Assembly (NCBI GenBank): GCA_964605355.1
Contig: CAZSCE010000008.1
Location: forward strand, 1 to 23,814
Length of the DNA stretch: 23,814 nucleotides
Source of the DNA: an uncultured Candidatus Saccharibacteria bacterium
GTDB taxonomy: Bacteria > Patescibacteriota > Minisyncoccia > Phycocordibacterales > GWA1-40-21
Reading direction: 5' to 3'
Below are positions 1 to 23,814 of this stretch, piece after piece. Within the stretch, counting starts at the first letter, position 1; each line of letters starts with the position of its first letter. Both the position numbers and the translations under genes were made by a program. The notes beneath the pieces were generated by a model. The model was not told the origin of the DNA and ran no database searches. It saw only the letters and a list, made by a program, of their open reading frames with translations.

Positions 1-132
1 TGCAAGGTTTTTGCAAGCTTTTAGTAAGGTTTTAGGCCTAAATTATCATTGGTGTATACTTATGAGATATATAGTGAGTAAATTGGAGAATATAAGTTGT
101 TTATTAATTCAATCAAGGGTATAATACCAGAG

Positions 133-254
133 TTGACCCATACATGTTTTGTCTCGAAAGCTTTTTTATTGCTTCGTTACCCTAAAGGGGCGACTTGCCA
201 ATGAGGCTGCTTTCGAGCAAGTGTATTGGGTCAACCAGGTCGTCCCTTTAGTGT
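133..254. repeat. Two interleaved imperfect inverted repeats directly upstream of the serine recombinase start. IR1 pairs 133-161 with 209-236 and IR2 pairs 178-196 with 237-254. Candidate recombination (att/res-like) site or operator.
   Basis: Read from the sequence: ctcgaaagc (153-161) against gctttcgag (209-217) is a perfect 9 bp match and extends through TGTAT/GGGTCAA with one indel. The segment taccctaaaggggcgactt (178-196) matches the reverse complement of aggtcgtccctttagtgt (237-254) at 15 of 18 positions. The arms cross, giving the order IR1L-IR2L-IR1R-IR2R. Confidence 0.5.
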
Positions 255-263
255 ATAAAAATT

Positions 264-2042
264 ATGGAAAATGAAATAAAGAAAATTACATGGATTATAT
301 ATGCCCGCAAAAGTACAGAGTCTGAAGATAGACAAATTCAATCTATTGATGATCAGATTAATTATCAGAAAGAAACTGCCGAAAGAGAGGGATTGAATGT
401 TATTAAAATAATTAAGGAATCTAAATCTGCTAAAGAACCACACAAGCGTGATGGGTTTACTGAGTTAGTTAAACTAATAGAAGAAGGTAAGGTGAACGGT
501 GTTCTCACATGGAAAATGGACCGTCTATCTAGAAACCCGATTGATAGTGCTACTATTCAATACTTCCTTCAGAAGAAAAAATTACTTTGTGTTAAAACTG
601 CGGAGAAAAATTACCTGCCAGAAGACAATGCTTTGATTATGTCTGTAGAGAATGGAATGGCTAATCAGTATATTAGAGACTTATCAAAGAATGTTAAAAG
701 AGGTTTAACCTCTAAGGCAGAAAAGGGATGGTTTCCAAATATACCGCCAATTGGATATTTAAATTCAAAGACAAGAGAGAAAGGTTCTGAGACGATTCTA
801 GTTGATGAACAACGATTTCATTTGGTCCGTAAAATCTGGGACTTAATGCTTACAGGAACATACTCCCCTCCTAAAGTATTGGAAATTGCTTCAAATGAAT
901 GGGGTCTAAAAACTCCGCCTCGAAAAAAGCTTGGCGGTAGGCCAATATCTAGAAGCCACATTTATACTATGCTAACTAACGATTTTTACGCTGGTTACTT
1001 TCACTATGGTGGCAAAACCTATATTGGTAAGCATAAGGCCATGATAACTATGGACGAATTTGAGAAGGTCCAGGTTATTCTTGGTAAGAAAGGTAGACCA
1101 AAGACACAATTCAATGACTTCCCTTTTACTGGAATAATGAAGTGTGCTGAATGTGGTGCTAGTGTAACTGCTTCTAGAAAAATGAAACTAGTAAAAGGCA
1201 CTGGGCAGGTGGTCCCATATATTTACTACCACTGCACAAAGAGAAAGCTAAATGTTAAATGTAAATCTAGACCAGTAACACTTTGTGATATGGAGAAAAA
1301 CATTACCGATATAATTGAAAGTAATTTAATTGATCCAGAATTCTATAAGCTTGGTTTAGAAACACTCAAAGATATGCACAGTCTTGAGATTAACAAGAGA
1401 CAACAAATATACGAAACCCAACTTCGAAATGTTGAAGAGACACAAAAGAAGATAGATAGAACACTTGGTTTCTTATTAGATGGAACCATAACAAAAGAAC
1501 AATATAATTTACAGAAGAAAGAATTTGAGGATGAATTAATGAGAGAAAAACAAAAGTTAAGCGAGACTGAAGCTAGAGCTAGAAATTGGACCGAGCTTAC
1601 TGAAAATGTTTTACACTTCTCTTCTTTAGCAATGGAAGCATTGAAAGATGGTAATGTACAAATCAAAAGAGAGATACTAAGTAGTATCGGTTGGAACCAC
1701 AGGCTAGATGGCAAAAAACTGTTTGTAGATCTACATTCCTGGTTTAAAGTACTAAAAGATGGTGAAAAACGACTATTACCTGAAATCAAGGCGTTGGAAC
1801 TAGATAAAATCGTTGACCCACAACGACAAAAGGAGGCTTTCGCCTCCATTCGTCCTAGTCTGTGCGCCGGGTTGGACTCGAACCAACGTAGGCCGAAGCC
1901 GCGAAATTTACAGTCTCGTGTAATTGCCACTATACGACCGGCGCATATTTGTCACAAACACATTCTATCAGATTCTTTATATTTATCAAGAGCTTCTTAT
2001 CGTGGTAACGAATATGAATTAGGCCATGTTTCATCACTCTAG
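264..2042 (+). CDS. Large serine recombinase (resolvase/invertase catalytic domain, recombinase domain, zinc ribbon and coiled coil). The annotated end is the first stop, but the last ~60 codons run antisense through tRNA-Tyr, so the true C-terminus is uncertain.
   Basis: The N-terminal IYARKSTESEDRQ...SIDDQ is the catalytic-serine resolvase motif. Also present are GYLNSKTREKGS, a zinc-ribbon motif (CAECGASVTAS...YYHCTKRK..C) and a long Q/E/K-rich coiled coil. Length and architecture fit phage/ICE-type large serine recombinases. Confidence 0.85.
   Translation: MENEIKKITWIIYARKSTESEDRQIQSIDDQINYQKETAEREGLNVIKIIKESKSAKEPHKRDGFTELVKLIEEGKVNGVLTWKMDRLSRNPIDSATIQYFLQKKKLLCVKTAEKNYLPEDNALIMSVENGMANQYIRDLSKNVKRGLTSKAEKGWFPNIPPIGYLNSKTREKGSETILVDEQRFHLVRKIWDLMLTGTYSPPKVLEIASNEWGLKTPPRKKLGGRPISRSHIYTMLTNDFYAGYFHYGGKTYIGKHKAMITMDEFEKVQVILGKKGRPKTQFNDFPFTGIMKCAECGASVTASRKMKLVKGTGQVVPYIYYHCTKRKLNVKCKSRPVTLCDMEKNITDIIESNLIDPEFYKLGLETLKDMHSLEINKRQQIYETQLRNVEETQKKIDRTLGFLLDGTITKEQYNLQKKEFEDELMREKQKLSETEARARNWTELTENVLHFSSLAMEALKDGNVQIKREILSSIGWNHRLDGKKLFVDLHSWFKVLKDGEKRLLPEIKALELDKIVDPQRQKEAFASIRPSLCAGLDSNQRRPKPRNLQSRVIATIRPAHICHKHILSDSLYLSRASYRGNEYELGHVSSL
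1863..1944 (-). tRNA. tRNA-Tyr (anticodon GUA), type II with a long variable arm; CCA not encoded
   Basis: Minus-strand sequence gcgccgg-tc-gta-tagtggcaat-tac-a-cgaga-cuGUAaa-tttcg-c-ggc-ttcg-gcc-tac-gttgg-ttcgagt-ccaac-ccggcgc-a. It has a 7 bp acceptor stem, a 3 bp D stem, a 5 bp anticodon stem with a GUA anticodon, a UUCG-capped variable arm and a canonical T arm. Confidence 0.85.
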
Positions 2043-2571
2043 CATTAACACGCGAATCATTTCTTACATAAGGCTTGGTAAATTGAGCCTTTGGTATTTT
2101 AGTCAGCTTAGACCAAAAATTGATTATAGAAGGTGTATCTTGATTGGAATAACAATAAATGTATGCTCGAAGTTTCTTCTTATCAAAATTATATACGTCT
2201 CTAAAGGCTTTCATAAAAACCCGAACCATGACTGGATCACTATTAGCAAAATCAAATGTTCCCATTTTGCTGTTTTCATTTCCTTTAAAACCTTCACCCC
2301 AATAAAGCATCGCCAATATCGATTCTGCATAAGCCTTTCTTAATCCTTTAATACTCTTTCTTCTAAAAGTCATCTTTTTATTTTCAAAAGACCTTTTACT
2401 TGCCTCTTTAAAATCCCTCCTAGGGATATTGTATTTACGCATAGCATACGTTACTGCATCTATCGAGACATCAAAATATTTTGCCACATCAAGCATACAC
2501 TTACCCTCTTTTATATATAGGGCCTTGAGTTTAGTAATTTGATTTTTTGAAATTGCAGGCGTGTTCACCAC
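1930..2571 (-). CDS. Putative single-motif LAGLIDADG-type homing endonuclease with an N-terminal helix-turn-helix. Its stop codon lies inside the 5' end of tRNA-Tyr. The real start may be the internal Met near 2496.
   Basis: The motif ILAMLYWGEGF aligns to LAGLIDADG at the conserved L, A, L, acidic residue and G positions. It is followed by beta-rich segments (GTFDFANSD, LRAYIYCYSNQD, LINIKNLIE) typical of the I-CreI fold. The N-terminus (ITKLKALYIKEGKCMLDVAKYFDVSIDAVTYAMRKYNI) looks like an HTH. This is recalled motif similarity only. Confidence 0.45.
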   Translation of the reverse strand: MVNTPAISKNQITKLKALYIKEGKCMLDVAKYFDVSIDAVTYAMRKYNIPRRDFKEASKRSFENKKMTFRRKSIKGLRKAYAESILAMLYWGEGFKGNENSKMGTFDFANSDPVMVRVFMKAFRDVYNFDKKKLRAYIYCYSNQDTPSIINFWSKLTKIPKAQFTKPYVRNDSRVNARVMKHGLIHIRYHDKKLLINIKNLIECVCDKYAPVV

Positions 2572-2639
2572 CTAATAATAACAAAAACTACATTAGCTAG
2601 TCAAGCTAAAAAGTTCTACGTGCTACTGGCCTTGTCTTA

Positions 2640-2660
2640 CCCCTCCTTTCTTAGGAGGGG
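2640..2660 (-). terminator. GC-rich hairpin (cccctcc-tttctt-aggagggg) immediately downstream of clpB; probable transcription terminator or RNA-stabilising stem
   Basis: A perfect 8 bp inverted repeat lies 9 nt past the clpB stop. There is no strong U-tract, so terminator function is uncertain. Confidence 0.35.
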
Positions 2661-2668
2661 TCGCGTTC

Positions 2669-5341
2669 TTACGCGGGGGTGGTTTGGCGAAGCAAAGTTT
2701 GTATTTTTTTCTTCCCCTTCACCTCAAAAGTAAACTCGCCTTTTTTAAAATCAACGCTTACCACACCTCCGGCCATCACCCCACGAGAAATCATCAGGGA
2801 GGCAACAGGGTTAAGGATTTTTTCTTGAATCAAGCGCTTAAGAGGGCGGGCACCATATTGTGGATTATAACCTTCACGCGCTAAATAAGAAATAATTTCT
2901 TTACTAATTATTAATTTAATCTCTTTCTCCACCAAGCGCTTTCTAACAATATCTAATTGAATATCCACGATCTTGGCCACCGCCACTTCACTCAAAATAT
3001 CAAAAATAATAATATCATCCAAGCGGTTCAAAAATTCCGGACGGAAATTATCCTTCAGGGCCTTCATAACTTTCCCCTTCACATCTTCATACTCGGTCTT
3101 CTTAGTTTTATCCTGAGCAAAACCTATCTCCTCCATTTTATCAATATAATTAGCACCAATATTTGAAGTCATAATAATAACGGTGTTTTTAAAATTCACC
3201 GTGCGCCCTTTGGCGTCTGTCAGCCGGCCATTATCAAGCACCTGAAGTAAGATATTAAATACTTCTGGATGCGCTTTCTCAATTTCATCAAAAAGAATTA
3301 CCGAGTAGGGACGGTGCCGGACCATCTCCGTCAAATTACCCCCCTCTTCATAACCCACATAACCCGGCGGTGAACCAATCAGTTTTGAGACGGAATGACG
3401 CTCCATAAATTCTGACATATCCACGCGGATCAGAGCATTATCATCATCAAACATAAATTCTGCCAAAGCTTTGGTCAGCTCGGTTTTACCCACTCCGGTA
3501 GGTCCCAGAAAGATAAATGAGCCAATAGGCCTATTGGGGTCAGAAATACCCGCCCGAGAGCGTTTTACGGTGTCAGAAATCTTCTTAACAGCCACATCCT
3601 GGCCAATTATTCTTCTCTTAAGTTCATCATCCATCCGGCCCAATTTTTCCGCTTCTGCCTCAAGCATCCTGGTCACCGGCACTCCGGTCCAGCGGGAAAC
3701 AATATCAGCTATATCCTCCTCGCCAATTTCTTCCTTAAGCATTCGTCTGGAACTCTGTAAGTTCTTTAATCTTTTGGCTTTTATAACTAAATCTTTTTCC
3801 ATTAGTGGTATTGTGCCATAACGAATTTCCGCCGCCTTGGCCAAATCCACGCGCATTTCCGCCGCCTCGGCCTCTATCCGGGCCTGCTCCAAATTTTTCT
3901 TCAAAGTTTTTATTTCCGTAATAGTTTCCTTTTCATTTTTCCACTTCAATTCTATCTCCGCGGTTTTCTCCTTCAGATCTGCAATTTCTTTTTCAATTAT
4001 TTTTACGCGGGCCCGAGCCTTCTTCTCACCGCGCTCGGCTTCTTTTTTCAATGCCTCTTTTTCAATTTCCAAACGTAGCACTCTCCTATGTGTTTCCTCT
4101 AAAACTGGTGGCATATTTTCTAAAGAAATTTTTAACGAAGAAGAAGCCTCATCAATCAGATCCACCGCCTTATCCGGCAGGAATCTGTCAGTAATATACC
4201 TGGAGCTTAAATTTACAGAAGCCACAATAGCATCGTCAGTAATCCGAACGCCGTGATACAGTTCATATTTTTCTTTTAAGCCACGCAAAATAGCAATGGC
4301 ATCTTCCAAGGATGGCTCATTAACATACACGGTTTGGAAACGTCTGGTCAGCGCCGGATCTTTTTCTATCTTCTGATATTCTTTTATAGTAGTGGCGCCA
4401 ATAGTTCTAAATTCCCCTCGAGATAAGGCTGGTTTCAACATGTTCGAAGCATCCATGGATCCTTCTGCTGAGCCCGCCCCCACAATAGTGTGTATCTCAT
4501 CAATAAAGACAATTATTTTCCCCTCTGACCGCTCAATTTCTTTAATAATATTTTTTAAGCGCTCTTCAAATTCACCACGGTATTTAGTTCCCGCAATGAG
4601 CATCCCCATATCCAAGGAAACCAGTTCCTTATCCTTTAATGATTCTGGCACATCACCAGTGGACATCCGCAAGGCCAGGCCTTCTACAATAGCGGTTTTC
4701 CCCACGCCGGCTTCACCAATCAAGATCGGATTATTCTTAGTGCGCCTGGATAGTATTTGGATAATTCTACTTATTTCCGTATCACGGCCAATCACCGGAT
4801 CAAGTTTATTTTCCTTGGCCAATTTAGTTAAATTCCGTGTATATTTGGAAATAGCTTTATATTTTTTTATTGTTGGCGCTTCACCCACATTATTTGTTTT
4901 AAATTCTTCCAAAATACTTACTACTTTTATACGGTCAATCTTAAAACGGGTGAGCATATCTCGGGCCGGACTAGTGGTATCCAGCACACTAATAAATAAA
5001 TGCTCAGTAGAAATAAATTCATCTTTTAGCTCACGGGCTATTTTCCCGGACGCTTCTATCACTTGGGCCAGATCCGGTGTTAAATATATTTGCATGGCGG
5101 GTGAGGAAATATTTGTCCCGGGATTTATATTATCAATAACCTCCAGTAAGGAATCAGTCAGCAATACTATATCAATCTCTAATCTCTCCAAAATAGATGA
5201 AACTATACTTTCCTCTTGCATAATAAGAGCCAGGAGAAGGTGGGTAGGGTTTACGTGATTTTGTCCACGCTCAATAGCCAGCTCGTGAGCGCGCTTTATC
5301 ACTTCCTTGGCCTTGGTTGTAAAATTATTAAATGGCGGCAT
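2669..5341 (-). CDS. clpB: ATP-dependent chaperone/disaggregase ClpB (two AAA+ modules with a long coiled-coil M-domain)
   Basis: N-terminal Clp repeats are present. Walker A motifs are GEAGVGKTAIVEGLA (NBD1) and GPTGVGKTELTKALA (NBD2). A ~120-aa coiled-coil M-domain lies between them, and the C-terminal domain is also present. 890 aa. Confidence 0.92.
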   Translation of the reverse strand: MPPFNNFTTKAKEVIKRAHELAIERGQNHVNPTHLLLALIMQEESIVSSILERLEIDIVLLTDSLLEVIDNINPGTNISSPAMQIYLTPDLAQVIEASGKIARELKDEFISTEHLFISVLDTTSPARDMLTRFKIDRIKVVSILEEFKTNNVGEAPTIKKYKAISKYTRNLTKLAKENKLDPVIGRDTEISRIIQILSRRTKNNPILIGEAGVGKTAIVEGLALRMSTGDVPESLKDKELVSLDMGMLIAGTKYRGEFEERLKNIIKEIERSEGKIIVFIDEIHTIVGAGSAEGSMDASNMLKPALSRGEFRTIGATTIKEYQKIEKDPALTRRFQTVYVNEPSLEDAIAILRGLKEKYELYHGVRITDDAIVASVNLSSRYITDRFLPDKAVDLIDEASSSLKISLENMPPVLEETHRRVLRLEIEKEALKKEAERGEKKARARVKIIEKEIADLKEKTAEIELKWKNEKETITEIKTLKKNLEQARIEAEAAEMRVDLAKAAEIRYGTIPLMEKDLVIKAKRLKNLQSSRRMLKEEIGEEDIADIVSRWTGVPVTRMLEAEAEKLGRMDDELKRRIIGQDVAVKKISDTVKRSRAGISDPNRPIGSFIFLGPTGVGKTELTKALAEFMFDDDNALIRVDMSEFMERHSVSKLIGSPPGYVGYEEGGNLTEMVRHRPYSVILFDEIEKAHPEVFNILLQVLDNGRLTDAKGRTVNFKNTVIIMTSNIGANYIDKMEEIGFAQDKTKKTEYEDVKGKVMKALKDNFRPEFLNRLDDIIIFDILSEVAVAKIVDIQLDIVRKRLVEKEIKLIISKEIISYLAREGYNPQYGARPLKRLIQEKILNPVASLMISRGVMAGGVVSVDFKKGEFTFEVKGKKKIQTLLRQTTPA

Positions 5342-5404
5342 AAATATAAATTCAAATTACTACAAATTCATCATAGCAGACTGGGCGGAAAATTCAAATA
5401 GAAA

Positions 5405-6271
5405 TTATATAGTACCTATTTCTTTCTTTAAGAGATTAGAAGGTAAATAATTATATAAAGTAGAAACGGTTGAACCAACCTTAATCCCCACCACCTCACC
5501 ATAAAGGTTTAATAACGGCCCACCGGAAATAATATCAACTAAATTCACATTGGTATTTATAGCCACAATTTCTCTAGGGGCTATAGCCGTACTGGTAGCG
5601 GTGCTAGAAGCATTCGCCGCCCTGCCCTCCACATCTACCAGGCTGGAAACAATACCGGTAGAAACAGAATTCTGTGTTTGCCCTCCCCAAGCAATAACTG
5701 TTTGACCAAGTTTGAGAGCATTAGAATCAGAAATGGTGACCGAGGTAAAAGTAACAAGATTTTTTTCATCTTGAATAACTTTTAGGAAATAAAATTGACT
5801 ACCTTCTTTTCTAGGTAAAATACTCACATTATAAAACTTGGCATTATCCAAGGTTACCTGATATTTTCCGCGCAGATCAGCAAAAACATCCCCGGTCACA
5901 ATTAAACCTTCTTTGGAAACTATCGTCCCTAAACCAATAAATGTTCGCTCAGCTACATCACCGGAATTTTCCATATCAGTATAAATTCTGACAATACTGT
6001 TTTTATTTTTATCTACAGACTCCACAATTTTATCATCCTCCTTTACCACCACAGTTTCTCTGGTGATTACAGCGGCGGCATTATTATTTGTTGGCGGAGT
6101 AACAATTTTTTCTATGGTTCTTTCTACCACGCGGTTAATAGTTTGGGTCACGCCGGCTGGAGCCTGGTCCATCAGCGCCACAGTCACAATTCCGGTGGCA
6201 ATAGAAGTCACAAAACTCACAAGTAGAGTCACAAGTACTATCTGTTGTTTTGTAAGTTTTTCCATATCCAT
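5405..6271 (-). CDS. Membrane-anchored trypsin-like (HtrA/DegP S1C family) homolog that lacks the catalytic histidine; probable pseudoprotease
   Basis: N-terminal TM helix (IVLVTLLVSFVTSIATGIVTVALM). The C-terminal DIISGGPLLNLYGEVVGI matches the GNSGGPL serine-box region of HtrA-type proteases. The 288-aa translation contains no His residue at all. Confidence 0.55.
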   Translation of the reverse strand: MDMEKLTKQQIVLVTLLVSFVTSIATGIVTVALMDQAPAGVTQTINRVVERTIEKIVTPPTNNNAAAVITRETVVVKEDDKIVESVDKNKNSIVRIYTDMENSGDVAERTFIGLGTIVSKEGLIVTGDVFADLRGKYQVTLDNAKFYNVSILPRKEGSQFYFLKVIQDEKNLVTFTSVTISDSNALKLGQTVIAWGGQTQNSVSTGIVSSLVDVEGRAANASSTATSTAIAPREIVAINTNVNLVDIISGGPLLNLYGEVVGIKVGSTVSTLYNYLPSNLLKKEIGTI

Positions 6272-6310
6272 ATCTGTATTATAGAACTAATTTAAGGAAA
6301 AGCAAGTATT

Positions 6311-7576
6311 TTAATTAAAGTTTTTATTCATTTGCTTTTGAACCAGTTTTTTCAAAGTTAAAACTACAAAATTCAGGTCTTTTTGGGTAATATTCTCAGA
6401 TAAAGAAAAGCGTAGTGTAGATTTTGCTAAATTATCACCATGACCAAGGGCGCGAACTACAAAAGAACCGTCATCATCATGAGAGCAAGCACTTTTTGTA
6501 GAACAGACAATCCCCGCCTCATCTAAACATAAAACAATAAATTCTGAATCAATACCCGGAATAGAAATATTTAAATTATTCGGCAAACGATTTTCTAAAT
6601 CACCGTTTAAAACCGCTTCTGGAATTTCCTTCTGAATTTTTTGCCAGAAGTAATTACGTAAGGACACCAAGGAGAGACCTTTTTTCCGATTTAAGGTCTC
6701 ACCTTGGTAACTTTTTCTAGCTAATTCAAGCGCCTTAGCCTGACCAACTATCAGTGGCACATTCTCAGTCCCGGAACGAAGGCCTTTTTCTTGCCCACCC
6801 CCAAAAATAATGGGGGACATTTCCACATCGCTCTTTTTAAATAAAATACCCACCCCCTTTGGGCCGCCCATTTTCTGGGCATCCAGGGTCATCATATCTA
6901 CTCCTAATTCATTTACATTTAAATTCAAATATGATCCGGCCTGACTAGCATCCGTATGAAAAATTGGAAATTTAAAAGAAAAATCCTCAGAATTTTCTTT
7001 TAAATTTCTCGAGTTTTTTTGAGCATGACGAACTTCTTTGGCAATTTCCCGAATTGGCTGGACCGTGCCTATTTCATTATTGGCATACATAATAGACACC
7101 AGAACAGTATTTGGCTTTATTAATTTTCTCAATTCCCTGGGATTTACAATTCCGTTTGATTGTACTTTCAAATAATCTACTTTGGCTCCCCTTCTCTCCA
7201 GTTCCTTATAACATTCTGTGACAGAGCTGTGCTCAATATTGGAAGTAATAAAATGTAAATCAGTAATCCTCTTACTCTCCTCCTTTTCTAGGGAGGAGTG
7301 GCGAGTCTTCGAGACGAGGTGGTTCACTAAACCAAAAATGGCTAAATTATTTGACTCCGTCCCGCCGGAAGTAAAAATAATTTCCTGAGGTCTTCTCATT
7401 AAACAATCAGCCACTATTTTTCTGGAATTCTCCACTGCTTGTTTAGCCCTTACCCCTATTTTAGTAATGGAACCAGGGTTGCCAAAACTTTCACTCCAAA
7501 ACGGCTTCATGGCCAAAACAACCTCCGGCCGAACCGGGGTGGTGGAAGCATTATCTAAATAAATCACTTTTCTCAT
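6311..7576 (-). CDS. Cysteine desulfurase (class V aminotransferase, IscS/NifS family)
   Basis: MRKVIYLDNASTTP...FTSGGTESNNLAI is the NifS/IscS N-terminal signature. TLDAQKMGGPKGVGILF is the PLP-lysine region. CSTKSAC is the active-site Cys loop. Confidence 0.85.
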   Translation of the reverse strand: MRKVIYLDNASTTPVRPEVVLAMKPFWSESFGNPGSITKIGVRAKQAVENSRKIVADCLMRRPQEIIFTSGGTESNNLAIFGLVNHLVSKTRHSSLEKEESKRITDLHFITSNIEHSSVTECYKELERRGAKVDYLKVQSNGIVNPRELRKLIKPNTVLVSIMYANNEIGTVQPIREIAKEVRHAQKNSRNLKENSEDFSFKFPIFHTDASQAGSYLNLNVNELGVDMMTLDAQKMGGPKGVGILFKKSDVEMSPIIFGGGQEKGLRSGTENVPLIVGQAKALELARKSYQGETLNRKKGLSLVSLRNYFWQKIQKEIPEAVLNGDLENRLPNNLNISIPGIDSEFIVLCLDEAGIVCSTKSACSHDDDGSFVVRALGHGDNLAKSTLRFSLSENITQKDLNFVVLTLKKLVQKQMNKNFN

Positions 7577-7605
7577 TTCTCCATACTATATAAAAGCGCG
7601 CCTCT

Positions 7606-7634
7606 TTGCAAATGCCTTGGTTTTAGGGTATAAT
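7606..7634 (+). promoter_or_regulatory. Near-consensus sigma70-type promoter: TTGCAA, 17-nt spacer, TATAAT. The -10 ends 10 nt before the ATG at 7645, so the transcript is leaderless or nearly so.
   Basis: TTGCAA lies at 7606-7611 and TATAAT at 7629-7634. The predicted transcription start around 7641 is 4 nt before the start codon. Confidence 0.5.
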
Positions 7635-7644
7635 CCCTAACTGT

Positions 7645-8115
7645 ATGAATATTGATATATACATTTGGAGTGGGGCTGGTTTGGTGATAATTATCCTTTT
7701 TGCTTGGGTTATCTGGCTGCAAAATAAGCTTGGTAAACTACTGGTAGGAAAGAGTAAAACTTTGGATGAGTCATTTAATACCGTTACCAAGGAAATTATG
7801 GAGCTAAAAAAATTTCAGGTTGAAGCAGAAGAGACTTTTAATAACCATGATGCCCGTTTAAAGAAAACTATTTCCGGTGTAGAAACTATCCGTTTCAATC
7901 CATTCAAAGGTGACGGCTCTGGTGGAAACCAAAGTTTTGCCACGGCTTTCATAAATGAAGAGAAAAATGGTGTAGTAATTTCTAGTATGTATTCCAGGGA
8001 TCATGTGAGCGTCTTTTCCAAACCGATCAAGAATTTGATTTCCGAGCAGGGTGAACTTACCGCTGAAGAGAGAGAAGCTATGAACAAAGCCAAGGATTCA
8101 ATCAAAACAAAATAA
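7645..8115 (+). CDS. Small membrane-anchored protein, DUF4446-like (unknown function)
   Basis: N-terminal TM helix. The RFNPFKGDGSGGNQSFATAFINEEKNGVVISSMYSRD segment resembles the conserved core of DUF4446 proteins, as I recall it. Low certainty. Confidence 0.45.
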   Translation: MNIDIYIWSGAGLVIIILFAWVIWLQNKLGKLLVGKSKTLDESFNTVTKEIMELKKFQVEAEETFNNHDARLKKTISGVETIRFNPFKGDGSGGNQSFATAFINEEKNGVVISSMYSRDHVSVFSKPIKNLISEQGELTAEEREAMNKAKDSIKTK

Positions 8116-8159
8116 TATCATGAACGTTTCTCGTTTAAATTTGTTTTCAAAAAAAGAAT

Positions 8160-9650
8160 ATGCCCAAAGAAAATGCCCAAAAGCAAATAGAACGTCCGCC
8201 TGTGATTTGTATCATGGGGCATATTGATCATGGTAAAAGTACCCTCCTGGACTATATTAGAAAGACCAATATTGTAGACAAAGAAGCCGGTGGTATCACC
8301 CAGAAAATTTCGGCTTATGAAGTAATTCATAATGGCAAGAAAATTACTTTTTTGGACACTCCTGGACATGAAAGCTTTGCTAAAATAAGACAACGCGGCG
8401 CTAGTGTGGCGGATATTGCGGTGCTAGTAGTTTCCGCTGAAGACGGTGTAAAGAAGCAAACCATAGAGGCCCTAAACTGTATCCGTGAAAGCCAAACGCC
8501 CATGATAGTGGCCATAAATAAAATTGATAAACCGGGCGCTGATATTGAAAAAACAAAAGTAAATTTAGCAGAAAATGAAATATATTTAGAGGGTTATGGT
8601 GGTGAAGTACCGTTTATGCCTATTTCTGCCAAGACTGGTCAGGGGGTAAATGAATTATTAGATTTGATGTTATTGGTGTCAGAGATGGCCGAGCTTAATG
8701 GCACTACTGAAAAACCAGCGGAAGGAATAGTGATTGAGGCTAATATGGATAAAAAGAAAGGAATATCCGCCACTATGATAATAAAAGACGGTACTATAAA
8801 AAGTGGTATGTTTGTGGTGTGTGGTAAAACTATTGCGCCAACCAGAATCATGGAAGATTTCCTGGGCAAAAAAATTACTGAGGCCACCTTCTCCTCCCCT
8901 ATCCGCATTATTGGTTTTGACGCCTTGCCAAAAGTGGGAAATAAATTTTTCACCTTTACAGATAAAGAGGAGGCCCTCATGGCGGTGGCAAATTTTAAAG
9001 AGATAGTTTTTCAAAAATGCGCAGCGGTGGAGGAATCAGAAAATACCGGAGTAATAAATGTTATTATAAAAGCGGATGTCACCGGATCCATAGAAGGGAT
9101 TGAGCATGAACTAGAAAAAATAAGAACAGACAGGATGAAGGTGAGGATTGTGCATTTTGGTGTGGGTGATATTACTGATAATGATATAAATATGTTGGCG
9201 GGTAAGGCTGATTCACTGGTGCTTGGATTCAACGTAAAGATTGATGCTCAGGCCATGGCCTCCGCGGAAAAATCCGGTATCCAAGTAAAAACTTTTGATA
9301 TTATTTATAAACTGACAGAATGGCTGGTGGAAATGGCGGCCTCAAAAACCCCTAAAATGAATGTGGAAGAAAAAACCGGCCGGGCCAAAGTGCTTAAATT
9401 CTTTAGTGTGGTTAAAGATAGAAATATTATTGGTGCTCGTGTGGAAGAGGGAGAAATAAGAGTGGGTGATGAAATAAAAATCATGCGCGGAGAAATAGAG
9501 GTGGGCCGTGGTAAAATTAGAGAACTGCAACAGATGAAAGAAAAAACGAGTGAGGTGCGCTCCGGCGTAGAGTTTGGCTGTCAGTTACAAAGTGCCGTGA
9601 CGCCGGCTCCGGGTGATAAATTAGAAGCTTTTACTACGGTTTTAAAATAA
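8160..9650 (+). CDS. infB: Translation initiation factor IF-2, short form without the N-terminal extension
   Basis: G-domain motifs GHIDHGKST, DTPGH and NKID are present, followed by a beta-barrel domain II and the C-terminal domains. The ~496-aa short form is typical of reduced genomes. Confidence 0.9.
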   Translation: MPKENAQKQIERPPVICIMGHIDHGKSTLLDYIRKTNIVDKEAGGITQKISAYEVIHNGKKITFLDTPGHESFAKIRQRGASVADIAVLVVSAEDGVKKQTIEALNCIRESQTPMIVAINKIDKPGADIEKTKVNLAENEIYLEGYGGEVPFMPISAKTGQGVNELLDLMLLVSEMAELNGTTEKPAEGIVIEANMDKKKGISATMIIKDGTIKSGMFVVCGKTIAPTRIMEDFLGKKITEATFSSPIRIIGFDALPKVGNKFFTFTDKEEALMAVANFKEIVFQKCAAVEESENTGVINVIIKADVTGSIEGIEHELEKIRTDRMKVRIVHFGVGDITDNDINMLAGKADSLVLGFNVKIDAQAMASAEKSGIQVKTFDIIYKLTEWLVEMAASKTPKMNVEEKTGRAKVLKFFSVVKDRNIIGARVEEGEIRVGDEIKIMRGEIEVGRGKIRELQQMKEKTSEVRSGVEFGCQLQSAVTPAPGDKLEAFTTVLK

Positions 9651-9654
9651 AATT

Positions 9655-9978
9655 ATGACCACCACATTTAAAGACGAAAAATTAAAAGATCAAATCAAGA
9701 AATGGGCCGCGGAATTCTTGCAAAGAGAGTCCACCGGTCAATCACTTATTACTGTAACTGATGTAAAGCTGGCCCGTGAAGCCAAGGAAGCCACCATACT
9801 TTTCACTGTTTTACCGGACAGTAAACAAGAAGCCGCTTTGGAATTTGCCCGCCGACAGCTGGGTGACTTTAGAGATTTTATGAATGAGAAAGTAAAAACC
9901 GGCCGGATGCCTTTCTTTCATTTTGATATTGACCGTGGGGAAAAACACCGCCAAAGGATAGATGAGATAATTAAATAA
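9655..9978 (+). CDS. rbfA: Ribosome-binding factor A
   Basis: Begins 5 nt after the infB stop, the conserved infB-rbfA order. A ~107-aa KH-like protein (ITVTDVKLAREAKEATILFTV...). Confidence 0.7.
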   Translation: MTTTFKDEKLKDQIKKWAAEFLQRESTGQSLITVTDVKLAREAKEATILFTVLPDSKQEAALEFARRQLGDFRDFMNEKVKTGRMPFFHFDIDRGEKHRQRIDEIIK

Positions 9979-10022
9979 TTTCTCTTTTAGAATTTAATTT
10001 TTTATGCTAGTATTTCCCTACC

Positions 10023-10094
10023 GGCCTGGTAGCCAAGTGGTAAGGCATTCCTCTGCAAAAGGAATATACGGCGGTTCAATTCCGCCCCAGGCCT
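10023..10094 (+). tRNA. tRNA-Cys (GCA)
   Basis: ggcctgg-ta-gcc-aagtggtaa-ggc-a-ttcct-cuGCAaa-aggaa-tatac-ggcgg-ttcaatt-ccgcc-ccaggcc-t. The discriminator is U as expected for Cys. CCA not encoded. Confidence 0.85.
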
Positions 10095-10127
10095 CAAATT
10101 ATTAAATTGTGTCTAAATCACTTATAT

Positions 10128-10165
10128 GGTAAACTAATGTGATAGTATATTACTATTAGTTTACC
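10128..10165. repeat. Perfect 11-bp inverted repeat (ggtaaactaat ... attagtttacc) with a 16-nt spacer, ending 5 nt before the HNH start codon. Possible operator or mRNA hairpin.
   Basis: Read directly: positions 10128-10138 are the exact reverse complement of 10155-10165. Confidence 0.6.
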
Positions 10166-10170
10166 TAAAT

Positions 10171-10740
10171 ATGCCCAAAAAAAGAAAGTGGACAGAAAAT
10201 AATTTAAGACAGGCCGTCATTTCATCAACAAGTATGAGACAGGTACTTGGTAAAATTGGCCTAATTCAAGCTGGGGGAAATTATAATCAAATAAAAAAAT
10301 ATATTAAAGATCTAAAGATTAATATCACACACTTTAAAGGAAAGGGGTGGAACAAAGGAATGACTGGTATTGGTAAGCCAAGGATATGTATAGAAAATAT
10401 TTTGGTAAATAATAGTGATTTTCAAAGTTATAAATTAAAAAATAGACTTTTTGAAATTGGGCTTAAAAATAAGAAGTGCGAGGAGTGTGGCTGGAAAAAA
10501 ATATCAAAAGATGGTAGACTACCACTTGAACTAGACCATATAAATGGAGACAGCCGGGATAATAGAATTGAAAACCTTAGAATTCTTTGTCCAAATTGTC
10601 ATAGTTTAAAATTGACACATAGAGGGAAAAATAGAAAAAGCTCGGGTGGCGGAATTGGTATACGCGCAACACTTAAAATGTTGTCTGCGAAAGCGGATGC
10701 GGGTTCGACTCCCGCCCCGAGCACAGGGAGTGTAATTTAA
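10171..10740 (+). CDS. Free-standing HNH homing endonuclease (phage/Firmicutes-type). The ORF has no stop before entering tRNA-Leu(UAA), so its 3' 100 nt overlap the tRNA.
   Basis: The HNH core KCEECGW...PLELDHINGDSRDNRIENLRILCPNCHS is present. The N-terminal WTENNLRQAV...GGNYNQIKKYIKDLKINITHF module recurs in this endonuclease family. Confidence 0.85.
   Translation: MPKKRKWTENNLRQAVISSTSMRQVLGKIGLIQAGGNYNQIKKYIKDLKINITHFKGKGWNKGMTGIGKPRICIENILVNNSDFQSYKLKNRLFEIGLKNKKCEECGWKKISKDGRLPLELDHINGDSRDNRIENLRILCPNCHSLKLTHRGKNRKSSGGGIGIRATLKMLSAKADAGSTPAPSTGSVI
10640..10723 (+). tRNA. tRNA-Leu (UAA), type II
   Basis: gctcggg-tg-gcgg-aattggtat-acgc-g-caaca-cuUAAaa-tgttg-long variable arm (ctgcg aaa gcgga)-gcggg-ttcgact-cccgc-cccgagc-a. 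Confidence 0.8.
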
Positions 10741-10754
10741 CAATAGAATAATAT

Positions 10755-10827
10755 CCGCCCATAGCTCAGCTGGTAGAGCAGATCCCTCTTAAGGATAAGG
10801 TCGTAGGTTCGATCCCTACTGGGCGGA
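10755..10827 (+). tRNA. tRNA-Lys (CUU)
   Basis: ccgccca-ta-gctc-agctggta-gagc-a-gatcc-cuCUUaa-ggata-aggtc-gtagg-ttcgatc-cctac-tgggcgg-a. There is one G-A mismatch at the top of the anticodon stem. Confidence 0.8.
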
Positions 10828-10845
10828 CACGAAGTGCGGCACAGA

Positions 10846-10869
10846 AAAAGTGCTGGGAGCACTTTTGTT
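10846..10869 (+). terminator. Rho-independent terminator after tRNA-Lys
   Basis: The hairpin aaaagtgct-ggga-gcactttt has a 9 bp stem and is followed by gtt. Confidence 0.65.
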
Positions 10870-10991
10870 AGGGAGCGAAGCCTGTTTGAGATTTTTTAAA
10901 GTTTCTGAACGAATAAAAAATCCAAACACGGATACTGGTTCTGTAAGAACCGATTCCCTACATATTCGTGGTGACATGCAAACGTGTTATT

Positions 10992-11072
10992 GGGCGAGTG
11001 GTGAAACGGTAGACACGCTAGCCTTAGGAGCTAGTGCCGCAAGGCATGGAGGTTCAAGTCCTCTCTCGCCCA
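10992..11072 (+). tRNA. tRNA-Leu (UAG), type II
   Basis: gggcgag-tg-gtg-aaacggtaga-cac-g-ctagc-cuUAGga-gctag-variable arm (tgccgcaaggcat)-ggagg-ttcaagt-cctct-ctcgccc-a. Confidence 0.8.
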
Positions 11073-11083
11073 CAAAACTTAAA

Positions 11084-11120
11084 CCAAATGTGACTTCAGG
11101 AGACATTTGGTTTTTTGTTT
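11084..11120 (+). terminator. Rho-independent terminator after tRNA-Leu(UAG)
   Basis: The stem ccaaatgt(11084-11091)/acatttgg(11103-11110) has an 11-nt loop and is followed by tttttt. Confidence 0.6.
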
Positions 11121-11198
11121 TGGGCGGTGAGGGAGGACTTGAAAACCTTTGATAGTTTTATAAAATGTATTCATTTAAGAAAACAGAAAAGGTGTACA

Positions 11199-11234
11199 GA
11201 TCCTGTAAGGATCAAGATTCCTCTCTCGCCCACA
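11199..11234 (+). other. tRNA-like remnant. It has an anticodon-arm-like hairpin (gatc-CUGUAAG-gatc) fused to a T-arm-like segment, and its last 22 nt (tcaag..attcctctctcgcccaca) duplicate the 3' end of tRNA-Leu(UAG). This looks like an att-site scar.
   Basis: The 16-nt string tcctctctcgcccaca occurs at 11059-11074 (the tRNA 3' end) and again at 11219-11234. No D-arm or 5' acceptor strand is present, so it is not a functional tRNA. Confidence 0.6.
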
Positions 11235-11237
11235 TTT

Positions 11238-11263
11238 AAAAACACCCTTTTAGGGGTGTTTTT
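11238..11263. terminator. Bidirectional intrinsic terminator (aaaaacaccc-ttttag-gggtgttttt)
   Basis: A 10 bp stem flanked by an A-run and a T-run. It sits between the tRNA block (+) and the convergent minus-strand gene ending at 11278. Confidence 0.65.
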
Positions 11264-11277
11264 AAAATATAGACAAA

Positions 11278-11562
11278 TTAGGCAGCAATATCTAAATCCT
11301 CTCTCGTTTTCAATAATCTTCCTAAATCCTTTACCTCATTTTCTGCCCCCTTGAGAATATCAAGGGTATCCTTCGTATCCTCTATTATATCTGAACTAAT
11401 ATTATTCATAGTGGTTACTTCATTTAAAATATTCCCTACCTCCCCAACTACTGCGCTATCTACCTGCTCGTCAATTAAAGGTTTATCAAACAAGGCATCA
11501 ATGTCGCTTCTTACTATTTTACCGAATTCCTCTTTGGCTTTTTGTTTTTTATCATCAGTCAT
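11278..11562 (-). CDS. Small acidic hypothetical protein (94 aa)
   Basis: The ORF is intact and lies 7 nt downstream of the preceding gene. It is D/E-rich. No recognisable family. Confidence 0.45.
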   Translation of the reverse strand: MTDDKKQKAKEEFGKIVRSDIDALFDKPLIDEQVDSAVVGEVGNILNEVTTMNNISSDIIEDTKDTLDILKGAENEVKDLGRLLKTREDLDIAA

Positions 11563-11569
11563 ATTATTA

Positions 11570-12766
11570 TTATTCTAAATTAGCTAATATCCTGTTAATT
11601 AAAATAACTTTAATCCTACTTTGTGGGTCATTACTGGTCTGTAATTGTTTTATTTTATTTTTAAGACCTCCCGCTATTTGTTCATCGCATTCCTTAGCAT
11701 CCAACCCTAAATCCAAACCCCTCTTTCTCATCATATCAATCCCCTTTTCAAAAGTATTAAGAGTAGCCCCTTCTTTACTTTCAACTAGTTCACTAACATC
11801 ATATCCTACCTCGCCTTTAGCAAAACCGATAAGTCTTTTTTGTATAGCCTCAAATTGATCATCATCAAGAATACTTTCATTTCCTCTCATTCTTTCAAAA
11901 ACTACTCTATTTTTAGCTAGAGGCTTGTAATCCAAACTATCACCAGCTTGTTTCATTCTTTCCTGAGCTTTTTTATGAAATTCGTTCTTAAGAACTTCAA
12001 ATATCTCATTTCCTTTTAGACTTTCCCTAATACCCTTGATCTGCTGTAAAGTGTCAACTATAGACTTTTGATCCAGTTTTTCTCTGTCTACCTTTAACCC
12101 GGCTATAGTCTGCTGAAGGCTACTTCTTTTGGCCCTGAATTCTGTTCTAGCTTTGGTAGAAAAATGAGTTAATATACCTCTATTTTTTTCTGTATCTGAT
12201 AGTTTGGTCTCAATGTCACTTTTTAATTTGGAAAAGTTTAATTGCACATCCCTGACAAATTTAATTTTCTCATCTGTAGTTAATTTGCTGTAATCAACAC
12301 TCATTTCAAGCTGTTTAGCTGTTTCCTGATATACTCCCTCTAAAGCCTTGTTTCTTTCTGTTGCTTCTAAATAAGCAACTATCCTTTTTGAAAACTTACC
12401 TAATTCTTCAGGATTTTTAATAGCTACGCCCTCTAAACTATCCATAAAGGGTCCCTCCACCACATCGCCAAAATCAGTACTGGATTCAGTAACTATAAAT
12501 TTTTTAACCTCATTTTTAATTCCTTGTATTGTATCAAAAGTGGCAATCTTTTCTCTTAAGTAATTATCATCACTAGCGTTATCAGTGGCATCAGGATTTT
12601 TTTGCAAAAAATTTAAAAACTTTGGATCGTTTAATCTTTTTTTTATCTCTTCATCTTGCTTGGCTTTATTCTCCTTTGCTTCTGTTTCTGCTTTTTCAGA
12701 ACCACCTTCCTCTACTTCTCCACTCATATCCTTTTTTTTCTCGGGATGTCTTAATATAAATGACAT
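11570..12766 (-). CDS. Coiled-coil hypothetical protein (398 aa) of unknown function
   Basis: Long intact ORF whose translation is K/E/Q-rich and predicted mostly helical or coiled coil. There is no TM segment and no recognisable catalytic motif. Confidence 0.5.
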   Translation of the reverse strand: MSFILRHPEKKKDMSGEVEEGGSEKAETEAKENKAKQDEEIKKRLNDPKFLNFLQKNPDATDNASDDNYLREKIATFDTIQGIKNEVKKFIVTESSTDFGDVVEGPFMDSLEGVAIKNPEELGKFSKRIVAYLEATERNKALEGVYQETAKQLEMSVDYSKLTTDEKIKFVRDVQLNFSKLKSDIETKLSDTEKNRGILTHFSTKARTEFRAKRSSLQQTIAGLKVDREKLDQKSIVDTLQQIKGIRESLKGNEIFEVLKNEFHKKAQERMKQAGDSLDYKPLAKNRVVFERMRGNESILDDDQFEAIQKRLIGFAKGEVGYDVSELVESKEGATLNTFEKGIDMMRKRGLDLGLDAKECDEQIAGGLKNKIKQLQTSNDPQSRIKVILINRILANLE

Positions 12767-13014
12767 TATTTTTTATTTAATTAATTAATAAAATATGACA
12801 CATCTATTACAATTATATAGAACTAAAAAAATTAAAGCAAATCATTCAAAATACCTTTACTTTATATAGGTATTTTGATGATGAAAATACTTGACTTTTA
12901 GTATGAAATATGCTAGTATTAATAACAGAAAGAAACCTGCTCTTTGACAGGTTTGGAAACAAATAATGTTAGTTAATGTCAGTGCGCCCGCAGGCGCAGA
13001 AAGGTAGGAGTGGG

Positions 13015-14109
13015 ATGAAAAAGTTCGTAGTCGTTGGATTCTTCATGGCGATATACATCGCCTTGGGGTATCTTGATTTCTGTTTAATTACGGACAAGGT
13101 ATCCATAGATACTGGGAACGCCTGGAACTGGGGGTGGATCATCGCTTCGATGCAGATGGTTTACTTTGTCCTAAGTTTCAGGACGGTTGGACCAACAGAA
13201 TTAGGGGCATTGCTCCTATTTGGTCGACCTATGTTTGAGGTCGCATCTGGTCTAGTCTTTGCTCCTTTTGTAATTTGTCAATTACGCACTGAGACAGCTC
13301 TTGTCGTACAAAAACAAATTCCTGGAGAGCCAGAGGAAATAGATCGGATGGCAGATAGCGAAACTCCAATTCAGAAAGGAAAGGTCCTTCCAATTAGAAT
13401 ACTAACAGGGACAGCAAAAAGAGCAGATAAGGAATATCCTGCTGATGCCGCCCTTGTTAATGGGGATCCTTTGCATAAGCAAATGACAGTTGAGGCAACG
13501 GCCCAAGTTCGCATGCAAATTAGGGATTACCTTAGGTTCCTGAAAAACATCGGTAGCATATCTTCAGCCATGAAACAACTTCGAGATACAGCTGAGGGTG
13601 TCCTTAAGCTCGAATTTGCGTCAAGAACTCCGGCATTGATTCCAGCGCATTGGGGAGCAATCAATACTGCATTTGAAGCTAAGATTAATGCAATTGTAGT
13701 ATCATGGGGTGTTGACGTTCATGGAGCTCAACTAATAGACGTTGACCTTACAAAGACTGTCAATAAAGGCCTCCGAGATGCGTTGAATAGTAGTTTACTT
13801 AAGGAGGCCATTATCAAGACCGCTGAAGCAGAAAAAGAAAAAAGGATACTTGAGGGACAGGGTGACGCATCAGCTCAACTGAGCCTGCTCACAGCGCAAG
13901 CAGAAGGAAAGGCAAAGTTGGCGGCCATCGCAAAGACAAAGGGTGGCAGGTATGCTATGGCCCTCGAAACCGCGAGCAAAACGGTGGAAAGTGCGGATTA
14001 TAGCATTGTTGGAACTGATGGAATTTCTGGAGCCATTGCAGCAGCGATGGAAACCATGAAGAAGGTCCATAGTCCTGACAAGCCGGCTAAAGCAAAGAAA
14101 GGGGGCTGA
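13015..14109 (+). CDS. SPFH/band-7 (stomatin/HflK-like) membrane protein. The start is reassigned to ATG 13015, which follows AGGAG, rather than the ORF-track start at 12976.
   Basis: N-terminal TM helix. FGRPMFEVASGLVFAPFVICQLRTETALVVQ matches the stomatin N-terminal core. WGVDVHGAQLIDVDL plus AEAEKEKRILEGQGDASAQL...AEGKAKLAAIA is the typical SPFH C-terminal helical region. GC content here is clearly higher than in the surrounding sequence. Confidence 0.7.
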   Translation: MKKFVVVGFFMAIYIALGYLDFCLITDKVSIDTGNAWNWGWIIASMQMVYFVLSFRTVGPTELGALLLFGRPMFEVASGLVFAPFVICQLRTETALVVQKQIPGEPEEIDRMADSETPIQKGKVLPIRILTGTAKRADKEYPADAALVNGDPLHKQMTVEATAQVRMQIRDYLRFLKNIGSISSAMKQLRDTAEGVLKLEFASRTPALIPAHWGAINTAFEAKINAIVVSWGVDVHGAQLIDVDLTKTVNKGLRDALNSSLLKEAIIKTAEAEKEKRILEGQGDASAQLSLLTAQAEGKAKLAAIAKTKGGRYAMALETASKTVESADYSIVGTDGISGAIAAAMETMKKVHSPDKPAKAKKGG

Positions 14110-14110
14110 C

Positions 14111-14773
14111 ATGCTGCCATATCCTGTAATGATTGGTTTGGCAGTGATGGTAATCTACCTGGCGTGGCAGGCCATAGAAAGTGTGCGGGCAGGAAAACCA
14201 AAAAAACCTCTACCTGAGAAGGAGGAAGGCGACAAGAAGAAAGGTGACGTCGCACCCCCTAAAAAGGGCTTCAGTAGGTGGGTGGTGTTTTGGGTAGTGG
14301 TGCTGCTGGCAATGGCGATAGTTCTGACCTGGGGGTTTTCAACCTCTTGGGGTGGTAAGTCTGCGGTGCAGGCAGCACTGAATAGACAGACAACAAACCC
14401 ATCAACAGTCAGGCCCCCAGCGCGGACGTTTGACTACCGCTCGGAGGATGACCCAATAGAAGGAAATGAGTACAAAGACTCACCCAAGGCTCGCGCCATG
14501 ATGATTGGTGAGGATGATGACTCATGGTCCTTCCGGGTGTATTACGAAGTGGGTACTCCGGACGTAAAAAGTCCGCAAACAGCCGAGAGCTGTTTCCTGG
14601 TTCTAAAGCCCAACAAAGAAAAGAGGCCTGGGCGCTGGAGCAGGGACAACCCAAAAAGCGGTGGTTATGTCAAACTCAAGAAGGAGCAACCAATAGTTGG
14701 TGGCTACTGCCTGGAGATTGGCAATGACGAGGCGCCGGGGGCAAAAAGAGATGTGTATCTCTACCCTAGATAG
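14111..14773 (+). CDS. Two-TM membrane protein of unknown function, translationally coupled to the SPFH gene (stop TGA, one nucleotide, then ATG)
   Basis: Two hydrophobic helices (MIGLAVMVIYLAW and WVVFWVVVLLAMAIVL) are followed by a soluble beta-rich C-terminal domain. It shares the elevated GC and may be an NfeD-like partner of the SPFH protein, which is a hypothesis only. Confidence 0.5.
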   Translation: MLPYPVMIGLAVMVIYLAWQAIESVRAGKPKKPLPEKEEGDKKKGDVAPPKKGFSRWVVFWVVVLLAMAIVLTWGFSTSWGGKSAVQAALNRQTTNPSTVRPPARTFDYRSEDDPIEGNEYKDSPKARAMMIGEDDDSWSFRVYYEVGTPDVKSPQTAESCFLVLKPNKEKRPGRWSRDNPKSGGYVKLKKEQPIVGGYCLEIGNDEAPGAKRDVYLYPR

Positions 14774-14832
14774 TGTTTCCAAACTTTTAACCAATATCTA
14801 AAGAAAGGAGAGAGGATATTGGACAAACAAAA

Positions 14833-14867
14833 CACCCCGTGCTTTACAGCGCGGGGTGCTTTATTTT
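14833..14867. terminator. Strong intrinsic terminator (10 bp stem caccccgtgc/gcgcggggtg, then ctttatttt); serves the + strand SPFH operon and probably the convergent minus-strand pilin operon
   Basis: The hairpin was read directly and is followed by a T-rich tract. It lies between two convergent operon ends (14773 and 14874). Confidence 0.7.
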
Positions 14868-14873
14868 GCATAT

Positions 14874-15200
14874 TTATTTTCCACTAATTGTCCCCATAAT
14901 CAAATTAATTATTCCGTAGGCCGCCACCATAATAAAGAATCCCATCACTCCCCACAGCATATTCATGCCTCCTTTTTTCCTCTCTTCAGAACTCTCAGCA
15001 TTTTTCACAAACTGAAATACCCCCCAGAGAAAATAGATAACGGCTACAGCCACCATAAGAGCAATAACAGGATTCACGATATTTACTATAATATTCTTAA
15101 TCAAAATATTGTAATCCCCTATTGGTGTAGCCCCACCGCTAACTGAGGTGGGCCAGGCCACCTTATCAGCATATGCTTTTTTAATAAGTTCGGGAAGCAT
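14874..15200 (-). CDS. Small two-TM membrane protein, paralog 1 of a VirB2/TrbC-like pilin family; no signal peptide
   Basis: Hydrophobic helix (VIALMVAVAVIYFLWGV), charged loop (KNAESSEERKKGG) and second helix (MLWGVMGFFIMVAAYGIINL). This layout is shared with the five upstream paralogs. Confidence 0.5.
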   Translation of the reverse strand: MLPELIKKAYADKVAWPTSVSGGATPIGDYNILIKNIIVNIVNPVIALMVAVAVIYFLWGVFQFVKNAESSEERKKGGMNMLWGVMGFFIMVAAYGIINLIMGTISGK

Positions 15201-15212
15201 TAGTAAATATTA

Positions 15213-15566
15213 TTAGGGAAGAAGTCTGGTCACATTACCGGCACCGGTGGTATTAACACCAAAGAGACCCTGTAATATAGCCACCAAGCCCCAAATGGAC
15301 ACAATAACGGCTAGAGAGATAATACCTAGGATCATTTGATTCTTGGCCTTATCCTTTGCGTCTTCATCAGCTGACATAGCATAACGAATAACATTCCAGA
15401 TAAACCACACTACCGCTAGGGCGATAAGAAACACCACTAATTGGTCCAAAAGGGCTTTGGCGCTACCAATAAGAGACTGTAGATAAGTTGTGTTCACTGT
15501 TTGAGCAAAAGCCATAAAAGGCAATGCCCAAGCTGCTCCCGCGATGATTTTAACTGCTTTTTTCAT
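15213..15566 (-). CDS. VirB2/TrbC-like pilin paralog 2, with a signal peptide and two TM helices; start chosen at MKKAVKII
   Basis: Signal peptide MKKAVKIIAGAAWALPFMAFA is followed by LVVFLIALAVVWFIWNV, the loop SADEDAKDKAKNQ, and MILGIISLAVIVSIWGLVAIL. Confidence 0.55.
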   Translation of the reverse strand: MKKAVKIIAGAAWALPFMAFAQTVNTTYLQSLIGSAKALLDQLVVFLIALAVVWFIWNVIRYAMSADEDAKDKAKNQMILGIISLAVIVSIWGLVAILQGLFGVNTTGAGNVTRLLP

Positions 15567-15642
15567 TTTTTTCTTGATTAATCCCACTTTGCATAAAGCT
15601 TCGCAGGACAAGATTAATAAATTAATAAATTAATAAATACCT

Positions 15643-16128
15643 CTAATAGTTTTGTGGTGGTGGTGCCTGACGTGGAAGAAATGGTGATGGCGCTCCAGTA
15701 GAAGGATTAATATATGCTGCTGTCCCATTAGGTGGGTAGGAAGTTGGAGCGACCGTCACCCCAGGAATCATATTATTAATACTATTTGGTGCGCCTTCAT
15801 TACTATCAACCCCAAAAGCGTTTCTTAATAGACCCACAATACCCCAGATAGAAACCATGACAGCAATAGCAATAATACCATTTATCATTTGTGTTCTGGC
15901 CTTGTCCTTGCCATCTTCCTCTGAGGACATTGAATATTTTGTGACATTCCAGATAAACCAAACTACAGCTAAAGCAAAAAGAAAGATTATAATATTATTA
16001 AGAAGACTTTTCCCACTATTAATGGCACCGCCTAAATAATCAAGATTTACCTGTGTCCCCGCGGCCATAACCAAAACCGGCAAACCAAGAGTGATAACTG
16101 AACCTAAACTAATTAATATTTTTTTCAC
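15643..16128 (-). CDS. VirB2/TrbC-like pilin paralog 3, with a Pro/Ser/Thr-rich C-terminal tail
   Basis: Close paralog of the previous gene: FLFALAVVWFIWNVTKYSMSSEEDGKDKARTQMINGIIAIAVMVSIWGIVGLL. It carries an extra PTSYPPNGT...PPPQNY tail. Confidence 0.55.
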   Translation of the reverse strand: MKKILISLGSVITLGLPVLVMAAGTQVNLDYLGGAINSGKSLLNNIIIFLFALAVVWFIWNVTKYSMSSEEDGKDKARTQMINGIIAIAVMVSIWGIVGLLRNAFGVDSNEGAPNSINNMIPGVTVAPTSYPPNGTAAYINPSTGAPSPFLPRQAPPPQNY

Positions 16129-16212
16129 AATTTTGTAAATTTAATTTTTAAACTACGACCTTTGATATTTTTACCTTATAATTATACCTTTTTACATTAA
16201 AATCAGCAATTA

Positions 16213-16500
16213 CTATTTTGGTGGTGTTATTTGGATAGTTTTTGGGGTGGTATTCAAATTAAAAGTGCCAGAGACAACAGCCACCAGTCCCCAAAGGGAA
16301 ACCATCACAAAAATACCAATAATCCCCCACAACATATACTGCTTGCCCTCTTCCTTCTTCTCCCCACCCTCAGAGAACATAAGAATAAGAACACCGTATA
16401 AAAATACCACCACAGCTAGGCCAATTAAAAGTGGCACAATTGGCGCTAATATTTTACCAATAAACACCTGCTCCACTAAATCTTTAAAATTGGTTATCAT
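16213..16500 (-). CDS. VirB2/TrbC-like pilin paralog 4 (no signal peptide)
   Basis: LLIGLAVVVFLYGVLIL, the loop SEGGEKKEEGKQY, and MLWGIIGIFVMVSLWGLVAVV. Confidence 0.5.
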   Translation of the reverse strand: MITNFKDLVEQVFIGKILAPIVPLLIGLAVVVFLYGVLILMFSEGGEKKEEGKQYMLWGIIGIFVMVSLWGLVAVVSGTFNLNTTPKTIQITPPK

Positions 16501-16521
16501 TATATTTTATTATTTATTAAT

Positions 16522-16878
16522 TTATCTTGCTCCGGTAGTAACTTTTACTGTACCTATTACCACATTAGCAATAACATCAGCGCCTAAGAGAATGGCTCCA
16601 CCAATAATTGTGGCATAAAACATATCCTTGGCCTTTGATACTTCTGATTCATTACCTTGAGCCATAACAAATTTAAAACCGGAGTAAATTATAAAGAAAA
16701 CTACCACCACCCCACCAACTTTAGCCACTAAATCCATAAGGCTACCCACAATCCCCCTCACGTCATTTGATTTCAAGGGATTATTTATAGTAGTATCAGC
16801 AGCAAAAAGAATAACCGGTACTAATAATAAAAATAATGAAACTATAGATGGTAGATATTTTTTATAATTTTTTTTCAT
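16522..16878 (-). CDS. VirB2/TrbC-like (Gram-positive T4SS-type) pilin paralog 5
   Basis: Signal peptide is followed by VAKVGGVVVVFFIIYSGFKFVMAQGNESEVSKAKDMFYATIIGGAILLGADVIANVV. This is the canonical layout of a signal peptide, a helix, a short K/E loop, and a second helix. Confidence 0.6.
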   Translation of the reverse strand: MKKNYKKYLPSIVSLFLLLVPVILFAADTTINNPLKSNDVRGIVGSLMDLVAKVGGVVVVFFIIYSGFKFVMAQGNESEVSKAKDMFYATIIGGAILLGADVIANVVIGTVKVTTGAR

Positions 16879-16880
16879 AT

Positions 16881-17315
16881 TTATTTTAAGAATTTAAAAA
16901 TTCCTGGTGTACCAGTATCTGATGTGTCTACTAATATATTTAATATTGTATAAACTATCAACCAGGCTGTAAGTATTATAACAAACCCCATCAAAGTAGA
17001 CCAGAGAAGGCTTTTTGCTTTATCTTTATTACCTGGCTTTTCCCCAGAGGTCATATATAGAAAACCACCCCAAATAGCCGAGATGGTAAATATCACCCCA
17101 GCAATACTGATAATCCAATTAATAATTCTATTAATTAAACCTATGAACTCAGGAAATTTGCAAGGTACTGCATATGGGCCCGTTCCTGACAAGCCGCAGC
17201 GAATCAATGGCGTATAAATATTTTCAGCAATAGAGATAACCGGTAAAATAAAAACAAAGAGCAAAATTATGGAAGTCAGGCTGGCGAGAAATTTTTTATT
17301 TAATAAATGTGACAT
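16881..17315 (-). CDS. VirB2/TrbC-like pilin paralog 6, with a Cys pair in the pre-helix region
   Basis: Signal/TM segment is followed by IRCGLSGTGPYAVPC, then IISIAGVIFTISAIWGGFLYMTSGEKPGNKDKAKSLLWSTLMGFVIILTAWLIV. Confidence 0.55.
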   Translation of the reverse strand: MSHLLNKKFLASLTSIILLFVFILPVISIAENIYTPLIRCGLSGTGPYAVPCKFPEFIGLINRIINWIISIAGVIFTISAIWGGFLYMTSGEKPGNKDKAKSLLWSTLMGFVIILTAWLIVYTILNILVDTSDTGTPGIFKFLK

Positions 17316-17323
17316 TTTAATTA

Positions 17324-18622
17324 TTAAAGAAGACTATCAATTCTATCAGAAGCGGTGTTAACGGCGGGACCAATTGCTTCTCGGCCCGTTGTATATGATT
17401 CTACCATATCCTGGAAAATAGCGCCTGTCTGTACAGCGTTTGGATCAAGCCAGCCCTTGCTTAAAATGGCACTCTGGTTAAAAACTGTTTTAATAGCGTT
17501 TGTCTCCGGTAAGCTTAAAATATCTCTTCTGGCTGATGGCAAATTAAAAGTGTTAGACCAATATGGAAAAGCGGCAGCGCTAGTAAGGCTACTTATAACA
17601 GTATAAGTTCCAGCTGGATCAGCAGAATTTTTCATTATGGCAAGGCCCATTATATTACCAAAAGTATTGTAAACCTTGGCATTAGTAATCTGTGGTAATA
17701 AAGCCACATCAAAATTCAAATTTGGATTTTTGTTTTTTATAGTCATATATTCTGACGCAAAACCAAAATACATAGCTAAATCTCCATTAGTAAAAGAATC
17801 AAGCGCACTGGGTAATGACCGGTTCCAAGAATAAGTAACCTTTGTTGGATTAGAGAAATTTGTATAAAACTGGAGAGCTAAACTGGCGGCTGAGGCAGAA
17901 GAACCAAAAGTATTATTCAAAACGCTTTTATATGAACCATCAGTGTTTTGACTCATGATTGGATTACCAGACTGTATAATAAGAGCACTCAATATTTCTT
18001 TAGCATTATTTATATTTCTAAACTCTCCTAGGGCCACAGTACTGGCCAAAATATTTCCGCCCTGATCCTTTCTGGTCATCTTTGGCACTAAGCTGGAAAT
18101 CTCGGTCCAGCTCTGTGGGGGCTTTGTCACTCCGGCATTATTAAAAATATCCCTATTCCAGTACATAACCAAAGGATCCACCATCAGAGGCAGGGCCACC
18201 GCACCGTTACTATTTAAATATAACTCCCCTTCCTGAATATACGTTTGTTTGAAAGTAAGTTCAGGCAAAGACACAAAAGGAATGGTATAAATTCTGTTTG
18301 TATACCGGACAATCAGATCAGCCGGTAATATAATGGCATCTGGACCCACACCAGAAGCCAGGGCCTCTACTAAATCCTGATCAAAAGTGGCCAAACTTCG
18401 CTGTGCATAACTTACATTGTATTTCAGATTATTCTCACCAAAATATTTTGAAGTGAGAGAGGTAAAAGCATCTGCAGATAGTGTGCCCCATATTGTAATA
18501 TTTATTTGGGTTTGCCCATTGTTTGTACTGGCCTTATAAGTAGAAAACATAATACCTCCAATAATTATAAAAAAGATAAACAATCCTATCACCACATATT
18601 GAAAAAGTTTATTATTCTTCAT
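17324..18622 (-). CDS. Membrane-anchored extracellular solute-binding protein homolog (ABC-type SBP family 1 fold) with no adjacent permease or ATPase
   Basis: N-terminal TM anchor. The motifs ITIWGTL, PDAIILPADLIVRY, LPLMVDPLVMYWNRDIF and DLAMYFGFASEYMTIKNKNPNLNFDVALLPQ are typical of MalE-like sugar-binding proteins. Confidence 0.55.
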   Translation of the reverse strand: MKNNKLFQYVVIGLFIFFIIIGGIMFSTYKASTNNGQTQINITIWGTLSADAFTSLTSKYFGENNLKYNVSYAQRSLATFDQDLVEALASGVGPDAIILPADLIVRYTNRIYTIPFVSLPELTFKQTYIQEGELYLNSNGAVALPLMVDPLVMYWNRDIFNNAGVTKPPQSWTEISSLVPKMTRKDQGGNILASTVALGEFRNINNAKEILSALIIQSGNPIMSQNTDGSYKSVLNNTFGSSASAASLALQFYTNFSNPTKVTYSWNRSLPSALDSFTNGDLAMYFGFASEYMTIKNKNPNLNFDVALLPQITNAKVYNTFGNIMGLAIMKNSADPAGTYTVISSLTSAAAFPYWSNTFNLPSARRDILSLPETNAIKTVFNQSAILSKGWLDPNAVQTGAIFQDMVESYTTGREAIGPAVNTASDRIDSLL

Positions 18623-18631
18623 TTTATTTAT

Positions 18632-19225
18632 TTAAACTATTTTTCTAAAAATTAAACCATAATGCTCTGCGCCGGCGGTTATTTCCCGATCTAATTTGAA
18701 ACCGTGGTCCTGAAACAGGTCCGTCATTTTGATTTTAGAAATAATGTCTCTCTCCAGTGGACCAATCCCCCCAAAAGAACCACCCCAATCCACCACCAAG
18801 ACCCGGCCGTTTCCGCGTAAAATACGCATGGCCTCTAAACATAAGCCATCCTTATTCTCAATTTGGAAAAATAAATTAGCTATCACAATAGCGTCCATAG
18901 AATTCTCCCTCAATTTTGTGCCACCTAGATGCTCTAAATCTCCCCAAACAATATCTAGATTATTTATATGATTTTGTTTGGCACCATTTTTTAATTTGCC
19001 CAATAAATCCTTTTGAATATCCACAGCAAAAACTTTGCCAGAAGGCGCCACCGCCCTAGCAATAGCCATACTATAAAATCCTGACCCCGAACCAAAATCC
19101 GCCACCATCATCCCCGGGCTCAGCGCAAATTGTTTTATATTATTTTCCGGATCAGAGAACATGAGGATATTATACCCTGTATGATTTTTATAGACAAGTG
19201 ATAGAGGCGAGGAGATCACCTTCAC
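18632..19225 (-). CDS. Class I SAM-dependent methyltransferase. The annotated start overlaps the gyrA end by 38 nt, and internal Met codons at about 19162 or 19108 are alternative starts.
   Basis: [16 protein letters not shown] is the glycine-rich SAM-binding motif I. VFAVD is a motif II-like acidic residue. ~197 aa. Confidence 0.75.
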
Positions 19226-21653
19226 GTAATTTCATTATTCTAACTCCCTGAGTTTGGCGGCCTAATGTAGGAATTTCTTTGGTTTCCACGCGGATCACCT
19301 GGCTCTTTTTAGAAATGGCGGCAATCTCATCTATCTCATCTGTCATCACGCGGGCCGACATTATGTCACCGGTCTTGGCAGTTACCTTCATCGTTTTAAT
19401 TCCAGACCCACCGCGATTTTGCACTTTATATTCTTTCAAAGCAGTTCTCTTACCATAACCATTACTGCTAATCACAAAGAAAGTTGGGTTTACCATGGTT
19501 TTCTTGACCACATCTGTGCTGACCACAAAGTCATTCTTGCCCAGTTTGATAGCGCGCACACCGGCGGCGCCGCGGCCCATTTCCCGAATATCACTTTCCT
19601 TGAAGCGGATGGACTGACCCTTGGCGGTCGCTAAAATCATCTCGTCTGTAGGGGCAACAAACTGCACGGAGGTGAGCTCGTCTCCATCATGCAGTGAAAT
19701 AGCAATCAAACCACTCCTGCGCACATCATGGAAAGCGGCGGCATCTACCTTTTTCACTGTTCCTTGTTTGGTCACCATCATCAAAGCCAGTTTACTATTT
19801 TTTAATTCCTTTGGCATAGCCAAAACAGAAGTCACTTTTTCCTCCGCGGAAATAGATAAATAATTTACCAGGGCTTTACCTTTGGTGGCGCGCTTACCCT
19901 CTGGTAATTCATGCATTTTTATTTGATAAGCTTTACCTTTATCACTAAAGAAAAGAATATCACTATGCGTAGTGGCGCTGAGGAAATTCACCACAAAATC
20001 CTCGTCTTTGGTATCCAAATCCACCACCCCCACTCCCCCTCTTTTTTGTTTTTTATAATCATCCGGACTGGTTCTCTTTACATAGCCACCAGTAGTGAGT
20101 ACTAACACATTTTCCTCATCCGGAATCAAATCTTCATCAGACATATTACCTACCCCTTGTTTTATAATTCTGGTTCTTCTCTCATCAGCATATTTCAACG
20201 CGGTCTCTTGTAATTCAGATTTTACCACCGCTAAAATTTTCTTGGCACTGGATAATAAATCCTTCAAATATTTTATCAGGGCTTCTACTTCCTTTAATTC
20301 ATCCTCTATTTTTTGTCTTTCCAAACCGGTTAAACGGCCAATCTTCATATCCACAATAGTCTGGGCCTGAATTTCTGAGAATTTAAATACCTTTATTAAA
20401 TTCCTCTTGGCATCCTCCACGTCTTTAGATTTCTTGATCAGTTTAATAATCTCATCTATATGATCCAAGGCCTTTTTTAAGCCAAACAAAATATGCTGGC
20501 GGGCTTCCGCTTTTGACAAATCAAATTCTGTTCGCCTTTTTACCACCACTTTACGGTGATCAATAAATTCATCCAAGAAAGATTTCAAAGACAAAGTTTG
20601 CGGTACGCGGTCCACCAGGGCCAGCATGTTGTAATGGAAAGTTTCCTCCAGCTGAGTATGTTTGTATATAAAATTCAAAACTTTTTGTGGCTGGGCACCG
20701 GATTTCAAATCAATCACAATACGTAGATCCTTGGCGCTTTCATCACGCAAGCCTTTTATCCCTTCTACTTTTTTCTCTCGCACCAAATCAGCAATAGCAA
20801 TAATCAGTTCTGCCTTGTTCACCCGGTAAGGAATAGAAGTAATAATTATTTGATAGGTGCCTTTTTTGTCCTCAACTATTTCCGCTACACCACGCACTAC
20901 CACGCCGCCGCGGCCGGTAGCATAAGCATGACTAATGTCAGCCTGATTATAAGCCACACCACCAGTTGGGAAATCCGGGCCTTTGATAAAGCCAAGTAAA
21001 TCTTCTGTAGTAGCGTCAGGATTATCAATCAAATGCACAGTGGCATCTACTACTTCTTTCAAATTGTGCGGTGGAATATTTGTAGCCATACCCACAGCAA
21101 TACCCAGGGTTCCGTTTAAAAGTAAGTTTGGTAAAGCGGCCGGTAATACATCCGGTTCCTTTCTGGTGTTATCATAGTTTGAGCGCCACTCCACAGTTTC
21201 CTTTTCTAGATCTTTTAGTAGTTCACCGGCGATTTTAGACATCTTGGCCTCCGTATACCTCATAGCGGCAGCAGAGTCACCATCAATGTTACCAAAGTTT
21301 CCTTGACCCACTACCAGCGGATAACGGTGTGAGAAATCCTGCGCCATTTTCACCATCGCTTCATACACAGACGCATCACCATGAGGGTGATAATTACCAA
21401 GCACCTCTCCCACCACAGCGGCAGACTTTCTGGTTTTGGCACCGGAGGTGAGGCCCATCTCATGCATAGCATAAAGGATACGGCGGTGCACCGGTTTCAA
21501 ACCATCACGCACATCAGGCAAAGCACGGTCAGTAATAACAGTCATGGCATAGTCAATAAATGACTCTTTCATTTCCGTGGTAATACTGCGCTGAGAAATA
21601 CCCCTCTCTGGTATTCTTTCCTCTATTTCTTTTTTCTTTTCTTCGTTTTTCAT
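19188..21653 (-). CDS. gyrA: DNA gyrase subunit A
   Basis: The N-terminus ([33 protein letters not shown]) includes the active-site region (AAMRYTE) and the QRDR-like segment ([12 protein letters not shown]). The C-terminal beta-pinwheel repeats are present. 821 aa. Confidence 0.92.
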
Positions 21654-21660
21654 ATATTTT

Positions 21661-22020
21661 TTAATTTGTTGATGTTGCAGTGCTTGCTTGTGGTGAGCTT
21701 GTCGAACTATTCCCCTCTTCTATAATTTCAACCGGTATTGTGCTACTACTCATAATATCTAAGGTGTCAGTGCTGGTGCTACTGGTGCTCTCTGTTAATT
21801 CATTAAAACTGGAGAAGGCTTTGGAAAATTCATCTTTTATCATGCCCCATGGACTGACGGAACTTAATTTATTAACCTCATTCTCAGCTAATTTATCATC
21901 TGACTTGGTAAGGGAAATCCAAACGGTCACAATAACAAAAGTAATGACCGCCGCGATCACTAAAGAAAAAACTTTCTTTTTATTATCTGGCATTTCTCTA
22001 ATTTTATTTAAAATACCCAT
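21661..22020 (-). CDS. Small membrane-anchored Ser/Thr-rich hypothetical protein
   Basis: One TM helix ([21 protein letters not shown]) is followed by an S/T-rich low-complexity tail. Sits 8 nt upstream of gyrA. Confidence 0.4.
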
Positions 22021-22034
22021 GAAATTTAAAAGTG

Positions 22035-22673
22035 CTAATTACTCTGGCTCAATATTACCACCTCGCCTTCCTTACCCTCTAAATCTTTCTTCTTCAAGGT
22101 TAATTTATCTACTGGCTTGACCCCCTCTTCCCCAGCCTCTTTCAGAAACTTTTTCAAGGCTCCAGTCACACCCACCTCATCATAATGCATAGGGATAATT
22201 AATTTTGGCTCCAAGGCTACGGCCAATTTATTTGCCTTATTAGCATCCAAAACGCCATCATCACCAATTGGCAAGAATAAAATATCAATATCTTCTATAG
22301 CCTCCATAAATTCTGGAGAAAGTTTTTCATCAGAGAGGGCGCCCAGGAAACATAAGGTCATACCTTCCAGGACAACAGTATAAACCGTATTAATTTTTTC
22401 TTTTTTACCGTAATTAGTTTTTGATTGGAAACCTTTAATAAAAACACCCTTAGTTTCATACTCGCCGGGGCCGGAAATAACTAATGGTTCTTTACCATTA
22501 TAGGACAAGTTTTCTACACCATTAAAATCTGGATGGTTAGCACTCACGAGGGCCACATCCGCAAAAAAGCGGGTATTTTTAAACTTACTTTCCTTGGAAA
22601 TAGGGTTAAAAGCCAGGATTGTATCCCCAAATTGAACTTTGAAAAACTCCACTCCTTGATAAGTGATAATCAT
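22035..22673 (-). CDS. MBL-fold metal-dependent hydrolase (UPF0173/YtkL-like)
   Basis: ALVSANHPDFNG is a degenerate HxHxDH region. The protein also has LFLPIGDDG and a C-terminal IIPMHYD. ~212 aa, consistent with the small MBL hydrolases. Confidence 0.6.
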   Translation of the reverse strand: MIITYQGVEFFKVQFGDTILAFNPISKESKFKNTRFFADVALVSANHPDFNGVENLSYNGKEPLVISGPGEYETKGVFIKGFQSKTNYGKKEKINTVYTVVLEGMTLCFLGALSDEKLSPEFMEAIEDIDILFLPIGDDGVLDANKANKLAVALEPKLIIPMHYDEVGVTGALKKFLKEAGEEGVKPVDKLTLKKKDLEGKEGEVVILSQSN

Positions 22674-22734
22674 AACTCTTTAATTATACCAAATCTGCAC
22701 TCAAAATACAAATAAAAAACACCCAAAAAAGACT

Positions 22735-22761
22735 TGTTTTTTAACTAAAGTTATGTATAAT
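22735..22761 (+). promoter_or_regulatory. Candidate sigma70-like promoter for rpsA: TTGTTT, 15-nt spacer, TATAAT. A divergent candidate on the minus strand would drive the MBL-gyrA-pilin operon.
   Basis: TATAAT at 22756-22761 with an upstream TTGTTT. The spacer is short, so confidence is low. Confidence 0.3.
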
Positions 22762-22853
22762 GTATGAGTTATTAATTCACCCCCGAAAGGAGGGTAAATC
22801 AAAAAGATAACCCTAGGGCTGGCGGGATTGGCTTTAGACCTTTTTGGCGATAT

Positions 22854-22878
22854 TTCCGCCATGGGCGGAATTTTTTTT
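22854..22878 (+). promoter_or_regulatory. Terminator-like hairpin (ttccgcc-atg-ggcggaa plus T8) inside the rpsA leader, 8 nt before the start codon. Possible attenuator or autoregulatory element.
   Basis: A 7 bp GC-rich stem with a 3-nt loop, followed by eight T's. Confidence 0.45.
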
Positions 22879-22885
22879 AAAAAAT

Positions 22886-23814
22886 ATGGCAACAAAAAAA
22901 GCAAAAGTTATAGACGAGAGTACAGCGGAGGAAAAGGCAATCAAGGCCAAGAAGGACACCTTGATGACCAAAATTGTAGACAAGAGCGTTACCCCACCAT
23001 CTATTGGTGACGTGGTAGAAGGTGATGTTATTGGCGTAGAAAAATCTTGCGTTTATATAAACCTCCATCCTTATGGAACAGGTATTATTTTTGGTAAAGA
23101 ATTTATCAATGCCCGAGATATTATCAAGAAAATAAATATTGGTGATAAGGTGGCTGCCAAAGTGGTGGATAACGGTAATGGTAATGAAGATGGATATATT
23201 GAACTTTCTCTAAAGGAAGCTCGCCAAGCCCTGATTTGGGATGAAGCTGAAGCCGCTATTAAAAACAAAACTGTTTTGGAATTACCAGTTGAGGAGGCTA
23301 ACAAAGGTGGTCTTATTATTAACTGGCAAGGCATCAAGGGCTTTCTTCCGGCTTCCCAATTAAAGACGGAGCATTACCCTAGGATTAATGATGGTGATAA
23401 GGATAAAATTTTAGATGAATTGAAAAAATTGGTGGGTCAGAAAATTTCTGTGGCCATTATTACCGCTTTACCAAAGGAAGGTAAATTGATTTTCTCTGAG
23501 AAAAATATTGAGAAGAAAGGCAAGCAAAAGATTGTGGATAAATACAAACTAGGTGATGTTTGTGGTGGTGAGATCACCGGTATTGTGGACTTTGGTATCT
23601 TTGTAAAACTAGAAGATGGTTTAGAAGGCCTAGTACACATTTCTGAAATTGATTGGACATTAGTAGAAAATCCTCGCGCCTTTTACAAGGTGGGTGAGAA
23701 AGTCCAGGTCAAAGTGATTGAAGTAAAAGATGGCAAGATTTCCCTCTCTATCAAGGCTTTGAAAGAAAACCCTTGGGTAGAAGCGGAGAAGAAATATAAG
23801 AAAGGTGATGAAGT
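22886..23814 (+). CDS. rpsA: 30S ribosomal protein S1, 5' partial (runs off the window end; absent from the ORF track because no stop is reached)
   Basis: Manual translation from ATG 22886 gives MATKKAKVIDEST...GDVVEGDVIGVEKSCVYINL...GGEITGIVDFGIFVKLEDGLEGLVHISEI...GEKVQVKVIEVKDGKISLSIKAL. These are repeated S1 RNA-binding domains. Confidence 0.8.
   Translation, partial: MATKKAKVIDESTAEEKAIKAKKDTLMTKIVDKSVTPPSIGDVVEGDVIGVEKSCVYINLHPYGTGIIFGKEFINARDIIKKINIGDKVAAKVVDNGNGNEDGYIELSLKEARQALIWDEAEAAIKNKTVLELPVEEANKGGLIINWQGIKGFLPASQLKTEHYPRINDGDKDKILDELKKLVGQKISVAIITALPKEGKLIFSEKNIEKKGKQKIVDKYKLGDVCGGEITGIVDFGIFVKLEDGLEGLVHISEIDWTLVENPRAFYKVGEKVQVKVIEVKDGKISLSIKALKENPWVEAEKKYKKGDE

What the first reader, a model, noticed from the sequence alone, without database searches (positions are those of the whole stretch)
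133..254. Interleaved (crossing) inverted repeats immediately upstream of the recombinase gene
Two imperfect inverted repeats are interdigitated, IR1L at 133-161, IR2L at 178-196, IR1R at 209-236 and IR2R at 237-254. Both arms cannot form simultaneously as simple hairpins. As DNA this looks like a composite protein-binding site, and large serine recombinase att sites are partial dyads. As RNA it could form a pseudoknot or alternative structures over the recombinase translation start. Either reading makes it a candidate attP/attL-like site or an autoregulatory operator for the recombinase.
Basis: seen in the sequence. Interest (0 to 1): 0.55.

Follow-up and report, generated by a model that had tools for sequence, protein, structure and literature searches.

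The report
Pseudoknotted leader RNA of recombinase gene
The interleaved repeats are real and encode a conserved, roughly 125-nt folded RNA at the start of a large serine recombinase mRNA; it matches no catalogued RNA family, recurs in tRNA-integrating mobile elements of Patescibacteria-like (CPR) bacteria, and probably throttles recombinase expression rather than serving as a DNA attachment site.

Summary
The repeats are at the stated coordinates and exceed chance. They are also conserved. A covariance model finds one + strand copy upstream of about 36 of 91 related large serine recombinase (LSR) genes. A TATAAT-like box ends exactly 6 nt before the first paired base in 33 of 35 copies.

The element is the template of a 5' leader RNA. 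Helices P1, P1b, P2 and P3 form one long hairpin. Its 19-23-nt apical loop is complementary over 13-19 bp to the 3' tail, which starts 0 nt after P1 and ends just before the ATG.

All five helices covary (92.7% paired, 38 of 48 pairs changed on both sides, 0 of 500 shuffles). G.U outnumbers A.C 97 to 20, which points to + strand RNA.

P3 and the full loop-tail helix cannot coexist. The tail helix is GC-rich and followed by U-rich sequence. The likeliest role is a cis-acting attenuator or translation block with two alternative folds; this is inferred.

The attP/attL reading fails. The element-host junction is a tRNA gene at the other end of the LSR gene, and no partner site exists in the window. 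Nothing matched in Rfam, phage, plasmid or IMG/VR searches.

The parts
97..102 (+). -35-like hexamer TTGTTT, 17 nt upstream of the -10 box
   Evidence: Read from the sequence. Homologous loci carry TTG-type hexamers at the same place (printout). It matches only 3 of 6 positions, so the scan did not list it.
120..125 (+). -10 box TATAAT. The predicted transcription start is at about 131-132, the first base of P1.
   Evidence: A hexamer matching TATAAT at 5 of 6 or better ends exactly 6 nt before the first P1 base in 33 of 35 model hits.
132..140 (+). P1 5' strand, GUUGACCCA. It pairs with 227-235.
   Evidence: I4, 9 of 9. helix 1: 100% of cells paired, 7 of 8 pairs changed on both sides.
141..151 (+). 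P1b 5' strand. 141-145 pairs with 221-225 and 149-151 pairs with 218-220.
   Evidence: MFE fold. helix 2: 92.5% paired, 5 of 5 pairs covary. The alignment is rough here.
153..161 (+). P2 5' strand, CUCGAAAGC. It pairs with 209-217.
   Evidence: I6, 9 of 9. helix 3: 97.6% paired, 7 of 7 pairs covary.
162..170 (+). U-rich junction UUUUUUAUU between P2 and P3. It is conserved in composition and has no assigned partner.
   Evidence: Alignments.
171..178 (+). P3 5' strand. It pairs with 200-207 (8 bp, two of them G.U) and closes the 21-nt apical loop.
   Evidence: helix 4: 93.8% paired, 7 of 7 pairs covary. Window register taken.
178..197 (+). 5' arm of the loop-tail (pseudoknot) helix. It fills the apical loop and contains AAAGGGGCGA.
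   Evidence: I1. helix 5: 87.5% paired, 12 of 21 pairs covary, and the helix was not part of the covariance model. RNAalifold picks it on an unfitted alignment..
200..207 (+). P3 3' strand
209..217 (+). P2 3' strand, GCUUUCGAG
218..225 (+). P1b 3' strand
227..235 (+). P1 3' strand, UGGGUCAAC
236..255 (+). 3' arm of the loop-tail helix, CAGGUCGUCCCUUUAGUGUA. It begins 0 nt after P1 and ends 8 nt before the ATG. G190.U243 is the G.U wobble that is conserved in 28 of 30 sequences.
247..263 (+). U/A-rich run after the GC core of the tail helix (UUUAGUGUAUAAAAAUU), leading to the start codon. There is no Shine-Dalgarno sequence.
   Evidence: U-rich in all 38 leaders examined, 6.4 U on average in the first 10 nt (6 in the window); most genes of this contig lack an SD.
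264..2042 (+). Large serine recombinase ORF. The conserved protein ends near 1850. The reading frame continues across the junction through the antisense of tRNA-Tyr.
   Evidence: Homologues are about 531-607 aa and differ in their C-terminal tails.
1862..1944 (-). tRNA-Tyr, convergent with the recombinase gene. It marks the element-host junction, the real att-derived site.

Best explanation
Positions 132-255 are the DNA template of a structured 5' leader of the large serine recombinase (LSR) mRNA. They are not a DNA recombination site.

Anatomy. Transcription starts at a sigma-70-type promoter (-10 at 120-125), so the first transcribed base is the first base of helix P1. The 5' part folds into a long interrupted hairpin made of P1, P1b, P2, a U-rich junction and P3. 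The 21-nt apical loop of that hairpin is complementary to the 20 nt that follow P1 with no spacer (236-255). That tail ends 8 nt before the AUG.

Why two folds. A 13-19 bp duplex cannot sit inside a 19-23 nt loop closed by P3. The RNA therefore has two mutually exclusive states.
- State A is the hairpin with P3 closed. The tail is free.
- State B has P3 open and the loop-tail helix formed, stacked end-to-end on P1.

Proposed function (inferred). State B places a GC-rich helix followed by a U-rich run directly upstream of an SD-less start codon. I propose this is the 'off' state. It would act as a split intrinsic terminator, as a block to ribosome loading, or as both, keeping recombinase synthesis low. 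State A would be the permissive form, either as a kinetic window during transcription or when stabilised by an unknown factor.

Shown: the RNA-level structure, its conservation, its promoter and its linkage to the LSR gene. Inferred: the off/on assignment, termination versus translation block, and the trigger.
For: Structure and conservation:
- (30 distinct sequences): 92.7% of cells paired against 71.3% in shuffles; 38 of 48 pairs changed on both sides; 0 of 500 shuffles reached any of the five measures; slid controls gave 36-51% paired.
- The loop-tail helix was not in the covariance model, yet it is 87.5% paired with 12 covarying pairs.
- RNAalifold recovers that helix on a plain MAFFT alignment.

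Strand and RNA:
- G.U/U.G outnumber A.C/C.A 97 to 20 overall, and 56 to 7 in the unfitted helix.
- One G.U is kept in 28 of 30 sequences and is G-C in the other 2.
- Model hits score about 77-135 bits on the + strand for the 27 best hits. The few reverse-strand hits score 16-24 bits.

Promoter: a -10 box ends exactly 6 nt before P1 in 33 of 35 hits.

Linkage: there is one hit per locus, always on the LSR strand. It ends 8-56 nt before the LSR ATG (median 17). The exception is L039, where one ORF intervenes. Upstream genes belong to unrelated families.

Two states: loop 19-23 nt against a helix of 13-19 bp; median energies are -27.0 kcal/mol for the loop-tail duplex and -10.1 for P3 plus the apical hairpin.

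Terminator-like tail: the GC core is followed by 5-8 U in the next 10 nt in all 38 leaders examined (one apparent exception, L031, was a mis-anchored motif and reads UUCAAGUUUU when placed correctly).

Window-specific significance.
Against: - There are no expression, termination or probing data. The functional assignment is inference.
- The two arms of the putative terminator are 38 nt apart in the window and about 40-55 nt apart in relatives. Canonical terminators have 3-8 nt loops.
- The window's own U run is weak (UUUAGUGUAU).
- In about a quarter of the loci the tail helix ends more than 20 nt before the ATG, and in L039 about 70 nt before the next ORF. Simple occlusion of the start site cannot be universal.
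- Close relatives of this very recombinase (L001 97%, L256 79%, L258 77%) have no leader, only a promoter about 15-25 nt from the ATG. The leader is dispensable.
- The helices are conserved in sequence as well as in pairing. That hints at a protein partner or an extra constraint this model does not explain.
- The nested helices were counted on an alignment fitted to them.
Confidence: 0.55

Rival explanations
1. DNA-level site. The repeats would be recombinase binding sites, either an attP/attL-like attachment site or an operator at which the LSR represses its own promoter.
For:
- P1 and the tail helix are unusually conserved in sequence.
- A third GTTGACCCA lies at 1812-1820 near the junction. 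Three copies are seen against 0.15 expected.
Against: - The junction with host DNA is at the tRNA at the other end of the gene, here and in relatives.
- No second copy of either long arm exists in the window.
- The third 9-mer does not recur in 27 of the 28 other leader-bearing loci checked; L008 has an extra copy at an unrelated upstream position. In the two close relatives checked, the same position carries the related coding sequence TTGACCCACAA.
- Leader-to-junction similarity equals the control: 10.8 against 11.0 matches of 14.
- G.U over A.C asymmetry and compensatory changes in variable helices are not expected for protein half-sites.
- The repeats begin exactly at the predicted +1.
Confidence: 0.05
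2. Stand-alone small RNA. The roughly 125-nt RNA would be a separate product ending at the tail helix and U run. It would act in trans, for example as a cofactor or directionality or copy-number regulator of the element. The recombinase would be made from read-through or from a second promoter.
For: - It has its own promoter and a terminator-like 3' end.
- Some loci have a -10-like box between the motif and the ATG. Examples are L030 TGTATAAT, L085 TATAAT, L047 TACAAT and the window TATAAA at 254-259.
- L039 has the motif 70 nt before another ORF.
- The helices are conserved in sequence.
Against: - In most loci only 2-10 nt separate the helix from the ATG, with no room for another promoter.
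- There are no unpaired variable segments that could serve as guides. The variable positions are all paired.
- Leader variants do not sort with the tRNA targeted, by inspection of the leader sequences against the adjacent tRNAs.
- Close relatives function without it.
Confidence: 0.12
3. mRNA stability or processing element. The 5'-terminal helix that starts at +1, and the roughly 28-bp P1/tail stack, would protect the 5' end from 5'-end-dependent nucleases or form an RNase III substrate that sets mRNA half-life.
For: - The first transcribed base is paired in 33 of 35 main-type leaders, and also in the L002-type variant.
- P1 and the tail helix abut with no spacer.
- The long near-continuous duplexes are of RNase III size.
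Against: A plain 5' hairpin would suffice for protection. This reading does not explain selection for both P3 and the competing loop-tail helix, nor the U-rich run. No nuclease data exist.
Confidence: 0.13
4. Ligand- or protein-sensing riboswitch-like leader. A metabolite or protein would bind the hairpin junctions and decide between the two folds.
For: - The architecture has two states, with an expression-platform-like tail.
- The U-rich and A-rich junctions are conserved.
Against: The conserved nucleotides lie mostly inside helices. The junctions are conserved in composition rather than in sequence, unlike known aptamers. Rfam gives no match. No candidate ligand is in view.
Confidence: 0.1
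5. Replication origin or single-strand initiation signal of the mobile element, recognised as folded single-stranded DNA by the neighbouring primase.
For: It lies just downstream of a primase-helicase gene in several loci. The strand-specific structure with G.T pairs would also fit single-stranded DNA.
Against: - In other leader-bearing loci the upstream replication genes belong to unrelated families: G2P-like, AAA_25, RepO-like, HTH/RepL-like and Prim-Pol.
- The constant partner is the LSR gene, at a fixed short distance and in the same orientation.
- The -10 box sits at a fixed 6-nt spacing.
Confidence: 0.03

Closest known systems
Transcription attenuators and riboswitch expression platforms (intrinsic terminator versus competing helix)
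   Same: A GC-rich helix followed by a U-rich run lies between a promoter and the regulated ORF. A second, mutually exclusive helix (P3) could prevent it from forming.
   Different: The terminator-like arms are about 40-55 nt apart. The intervening bases are paired to the 5' end of the RNA, giving a pseudoknot. P3 and the tail helix share no nucleotides and exclude each other topologically, by loop closure, rather than by competing for a strand. No aptamer or ligand has been identified.
Long-range fold-back or pseudoknot translational repressors (my own knowledge: hok mRNA fbi element, IS10 transposase fold-back inhibition, E. coli rpsO/S15 and alpha-operon/S4 leader pseudoknots)
   Same: Long-distance pairing within an mRNA leader brings a stable helix up to the start codon. 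There are alternative conformers. Such leaders are used to keep transposase, toxin or ribosomal-protein synthesis low.
   Different: No effector protein or processing step is known here. In about a quarter of the loci the helix ends more than 20 nt before the ATG. The host mostly lacks Shine-Dalgarno sequences.
Large serine recombinase attP/attB/attL/attR sites
   Same: Imperfect inverted repeats next to an LSR gene.
   Different: att sites are single 40-50 bp dyads around a 2-bp crossover at the element boundary. Here two interleaved repeat sets span 124 bp inside the element, start at the transcription start, carry an RNA-type G.U bias, and have no partner. The true junction is the tRNA at the other end of the gene.
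IS110-family bridge RNA (my own knowledge)
   Same: A structured non-coding RNA of about 100-180 nt is encoded directly upstream of a recombinase ORF and starts at its own promoter.
   Different: The enzyme family differs: Resolvase, Recombinase and Zn-ribbon domains here, not a RuvC-like DEDD domain plus Tnp. There are no unpaired guide loops. The variable positions are all base-paired and do not track the target tRNA.
Classical H-type pseudoknot
   Same: The strand order is S1-5', S2-5', S1-3', S2-3'.
   Different: The zero-length connector lies between S1-3' and S2-3', not between S2-5' and S1-3'. The two helices are therefore continuous on the 3' strand, and the RNA's 5' end abuts the end of the loop arm. 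S2 (13-19 bp) is far longer than a loop closed by P3 can accommodate.
tRNA-targeting integrative elements with a replication module plus an integrase (my own knowledge: tycheposons, PICI-like satellites)
   Same: The genomic context matches: a small element with a primase or Rep gene and an integrase at its edge, inserted at the 3' end of a tRNA gene.
   Different: This comparison concerns the carrier element, not the RNA. To my knowledge no such integrase leader RNA has been described for those elements.

Membership tests
LSR attachment site (attP/attL/attR) | A single imperfect dyad of about 40-50 bp centred on a 2-bp crossover | tested here: not met
   two crossing repeat sets span 132-255, with 38-86 nt between partner arms.
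LSR attachment site (attP/attL/attR) | Lies at the boundary between the element and host DNA | tested here: not met
   The boundary is at tRNA-Tyr 1862-1944, beyond the 3' end of the LSR gene. Synteny with L001 and L256 resumes there. The same arrangement holds with 11 different tRNA species in relatives.
LSR attachment site (attP/attL/attR) | A partner site sharing half-site sequence | tested here: not met
   No second copy of either long arm at up to 3 mismatches in the 23.8-kb window. Leader-to-junction similarity equals the control in 21 loci. The rest of the genome was not available.
LSR attachment site (attP/attL/attR) | Duplex-DNA constraint, so no strand bias among non-Watson-Crick positions | tested here: not met
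   G.U/U.G 97 against A.C/C.A 20; 56 against 7 in the helix that was not fitted by the model.
Any Rfam 15 family | Reaches the family's gathering score | tested here: not met
   One search found only tRNAs. In one search the best hit over 1-400 was 21.7 bits against a gathering score of 55 (a plant miRNA model, a chance match to a hairpin).
Cis-regulatory 5' leader RNA | Transcribed from a promoter, on the strand of the regulated ORF and directly upstream of it, in all instances | tested here: met
   The -10 box is at a fixed 6-nt spacing in 33 of 35 hits. All strong hits are on the LSR strand and end 8-56 nt before the ATG, except L039. Transcription itself is predicted, not observed.
Cis-regulatory 5' leader RNA | Changes expression of the downstream gene | not testable with these tools
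   Needs reporter, termination or toeprint assays.
Intrinsic (Rho-independent) terminator | GC-rich stem | tested here: met
   The core GGGGCG(G/A):(C/U)CGUCCC is nearly invariant. The median duplex energy is -27 kcal/mol.
Intrinsic (Rho-independent) terminator | U tract immediately 3' of the stem | tested here: inconclusive
   There are 5-8 U in the first 10 nt after the core in all 38 leaders (mean 6.4). The run is interrupted, and the window has only UUUAGUGUAU.
Intrinsic (Rho-independent) terminator | Short hairpin loop (about 3-8 nt) | tested here: not met
   38 nt separate the arms in the window, and about 40-55 nt in relatives.
Classical H-type pseudoknot | Crossing order S1-5', S2-5', S1-3', S2-3' | tested here: met
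Classical H-type pseudoknot | Connector lengths that allow both stems to form together | tested here: not met
   The connector between P1-3' and the tail arm is 0 nt. The loop of 19-23 nt holds a 13-19 bp helix, so P3 must open. This is a geometric argument, not a 3D model.
Riboswitch | Aptamer with conserved unpaired nucleotides, and a known ligand | tested here: inconclusive
   The junctions are conserved in composition (U-rich, A-rich) rather than in sequence. The ligand question cannot be tested here.
IS110-type bridge RNA | Partner enzyme is a DEDD (RuvC-like) plus Tnp recombinase | tested here: not met
   Pfam finds Resolvase, Recombinase and Zn_ribbon_recom.
IS110-type bridge RNA | Unpaired guide loops that covary with target and donor DNA | tested here: not met
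   The variable positions are all in helices. Loci targeting the same tRNA (Asn, His) carry different leader variants, by inspection of the leader sequences against the adjacent tRNAs.

The most novel reading that the evidence does not exclude
This would be a previously undescribed class of recombinase-associated RNA. It is a leader in which a terminator-like or start-blocking helix is split across a pseudoknot. That helix is controlled by topological exclusion: a loop-closing stem that shares no nucleotides with it. The RNA's triphosphate end sits flush against the helix.

In the boldest version, the RNA is sensed by the recombinase or an element-encoded factor. It would then couple integration or excision of tRNA-targeting Patescibacteria-like (CPR) elements to cell state, or it would act in trans as an RNA directionality or copy-number factor.
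Probability: 0.25. Interest if true: 0.75.

Novelty: new variant of a known kind. Interest (0 to 1): 0.6.

Why it matters
Large serine recombinases are widely mined as genome-integration tools, yet little is known about how mobile elements control their expression. This motif is a ready-made case.
- It is a covariation-supported RNA of about 125 nt, with dozens of natural variants and natural 'leaderless' controls.
- It lies in front of a whole family of tRNA-targeting recombinases from Patescibacteria-like (CPR) bacteria, organisms with almost no experimental genetics.
- Its unusual topology has two crossing helices joined without a spacer, one of them incompatible with a loop-closing stem. 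A third arrangement, with permuted strand order, occurs in a sister clade. This makes it a good test object for how pseudoknots can gate termination or initiation.

The result also corrects an annotation risk. The repeats look like an att site but are not one.

Tried and rejected
- Rfam at gathering and at E up to 10 gave nothing.
- BLAST of the window leader and of a consensus-like leader against phage and plasmid collections gave no match.
- IMG/VR: a loose gapped pattern gave at least 120 matching stretches (80 listed), and none of the 80 listed was confirmed by the model. The exact 17-mer AACCAGACCGTCCCTTT gave 0 matches. The 45 IMG/VR loci with more distant LSRs gave no model hit.
- The third GTTGACCCA at 1812 as an att half-site: rejected. 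It recurs at that place in none of the other leader-bearing loci checked, and the two close relatives checked carry the related coding sequence TTGACCCACAA there.
- Direct repeats to define the left end of the element in L256 and L257: none found, as expected for serine integrases. The element size stays undefined.
- Guide-RNA idea: rejected. The variable bases are paired, and leader variants do not follow the target tRNA, by inspection.
- DNA inversion switch between the P1 arms, which would flip the loop and abolish the tail helix: considered. All of the roughly 45 leaders seen have the loop in the pairing orientation, and compensatory and G.U changes in the inner helices argue for RNA. Not pursued.
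- Leader peptide: the window has a 13-codon ORF at 143-184, but it is not conserved because it lies in variable helices.
- U-rich junction pairing with the spacer before the ATG: possible in the window (163-169 with 255-261) but not in relatives.
- Literature searches found no description of this element. One search failed on syntax.
- MAFFT alignments misalign the variable helices. Nested-helix statistics therefore rest on model-fitted alignments.
Full report
1. THE OBSERVATION

The window is a 23.8-kb contig of an AT-rich bacterium. It carries ClpB, a short IF-2, tRNA genes and mostly SD-less genes. Its closest relatives among the fetched loci include MAGs labelled Candidatus Saccharibacteria and Candidatus Nomurabacteria.

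The ORF at 264-2042 is a large serine recombinase (LSR), with Resolvase, Recombinase and Zn_ribbon_recom domains.

- 132-140 with 227-235 (9 of 9);
- 153-161 with 209-217 (9 of 9);
- 178-197 with 236-255 (85% as DNA; 19 of 20 as + strand RNA when two G.U pairs are counted).

The two sets cross. The signal exceeds chance. The + strand fold of 126-275 has z = -5.4 against dinucleotide shuffles. The crossing loop-tail duplex is -29.2 kcal/mol against -11.3 +/- 3.6, with 0 of 1000 shuffles as good, and it is weaker on the other strand at -20.7.

A fourth nested helix, P3 at 171-178/200-207, was missed.

2. THE ELEMENT IS CONSERVED AND SITS IN FRONT OF A FAMILY OF LSR GENES

I collected LSR loci from three sources: 10 from genomes, 80 from metagenomes and 45 from IMG/VR.

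Printing the 175 nt upstream of each start codon showed the same architecture in many loci whose LSRs are only 37-48% identical to the window's.

I built a covariance model from six leaders (A4, R1) and rebuilt it from 27 (R2). R2 finds one + strand hit per locus in about 36 of the 91 genome and metagenome sources, including the window at 86.6 bits.
- The 27 best + strand hits score about 77-135 bits.
- The few reverse-strand hits score 16-24 bits.
- There is nothing in the 45 IMG/VR loci.

All hits lie directly before the LSR ATG. The one exception is L039, where a 294-codon ORF lies between the motif and the LSR.

More divergent versions were recognised by eye in L260, L264 and L266, and in L018, L025, L033, L046, L075, L082 and L086.

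3. IT IS RNA, AND IT STARTS AT P1

(a) Promoter. In 33 of 35 hits, a hexamer matching TATAAT at 5 of 6 or better ends exactly 6 nt before the first P1 base. TTG-type -35 elements lie upstream. In the window the -10 box is 120-125 and P1 starts at 132.

(b) Covariation. On the 30-sequence alignment A8, 92.7% of cells form pairs, against 71.3% in shuffles and 36-51% when partners are slid. Of 48 pairs, 38 show changes on both sides, and 0 of 500 shuffles reach any of the five measures. By helix:
- P1: 100% paired, 7 of 8 pairs covarying.
- P1b: 5 of 5 covarying.
- P2: 7 of 7 covarying.
- P3: 7 of 7 covarying.
- Loop-tail helix: 87.5% paired, 12 of 21 covarying.

The nested helices were fitted by the model, which favours them. 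The loop-tail helix was not in the model, so its support is independent. RNAalifold on a plain MAFFT alignment picks precisely this helix.

(c) Strand bias. G.U/U.G pairs outnumber A.C/C.A 97 to 20, and 56 to 7 in the unfitted helix. One G.U (window G190.U243) is kept in 28 of 30 sequences and is G-C in the other two. A duplex-DNA protein site would show no such bias.

4. ANATOMY

In window coordinates: P1 132-140/227-235. P1b 141-145 and 149-151 with 218-225. P2 153-161/209-217. U-rich junction 162-170. P3 171-178/200-207. Apical loop and 5' arm of the tail helix 178-197. 3' arm 236-255, beginning with no spacer after P1 and ending 8 nt before the ATG at 264.

Across 30 leaders the apical loop is 19-23 nt, and 13-19 of those nucleotides pair with the tail. 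A duplex of that length cannot be closed into a hairpin loop by P3. P3 and the full tail helix are therefore mutually exclusive, although they share no nucleotides. Both covary, so both must form at some time.

Median energies are -27.0 kcal/mol for the tail duplex and -10.1 for P3 plus the apical hairpin. Before any pseudoknot penalty, the tail-helix state is nominally 12 kcal/mol more stable.

P1 and the tail helix are continuous on the 3' strand, and the RNA starts at P1. In the tail-helix state, the 5' terminal base therefore abuts the last base of the loop arm.

5. WHAT THE TAIL HELIX DOES (INFERENCE)

In all 38 leaders examined, the GC-rich core (…GUCCC) is followed by a U-rich run. There are 5-8 U in the next 10 nt, mean 6.4 (one listed outlier, L031, was a mis-anchored motif). 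The distance from the core to the ATG ranges from 8 to 56 nt, with a median of 17.

There is almost never a Shine-Dalgarno sequence. Most genes of this contig lack one too, and several have a TATAAT 6-10 nt from the ATG. Initiation in this organism probably depends on unstructured A/U-rich sequence.

A stable helix ending 2-10 nt before such a start codon should hinder ribosome loading. The GC-stem-plus-U-run layout is that of an intrinsic terminator, and it also fits the loci where the ATG is far away (L008, L030, L039, L047, L071, L085).

I therefore favour a cis-acting throttle. The tail-helix state would be 'off', by termination, by a start-site block, or by both. The hairpin state with P3 closed would be permissive.

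The weak points are the 38-55 nt between the terminator-like arms, the poor U run in the window itself, and the complete lack of expression data. The trigger is unknown. It could be a kinetic window, a protein or a ligand.

6. WHY IT IS NOT AN ATT SITE, AN OPERATOR COPY OF ONE, OR AN ORIGIN

The LSR reading frame runs on through the antisense of tRNA-Tyr at 1862-1944. Homologues have C-terminal tails of different length, giving proteins of about 531-607 aa.

In nearly every locus that extends far enough, a convergent tRNA gene sits about 1.6 kb after the LSR start. The species seen are His, Val, Asn, Glu, Gln, Arg, Asp, Ser, Trp, Tyr and Phe.

Synteny with L001 and L256 resumes at the tRNA and ClpB. 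The element-host junction is therefore at the 3' end of the gene, and the element extends leftwards off the contig.

Further points against a DNA-site reading:
- No second copy of either long arm occurs in the window.
- A third GTTGACCCA at 1812 is statistically unexpected. It recurs at that place in none of the other leader-bearing loci checked, and the two close relatives checked carry the related coding sequence TTGACCCACAA there.
- Leader-versus-junction similarity equals the control.

The genes upstream of the leader belong to unrelated replication families. These are Toprim primase-helicase, Prim-Pol, G2P-like, AAA_25, RepO-like and HTH/RepL-like. That argues against an origin recognised by one initiator.

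7. MODULARITY AND A PERMUTED VARIANT

The closest relatives of this recombinase do not share its leader.
- L001 (97% aa), L256 (79%, same tRNA-Tyr/ClpB site) and L258 have only a promoter about 15-25 nt from the ATG.
- L002-L006, L012, L259 and L262 (59-80%) carry a variant leader.

In the variant, the tail again pairs contiguously with two separated upstream segments. These are Pb, equivalent in sequence and position to P1, and Pc, equivalent to the tail helix. A further helix, Pa, starts at +1 and crosses both.
- Pa and Pc show obvious compensatory changes.
- Pb is supported by distinct compensatory versions in L002, L003, L005 and L259: UUAAGACC/GGUCUUAA, UAAAAUCC/GGAUUUUA, UAAGAUUCC/GGAUCUUA and UAAGGCCC/GGGCUUUA.
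- Pb is weak in L004, L006 and L012, and there are only seven sequences.

The leader is thus an exchangeable module. Its constant features are a 5'-terminal helix, a U-rich linker, and a tail that pairs across other helices up to the start region.

8. COMPARISON WITH KNOWN SYSTEMS AND NOVELTY

No Rfam 15 family matches. Nothing matches in the phage, plasmid or IMG/VR collections. I found no paper describing it.

Functionally it most resembles attenuator or expression-platform leaders and fold-back or pseudoknot translational repressors. It differs from them in its split, pseudoknotted terminator-like helix and in exclusion by topology rather than by a shared strand.

It fails the tests for an att site, a classical H-type pseudoknot and a bridge RNA. 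The bridge RNA tests fail because the enzyme family is different and there are no unpaired guides.

I rate it a new variant of a known kind, a cis-regulatory leader RNA.
- Confidence that it is a real, conserved leader RNA is high.
- Confidence in the specific off-switch mechanism is moderate (overall 0.55).
- Interest is 0.6. It is a well-supported new RNA motif tied to an enzyme family of practical importance, in organisms that are hard to study, with an unusual and testable topology.

Noticed in passing
window 1850-2042 and 1862-1944: The LSR reading frame continues about 60 codons past the conserved protein end, through the antisense of tRNA-Tyr. Homologues have C-terminal tails of different length, giving proteins of about 531-607 aa. 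Integration therefore changes the recombinase C-terminus.
   Followed up: partly
window 1832-1847 (- strand): The terminator-like hairpin GGAGGCGAAAGCCTCC plus a T run lies just downstream of the tRNA-Tyr 3' end, inside the LSR coding sequence. It encodes the conserved KEAFASI. The element seems to supply the terminator of the tRNA gene it occupies.
   Followed up: no
window 1812-1820: A third exact copy of the P1 9-mer GTTGACCCA (3 copies seen against 0.15 expected). The two close relatives checked carry the related coding sequence TTGACCCACAA at this position, and no third copy recurs there in the other leader-bearing loci checked.
   Followed up: yes
window 1-35: Three to four tandem 11-nt units (TGCAAGGTTTT, TGCAAGCTTTT, AGTAAGGTTTT) at the very end of the contig, just upstream of the LSR promoter. 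They could be iteron-like, or the reason the assembly broke here.
   Followed up: no
window, gene starts at 6271(-), 7645(+), 22673(-) and others: Most genes lack a Shine-Dalgarno sequence. Several have a TATAAT only 6-10 nt upstream of the ATG, which suggests frequent leaderless or very short-leader mRNAs in this organism.
   Followed up: partly
window 254-259: A -10-like TATAAA overlaps the end of the tail helix, 4 nt before the LSR ATG. Comparable boxes occur between motif and ATG in L030, L047 and L085. This may be a second promoter giving a leaderless LSR mRNA.
   Followed up: no
L001 2700-3000; L256 9960-10000; L258 about 560-600: The closest LSR relatives (97%, 79% and 77% aa) sit at the same tRNA-Tyr/ClpB site but lack the leader altogether. 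The leader has been swapped or lost recently.
   Followed up: partly
L002-L006, L012, L259, L262 (about 125 nt before the LSR ATG): A variant leader in which three helices (Pa, Pb, Pc) all cross one another. The strand order of the 5' arms is permuted relative to the main type.
   Followed up: partly
L039 1374-1525: The motif precedes a two-gene unit, an unknown 294-aa protein followed by the LSR. It is followed by a strong U run (CCCUUUUUGUUUUGUUUG) about 70 nt before the next ATG.
   Followed up: partly
L256 1-9978: The element's cargo next to the primase includes a DUF3800 protein and a 1006-aa Peptidase_C14 plus helicase protein. This may be a defence-type cargo on a tRNA-integrating Patescibacteria-like (CPR) element.
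   Followed up: no
window 197-200 and A3 columns 73-76/104-107: The conserved GCCA after the loop arm could pair with YUGG at the start of the P1 3' strand (RNAalifold; one column pair shows GC 7, AU 6, GU 6). This small helix would compete with the top of P1 and with P3.
   Followed up: no
window 10171-10740 with 10640-10724: The listed 189-codon ORF overlaps tRNA-Leu on the same strand. It is probably not a real gene over its full length.
   Followed up: no

Follow-up and report, generated by a model that had tools for sequence, protein, structure and literature searches.

A large serine recombinase gene probably split by its own attachment site at the 3' terminus of a tRNA-Tyr gene in a Patescibacteria-type genome

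How does the reading frame of a recombinase come to run through a complete tRNA gene on the opposite strand, and which part of that frame belongs to the recombinase? The question is raised by the beginning of the window (the whole stretch of 23,814 nucleotides that was analysed), where the frame stays open antisense across all 82 nt of tRNA-Tyr and for 95 nt more. A note made earlier from the DNA alone had pointed out this overlap, as well as a second ORF that ends 15 nt inside the 5' end of the same tRNA; both are confirmed by the ORF list and by tRNA predictions with ARAGORN and Rfam. The features concerned are the following.

1..263, + strand: remaining visible part of the element, upstream region of the recombinase; the contig ends inside the element
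97..125, + strand: predicted promoter, read from the sequence (TTGTTT at 97-102, 17-nt spacer, TATAAT at 120-125)
183..250, + strand: long conserved hairpin in the recombinase 5' leader (RNAalifold), ending ~13 nt 5' of the ATG
264..2042, + strand: recombinase ORF of 592 codons (ORF list), stop codon TAG at 2040-2042
264..1865, + strand: conserved recombinase body, residues 1-534 (Pfam, conservation in 30 homologues)
1826..1847, - strand: terminator-like hairpin read from the sequence, GGAGGC GAAA GCCTCC, then TTTT
1862..1866, no strand: putative att core, GTGCG on the + strand and CGCAC in the tRNA sense (C70-G71-C72-A73 plus one base), from the divergence of occupied and empty alleles
1863..1944, - strand: intact type II tRNA-Tyr(GTA) with no encoded CCA (Rfam, 53.6 bits; ARAGORN gives 1862..1944)
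1866..2042, + strand: unconserved read-through tail of about 57-58 codons plus the stop (comparison of homologue tails)
1930..2571, - strand: ORF of 213 codons (ORF list), overlapping the tRNA 5' end by 15 nt

The 592-aa product is a large serine recombinase (LSR) borne by the element, with the Pfam domains Resolvase, Recombinase and Zn_ribbon_recom. Residues Y13, R15, K16 and S17 of the resolvase catalytic domain (PF00239, E=2e-19) are invariant in 30 homologues, as are the zinc-ribbon cysteines C294, C297, C324 and C333; PF07508 and PF13408 are also present. A sequence search of the PDB matched the serine integrases of A118 and SPbeta (YokA), and the protein aligns to the C-terminal domain of A118 integrase. 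A coiled-coil motif is predicted to be inserted in the zinc-ribbon domain, and two long helices (373-420 and 426-475) are present in the AF2 model of P0041, a homologue. This set of resolvase, recombinase and zinc-ribbon domains with long coiled-coil helices is shared with the large serine integrases known from phages and ICEs (phiC31, Bxb1, A118, SPbeta SprA/YokA), whose att sites are likewise short with few shared junction bases. Unlike these enzymes, the family of the window targets a tRNA 3' terminus and appears to carry attP inside the integrase ORF, and unlike A118 integrase it has an extra C-terminal region of ~100 aa past the aligned part. Compared with other integrated copies, the window recombinase has a dN/dS of 0.02-0.10.

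The other neighbour of the tRNA, which the earlier note had taken for a second endonuclease-type gene, is a resident, vertically inherited gene outside the element. The order ClpB-ORF-tRNA-Tyr is kept down to 45% identity with the same 15-nt overlap, in which the last five codons of the ORF (A-P-V-V-stop) coincide with the initial 15 nt of tRNA-Tyr; the ORF is missing from L001, L002 and L004, the last of which retains a remnant, and these absences look like losses. Its product has an N-terminal HTH and a single, weakly LAGLIDADG-like domain. An alternative is that the ORF encodes an active free-standing homing endonuclease, a second mobile gene targeting the 5' flank of tRNA-Tyr. We consider this unlikely, given the conserved position and overlap: LAGLIDADG homing endonucleases have a mobile or sporadic distribution (in introns, in inteins, or free-standing at variable sites), unlike this ORF, which is syntenically fixed and has its stop codon inside the tRNA. 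In addition, no Pfam LAGLIDADG match was obtained even at E<=10, Foldseek against PDB gave nothing significant, PHROGs matches are confined to the HTH region, and WhiA, a LAGLIDADG-derived protein that is not a nuclease, scores equally well. The ORF differs from both WhiA and the homing endonucleases in being single-domain, with its HTH at the N-terminus and no sequence-profile match.

The boundary of the element is given by alleles with and without it. No difference separates three contigs, L062 (empty), L063 (occupied) and L064, over a stretch of 4,044-4,425 nt that ends in ...CCCGGCGCAC (100.000% identity). Past this stretch L062 continues into the native tRNA terminator and L063 into AGACTAGGACGAATGGAGGC..., the same as in the window; the point of divergence lies one base after the tRNA discriminator (...GGCGCAC shared), and the L064 contig ends at the very base where the other two part. 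The L063 recombinase is 82% identical to that of the window, and window positions 163-5343 align with this occupied locus, whereas 1-162 do not. Among contigs encoding the window's recombinase, the longest measures 23,814 nt, as does the window. Related genomes lacking the insertion, with which the earlier note had proposed a comparison, thus exist (L062 against L063, core CGCAC), contrary to the possibility that no relative has an empty site, and its integrative element bounded by the tRNA and extending leftward off the contig holds. L061, which has no recombinase, was also considered as an empty site, yet a fragment of recombinase tail lies 3 kb past its tRNA; because this fragment is retained, the locus is better seen as a decayed or replaced element. 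When metagenomes were scanned with the L062 native terminator in order to catch attR, L062 alone matched. Window positions 1-263 were tried as a left-end module and rejected, since they align poorly to the modules of L001, L002 and L004 and match the L063 leader from 163 onward. All data used are metagenome assemblies.

The tRNA-Tyr is identical in occupied and empty alleles. Among loci the tRNA bodies vary, with compensatory changes in both acceptor strands, and conserved element sequence begins only beyond the tRNA 3' end: the tRNA-Tyr is host DNA over its entire length. The core at 1862..1866 would contain the crossover dinucleotide and mark the boundary between element and host. Junctions share TGTGCG only (6 nt) in L001 and GTGCGCCG only (8 nt) in L010, the short att sites of an LSR, and no longer direct repeats, tRNA-sequence repeats included, were found at the element ends of L001 and L002. 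A repeat of the tRNA-Tyr 3' segment at the far boundary, as anticipated in the earlier note, is therefore not what the relatives have; their shared core is only 5-8 nt, a length to be expected with a serine recombinase. A search for P/P' dyad symmetry gave nothing clear, and no inverted copy of the tRNA-adjacent 28 nt rose above shuffled controls in 8-10 kb upstream at 24 loci.

These junctions bear on the most familiar alternative, a crossover inside the tRNA, where the element brings its own version of the 3' portion of the tRNA and a displaced tRNA fragment marks the opposite end. Islands linked to tRNAs commonly follow this pattern (Islander), and a core of CGCAC would allow a crossover as far as 4 nt into the tRNA. 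Nevertheless, we regard it as very improbable: no tRNA sequence is directly repeated, changes in the 3' strand of the acceptor stem are matched by changes in the host 5' strand, only the 6-8 nt core occurs at the far ends of L001 and L010, in place of a displaced fragment left by tRNA restoration, and the only recombinase is of the serine type, not a tyrosine integrase.

Aligning the recombinase to locate its true C-terminus, as had been proposed, gave a clear limit, since conservation in 30 homologues stops at L533-C534. Beyond the conserved Leu-Cys, the homologues read on for 0 to about 60 residues, several stopping 2 codons past the Cys, and their tails are the translation of the local tRNA (e.g. 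DSNP or ALPTEL). By this comparison, residues 535-592 of the window recombinase are unconserved read-through of host DNA, from the strand opposite to tRNA-Tyr and to the final part of the 213-aa ORF; about 27 G+C-rich antisense codons without a stop are not remarkable in themselves. The tRNA had been suggested to double as the coding 3' end of the recombinase, and the frame open through the tRNA and beyond is what true dual coding, with a functional C-terminal extension encoded antisense to tRNA-Tyr, would look like. Such an extension is scarcely credible when conservation ends before it, when tails of any length merely translate the local tRNA, and when a conserved alternative tail is located at the other end of the element.

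This native tail comprises about 30 residues (..VLEDVRTEL..IPNLS.W..) conserved after Leu-Cys in uninterrupted homologues. In the AF2 model of one of them, P0041, the junction residue falls in the middle of a helix (534-561, pLDDT 86-90), and the tail is thus predicted to be structured. Searches by tblastn with the native tail located it in L001 at 2175-2306(+) (E=6e-11) and in L010 at 141-275(+) (E about 1e-6), in both cases on the recombinase strand and to the left of the junction with the tRNA, at a distance of about 9.4 kb; the L001 fragment was placed at 2211-2306. When right and left ends were joined at the shared 6-8 nt core, in-frame ORFs were obtained that align with the uninterrupted homologues L070 and L071, both as protein and as DNA past the stop codon. 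Immediately adjoining the L001 fragment is alanine racemase, the gene that comes straight after tRNA-Tyr in the empty site L066, and the attB reconstructed for L001 (..CGCACAAAAAT..) is similar to that site (..CGCACAAAAT..). The two parts of the ORF thus lie at opposite element ends in L001 and L010, the only two integrated loci where the far end was recovered (8-10 kb examined per locus), and the window shows the truncated part only. A split with in-frame reconstitution is accordingly a property demonstrated, from assembled sequences, in relatives only; because the left end of the window element is off the contig, its split is an extrapolation from relatives at 60-75% identity. At the level of sequence, the window itself establishes where the junction lies, that the tRNA belongs to the host and that the tail is junk. 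Circular (attP) junctions of close relatives were not recovered, and a circularity check of the small contigs L011, L070 and L071 detected no end overlaps. Two other left ends were discarded: a terminator-like hairpin at 6120-6140 in L001, superseded by the tail fragment, and TG-N6-AGGACGAA at 6635 in L002, which was unreproduced in other loci, gives no conserved tail on joining, and was rejected as a chance match or an internal site.

Our reading, which we hold to be very probable, is that an element is integrated at the tRNA-Tyr 3' terminus, that its LSR gene is split by its own attP, and that it supplies a substitute terminator. The window would start inside the integrated element of a Patescibacteria-type genome, with the host tRNA-Tyr 3' terminus as right end. 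The LSR would recombine attP, inside its own ORF at codons ~533-535, with an attB formed by the tRNA acceptor/T-arm and 3' flank, and the crossover would fall in CGCAC, made up of the final four bases of the tRNA and the base next to them, so that the tRNA remains intact with no tRNA segment duplicated. Integration would leave codons 1-534 beside the tRNA, running into its antisense strand until a chance stop (592 aa), and would move the native last ~30 codons to the far element end, beyond position 1 in the window and ~9.4 kb away in the two relatives. By analogy with these, the missing left end of the window element probably contains the tail fragment; in the circular form this fragment would be joined to ...ATTCGTCCTAGTCTGTGC.

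The native tRNA terminator would be displaced by such an event, and the hairpin and T-run in the recombinase 3' end would substitute for it. In the window, this hairpin follows the 3' end of tRNA-Tyr after 15 nt and is part of the coding sequence of the recombinase ('EAFAS'). Of 37 family loci, 25 have a hairpin with a T-run <=50 nt from the tRNA end, compared with 59 (8%) of 740 control windows, and the stems differ among loci through compensatory changes. The last 45 nt of the element thus appear to replace the native terminator of empty sites, and the hairpin probably acts in termination. With a crossover at the last tRNA bases and a new terminator, a long common core would not be needed.

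A convergent tRNA lies 1,560-1,610 nt past the recombinase start, at the same codon, in 34 of 54 related loci, mostly from Patescibacteria. Eleven tRNA identities are abutted (Tyr, His, Gln, Trp, Asp, Ser, Phe, Arg, Leu, Asn and Gly), and the adjacency is systematic, not due to chance. Cargo differs among elements (Toprim primase, Prim-Pol, or NrS-1-like plus AAA_25), and a scan of IMG/VR with the recombinase profile yielded no relatives. Between the window and L004, nucleotide identity is 88.9% in the recombinase (dN/dS 0.019) and 73% in the flanking ClpB-IF2 region, a contrast that reflects horizontal mobility of the element. A domesticated, non-mobile recombinase fixed beside tRNA-Tyr on the host chromosome, as the ClpB-tRNA-Tyr-recombinase order shared by the window, L001, L002, L004 and L005 might suggest, has almost nothing left to recommend it against a perfect empty allele, the same clade at 11 different tRNAs, and an element with variable cargo that is far less diverged than its host flank.

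Serine integrases are textbook non-tRNA integrators. The word tRNA is absent from the main text of a large LSR survey (PMC10083194), and a 2020 survey described tRNA use by serine integrases as unreported and needing proof (PMC7192596). Splitting of an integrase gene by its own attP has hitherto been described only for tyrosine recombinases; in place of the tyrosine chemistry of split integrases (SSV, Mx8), the window family has serine domains. The SSV-type (fusellovirus) integrases are tyrosine recombinases of archaeal viruses, split near the N-terminus, whereas the bacterial serine recombinase of the window family loses only its last ~30 residues. In myxophage Mx8 (intP/intX), attP lies in the int 3' end and integration at a tRNA gene alters the integrase C-terminus, as in the window family; unlike it, Mx8 uses a tyrosine integrase, and the tRNA is rebuilt from a longer common core. 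In cluster G/N/P mycobacteriophages, attP is inside a phage gene, attB overlaps a tRNA, and the C-terminus swap alters protein behaviour (PMC9262239). There, the split gene is a repressor, the integrase is of the tyrosine type, and a 35-bp core rebuilds the tRNA, whereas the window family splits the serine recombinase itself; moreover, integration-dependent immunity is a functional effect in the mycobacteriophages, whereas any effect of the split in the window family is hypothetical. Prochlorococcus tycheposons and cryptic elements resemble the window family in being small, located at tRNA genes, and equipped with a site-specific integrase and a primase/helicase module. Most of them (910/937) have tyrosine recombinases and partial tRNA repeats, and a minority have a large serine recombinase; no split integrase has been described in them, and their phylum differs from that of the window's host.

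Exchange of the C-terminus may change the activity of the recombinase. More tentatively, and with the balance against it, the elements could form a Patescibacteria-wide clade of small replicative episomes with LSRs at exact tRNA 3' termini, in which the swap of the C-terminal helix is a built-in switch: the full-length enzyme would integrate, and the truncated one would be locked or redirected. Excision by large serine integrases requires a recombination directionality factor (RDF), and no RDF family was recognisable; the small ORFs in the elements are without annotation. If it exists, the switch would control directionality or expression without, or besides, an RDF, and would parallel, among serine recombinases, both the gene splitting of SSV/Mx8 and integration-dependent immunity; a serine split integrase thus offers a testable route to RDF-independent control.

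One locus with a perfect occupied/empty pair leads here to a large LSR clade that targets 11 tRNA identities systematically and forms a natural set of integrases specific for tRNA ends, whose attB sequences can be read. In many deposited recombinases of this family, the C-terminal 20-60 residues are artefactual read-through, and a contig that breaks off at a tRNA end in a Patescibacteria bin may point to such an element.

The recombinase leader is also conserved. Its hairpin has no matching Rfam family; it comprises 27 pairs, 12 of them with compensatory changes (RNAalifold, 7 sequences), has G-U pairs compatible with the + strand alone, and was likewise found in L063, L044, L019, L032, L040 and L051. 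Distant family members have the TATAAT box in the corresponding upstream position too (alignment A6).

The window very probably carries an integrated element, marked by its large serine recombinase (LSR), at the 3' terminus of tRNA-Tyr; its recombinase gene would be split, and it would bring its own replacement terminator. The features concerned are:

264..2042 (+), recombinase ORF of 592 codons (Pfam Resolvase, Recombinase, Zn_ribbon_recom)
1826-1847 (-), terminator-like hairpin, within the recombinase codons for 'EAFAS'
1862..1944 (ARAGORN) or 1863..1944 (Rfam, 53.6 bits) (-), tRNA-Tyr(GTA)
1930..2571 (-), 213-codon ORF, whose final 15 nt (with the stop codon) double as the 5'-most 15 nt of tRNA-Tyr
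2669..5341 (-), ClpB
beyond ClpB, trypsin-like protease, class-V aminotransferase, DUF4446, IF-2 and RbfA

Both overlaps described in the earlier note are real: the recombinase frame runs antisense through tRNA-Tyr without a stop, and the second ORF ends inside the tRNA 5' end. The interpretation built on them stood only in part.

An empty site was found through P0123, a 211-aa homologue of the 213-aa ORF that is the identical protein on three contigs (L062, L063 and L064). These are 100.000% identical over 4,044-4,425 nt, covering ClpB, the ORF and the entire tRNA-Tyr, up to ...CCAACCCGGCGCAC. Past this point L062 continues with GCGGTAAATATATGAAAATCACCCATTATTATTTGGGTGATTTTC, the native terminator, followed by a 1,753-aa gene, TrmD and RNase HII, and L063 with AGACTAGGACGAATGGAGGCGAAAGCCTCC..., matching the window sequence, and an element whose recombinase shares 82% identity with that of the window and which also has a 206-aa ORF and a Prim-Pol/PriCT primase. 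L064 ends at the exact base where the other two part, which together with their divergence places the element boundary one base past the discriminator A73 (window ~1862). The LSR belongs to an integrated element, for which L062 provides a perfect empty site, and this comparison of alleles with and without the insertion upholds the proposal that the tRNA itself is the boundary. The tRNA-Tyr is host DNA: its body varies among the window and three related loci (L001, L002, L003), the two acceptor strands changing in a compensatory way (GCGCCGG/CCGGCGC, GCGTAGA/TCTACGC, GCGCCGA/TCGGCGC), conservation of the element-side sequence is confined to the region past the tRNA end, and no direct repeat of tRNA sequence was present.

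In an alignment of 30 recombinase homologues (45-90% identity), conservation reaches ...KEAFASIRPxLC, with L533 and C534 (nt 1860-1865) as the last conserved residues, and then collapses. Tails past Leu-Cys are 0-60 residues long, and many read G(R/L)DSN(P/Q)R or ALPTELS, the T-arm or D-arm of a tRNA translated antisense, so the lack of a stop codon across the tRNA is incidental. Contrary to what had been supposed, tRNA-Tyr is not a functional coding 3' end of the recombinase. In many deposited recombinases of the family, 20-60 residues are such antisense-tRNA read-through.

A subset of close homologues (55-62% identity) has no tRNA after Leu-Cys and bears instead a conserved tail, x(V/I)(L/I)(E/D)xVRTEL..(S/K)....P.IP(D/N)LS.W.., encoded in uninterrupted genes on contigs L070 and L071. 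When these tails were searched against integrated loci by tblastn, matches emerged in L001 (2175-2306 (+), E=6e-11, 65% identity over 32 aa) and L010 (141-275 (+), E about 1e-6), both on the recombinase strand and ~9.4 kb left of the tRNA junction. The junctions, with the core set off by slashes, read:

L001 right: ..CCATTCGTCCTTCTC / TGTGCG / TAGAGAGGGAC
L001 left: ..TCTTCATTTT / TGTGCG / GAGTACTGGAGGATGTTAGAACC
L010 right: ..CCTAGGTT / GTGCGCCG / GGTAGG
L010 left: ..TATCTTG / GTGCGCCG / TACTAGAAGATGTTAGAACGG

Joining the ends at the common core yields in-frame ORFs in L001 (..IRPSLC-GVLEDVRTELMKSPVTPYIPNLSMWACKVK*) and L010 (..IRPRLC-AVLEDVRTELINSLVPIYIPNLSNWICKINDLTPHP*) that align to L070 (..IRTSMC-TLIDNVRTELMKSEVVPYIPNLRAWSEKV*) and L071, and the DNA past the stop codon is likewise alignable (TTTACCCCACACCC..ACTATAAT). 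The L001 tail fragment adjoins the start of an alanine racemase gene, which lies directly 3' of tRNA-Tyr at the empty site L066, and the attB rebuilt from L001 (..CTACGCACAAAAATG) is similar to the actual L066 sequence (..GGCGCACAAAATATTCCC). Both elements share the core CGCAC (tRNA sense; C70-A73 plus one base), which corresponds to window 1862-1866. In L001 and L010, the recombinase gene is split by its own attP. The longest contig with the window's recombinase protein is the full window (23,814 nt), and we infer that the tail fragment of its own recombinase must be located past position 1, off the contig. P0041 is an uninterrupted homologue; in its AF2 model (mean pLDDT 82), the junction residue C549 falls in the middle of helix 534-561 (pLDDT 86-90), which is followed by a short helix 572-577; the segment lost on integration is therefore predicted to be structured rather than a floppy tag.

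Integration at the tRNA-Tyr 3' terminus would thus cut the recombinase gene at attP, the element bringing a replacement terminator. C-terminal remodelling on integration also occurs in Mx8 intP/intX. Tycheposons offer a functional parallel as tRNA-integrating elements with replication modules, but mostly use tyrosine recombinases. Gene splitting by an internal att site has been called unique to SSV-type tyrosine integrases (PMC5861418), whereas the enzyme here is a serine recombinase; in integration-dependent-immunity phages it is the C-terminus of the repressor, not of the recombinase, that is remodelled at a tRNA (PMC9262239). Use of tRNAs by serine integrases was predicted in 14 of 297 cases, with a call for experimental proof (PMC7192596), and the LSR survey by Durrant et al. 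does not use the word tRNA in its main text (PMC10083194). In full-text literature searches, no paper connected serine recombinases with Patescibacteria, and none reported a serine integrase whose gene is interrupted by its attP.

Two further loci carry tail-related sequence. In L061 (10709-13700), tRNA-Tyr has no adjoining recombinase, yet a fragment encoding a recombinase tail (62.9% identity, E=4e-8) is present 3 kb past it, the interval being taken up by a TrmB-like regulator, two small ORFs and a Peptidase_S66 gene; this looks like a decayed or recombinase-less derivative of the element. In L060, a Bacteroidota MAG, the final 32 codons of a distant recombinase homologue occur twice on one strand, 2.7 kb apart (9594-9689 and 12301-12396, 100% protein identity), a duplication that may be att-related in this non-Patescibacteria relative.

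A recombinase profile scan of GTDB representative genomes gave 57 loci, mostly from Patescibacteria (Nomurabacteria, Paceibacteria, Staskawiczbacteria and Saccharibacteria-labelled bins). A convergent tRNA starts 1,560-1,610 nt past the recombinase start in 34 of the 54 loci scanned. The abutted genes are tRNA-His (13 loci), tRNA-Tyr (6), tRNA-Gln (4), tRNA-Trp, -Asp and -Ser (2 each), and tRNA-Phe, -Arg, -Leu, -Asn and -Gly (1 each). Aligned at the tRNA 3' end, the loci show ~10 nt, often ..ACGAAY.., then a hairpin and T-run, whose stems vary with compensatory changes (GGAGGC/GCCTCC, CAGAGG/CCTCTG, CCGAGC/GCTCGG). Such terminator-like structures occur in 25 of 37 loci vs 59 of 740 control windows. 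The one in the window would take over from the displaced native terminator in ending transcription of the tRNA.

The recombinase 5' leader holds a conserved hairpin of ~70 nt (window 183-250 (+)), also found just upstream of the recombinase start in L063 (6113-6181(-)), L044 (124-191), L019, L032, L040, L051, L014 and L029. Of its 27 predicted pairs, 12 show compensatory changes, and the G-U pairs are compatible only with the sense strand. A conserved TATAAT box lies ~55 nt upstream, and Rfam has no matching family; the hairpin may act as a cis-regulatory RNA in this family of recombinases.

The 213-aa ORF had been described as an endonuclease-type gene, but is a resident gene outside the element: the order ClpB-ORF-tRNA-Tyr is kept with or without the recombinase (L003, L061, L062-64, and L066 and L068, whose homologues are 45-48% identical). 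L001 and L002 lack the gene; in L004, ~50 nt of its 3' end (9673-9722) survive immediately 5' of an identical tRNA-Tyr, which argues for loss by deletion, not ancestral absence. The ORF has 296 homologues of about 205-215 aa, no Pfam domain, an AF2 model of pLDDT 90 and no Foldseek match in the PDB; its motif LAMLYWGEG, in which E93 is invariant, would be compatible with a LAGLIDADG helix. We read it as a putative resident DNA-binding protein, HTH plus LAGLIDADG-like, co-transcribed with tRNA-Tyr, and consider active homing quite improbable. The overlap with the tRNA is 15 nt in L061, L062-64, L066 and L068 and 6 nt in L003, and a C-terminal AP(V/I)x, the translated tRNA 5' end, occurs in 37 of 120 homologues. 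The 15-nt overlap is kept down to 45% protein identity, the stop codon falling at tRNA positions 13-15 (window 1930-1944; L066 and L068 3628-3642; L061-L063); processing of the tRNA 5' end by RNase P would strip it from the mRNA, which suggests coupling of tRNA maturation and ORF expression. For this ORF (window 1930-2571) the deposited protein, P0121, begins at an internal start and has 188 aa; the alignment with homologues extends back to the GTG start at 2571, so this annotation is probably 25 residues short. Elsewhere in the window, a 189-aa HNH endonuclease ORF (Pfam HNH, HNH_3; 10171-10740 (+)), lying between tRNA-Cys and tRNA-Leu, runs at its 3' end through the whole of tRNA-Leu(TAA) (10640-10724 (+)) on the same strand. 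L001 also has this gene; the tRNA-Cys to tRNA-Leu gap of only 24 nt in L002 makes the ORF look like an inserted free-standing gene.

The element is horizontally mobile and under selection. Between the window and L004, whose recombinases are 95% identical in protein, recombinase DNA is 88.9% identical and the adjoining ClpB-IF2 region 73%, and when integrated copies are compared, the recombinase body has a dN/dS of 0.02-0.10. A scan of IMG/VR with the recombinase profile gave no relatives. Cargo varies from one element to another: Toprim primase (L001, L002), an NrS-1-like HBD + AAA_25 protein (L004), Prim-Pol (L063, L070, L071) and an endolysin-like PG_binding protein (L001). Upstream of the rightward replication/recombinase operon, a conserved mid-element noncoding module (L001 6190-6330, L002 6650-6790, L004 4690-4830), reading CAGTTTCCCG .. 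hairpin .. CCATGCC .. GGTTTAGGCC .. TTGTCTTGA, could serve as an origin or as a promoter/operator region.

What the first reader, a model, noticed from the sequence alone, without database searches (positions are those of the whole stretch)
11053..11234. 22-nt duplication of the tRNA-Leu(UAG) 3' end 140 bp downstream, carried on a tRNA-like fragment
The 16-nt string tcctctctcgcccaca and the preceding tcaag recur at 11212-11234 after an intrinsic terminator. The copy is embedded in a degenerate tRNA-like piece, an anticodon-like hairpin fused to a T-arm-like segment. Direct repeats of a tRNA 3' end are the hallmark of site-specific integration, pairing attL in the intact tRNA with an attR copy. 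Here the bracketed segment is only ~140 bp, which suggests the scar of an excised or deleted island or a miniature non-autonomous element. The GC-shifted SPFH block begins just beyond it.
Basis: seen in the sequence. Interest (0 to 1): 0.55.

Follow-up and report, generated by a model that had tools for sequence, protein, structure and literature searches.

The report
Hairpin cassette echoing tRNA 3' end
The repeated tRNA-Leu tail is real, but it is not an island scar: it closes a small, conserved hairpin cassette that sits behind many tRNA genes in related Patescibacteria (CPR bacteria) and always copies the 3' end of its own tRNA, and I found no description of it.

Summary
CONFIRMED. TCCTCTCTCGCCCACA occurs exactly twice (11059-11074, 11219-11234). 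TCAAG precedes both copies, with a 2-nt insert in the second. An independent assembly is identical.

There is an inverted copy of the same tRNA end (11119-11143) and a second module after tRNA-Lys (10868-10966).

WHAT IT IS. A ~115-nt module: inverted copy, AAAA, long hairpin P2, GTAC, hairpin P3 with a UGUAA loop, direct copy.
- A covariance model finds about 45 instances at E<=1e-3 in 28 related sequences searched.
- They lie about 60-90 nt (module start) behind tRNA-Leu(UAG/CAA/UAA), Lys, Cys and Trp genes; a motif scan adds Tyr and Asp.
- They occur singly or in tandem arrays, and each echoes its own tRNA's T arm.
- 13 of 14 modelled pairs show compensatory changes.
- The helices are almost purely Watson-Crick (G.U 0.7% against 5% in local tRNAs).

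NOT AN ISLAND BOUNDARY. The SPFH block is syntenic in relatives, and no integrase or third copy was found.

BEST READING (~0.45). A non-autonomous DNA hairpin cassette inserted or exchanged at the tRNA T-loop/3' end.

MAIN RIVAL (~0.3). A co-transcribed structured trailer RNA.

No Rfam family matches, and the few literature searches run found no description.

The parts
10992..11073 (+). tRNA-Leu(UAG), intact, CCA not encoded
   Evidence: ARAGORN. Rfam tRNA 57.6 bits.
11054..11074 (+). Repeat copy 1: T-loop 3' half, T-stem 3' strand, acceptor 3' strand, discriminator A and 2 trailer bases (TCAAG + TCCTCTCTCGCCCACA)
   Evidence: repeat family D1.
11081..11117 (+). T1: terminator-like hairpin (arms 11081-11091 / 11103-11113) followed by a T run. 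It is the tip of a 91-nt near-palindrome (11053-11143).
   Evidence: pairs I4, I1. The 11053-11143 stretch folds at -51.2 kcal/mol, z -9.5.
11119..11143 (+). IR-L: inverted, degenerate copy of the tRNA 3' end (TTTGGGCGGTGAGGGAGGACTTGAA). It can pair either with the tRNA end across T1 or with the downstream direct copy (helix P1).
   Evidence: I1: 25 nt, 80% complementary. Folds.
11145..11193 (+). P2: long AT-rich hairpin. Its basal pairs covary (CCTT/AAGG in some copies, GGTT/AACC in others).
11194..11197 (+). GTAC junction between P2 and P3 (TAC is invariant in the family)
   Evidence: Alignments A2 and A3.
11199..11213 (+). P3 hairpin GATCC-TGTAA-GGATC, with the conserved UGUAA loop.
   Evidence: All 6 modelled pairs show compensatory changes.
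11212..11234 (+). Repeat copy 2 (IR-R): TCAAG-AT-TCCTCTCTCGCCCACA. It is the 3' strand of closing helix P1.
11235..11266 (.). T2: perfect 13-bp palindrome with an A run and a T run. It looks like a bidirectional terminator and is shared with the convergent ORF 11278-11562.
   Evidence: pair I2.
11132..11228 (+). Extent of the covariance-model match to the module family (Leu-UAG module)
   Evidence: cmsearch with model R1: 93.7 bits, E 1.4e-20.
10868..10966 (+). Second module of the same family, behind tRNA-Lys(CUU) (10755-10828). IR-L is TTAGGGAGCGAA (10868-10879), P3 is 10937-10951, and IR-R is GATTCCCTAC (10952-10961), which echoes the tRNA-Lys T arm TCGATCCCTAC.
   Evidence: cmsearch 68.4 bits, E 3.2e-14. 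Fold.

Best explanation
WHAT IT IS. The downstream copy of the tRNA-Leu(UAG) tail is the 3' boundary of a small hairpin cassette. Its repeat unit is about 160 bp: a tRNA 3'-end copy, terminator-like hairpin T1, an inverted copy of the tRNA end, AAAA, hairpin P2, GTAC, hairpin P3 with a UGUAA loop, and then the next tRNA 3'-end copy. It belongs to a family of such cassettes that lie directly behind tRNA genes in a clade of Patescibacteria (CPR bacteria).

PROPOSED MECHANISM. The cassettes behave as non-autonomous DNA elements. They are inserted or exchanged at the T-loop-to-3'-end segment of a tRNA gene.
- An intact tRNA end is kept next to the gene.
- A displaced copy is left distal to the cassette.
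- Repeated insertion, or unequal exchange between the repeats, builds tandem arrays.
- In the arrays with clearly unequal copies, the distal copy is the degraded one.
- The hairpins would be the structure recognised by a recombinase or nuclease acting in trans, either on a cruciform or on folded single-stranded DNA.

SHOWN HERE: the anatomy, the recurrence, the tracking of the local tRNA sequence, the covariation, the near-absence of G.U pairs, the patchy presence, the copy-number variation and the turnover between core types.

INFERRED, NOT SHOWN: mobility itself, the DNA (rather than RNA) level of action, and the enzyme. No enzyme was identified.
For: (1) SAME SITE, DIFFERENT STATES IN RELATIVES.
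- The window has one type-B cassette.
- L004 has a different core (type A) with a 20-nt echo of its own, different tRNA end.
- L012 has what looks, by my reading of the sequence, like a deletion remnant of type A.
- L008 has two different type-B subtypes in tandem. L021 has only the distal subtype, and L022 and the window have only the proximal one.
- L006, L009 and L014 have none.

(2) THE ECHO TRACKS THE LOCAL tRNA.
- The longest exact match to the cognate tRNA end averages 9.4 nt, against 5.0 nt for non-cognate tRNA types.
- In eight genomes chosen without reference to the module, 7 of 43 tRNAs have a direct echo of 10 nt or more at +135 to +157. None of 43 has one upstream.

(3) att-LIKE GEOMETRY. 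The identity block runs from the T loop to 1-3 nt past the tRNA end. It is contiguous in type A (20 nt in L004, 19 nt in L013).

(4) ARRAYS AND COPY-NUMBER VARIATION.
- Near-identical strains carry 1 or 2 Leu cassettes and 1 to 3 Lys cassettes, with periods of 147-170 bp.
- Three arrays show the tRNA-proximal copy far better preserved than the distal one: 105 vs 30 bits (L038), 97 vs 39 (L019), 66 vs 26 (L020). The L025 Lys array leans the same way (71 vs 62). The other four arrays do not show it: L008 is reversed (86.5 proximal vs 98 distal), L023 is slightly reversed (71.7 vs 77.8), and the L025 Leu and L030 pairs score equally.

(5) THE HELICES LOOK LIKE DNA HAIRPINS.
- 13 of 14 modelled pairs have compensatory changes (covariation score 0.537 against 0.163 in shuffles, 0 of 500 shuffles as high).
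- P2 and P3 contain only 3 G.T and 4 A.C among 429 cells. Sixty-eight tRNAs from the same loci have 73 G.U among 1465 pairs (Fisher p 8e-6).
- Neither strand is clearly favoured.

(6) THE CORE IS NOT TIED TO tRNA. One instance sits behind gyrA in L038 with a closing helix of unrelated sequence.

(7) NO KNOWN RNA FAMILY. Nothing in Rfam matches.
Against: - No recombinase, transposase or integrase lies in or next to the cassettes. None appears among the 25 most frequent of the 57 Pfam families hit by 66 neighbouring ORFs; the other 32 families were not displayed.
- No excised form, autonomous parent element or viral or plasmid copy was found.
- No strictly empty-versus-filled allele pair with identical flanks was recovered.
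- Type-B copies carry a 1-2-nt insert between the T-loop part and the T-stem part. They are therefore not simple crossover products.
- The T1 sequence right after the tRNA is orthologous in the window, L004 and L012 even though their cores differ. This fits cassette exchange or homologous recombination as well as site-specific insertion.
- Copy-number change could come from ordinary unequal recombination between the repeats.
- The proximal-better-than-distal pattern is clear in only three of eight arrays and reversed in L008, so it is weak support.
- The core is conserved across lineages whose IF-2 is only about 40-50% identical. That would also fit a host function.
- The G.U comparison uses related, non-independent sequences.
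Confidence: 0.45

Rival explanations
1. Structured trailer RNA. The module is transcribed with the tRNA, by read-through of the weak hairpin T1 or as spacer RNA inside the Cys-Leu-Lys-Leu operon. It acts at the RNA level in 3' processing, termination or stability, or as a folding switch. The inverted copy can pair either with the tRNA's own 3' strand or with the downstream copy. Under this reading the 'copy' resembles the tRNA because both must pair with the same inverted segment.
For: - The module always lies on the tRNA strand at near-constant distance, and the Lys module sits between two co-oriented tRNA genes.
- Single sequences fold into a consistent three-way junction. The window module folds at -39.3 kcal/mol, z -4.3.
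- Covariation is strong and the junction and loop bases (GAA, UAC, UGUAA) are invariant.
- The UGUAA loop fits the U-N-N-R-A pattern of T-loop motifs (my own knowledge, not tested).
- The minimum-energy fold of the full tRNA-plus-module transcript pairs the tRNA 5' acceptor and T-stem strands with the downstream copy, and the native 3' end with the inverted copy. This shows two competing folds are available.
- The core is conserved between lineages with only about 40-50% identical IF-2.
- The tRNA-sense strand folds 1.9 kcal/mol better on average.
Against: - G.U pairs are almost absent and the helices are strand-symmetric, unlike tRNAs from the same loci.
- Presence is patchy among close relatives, and different core types replace each other at the same tRNA.
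- Degenerate extra copies sit in arrays.
- T1, with its T run, lies upstream of the module in many loci and would end most transcripts first.
- The intact acceptor strand plus trailer bases in 'young' copies are not needed for the closing helix.
- No expression data are available.
Confidence: 0.3
2. Passive DNA by-product. Local inverted and direct duplications of the tRNA end and its terminator arose by replication template switching (quasipalindrome formation). The same process keeps them matched to the tRNA. There is no mobility and no function.
For: - The tRNA end, T1 and the inverted copy form long near-perfect palindromes. In L033 the arms read as about 37 nt and almost perfect; in the window the hairpin folds at -51.2 kcal/mol.
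- The helices are Watson-Crick only and strand-symmetric.
- Where the pseudo-acceptor sequence differs from the tRNA, the palindrome partner follows the pseudo-acceptor, not the tRNA (L025).
Against: - It does not explain a non-tRNA core (GAAAA-P2-GTAC-P3-UGUAA) conserved behind at least six different tRNA species and once behind gyrA, with invariant loop and junction bases and compensatory changes.
- It does not explain the constant spacing.
Confidence: 0.13
3. The two copies are attL and attR left by a conventional integrase-bearing island or prophage at tRNA-Leu(UAG), most of which has since been deleted. The SPFH block would be foreign DNA next to it.
For: - The direct repeat runs from the T loop to the tRNA 3' end.
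- The region between tRNA-Leu(UAG) and the pilin array differs between relatives.
- GC rises to 0.52 at 13800-14700.
- Elements carrying a large serine recombinase do sit beside tRNA 3' ends in this group (window 264-2042 next to tRNA-Tyr; L023/L026).
Against: - There is no integrase and no element remnant in the interval.
- The interval is a conserved module found at many tRNAs with the same length.
- The SPFH block is syntenic in L022/L040.
- No third copy of the repeat exists in the window.
- No viral contig carries the repeat.
Confidence: 0.07
4. Decayed tandem duplicate of the tRNA-Leu gene, or a chance match.
For: The copy includes the acceptor 3' strand and the discriminator.
Against: - 0 of 100 shuffles give two copies.
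- Neither ARAGORN nor Rfam finds a tRNA-like match in 11075-11234.
- The sequence upstream of the copy is the same non-tRNA core found behind Lys, Cys and Trp tRNAs.
Confidence: 0.03

Closest known systems
Displaced tRNA 3' fragments (attL/attR) of integrative islands, prophages and ICEs (Islander-type islands; Williams 2002 T-loop sublocation class)
   Same: An intact tRNA plus a direct repeat that starts in the T loop and ends just past the tRNA 3' end. The regenerated gene and the displaced fragment mark the ends of the inserted DNA (PMC4383910 abstract; PMC9897764).
   Different: The bracketed DNA is about 145 bp with no gene and no integrase. It is a conserved hairpin module, not residue. 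It also contains an inverted copy of the tRNA end. Type-B copies have a 1-2-nt insert. The same core serves many tRNA species, with its ends matched to each.
CIMEs (cis-mobilizable elements) and tandem accretion at tRNA genes
   Same: Elements that have lost their integration and transfer genes but keep attL and attR. New arrivals integrate at the att site that contains the gene end, which gives tandem structures of decayed elements (PMC5704250, section 2.3).
   Different: CIMEs are kb-scale decayed ICEs or IMEs with recognisable parents. Here the unit is 147-170 bp, structurally conserved, and no parent element was found.
Integron attC sites and Xer-exploiting elements (IMEX, e.g. CTX phage) that recombine as folded single-stranded DNA
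   Same: Imperfect palindromes in which structure is conserved more than sequence. A folded stem recreates a duplex that looks like the chromosomal target. Integration regenerates the target and allows tandem arrays. (From my own knowledge of these systems, not tested here.)
   Different: No IntI or Xer link was shown. The target is a tRNA T-arm/acceptor segment. There is no cassette ORF. Single-stranded recombination is purely inferred.
REP/BIME/REPIN palindromic elements mobilised by RAYT transposases
   Same: Short extragenic hairpins behind genes, a conserved tetranucleotide next to the hairpin (GTAG there, GTAC here), paired inverted units, and possible terminator or stabiliser side-effects. 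(From my own knowledge.)
   Different: REPINs have constant ends and are scattered over many intergenic sites. Here the ends change to match the neighbouring tRNA, and almost every instance is tRNA-linked. No RAYT gene was looked for genome-wide.
tRNA-like or tRNA-linked structured RNAs (tmRNA tRNA-like domain, YrlA-type Y RNAs, 3' external transcribed spacers such as 3'ETS-leuZ)
   Same: An RNA next to or derived from a tRNA transcript, with an acceptor/T-stem-like closing helix and a possible T-loop-like pentaloop.
   Different: No Rfam match. There is no intact T loop. ARAGORN finds no tmRNA. The helices lack G.U pairs. Presence is patchy.

Membership tests
att pair of a tRNA-integrating genomic island or prophage | Intact tRNA plus a displaced 3' fragment as a direct repeat, with identity starting in the anticodon loop or T loop and running to the tRNA 3' end | tested here: met
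   16 nt exact, plus TCAAG after a 2-nt indel. In type-A relatives the identity is contiguous: 19-20 nt.
att pair of a tRNA-integrating genomic island or prophage | An integrase (tyrosine or serine recombinase) encoded inside the bracketed DNA, next to an att site | tested here: not met
   The interval 11075-11218 holds no credible gene. The mechanical ORFs that overlap it (10850-11152, 11115-11354) have no Pfam hit. The neighbours o94 and o398 also have no Pfam hit. The only recombinase in the window lies 9 kb away at tRNA-Tyr.
att pair of a tRNA-integrating genomic island or prophage | The bracketed DNA is foreign cargo that is absent from an otherwise collinear empty site in relatives | tested here: inconclusive
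   L006, L009 and L014 lack any echo, while L004, L008 and L013 carry other cassettes. No pair with identical flanks was found. The supposed cargo (the SPFH block) lies outside the repeats and is syntenic in L022/L040.
CIME (decayed integrative element that keeps attL and attR) | Residual homology to an autonomous ICE, IME or prophage that uses the same att site | tested here: not met
   No viral contig carries the repeat or the module. No recombinase family is among the 25 most frequent of 57 Pfam families hit by 66 neighbouring ORFs. Plasmid and whole-genome collections were not searched with the module.
CIME (decayed integrative element that keeps attL and attR) | Excision and mobilisation in trans by a related integrase | not testable with these tools
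   This needs read-level or experimental data.
Tandemly duplicated tRNA gene or tRNA pseudogene | The copy is embedded in sequence homologous to the rest of the tRNA (D, anticodon and variable arms) | tested here: not met
   ARAGORN and Rfam (E up to 10) find no tRNA in 11075-11234. The upstream part is the P2-GTAC-P3 core, which is shared with modules behind Lys, Cys and Trp tRNAs and behind gyrA.
Any curated RNA family (Rfam 15) | A covariance-model match at the gathering score | tested here: not met
   Only tRNAs were found in the window and in 13 related loci. A permissive scan of 10980-11290 gave only spurious microRNA-hairpin matches far below threshold.
MITE or REPIN-type dispersed palindromic element | Constant terminal inverted repeats, and copies scattered over unrelated intergenic sites | tested here: not met
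   The terminal arms change with the neighbouring tRNA. Of the cmsearch hits at E<=1e-3, all but the gyrA instance in L038 and the L023 copies that have lost their tRNA lie behind a tRNA.
Folded-DNA recombination site (integron attC or IMEX type) | An imperfect palindrome in which structure is conserved more than sequence | tested here: met
   13 of 14 pairs have compensatory changes and 93.4% of cells are paired. The helices are almost purely Watson-Crick.
Folded-DNA recombination site (integron attC or IMEX type) | A dedicated recombinase (IntI, XerCD or an analogue) acting on the folded strand | not tested
   No candidate enzyme was identified. Whole genomes of carrier organisms were not available.

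The most novel reading that the evidence does not exclude
A previously undescribed class of tRNA-templated hairpin cassettes in Patescibacteria. Each is a ~150-bp unit whose two ends are an inverted and a direct copy of the 3' strand of whichever tRNA gene it follows, closing a conserved three-way junction. It would work in one of two ways. (a) As a folded-DNA attachment site for a tRNA-end-specific recombination system that builds and exchanges gene-less cassettes, an integron- or IMEX-like logic applied to tRNA genes. (b) As an RNA switch in which the trailer competes with the tRNA body for the tRNA's own 3' strand.
Probability: 0.3. Interest if true: 0.8.

Novelty: new variant of a known kind. 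Interest (0 to 1): 0.6.

Why it matters
- Short repeats of tRNA ends are routinely read as island boundaries. Here that reading would be wrong: the repeat is part of a compact, conserved, gene-less module that recurs behind many tRNA genes across a CPR clade.
- If the modules are mobile cassettes, they would be among the smallest site-specific elements known. They would point to an unidentified recombination activity in bacteria with very reduced genomes.
- If they are RNAs, they would be a new tRNA-linked structured RNA class in a phylum whose RNA biology is already unusual (group I introns in tRNA and rRNA genes; PMC13011429).
- Either way they matter for annotation. They produce false att sites and false 'tRNA fragments', and they mark the recombination-prone 3' flanks of tRNA genes.

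Tried and rejected
SEARCHES THAT FOUND NOTHING OR WENT WRONG
- Viral contigs were scanned for the tRNA-end 21-mer and for the 25-mer of the copy. No hits.
- My first module pattern was one N too short and matched nothing, which wasted one viral scan. The corrected pattern was validated on held loci. It then gave 0 viral hits and 23 metagenome hits.
- A looser pattern was also mis-specified and was dropped.
- Exact-protein look-ups for RbfA and o398 returned only the same strain.
- Five full-text literature searches and three papers gave background on att fragments, CIMEs and CPR tRNA introns. None described this module.

IDEAS REJECTED BY INSPECTION OR BY A TEST
- Known RNA families. Rfam at gathering score and at E up to 10 gave nothing.
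- Hammerhead or hairpin ribozyme. The junction strands GAAAA / UAC / AAGA do not match the catalytic cores.
- tmRNA or a permuted tmRNA. ARAGORN finds none, and the acceptor is Leu-like, not Ala-like.
- Retroviral-type primer-binding site. The inverted copy matches the gene plus its trailer, not a CCA-ended mature tRNA.
- A promoter inside the module. TTGAAA-16-TAAAAT scores 10/12 in the window, but the -10 element is not conserved in other copies.
- A T-loop intron. The first 3' copy already gives a canonical tRNA, and many downstream copies lack the acceptor strand.

TESTS THAT WERE INCONCLUSIVE OR NEGATIVE
- Strand assignment by G.U counting and by energy difference was inconclusive.
- A second tRNA-Tyr end at the far side of the serine-recombinase element in L012 was not found within 4.2 kb.
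- The screen of 66 neighbouring ORFs showed no recombinase among the 25 most frequent families. Only 25 of 57 families are displayed, so rare hits cannot be excluded.
Full report
OBSERVATION

tRNA-Leu(UAG) lies at 10992-11073. Its last 16 gene bases plus trailer, TCCTCTCTCGCCCACA (11059-11074), recur exactly at 11219-11234. No further copy appears even with 3 mismatches. Chance expectation is 0.08, and 0 of 100 shuffles gave two copies. TCAAG precedes both copies, but in the second a 2-nt AT insert separates it from the 16-mer. An independently assembled Logan contig (L003) is identical across 11036-11578, so this is not an assembly artefact.

There is an inverted, 80%-complementary copy of the same tRNA end at 11119-11143. 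There are also two palindromic, terminator-like hairpins: T1 (11081-11113) and T2 (11235-11266).

ANATOMY IN THE WINDOW

The order of features is:
- tRNA
- T1
- inverted copy (IR-L)
- AAAA
- a long AT-rich hairpin, P2 (11145-11193)
- GTAC (11194-11197)
- a short hairpin, P3, GATCC-TGTAA-GGATC (11199-11213)
- direct copy (IR-R, 11212-11234)
- T2

On its own, 11119-11234 folds into a three-way junction closed by IR-L pairing with IR-R (-39.3 kcal/mol, z -4.3). The stretch 11053-11143 (tRNA end, T1, IR-L) folds into a 91-nt hairpin (-51.2 kcal/mol, z -9.5). IR-L therefore has two alternative partners.

In the fold of the whole 10992-11270 transcript, the minimum-energy structure pairs the tRNA's 5' acceptor and T-stem strands with the downstream copy, and the native 3' end with IR-L. 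This is the topology of a tRNA with a ~160-nt insertion in its T loop.

A second module of the same design lies between tRNA-Lys and tRNA-Leu(UAG). Its IR-L is TTAGGGAGCGAA (10868-10879), its P3 is GGTTC-TGTAA-GAACC (10937-10951), and its IR-R is GATTCCCTAC (10952-10961). The IR-R echoes the tRNA-Lys T arm.

ORGANISM AND LOCUS

The gene content fits Patescibacteria (CPR): a short 496-aa IF-2, RbfA, and six tandem PF18895 T4SS-pilin genes. So do the record titles of the relatives found through IF-2.

The backbone ClpB...IF-2-RbfA-tRNA(Cys, Leu-UAA, Lys, Leu-UAG)-[2-4 kb]-pilin array-SBP-methyltransferase-GyrA is conserved in relatives.

THE SAME SITE IN RELATIVES

- L004 (IF-2 85% identical) has a different core, which I call type A. 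It ends in a 20-nt echo of its own tRNA end, which differs from the window's.
- L013 (IF-2 52%) also has type A, with a 19-nt echo.
- L008 has two type-B modules in tandem, both echoing its own acceptor sequence (GCGCGGG type).
- L012 keeps what looks, by my reading of the sequence, like an internally deleted type A.
- L006, L009 and L014 have none.

Among eight genomes chosen only through IF-2, 7 of 43 tRNAs have a direct echo of 10 nt or more, always at +135 to +157. None of 43 has one upstream.

A FAMILY

A pattern built from the window and L008 modules found 23 metagenome contigs. In them the module lies just behind tRNA-Leu(UAG), or behind tRNA-Leu(CAA) in L030 and L041, singly or doubled.

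A simple scan for TAC-N-G followed by a hairpin with a TGTAA loop found only two sites in the 23.8-kb window, both behind tRNAs. Over all loci it found 52 sites, 42 with a same-strand tRNA upstream. The hairpin lies 113-151 nt past the tRNA end, or at multiples of the array period.

A covariance model built from 16 modules found 51 matches in 28 sources at E<=1, about 45 of them at E<=1e-3. They lie behind Cys, Leu(UAA), Leu(UAG), Leu(CAA), Lys and Trp genes. The motif scan adds Tyr and Asp.

The sequence after P3 always reproduces the 3' half of the T loop and the T-stem 3' strand of the cognate tRNA. The longest exact match averages 9.4 nt, against 5.0 nt to other tRNA types. The acceptor strand is retained to varying degrees, from complete to lost.

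Other core flavours share the same flanking principle (type A, and variants with AGTCGAGG or GTACTCNCGG).

One instance sits behind gyrA in L038. Its closing helix has an unrelated sequence, so the core is separable from tRNA.

STRUCTURE

RNAalifold and the structure-fitted alignment support P1, P2 and P3:
- 93.4% of cells are paired.
- 13 of 14 pairs show compensatory changes.
- The covariation score is 0.537, against 0.163 in shuffles (0 of 500 as high) and 0.04-0.13 for slid partners.

The alignment was fitted to the structure, which flatters these numbers. Even so, P3 alone shows four or five different Watson-Crick pair types per position.

The invariant bases are GAA after P1, UAC between P2 and P3, and UGUAA in the P3 loop. 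The first and last loop bases change together, U..A to C..G, in two L025 copies.

The helices are almost purely Watson-Crick and strand-symmetric. They hold 3 G.T and 4 A.C among 429 cells, whereas 68 tRNAs from the same loci have 73 G.U among 1465 pairs (Fisher p 8e-6). The tRNA-sense strand folds only 1.9 kcal/mol better.

No Rfam family matches.

THE SURROUNDINGS DO NOT SUPPORT AN ISLAND BOUNDARY

- The genes after the repeat (o94, o398, SPFH, o220) recur in the same order in L022/L040, at 28-53% identity. o94 and o398 recur in L012. This is a fast-evolving but syntenic segment, despite the GC rise to 0.52.
- No recombinase lies near the repeat.
- No recombinase family is among the 25 most frequent of 57 Pfam families hit by 66 ORFs next to modules in other contigs.

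MECHANISM

Any explanation must account for all of the following:
- the att-like geometry;
- the tracking of each tRNA's own sequence;
- the constant spacing;
- a conserved non-tRNA core shared between tRNA species;
- patchy presence, and turnover between core types at one site;
- tandem arrays whose copy number differs between near-identical strains;
- Watson-Crick-only helices.

Preservation along the arrays gives only limited help. In three arrays the tRNA-proximal copy scores far higher than the distal one (105 vs 30 bits in L038, 97 vs 39 in L019, 66 vs 26 in L020), and the L025 Lys array leans the same way (71 vs 62). L008 is reversed (86.5 vs 98), L023 is slightly reversed, and the L025 Leu and L030 pairs score equally.

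I rank first (0.45) a non-autonomous DNA hairpin cassette that is inserted or exchanged at the T-loop-to-3'-end segment of tRNA genes. This keeps an intact tRNA end proximal and leaves a displaced copy distal. It has precedents in att duplications (PMC4383910, PMC9897764), in CIME accretion (PMC5704250) and, by analogy from my own knowledge, in attC/IMEX folded sites and REPINs. Mobility, the DNA level of action and the enzyme are all inferred.

Second (0.3) is a co-transcribed structured trailer RNA with a two-partner switch. This is supported by the position, the covariation, the invariant loop bases and the competing fold. It is weakened by the lack of G.U pairs, the patchiness and the terminator upstream.

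Third (0.13) is a passive product of template switching. This does not explain the conserved core.

The classical deleted-island scar (0.07) and the tandem tRNA pseudogene or chance match (0.03) are largely excluded.

NOVELTY

I found no description of this module in Rfam or in the five full-text literature searches I ran.

I file it as a new variant of a known kind: an att-like tRNA-end duplication carried by a gene-less, structured mini-cassette. It fails the defining tests for island att pairs (no integrase), CIMEs (no parent element), MITEs and REPINs (ends not constant) and tRNA pseudogenes.

LIMITS

- Only contig fragments were available, not whole genomes.
- The metagenome set was ascertained with a Leu-type pattern.
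- The sequences are related, so the shuffle statistics and the Fisher test overstate independence.
- No expression data or read-level data could be consulted.

Noticed in passing
window 264-2042 (+), overlapping tRNA-Tyr 1862-1944 (-): A 592-aa large serine recombinase ORF (Resolvase, Recombinase and Zn-ribbon domains) abuts tRNA-Tyr and reads antisense through it. The sequence diverges from relatives that lack the gene right after the tRNA discriminator (GCGCACA|GACTAGG). L012 has a 95%-identical copy at the same place, while flanking core genes are only 80-87% identical. This suggests a recently spread element at the tRNA-Tyr 3' end. No second tRNA-Tyr end was found within 4.2 kb in L012.
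   Followed up: partly
window 10171-10740 (+): An HNH endonuclease ORF is inserted between tRNA-Cys and tRNA-Leu(UAA), and its reading frame runs through the whole tRNA-Leu(UAA) gene (10640-10724). It is present only in the window, L008 and L012 (frameshifted in L012) and absent from L004, L006, L009 and L010. It looks like a free-standing homing endonuclease in a tRNA cluster.
   Followed up: partly
L023 about 730-6680 and L026, compared with L025 7790-9146: In two independent contigs, a ~6-kb segment carrying a 409-aa large serine recombinase, a PrgI-family protein, a NUDIX protein and an 812-aa unknown protein replaces tRNA-Leu(UAG) plus a rhodanese-domain gene. The Leu modules are left without a tRNA. 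One junction falls at the tRNA end (..GCACAAAG). The last 19 codons of the recombinase ORF are host sequence.
   Followed up: partly
window 11297-11312: A third, partial echo, TCCTCTCTCGTTTTCA (first 10 nt exact, 75% overall), lies 78 nt after the second copy, inside the 3' end of ORF 11278-11562 (-). It could be a decayed older copy or chance.
   Followed up: no
L038 3345-3435 (+): An orphan type-B core (37 bits) lies directly after the stop codon of an 836-aa gene that I take to be gyrA from its length and C-terminal sequence (no Pfam scan was run on it). No tRNA is nearby. Its closing helix uses an unrelated sequence (CCAGAAT/ATTCTG).
   Followed up: partly
L004 11816-11925; L013 12596-12722; L022 2680-2860; L008 1-253 (reverse strand): Other core types share the same flanks (an inverted plus a direct copy of the local tRNA end). 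Type A has conserved GCCGGAA, TATGAG and GCGGGGTNGC-hairpin-GTGACC. Another flavour has GACAAAACTTTTTGACGAAAAAGTTTTAGTCGAGG. Some type-B copies carry an extra small hairpin with a UACU loop at the bulge. In L013 the echo ends in CCA, unlike the gene.
   Followed up: partly
window 14874-17315 (-): Six tandem paralogous genes of the PF18895 T4SS-pilin family. The array is conserved in all relatives, next to an SBP_bac_1 gene.
   Followed up: no
window 11278-14773: o94, o398 (no Pfam hit), an SPFH/Band-7 protein and a 220-aa membrane protein. GC reaches 0.52 at 13800-14700, against about 0.38 elsewhere. The order is kept in L022/L040, but the proteins are only 28-53% identical while IF-2 is 83% identical. 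This is a fast-evolving, possibly surface-related segment.
   Followed up: partly

Follow-up and report, generated by a model that had tools for sequence, protein, structure and literature searches.

Arrays of VirB2-like genes have been published for Patescibacteria (Wang 2023; Quinonero-Coronel 2025), and the kind of array analyzed here is therefore already known. In Saccharimonadia, the T4SS cluster contains the pilin series, which is essential (PMC10633639). For Paceibacteria genomes, Table S3 of PMC12102498 gives a VirB6–VirB3–TrsD–VirB4–PF18895 locus together with separate pilin/PrgF matches that are not near virB4, and for Campbellbacteria, three-gene runs remote from virB4 that were found by the FATA_PrgF profile. 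PrgF itself is a VirB2-like protein that Gram-positive conjugation cannot do without, and its formation of a pilus is supported by modelling and labelling (bioRxiv 10.64898/2025.12.18.695078). The linkage of a pilin array to a solute-binding protein (SBP) and a methyltransferase, away from T4SS genes, seems undescribed so far. Likewise, the conserved methyltransferase–SBP–array unit and the ordered array, both derived from 86 related loci, look new.

The organism belongs to the class Paceibacteria (Patescibacteria/CPR). The window analyzed here is an entire contig of 23,814 bp, in which ORFs of at least 90 aa were catalogued, and the ones without an evident housekeeping role were run against Pfam. 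Six successive small ORFs lie on the minus strand (14874–17315), as had been claimed in the preliminary description, preceded on the same strand by the gene of a membrane-anchored MalE-like SBP (17324–18622; PF01547/PF13416). The first two encode a type A pilin-like protein (16881–17315, 144 aa) and a type B pilin-like protein (16522–16878, 118 aa). Four type C genes follow, at 16213–16500 (95 aa, without signal peptide), 15643–16128 (161 aa, with signal peptide), 15213–15566 (117 aa, with signal peptide), and 14874–15200 (the short terminal form of 108 aa, without signal peptide). The longest form of the third of these (15213–15611, 132 aa) begins at TTG 15611, but the true start is likely the ATG at 15566 (MKKAVK...), giving 117 aa. 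With the corrected start, which sets the fifth value, the gaps from the SBP through the last pilin are 8, 2, 21, 84, 76, and 12 nt, in close agreement with the 2 to 84 bp first given. A terminator scan found a G+C-rich hairpin at 14833–14858 (11-bp stem, 8 GC pairs) with T-runs on either side, on both strands. This hairpin is probably a bidirectional terminator that closes both the array and the convergent gene at 14111–14773.

All six small proteins exceed the gathering score (26.6 bits) of the T4SS pilin profile PF18895, at 28.5 to 45.8 bits and E-values of 7e-12 to 2e-6. Type A scores 45.8 bits, type B 31.3 bits, and the type C proteins, in gene order, 35.5, 28.5, 29.5, and 36.3 bits. Chance is ruled out because six such matches fall within 2.4 kb, and the orthologues of the array proteins carry a precomputed PF18895 assignment. 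Of the VirB2/TrbC-like identity originally proposed, the PF18895 part thus stands, but the TrbC/VirB2 profile PF04956 is missed: the best window protein reaches 11.7 bits (E 0.31), under the 27.9-bit gathering score. A module of the family relative P0274 scores 76 bits on PF04956 over the same stretch as PF18895, and the relation of the window proteins to TrbC/VirB2 is therefore at the superfamily level only. The six proteins also match NF045849 (Mycoplasma ICE pilin-like) near full length, at 16.1 to 35.7 bits and E 5e-9 to 7e-3 (2e-8 for 16213–16500 and 6e-7 for 15213–15566); all are under the 40-bit cutoff, and they are similar to this family, not members of it. In hhalign comparisons, weak matches that run in register over the full length were obtained for type A with Ti VirB2 (P 0.0014, 63 columns) and for the type C profile with pCF10 PrgF (P 0.006, 65/75 residues; shuffled controls for this profile, P at least 0.13).

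The layout is VirB2-like in all six proteins, with two TM helices, a short charged loop, and usually a signal peptide. The signal peptide had been called optional, and it is indeed present in four of six, the exceptions being 16213–16500 and 14874–15200. In the AF2 model of type A, a signal-peptide helix is followed by a long helical hairpin (helices 54–89 and 94–128); two hydrophobic segments are seen in the remaining window pilins by hydropathy and alignment. The predicted two-helix hairpin agrees with the architecture described earlier, but its fold match to pilins is not significant: the Foldseek match of highest probability was the Aeropyrum Ced conjugation pilus (8dfu, prob 0.84), and neither PDB sequence searches nor fold searches gave a significant pilin match. 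Could these be unrelated small proteins with two TM segments (holins, bacteriocin-immunity proteins, or another kind of membrane peptide) that are drawn to the pilin profile by hydrophobicity? Such proteins would fit the generic helical hairpins that alone emerge from the fold searches and the weak sub-threshold Pfam matches to other membrane families. Against this, all six pass a curated threshold, bridging sequences score strongly on TrbC, lysis, bacteriocin, and phage genes are absent nearby, and a custom HMM had hardly any other matches in the roughly 1.3 Mb of flanks, which makes the explanation highly improbable. A profile built from the six proteins matched 46,686 cluster representatives. 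The six small genes are genuine members of the T4SS pilin family.

Across related loci, the array runs in the order of cysteine-loop type A, type B, and 0 to 6 type C copies, and ends with a short type C form without signal peptide. Among the 86 related loci, the architecture is ABCCCC in 31, ABCCC in 17, and ABCCCCC in 8, and a minimal A+B array is found in one complete Campbellbacteria genome. Type A, a single copy at rank 1 in 75 loci, is composed of a signal peptide, an invariant Cys40/Cys52 loop, and a helical hairpin with an SGxxPGNKxKAK loop; C40, C52, and W118 are invariant in the alignment of 86 sequences. Type B consists of a signal peptide and a hairpin. Its 82 members in 81 loci stand at rank 2, or at rank 1 where type A is missing, and the window type B protein has its best match at rank 2 in all 31 six-gene arrays. 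The type C clade occupies ranks 3 to n. The orthogroup of the terminal gene 14874–15200 closes the array in 48 of its 49 members, and the best match of the window gene is at rank 6 in 22 of the 31 six-gene arrays.

The six paralogues of the window share 21–54% pairwise identity. The closest window pair, 15643–16128 and 15213–15566, shares 54% identity over 102 aa, so that the "nearly identical" pair of the preliminary description is not near-identical; the remaining pairs share 21–43%. The protein of 15643–16128 has a Pro-rich C-terminal tail of 45 aa and is a recent paralogue of 15213–15566. Low-complexity N- or C-terminal tails are found on other array proteins, and the type A protein of locus L033 bears an N-terminal subtilase domain. 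The same description suggested a filament for host adhesion with interchangeable or variant subunits, here taken as antigenically varying, and published work on arrays of Patescibacteria puts forward the same idea, with Bartonella and Anaplasma as analogues. In line with it are the varying number of middle type C copies (0–6), the recent duplicates, and the varying exposed tails. However, the fixed A-B-Cn order implies that the paralogues are mostly not interchangeable: types A and B and the terminal type each occur as one orthologous copy in a fixed position class-wide, which points to distinct roles. We consider the variable filament very unlikely.

A gene of a class I SAM-methyltransferase (18632–19162, minus strand, 176 aa), omitted earlier, precedes the SBP and opens the tight conserved unit; the SBP, formerly taken as the first gene of the block, leads the array but not the unit. 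The longest methyltransferase ORF begins at GTG 19225 and overlaps the gyrA 3' end, and the start was placed by comparison with the 176–179-aa orthologues. The protein matches Pfam Methyltransf_31/11/25, and its NCBIfam matches are at the domain level only. In 83 related loci, it is the gene immediately preceding the SBP, at a median distance of 10 nt. The whole unit of methyltransferase, SBP, and pilin array is found in 86 loci across Taylor-, Zambryski-, Campbell-, Yonath-, and Wolfebacteria. Its genes are closely spaced, at medians of 10, 4, and 18 nt, the second of which is the junction from SBP to type A. The unit appears to be a conserved chromosomal operon of the class Paceibacteria (Patescibacteria/CPR), present in about 80 species. 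The gyrA gene (19188–21653, minus strand) is a syntenic upstream neighbor outside this tight unit. It is upstream in 73 loci, separated from the methyltransferase by 210 nt at the median and 2,930 nt at most, and restriction-modification genes are inserted in between in L001/L002. The supposed link to gyrA is thus synteny only, with the methyltransferase gene between gyrA and the SBP.

VirB4, VirB6, and VirD4 were not found in the window by the ORF list, the Pfam scan, or phmmer with T4SS core proteins, which bears out the absence stated before. T4SS core genes are also absent within 8–10 kb in the 86 loci: phmmer with core proteins against 5,338 ORFs (window and 86 loci) gave zero matches at E<=10, and VirB4, VirB6, and VirB3 are missing from the precomputed Pfam lists of the related loci. 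The case for a T4SS link is therefore built on membership in the family and on what is seen in other lineages. Among array-bearing genomes in the dataset of PMC12102498, VirB4 is present in 9/11, and a tenth has VirB3 and TrsD; the VirB4 count is not discriminating because about 80% of Patescibacteria assemblies carry VirB4.

The SBP matches SBP_bac_1 (PF01547, 74.3 bits, E 2e-20) and SBP_bac_8 (E 9e-17), and in PDB sequence searches 4r9f (E 1e-11). Its AF2 model (pLDDT 90.9) has an N-terminal TM helix at about residues 4–30, predicted to be long and uncleaved, a variable linker (31–42), and the SBP fold from residue 43. The best Foldseek matches of the model are the oligosaccharide SBPs 4r9g, 4qsd, and MalE (E~1e-21, 16–18% identity). 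The protein is thus a family 1 SBP (SBP_bac_1, MalE-like), scoring above the profile threshold, and the two-lobe periplasmic binding fold is predicted with confidence. Its orthologues, at 40–73% identity in >80 species, always have the pilin array directly after them where the contig allows. In 83 orthologues, one face of the TM helix (F7, F15, G22, F26) is conserved at 93–100%, and the linker is merely 24% conserved. A class III (type IV prepilin-like) signal is absent on inspection, as a [KR]G cleavage motif is missing from the N-terminus (MKNNKLFQYVVIGLF...). Genes for an ABC permease or ATPase were found neither in the window (ORF list, Pfam scan) nor in the flanks of L001–L006; the SBP-fold protein with a TM anchor and no ABC partners was thus correctly recognized at the outset.

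The SBP and the pilins may be co-located but functionally separate, the SBP feeding an ABC importer elsewhere and the pilins serving a T4SS, packed together in a reduced genome. The fold is that of a standard MalE-like carbohydrate binder, and mixed functions are common in CPR operons; at this locus, the neighbors also include a generic methyltransferase and gyrA. Orphan SBPs feed distant ABC importers in other bacteria, and some lie beside genes for conjugation, as does the TraC of pCF10, which is annotated as pheromone-binding. However, the SBP–type A junction is extremely tight (median 4 nt) and is retained in every locus that reaches past the SBP, down to 40% SBP identity. Moreover, one face of the TM helix is conserved, in contrast to a passive anchor, and the flanks of L001–L006 are free of ABC genes. 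We therefore regard separate functions as somewhat unlikely, and infer from the operon structure and the conserved TM face that the SBP may associate with the pilins.

Here, we tentatively propose as the likeliest reading, with a confidence that falls a little short of even, that the pilins are subunits of a T4SS-type pilus or conduit whose core is encoded elsewhere, and that they work with a tethered oligosaccharide receptor. Family membership, a hairpin with a charged loop, tight coupling, and a fixed order are observed, in about 80 species. The hairpin proteins would be embedded in the membrane such that the two termini face outward and the Lys/Asp/Glu loop faces inward; exposed termini are supported by the positions of the subtilase domain (type A, L033) and the low-complexity tails, which sit at termini. 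A monoderm-type core (VirB4, VirB6, VirB3, and TrsD) encoded at a separate locus would assemble the hairpins into a surface pilus or conduit. In this assembly, the single-copy A and B proteins would serve as specialized subunits, at the tip or the base or as an adaptor, and the bulk would consist of the lineage-variable type C copies. Through its conserved TM-helix face, the SBP would be kept beside the pilus or conduit, and it would capture host-derived carbohydrate, so that the operon may couple host contact with nutrient sensing or uptake.

Canonical pili have one major pilin. An ordered set of 2–8 different hairpins is unusual for a pilus and counts against the pilus reading. The family relatives include covalent "poly-pilins" with 2–17 hairpin modules per chain, and chains of up to 17 modules would be awkward for monomer-by-monomer extraction from the membrane, which also argues against a pilus. 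Alternatively, the A, B, and C hairpins may form a hetero-oligomeric ring or pore in the cytoplasmic membrane, independent of any T4SS, to which the tethered SBP delivers its ligand for unconventional uptake or sensing. The fused relatives suit such a side-by-side membrane assembly, as do the fixed subunit order, the minimal A+B form, the conserved SBP TM face, and the location of the array apart from all T4SS genes in 86 loci. A ring or pore of this kind is nevertheless without precedent, and the operon has no energizing component. In addition, relatives in other classes adjoin virB4 and are essential with the T4SS, and the PrgF and VirB2 relatives form extruded pili; a T4SS-independent complex is accordingly clearly unlikely.

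The closest described systems to the proposed pilus or conduit are the VirB2-like arrays of Patescibacteria (Southlakia epibionticum SEML1_0006-0019; 441 arrays in Quinonero-Coronel et al. 2025), which belong to the same family (PF18895) and the same phylum and, as in the window, are without relaxase. They comprise 2–11 divergent tandem paralogues of about 25% mean and 54% maximum identity, against 21–54% here. Those arrays were scored in the neighborhood of virB4 (Fig. S9 legend) and were reported mainly in Microgenomatia and Saccharimonadia, whereas the window array is remote from T4SS genes, is joined to an SBP and a methyltransferase, and has the fixed A-B-Cn order. SBP, ABC, and gyrA are unmentioned in Quinonero-Coronel et al. 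2025. PrgF (PrgF_B2, Enterococcus pCF10) is likewise small, with two TM helices and a charged loop, and belongs to a monoderm system of the MPF-FATA type, the class that gave rise to the Patescibacteria T4SS; however, it is a single gene inside a T4SS operon beside VirB6 (PrgH), without an SBP or methyltransferase partner, and the sequence similarity is marginal. VirB2 (Ti), TrbC (RP4), and TraA (F) share the signal peptide, the two hydrophobic helices, and the short charged loop. The mature VirB2 core aligns with type A, and the relative P0274 passes the TrbC model. Compared with these canonical conjugative pilins, the window differs in its monoderm host, its multiple subunit types, and the lack of adjacent VirB3/VirB4. 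The Mbov_0395 family of Mycoplasma ICEs (NF045849, 80 positions) shows a near-full-length likeness with scores below the cutoff, but its members are single genes in a mobile element, unlike the window array. For an SBP on or near a pilin scaffold, the Sulfolobus bindosome, in which sugar SBPs are surface-assembled by the Bas pilin-like system, offers a functional analogy (PMC3047682). The bindosome relies on type IV pilin-like class III signal peptides, which the window SBP does not have, and on a type IV pilus-type ATPase, not on VirB2-like hairpins. Enterococcal plasmids encode PrgZ, an SBP that binds pheromone, and in Agrobacterium the sugar-binding ChvE works together with VirA. The TraC annotated on pCF10 is, like the window protein, an SBP without its own permease beside T4SS functions. 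PrgZ/TraC and ChvE are family-5 peptide binders or regulatory co-receptors, whereas the window SBP is of the family-1 carbohydrate type and is directly coupled to pilin genes.

The gene block lies on the minus strand and opens, in transcription order, with gyrA (19188–21653), followed by the genes of a class I SAM-methyltransferase of 176 aa (18632–19162; longest ORF to 19225) and of a solute-binding protein (SBP) of 432 aa that matches SBP_bac_1 and SBP_bac_8 (17324–18622). Behind the SBP stand six small genes, W1 (16881–17315), W2 (16522–16878), W3 (16213–16500), W4 (15643–16128), W5 (15213–15611, probable start 15566), and W6 (14874–15200), and the intergenic gaps from the SBP to W6 are 8, 2, 21, 84, 76, and 12 nt. 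All six proteins score 28.5–45.8 bits against Pfam PF18895 "Type IV secretion system pilin" (curated threshold 26.6). Their membership in this family is thereby established, which bears out the preliminary description of six pilin-family genes after an SBP, and a holin or immunity-protein reading was rejected, in part on these scores. The pair of paralogs described as nearly identical is the closest pair, but the identity is only 54% over 102 residues; the remaining pairs share 21–43%, and a signal peptide is missing from two of the six proteins. The array is downstream of gyrA, as had been described, except that the methyltransferase gene intervenes between gyrA and the SBP. The absence of VirB4, VirB6, and VirD4 genes from the window also held: the window is the entire contig, and no type IV secretion system (T4SS) or ABC-transporter components were found among the remaining ORFs of its 23.8 kb. 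Internal promoters in the array are not claimed, as the scan gave 33 hits versus 24.3 ± 4.4 expected from the shuffled control. A short tandem repeat (TTATTAAT, three copies, 15613–15637) lies inside the 76-nt spacer separating the recently duplicated W4 and W5, and a G+C-rich hairpin with T-runs on both strands (14833–14858) ends the block, facing a convergent gene.

The closest SBP homologues (up to 73% identity) belong to Candidatus Taylorbacteria and other "Paceibacterota". The source organism is a member of the class Paceibacteria (Patescibacteria/CPR). Three contigs with SBP homologues were inspected, from Taylorbacteria, from a 218-kb Paceibacterota contig (48% SBP identity), and from Wolfebacteria, and all three showed the identical order Lactamase_B_3, small protein, gyrA, methyltransferase, SBP, and five or six PF18895 genes. 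An SBP scan with one genome per species added 80 further loci (SBP identity 40–68%) from Taylor-, Zambryski-, Campbell-, and Yonathbacteria, Paceibacter, and others. ORFs were called in 86 related loci and the window, and the matches of an HMM made from W1–W6 were mapped. Pilin-family genes follow the SBP on the same strand in every locus whose contig reaches beyond it, numbering 1–8 per locus with a mode of six, and the HMM found almost no other matches in the flanks. Neighboring genes lie close together: the median is 10 nt between the methyltransferase and SBP genes, 4 nt between the SBP gene and the first pilin gene, and 18 nt from one pilin gene to the next; SBP and pilins so arranged may be functionally independent, which we consider unlikely. 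The gap from gyrA to the methyltransferase has a median of 210 nt and a maximum of 2.9 kb. Judging from these gap sizes, the methyltransferase, SBP, and pilin genes form the tight conserved unit and gyrA is a syntenic neighbor, so that the single-operon view running from gyrA through the array stands as to synteny but not as to the junction. In two Taylorbacteria loci (L001:6600–9418 and L002:6253–9062), a type I restriction-modification pair (N6_Mtase and Methylase_S) sits between gyrA and the methyltransferase, which indicates that this junction is not under tight constraint. Homologues of PrgJ, PcfC, PrgH, and PrgI of pCF10 and of VirB4 and VirB6 of the Ti plasmid were absent at E ≤ 10 from the 5338 ORFs of the loci. 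PrgL (VirB8) weakly matched a TM protein of 112 aa encoded upstream of gyrA in one locus (L070, E 4e-4), but a VirB8 domain would not fit into so short a protein, and the match was put down to composition.

Several other features of the window were recorded. The segment 12976–14773, with a G+C content of 0.46–0.49 against about 0.37 in the rest of the window, encodes two proteins convergent on the array, a Band_7/SPFH protein of 377 aa and a TM protein of 220 aa, and an SPFH gene occupies the equivalent convergent position in 13 related loci. Between this segment and a tRNA cluster (Cys, Leu-taa, Lys, Leu-tag; 10023–11073), two minus-strand ORFs of 398 and 94 aa, Lys/Glu-rich and with no Pfam match, occupy 11278–12766. 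None of the 86 related loci contains a homologue of the 398-aa ORF, which thus appears to have been inserted there in this lineage specifically. The cluster itself is broken by a 189-aa HNH endonuclease ORF (10171–10740), whose 3′ end overlaps tRNA-Leu(taa) (10640–10724). Near the contig end, the region 264–2571 carries a gene for a 592-aa large serine recombinase (domains Resolvase, Recombinase, and Zn-ribbon), the 3′ end of which overlaps tRNA-Tyr (1862–1944, minus strand), and an adjoining 213-aa ORF with no Pfam match; this region may be an element integrated at the tRNA.

All-against-all BLAST and clustering of 424 array proteins separated them into three deep clades, here called types A, B, and C; W1 belongs to type A, W2 to type B, and W3–W6 to type C. 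Type A occurs as a single copy per locus and comes first in all 75 loci, type B (82 members in 81 loci) is always immediately behind A, and type C (267 members in 78 loci) fills ranks 3 to n. The last type C gene represents a conserved short orthogroup of about 90–95 aa, mostly without a signal peptide, and the orthogroup of W6 takes the terminal array position in 48 of its 49 members. The number of type C genes in the middle of the array differs between loci, and some of these genes, W4 and W5 for example, are local duplicates. ABCCCC is the most frequent architecture (31 loci), before ABCCC (17 loci) and ABCCCCC (8 loci), and the best matches of W1 and W2 fall at ranks 1 and 2 in each of the 31 six-gene arrays. 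The array is an ordered set, and this A-B-Cn order in three deep clades speaks against the proposal that its paralogs are interchangeable or variant subunits. The fixed order argues for heteromeric assemblies over antigenic-variation cassettes, which alters the reading of such arrays across the phylum. In a complete Campbellbacteria genome (L052:7462–10076, CP011215.1), the operon is minimal, consisting of methyltransferase, SBP, A, and B, with type C copies absent before the convergent SPFH gene.

The relation of these proteins to classical T4SS pilins was examined by profiles and models. The AlphaFold2 model of type A (86-sequence alignment, mean pLDDT 75) begins with the signal-peptide helix, which a poorly ordered Cys loop joins to a long helical hairpin (54–89 and 94–128), and an invariant Cys pair (C40 and C52) lies between the signal peptide and the first helix. 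The window proteins barely touch the TrbC/VirB2 model PF04956 (E 0.31), and a PDB sequence-profile search with the profile of the six retrieved nothing but designed helical proteins (E > 0.06), none of them a pilin. In hhalign, the type A profile aligned with Ti-plasmid VirB2 over both helices (P 0.0014) and type C with pCF10 PrgF over 65 of 75 residues (P 0.006), both P values being marginal. Shuffled controls reached 0.02 with the profile of type A and 0.075 with that of type C; profile-to-single-sequence comparison with F TraA gave no match. All six proteins match the NCBIfam "Mbov_0395 family pilin-like conjugal transfer protein" of Mycoplasma ICEs near full length, below its cutoff. The profile of W1–W6 collected 46,686 cluster representatives at E ≤ 1e-3. 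One of them, the 1000-aa, multi-module protein P0274, contains a module (residues 446–542) that passes both PF18895 and PF04956 (76 bits) over the same stretch, and this bridge links W1–W6 transitively to the classical VirB2 family. Membership in the wider VirB2/PrgF superfamily is thus well supported at the level of sequence comparison. Many top relatives are "poly-pilins", in which one N-terminal signal peptide is followed by 2–17 TM1-loop-TM2 modules in a single chain of self-consistent topology, for example P0236 (1775 aa, 17 modules), P0262 (1147 aa, 11 modules), P0239 (555 aa, six modules), and P0234 (336 aa, three modules). No earlier description of this topology was found in the literature examined. 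Pfam revealed no extra domains in the relatives with long N-terminal regions, except for a subtilase fusion in the Patescibacteria UBA2135 locus L033 (DCXN01000025.1).

The AlphaFold2 model of the SBP (pLDDT 90.9) consists of a TM helix (4–30), a low-confidence linker, and a two-lobe binding fold. Its nearest solved structures are oligosaccharide binders with 16–18% identity, namely CpMnBP1 with mannotriose, Atu4361 with sucrose or maltotriose, and MalE. Across 83 orthologues, the mean fraction of the commonest residue is 0.57 in the ectodomain, 0.51 in the TM helix, and 0.24 in the linker. Within the anchor, Phe7 and Phe26 are invariant and Phe15 and Gly22 are conserved at 93%, and their spacing places them on one face of the helix. 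This conserved face suggests a specific membrane partner, and we infer that the helix makes a specific intramembrane contact and is not a passive anchor.

In the reading with the best support, which we propose tentatively, A, B, and C would be the subunits from which a T4SS-type pilus or conduit is built, with the tethered SBP as a receptor. A T4SS core whose genes lie elsewhere would assemble the pilus or conduit; single-copy A and B may be specialized subunits, C may be the bulk, lineage-variable subunit, and the SBP beside them would act as a carbohydrate receptor. The 11 related, array-bearing genomes in the dataset of Quinonero-Coronel et al. 2025 (PMC12102498), which are Paceibacteria in its Table S1, include nine with VirB4, against a phylum-wide frequency of about 80%, and one more with VirB3 and TrsD. 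In locus L033 (4722–6347), the type A gene at position 1 encodes a 541-aa fusion of signal peptide, Peptidase_S8 subtilase (E 3e-17), Cys pair, and T4SS_pilin module (E 2e-9), from which it follows that the type A N terminus can bear an extracellular enzyme. Together with low-complexity tails on others, the subtilase domain fits termini exposed to the outside. Three points speak against the pilus: T4SS genes are missing from all examined loci, pili do not usually have a heteromeric order, and the covalent poly-pilins are at least as compatible with an assembly packed side by side in the membrane as with an extruded filament. Such an assembly could be a ring or pore of hairpins independent of any T4SS, with which the 2–17-module chains agree; we regard it as improbable. 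More speculative still is that the SBP and the ordered A-B-Cn hairpins constitute one machine, for which we found no described counterpart. It would be a "feeding tube" derived from the T4SS and equipped with a carbohydrate receptor of its own, or else an SBP-gated, T4SS-independent ring or pore of VirB2-like hairpins. If true, Paceibacteria would gain a route for host sugars free of an ATP-binding cassette. Patescibacteria are unable to synthesize most of their building blocks and obtain them from hosts. The class-wide operon joining pilin paralogues to a carbohydrate-type SBP provides a testable hypothesis, a pilus or conduit tied to nutrient capture, with defined targets in the SBP ligand, the conserved TM face, and the roles of A, B, and C.

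VirB2-like pilin arrays as a kind of feature are already published. A PF04956 and PF18895 survey of 3035 genomes reported 441 arrays of 2–11 pilin genes each, mostly from Microgenomatia and Saccharimonadia, with 25% identity on average and 54% at most; its array track was defined as near virB4, and SBP, ABC, or gyrA are not mentioned (PMC12102498). For Paceibacteria, its Table S3 lists a VirB6-VirB3-TrsD-VirB4-PF18895 locus and separate VirB2-/PrgF-profile matches flagged as not near virB4, and in the genome of one of our related loci (L020) a single gene of this remote kind was detected (PMC12102498). Full-text literature searches for a connection between an SBP and pilin arrays in Patescibacteria yielded no paper. 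Four features appear to be undescribed: that the array is detached from virB4 in Paceibacteria, that methyltransferase, SBP, and pilin genes form an operon throughout the class, that the order A-B-Cn is fixed, and that one face of the SBP anchor is conserved. In pCF10, PrgF is a VirB2-like protein essential for conjugation and has been modeled as a pilus on a VirB6 pentamer (December 2025 preprint, bioRxiv 10.64898/2025.12.18.695078). In Southlakia epibionticum, a series of predicted pilins, six according to a 2025 review (PMC12857230), lies within the T4SS cluster and is essential (Wang et al. 2023, PMC10633639); in the sole genetically tractable species of Patescibacteria, T4SS and pilin series are essential.
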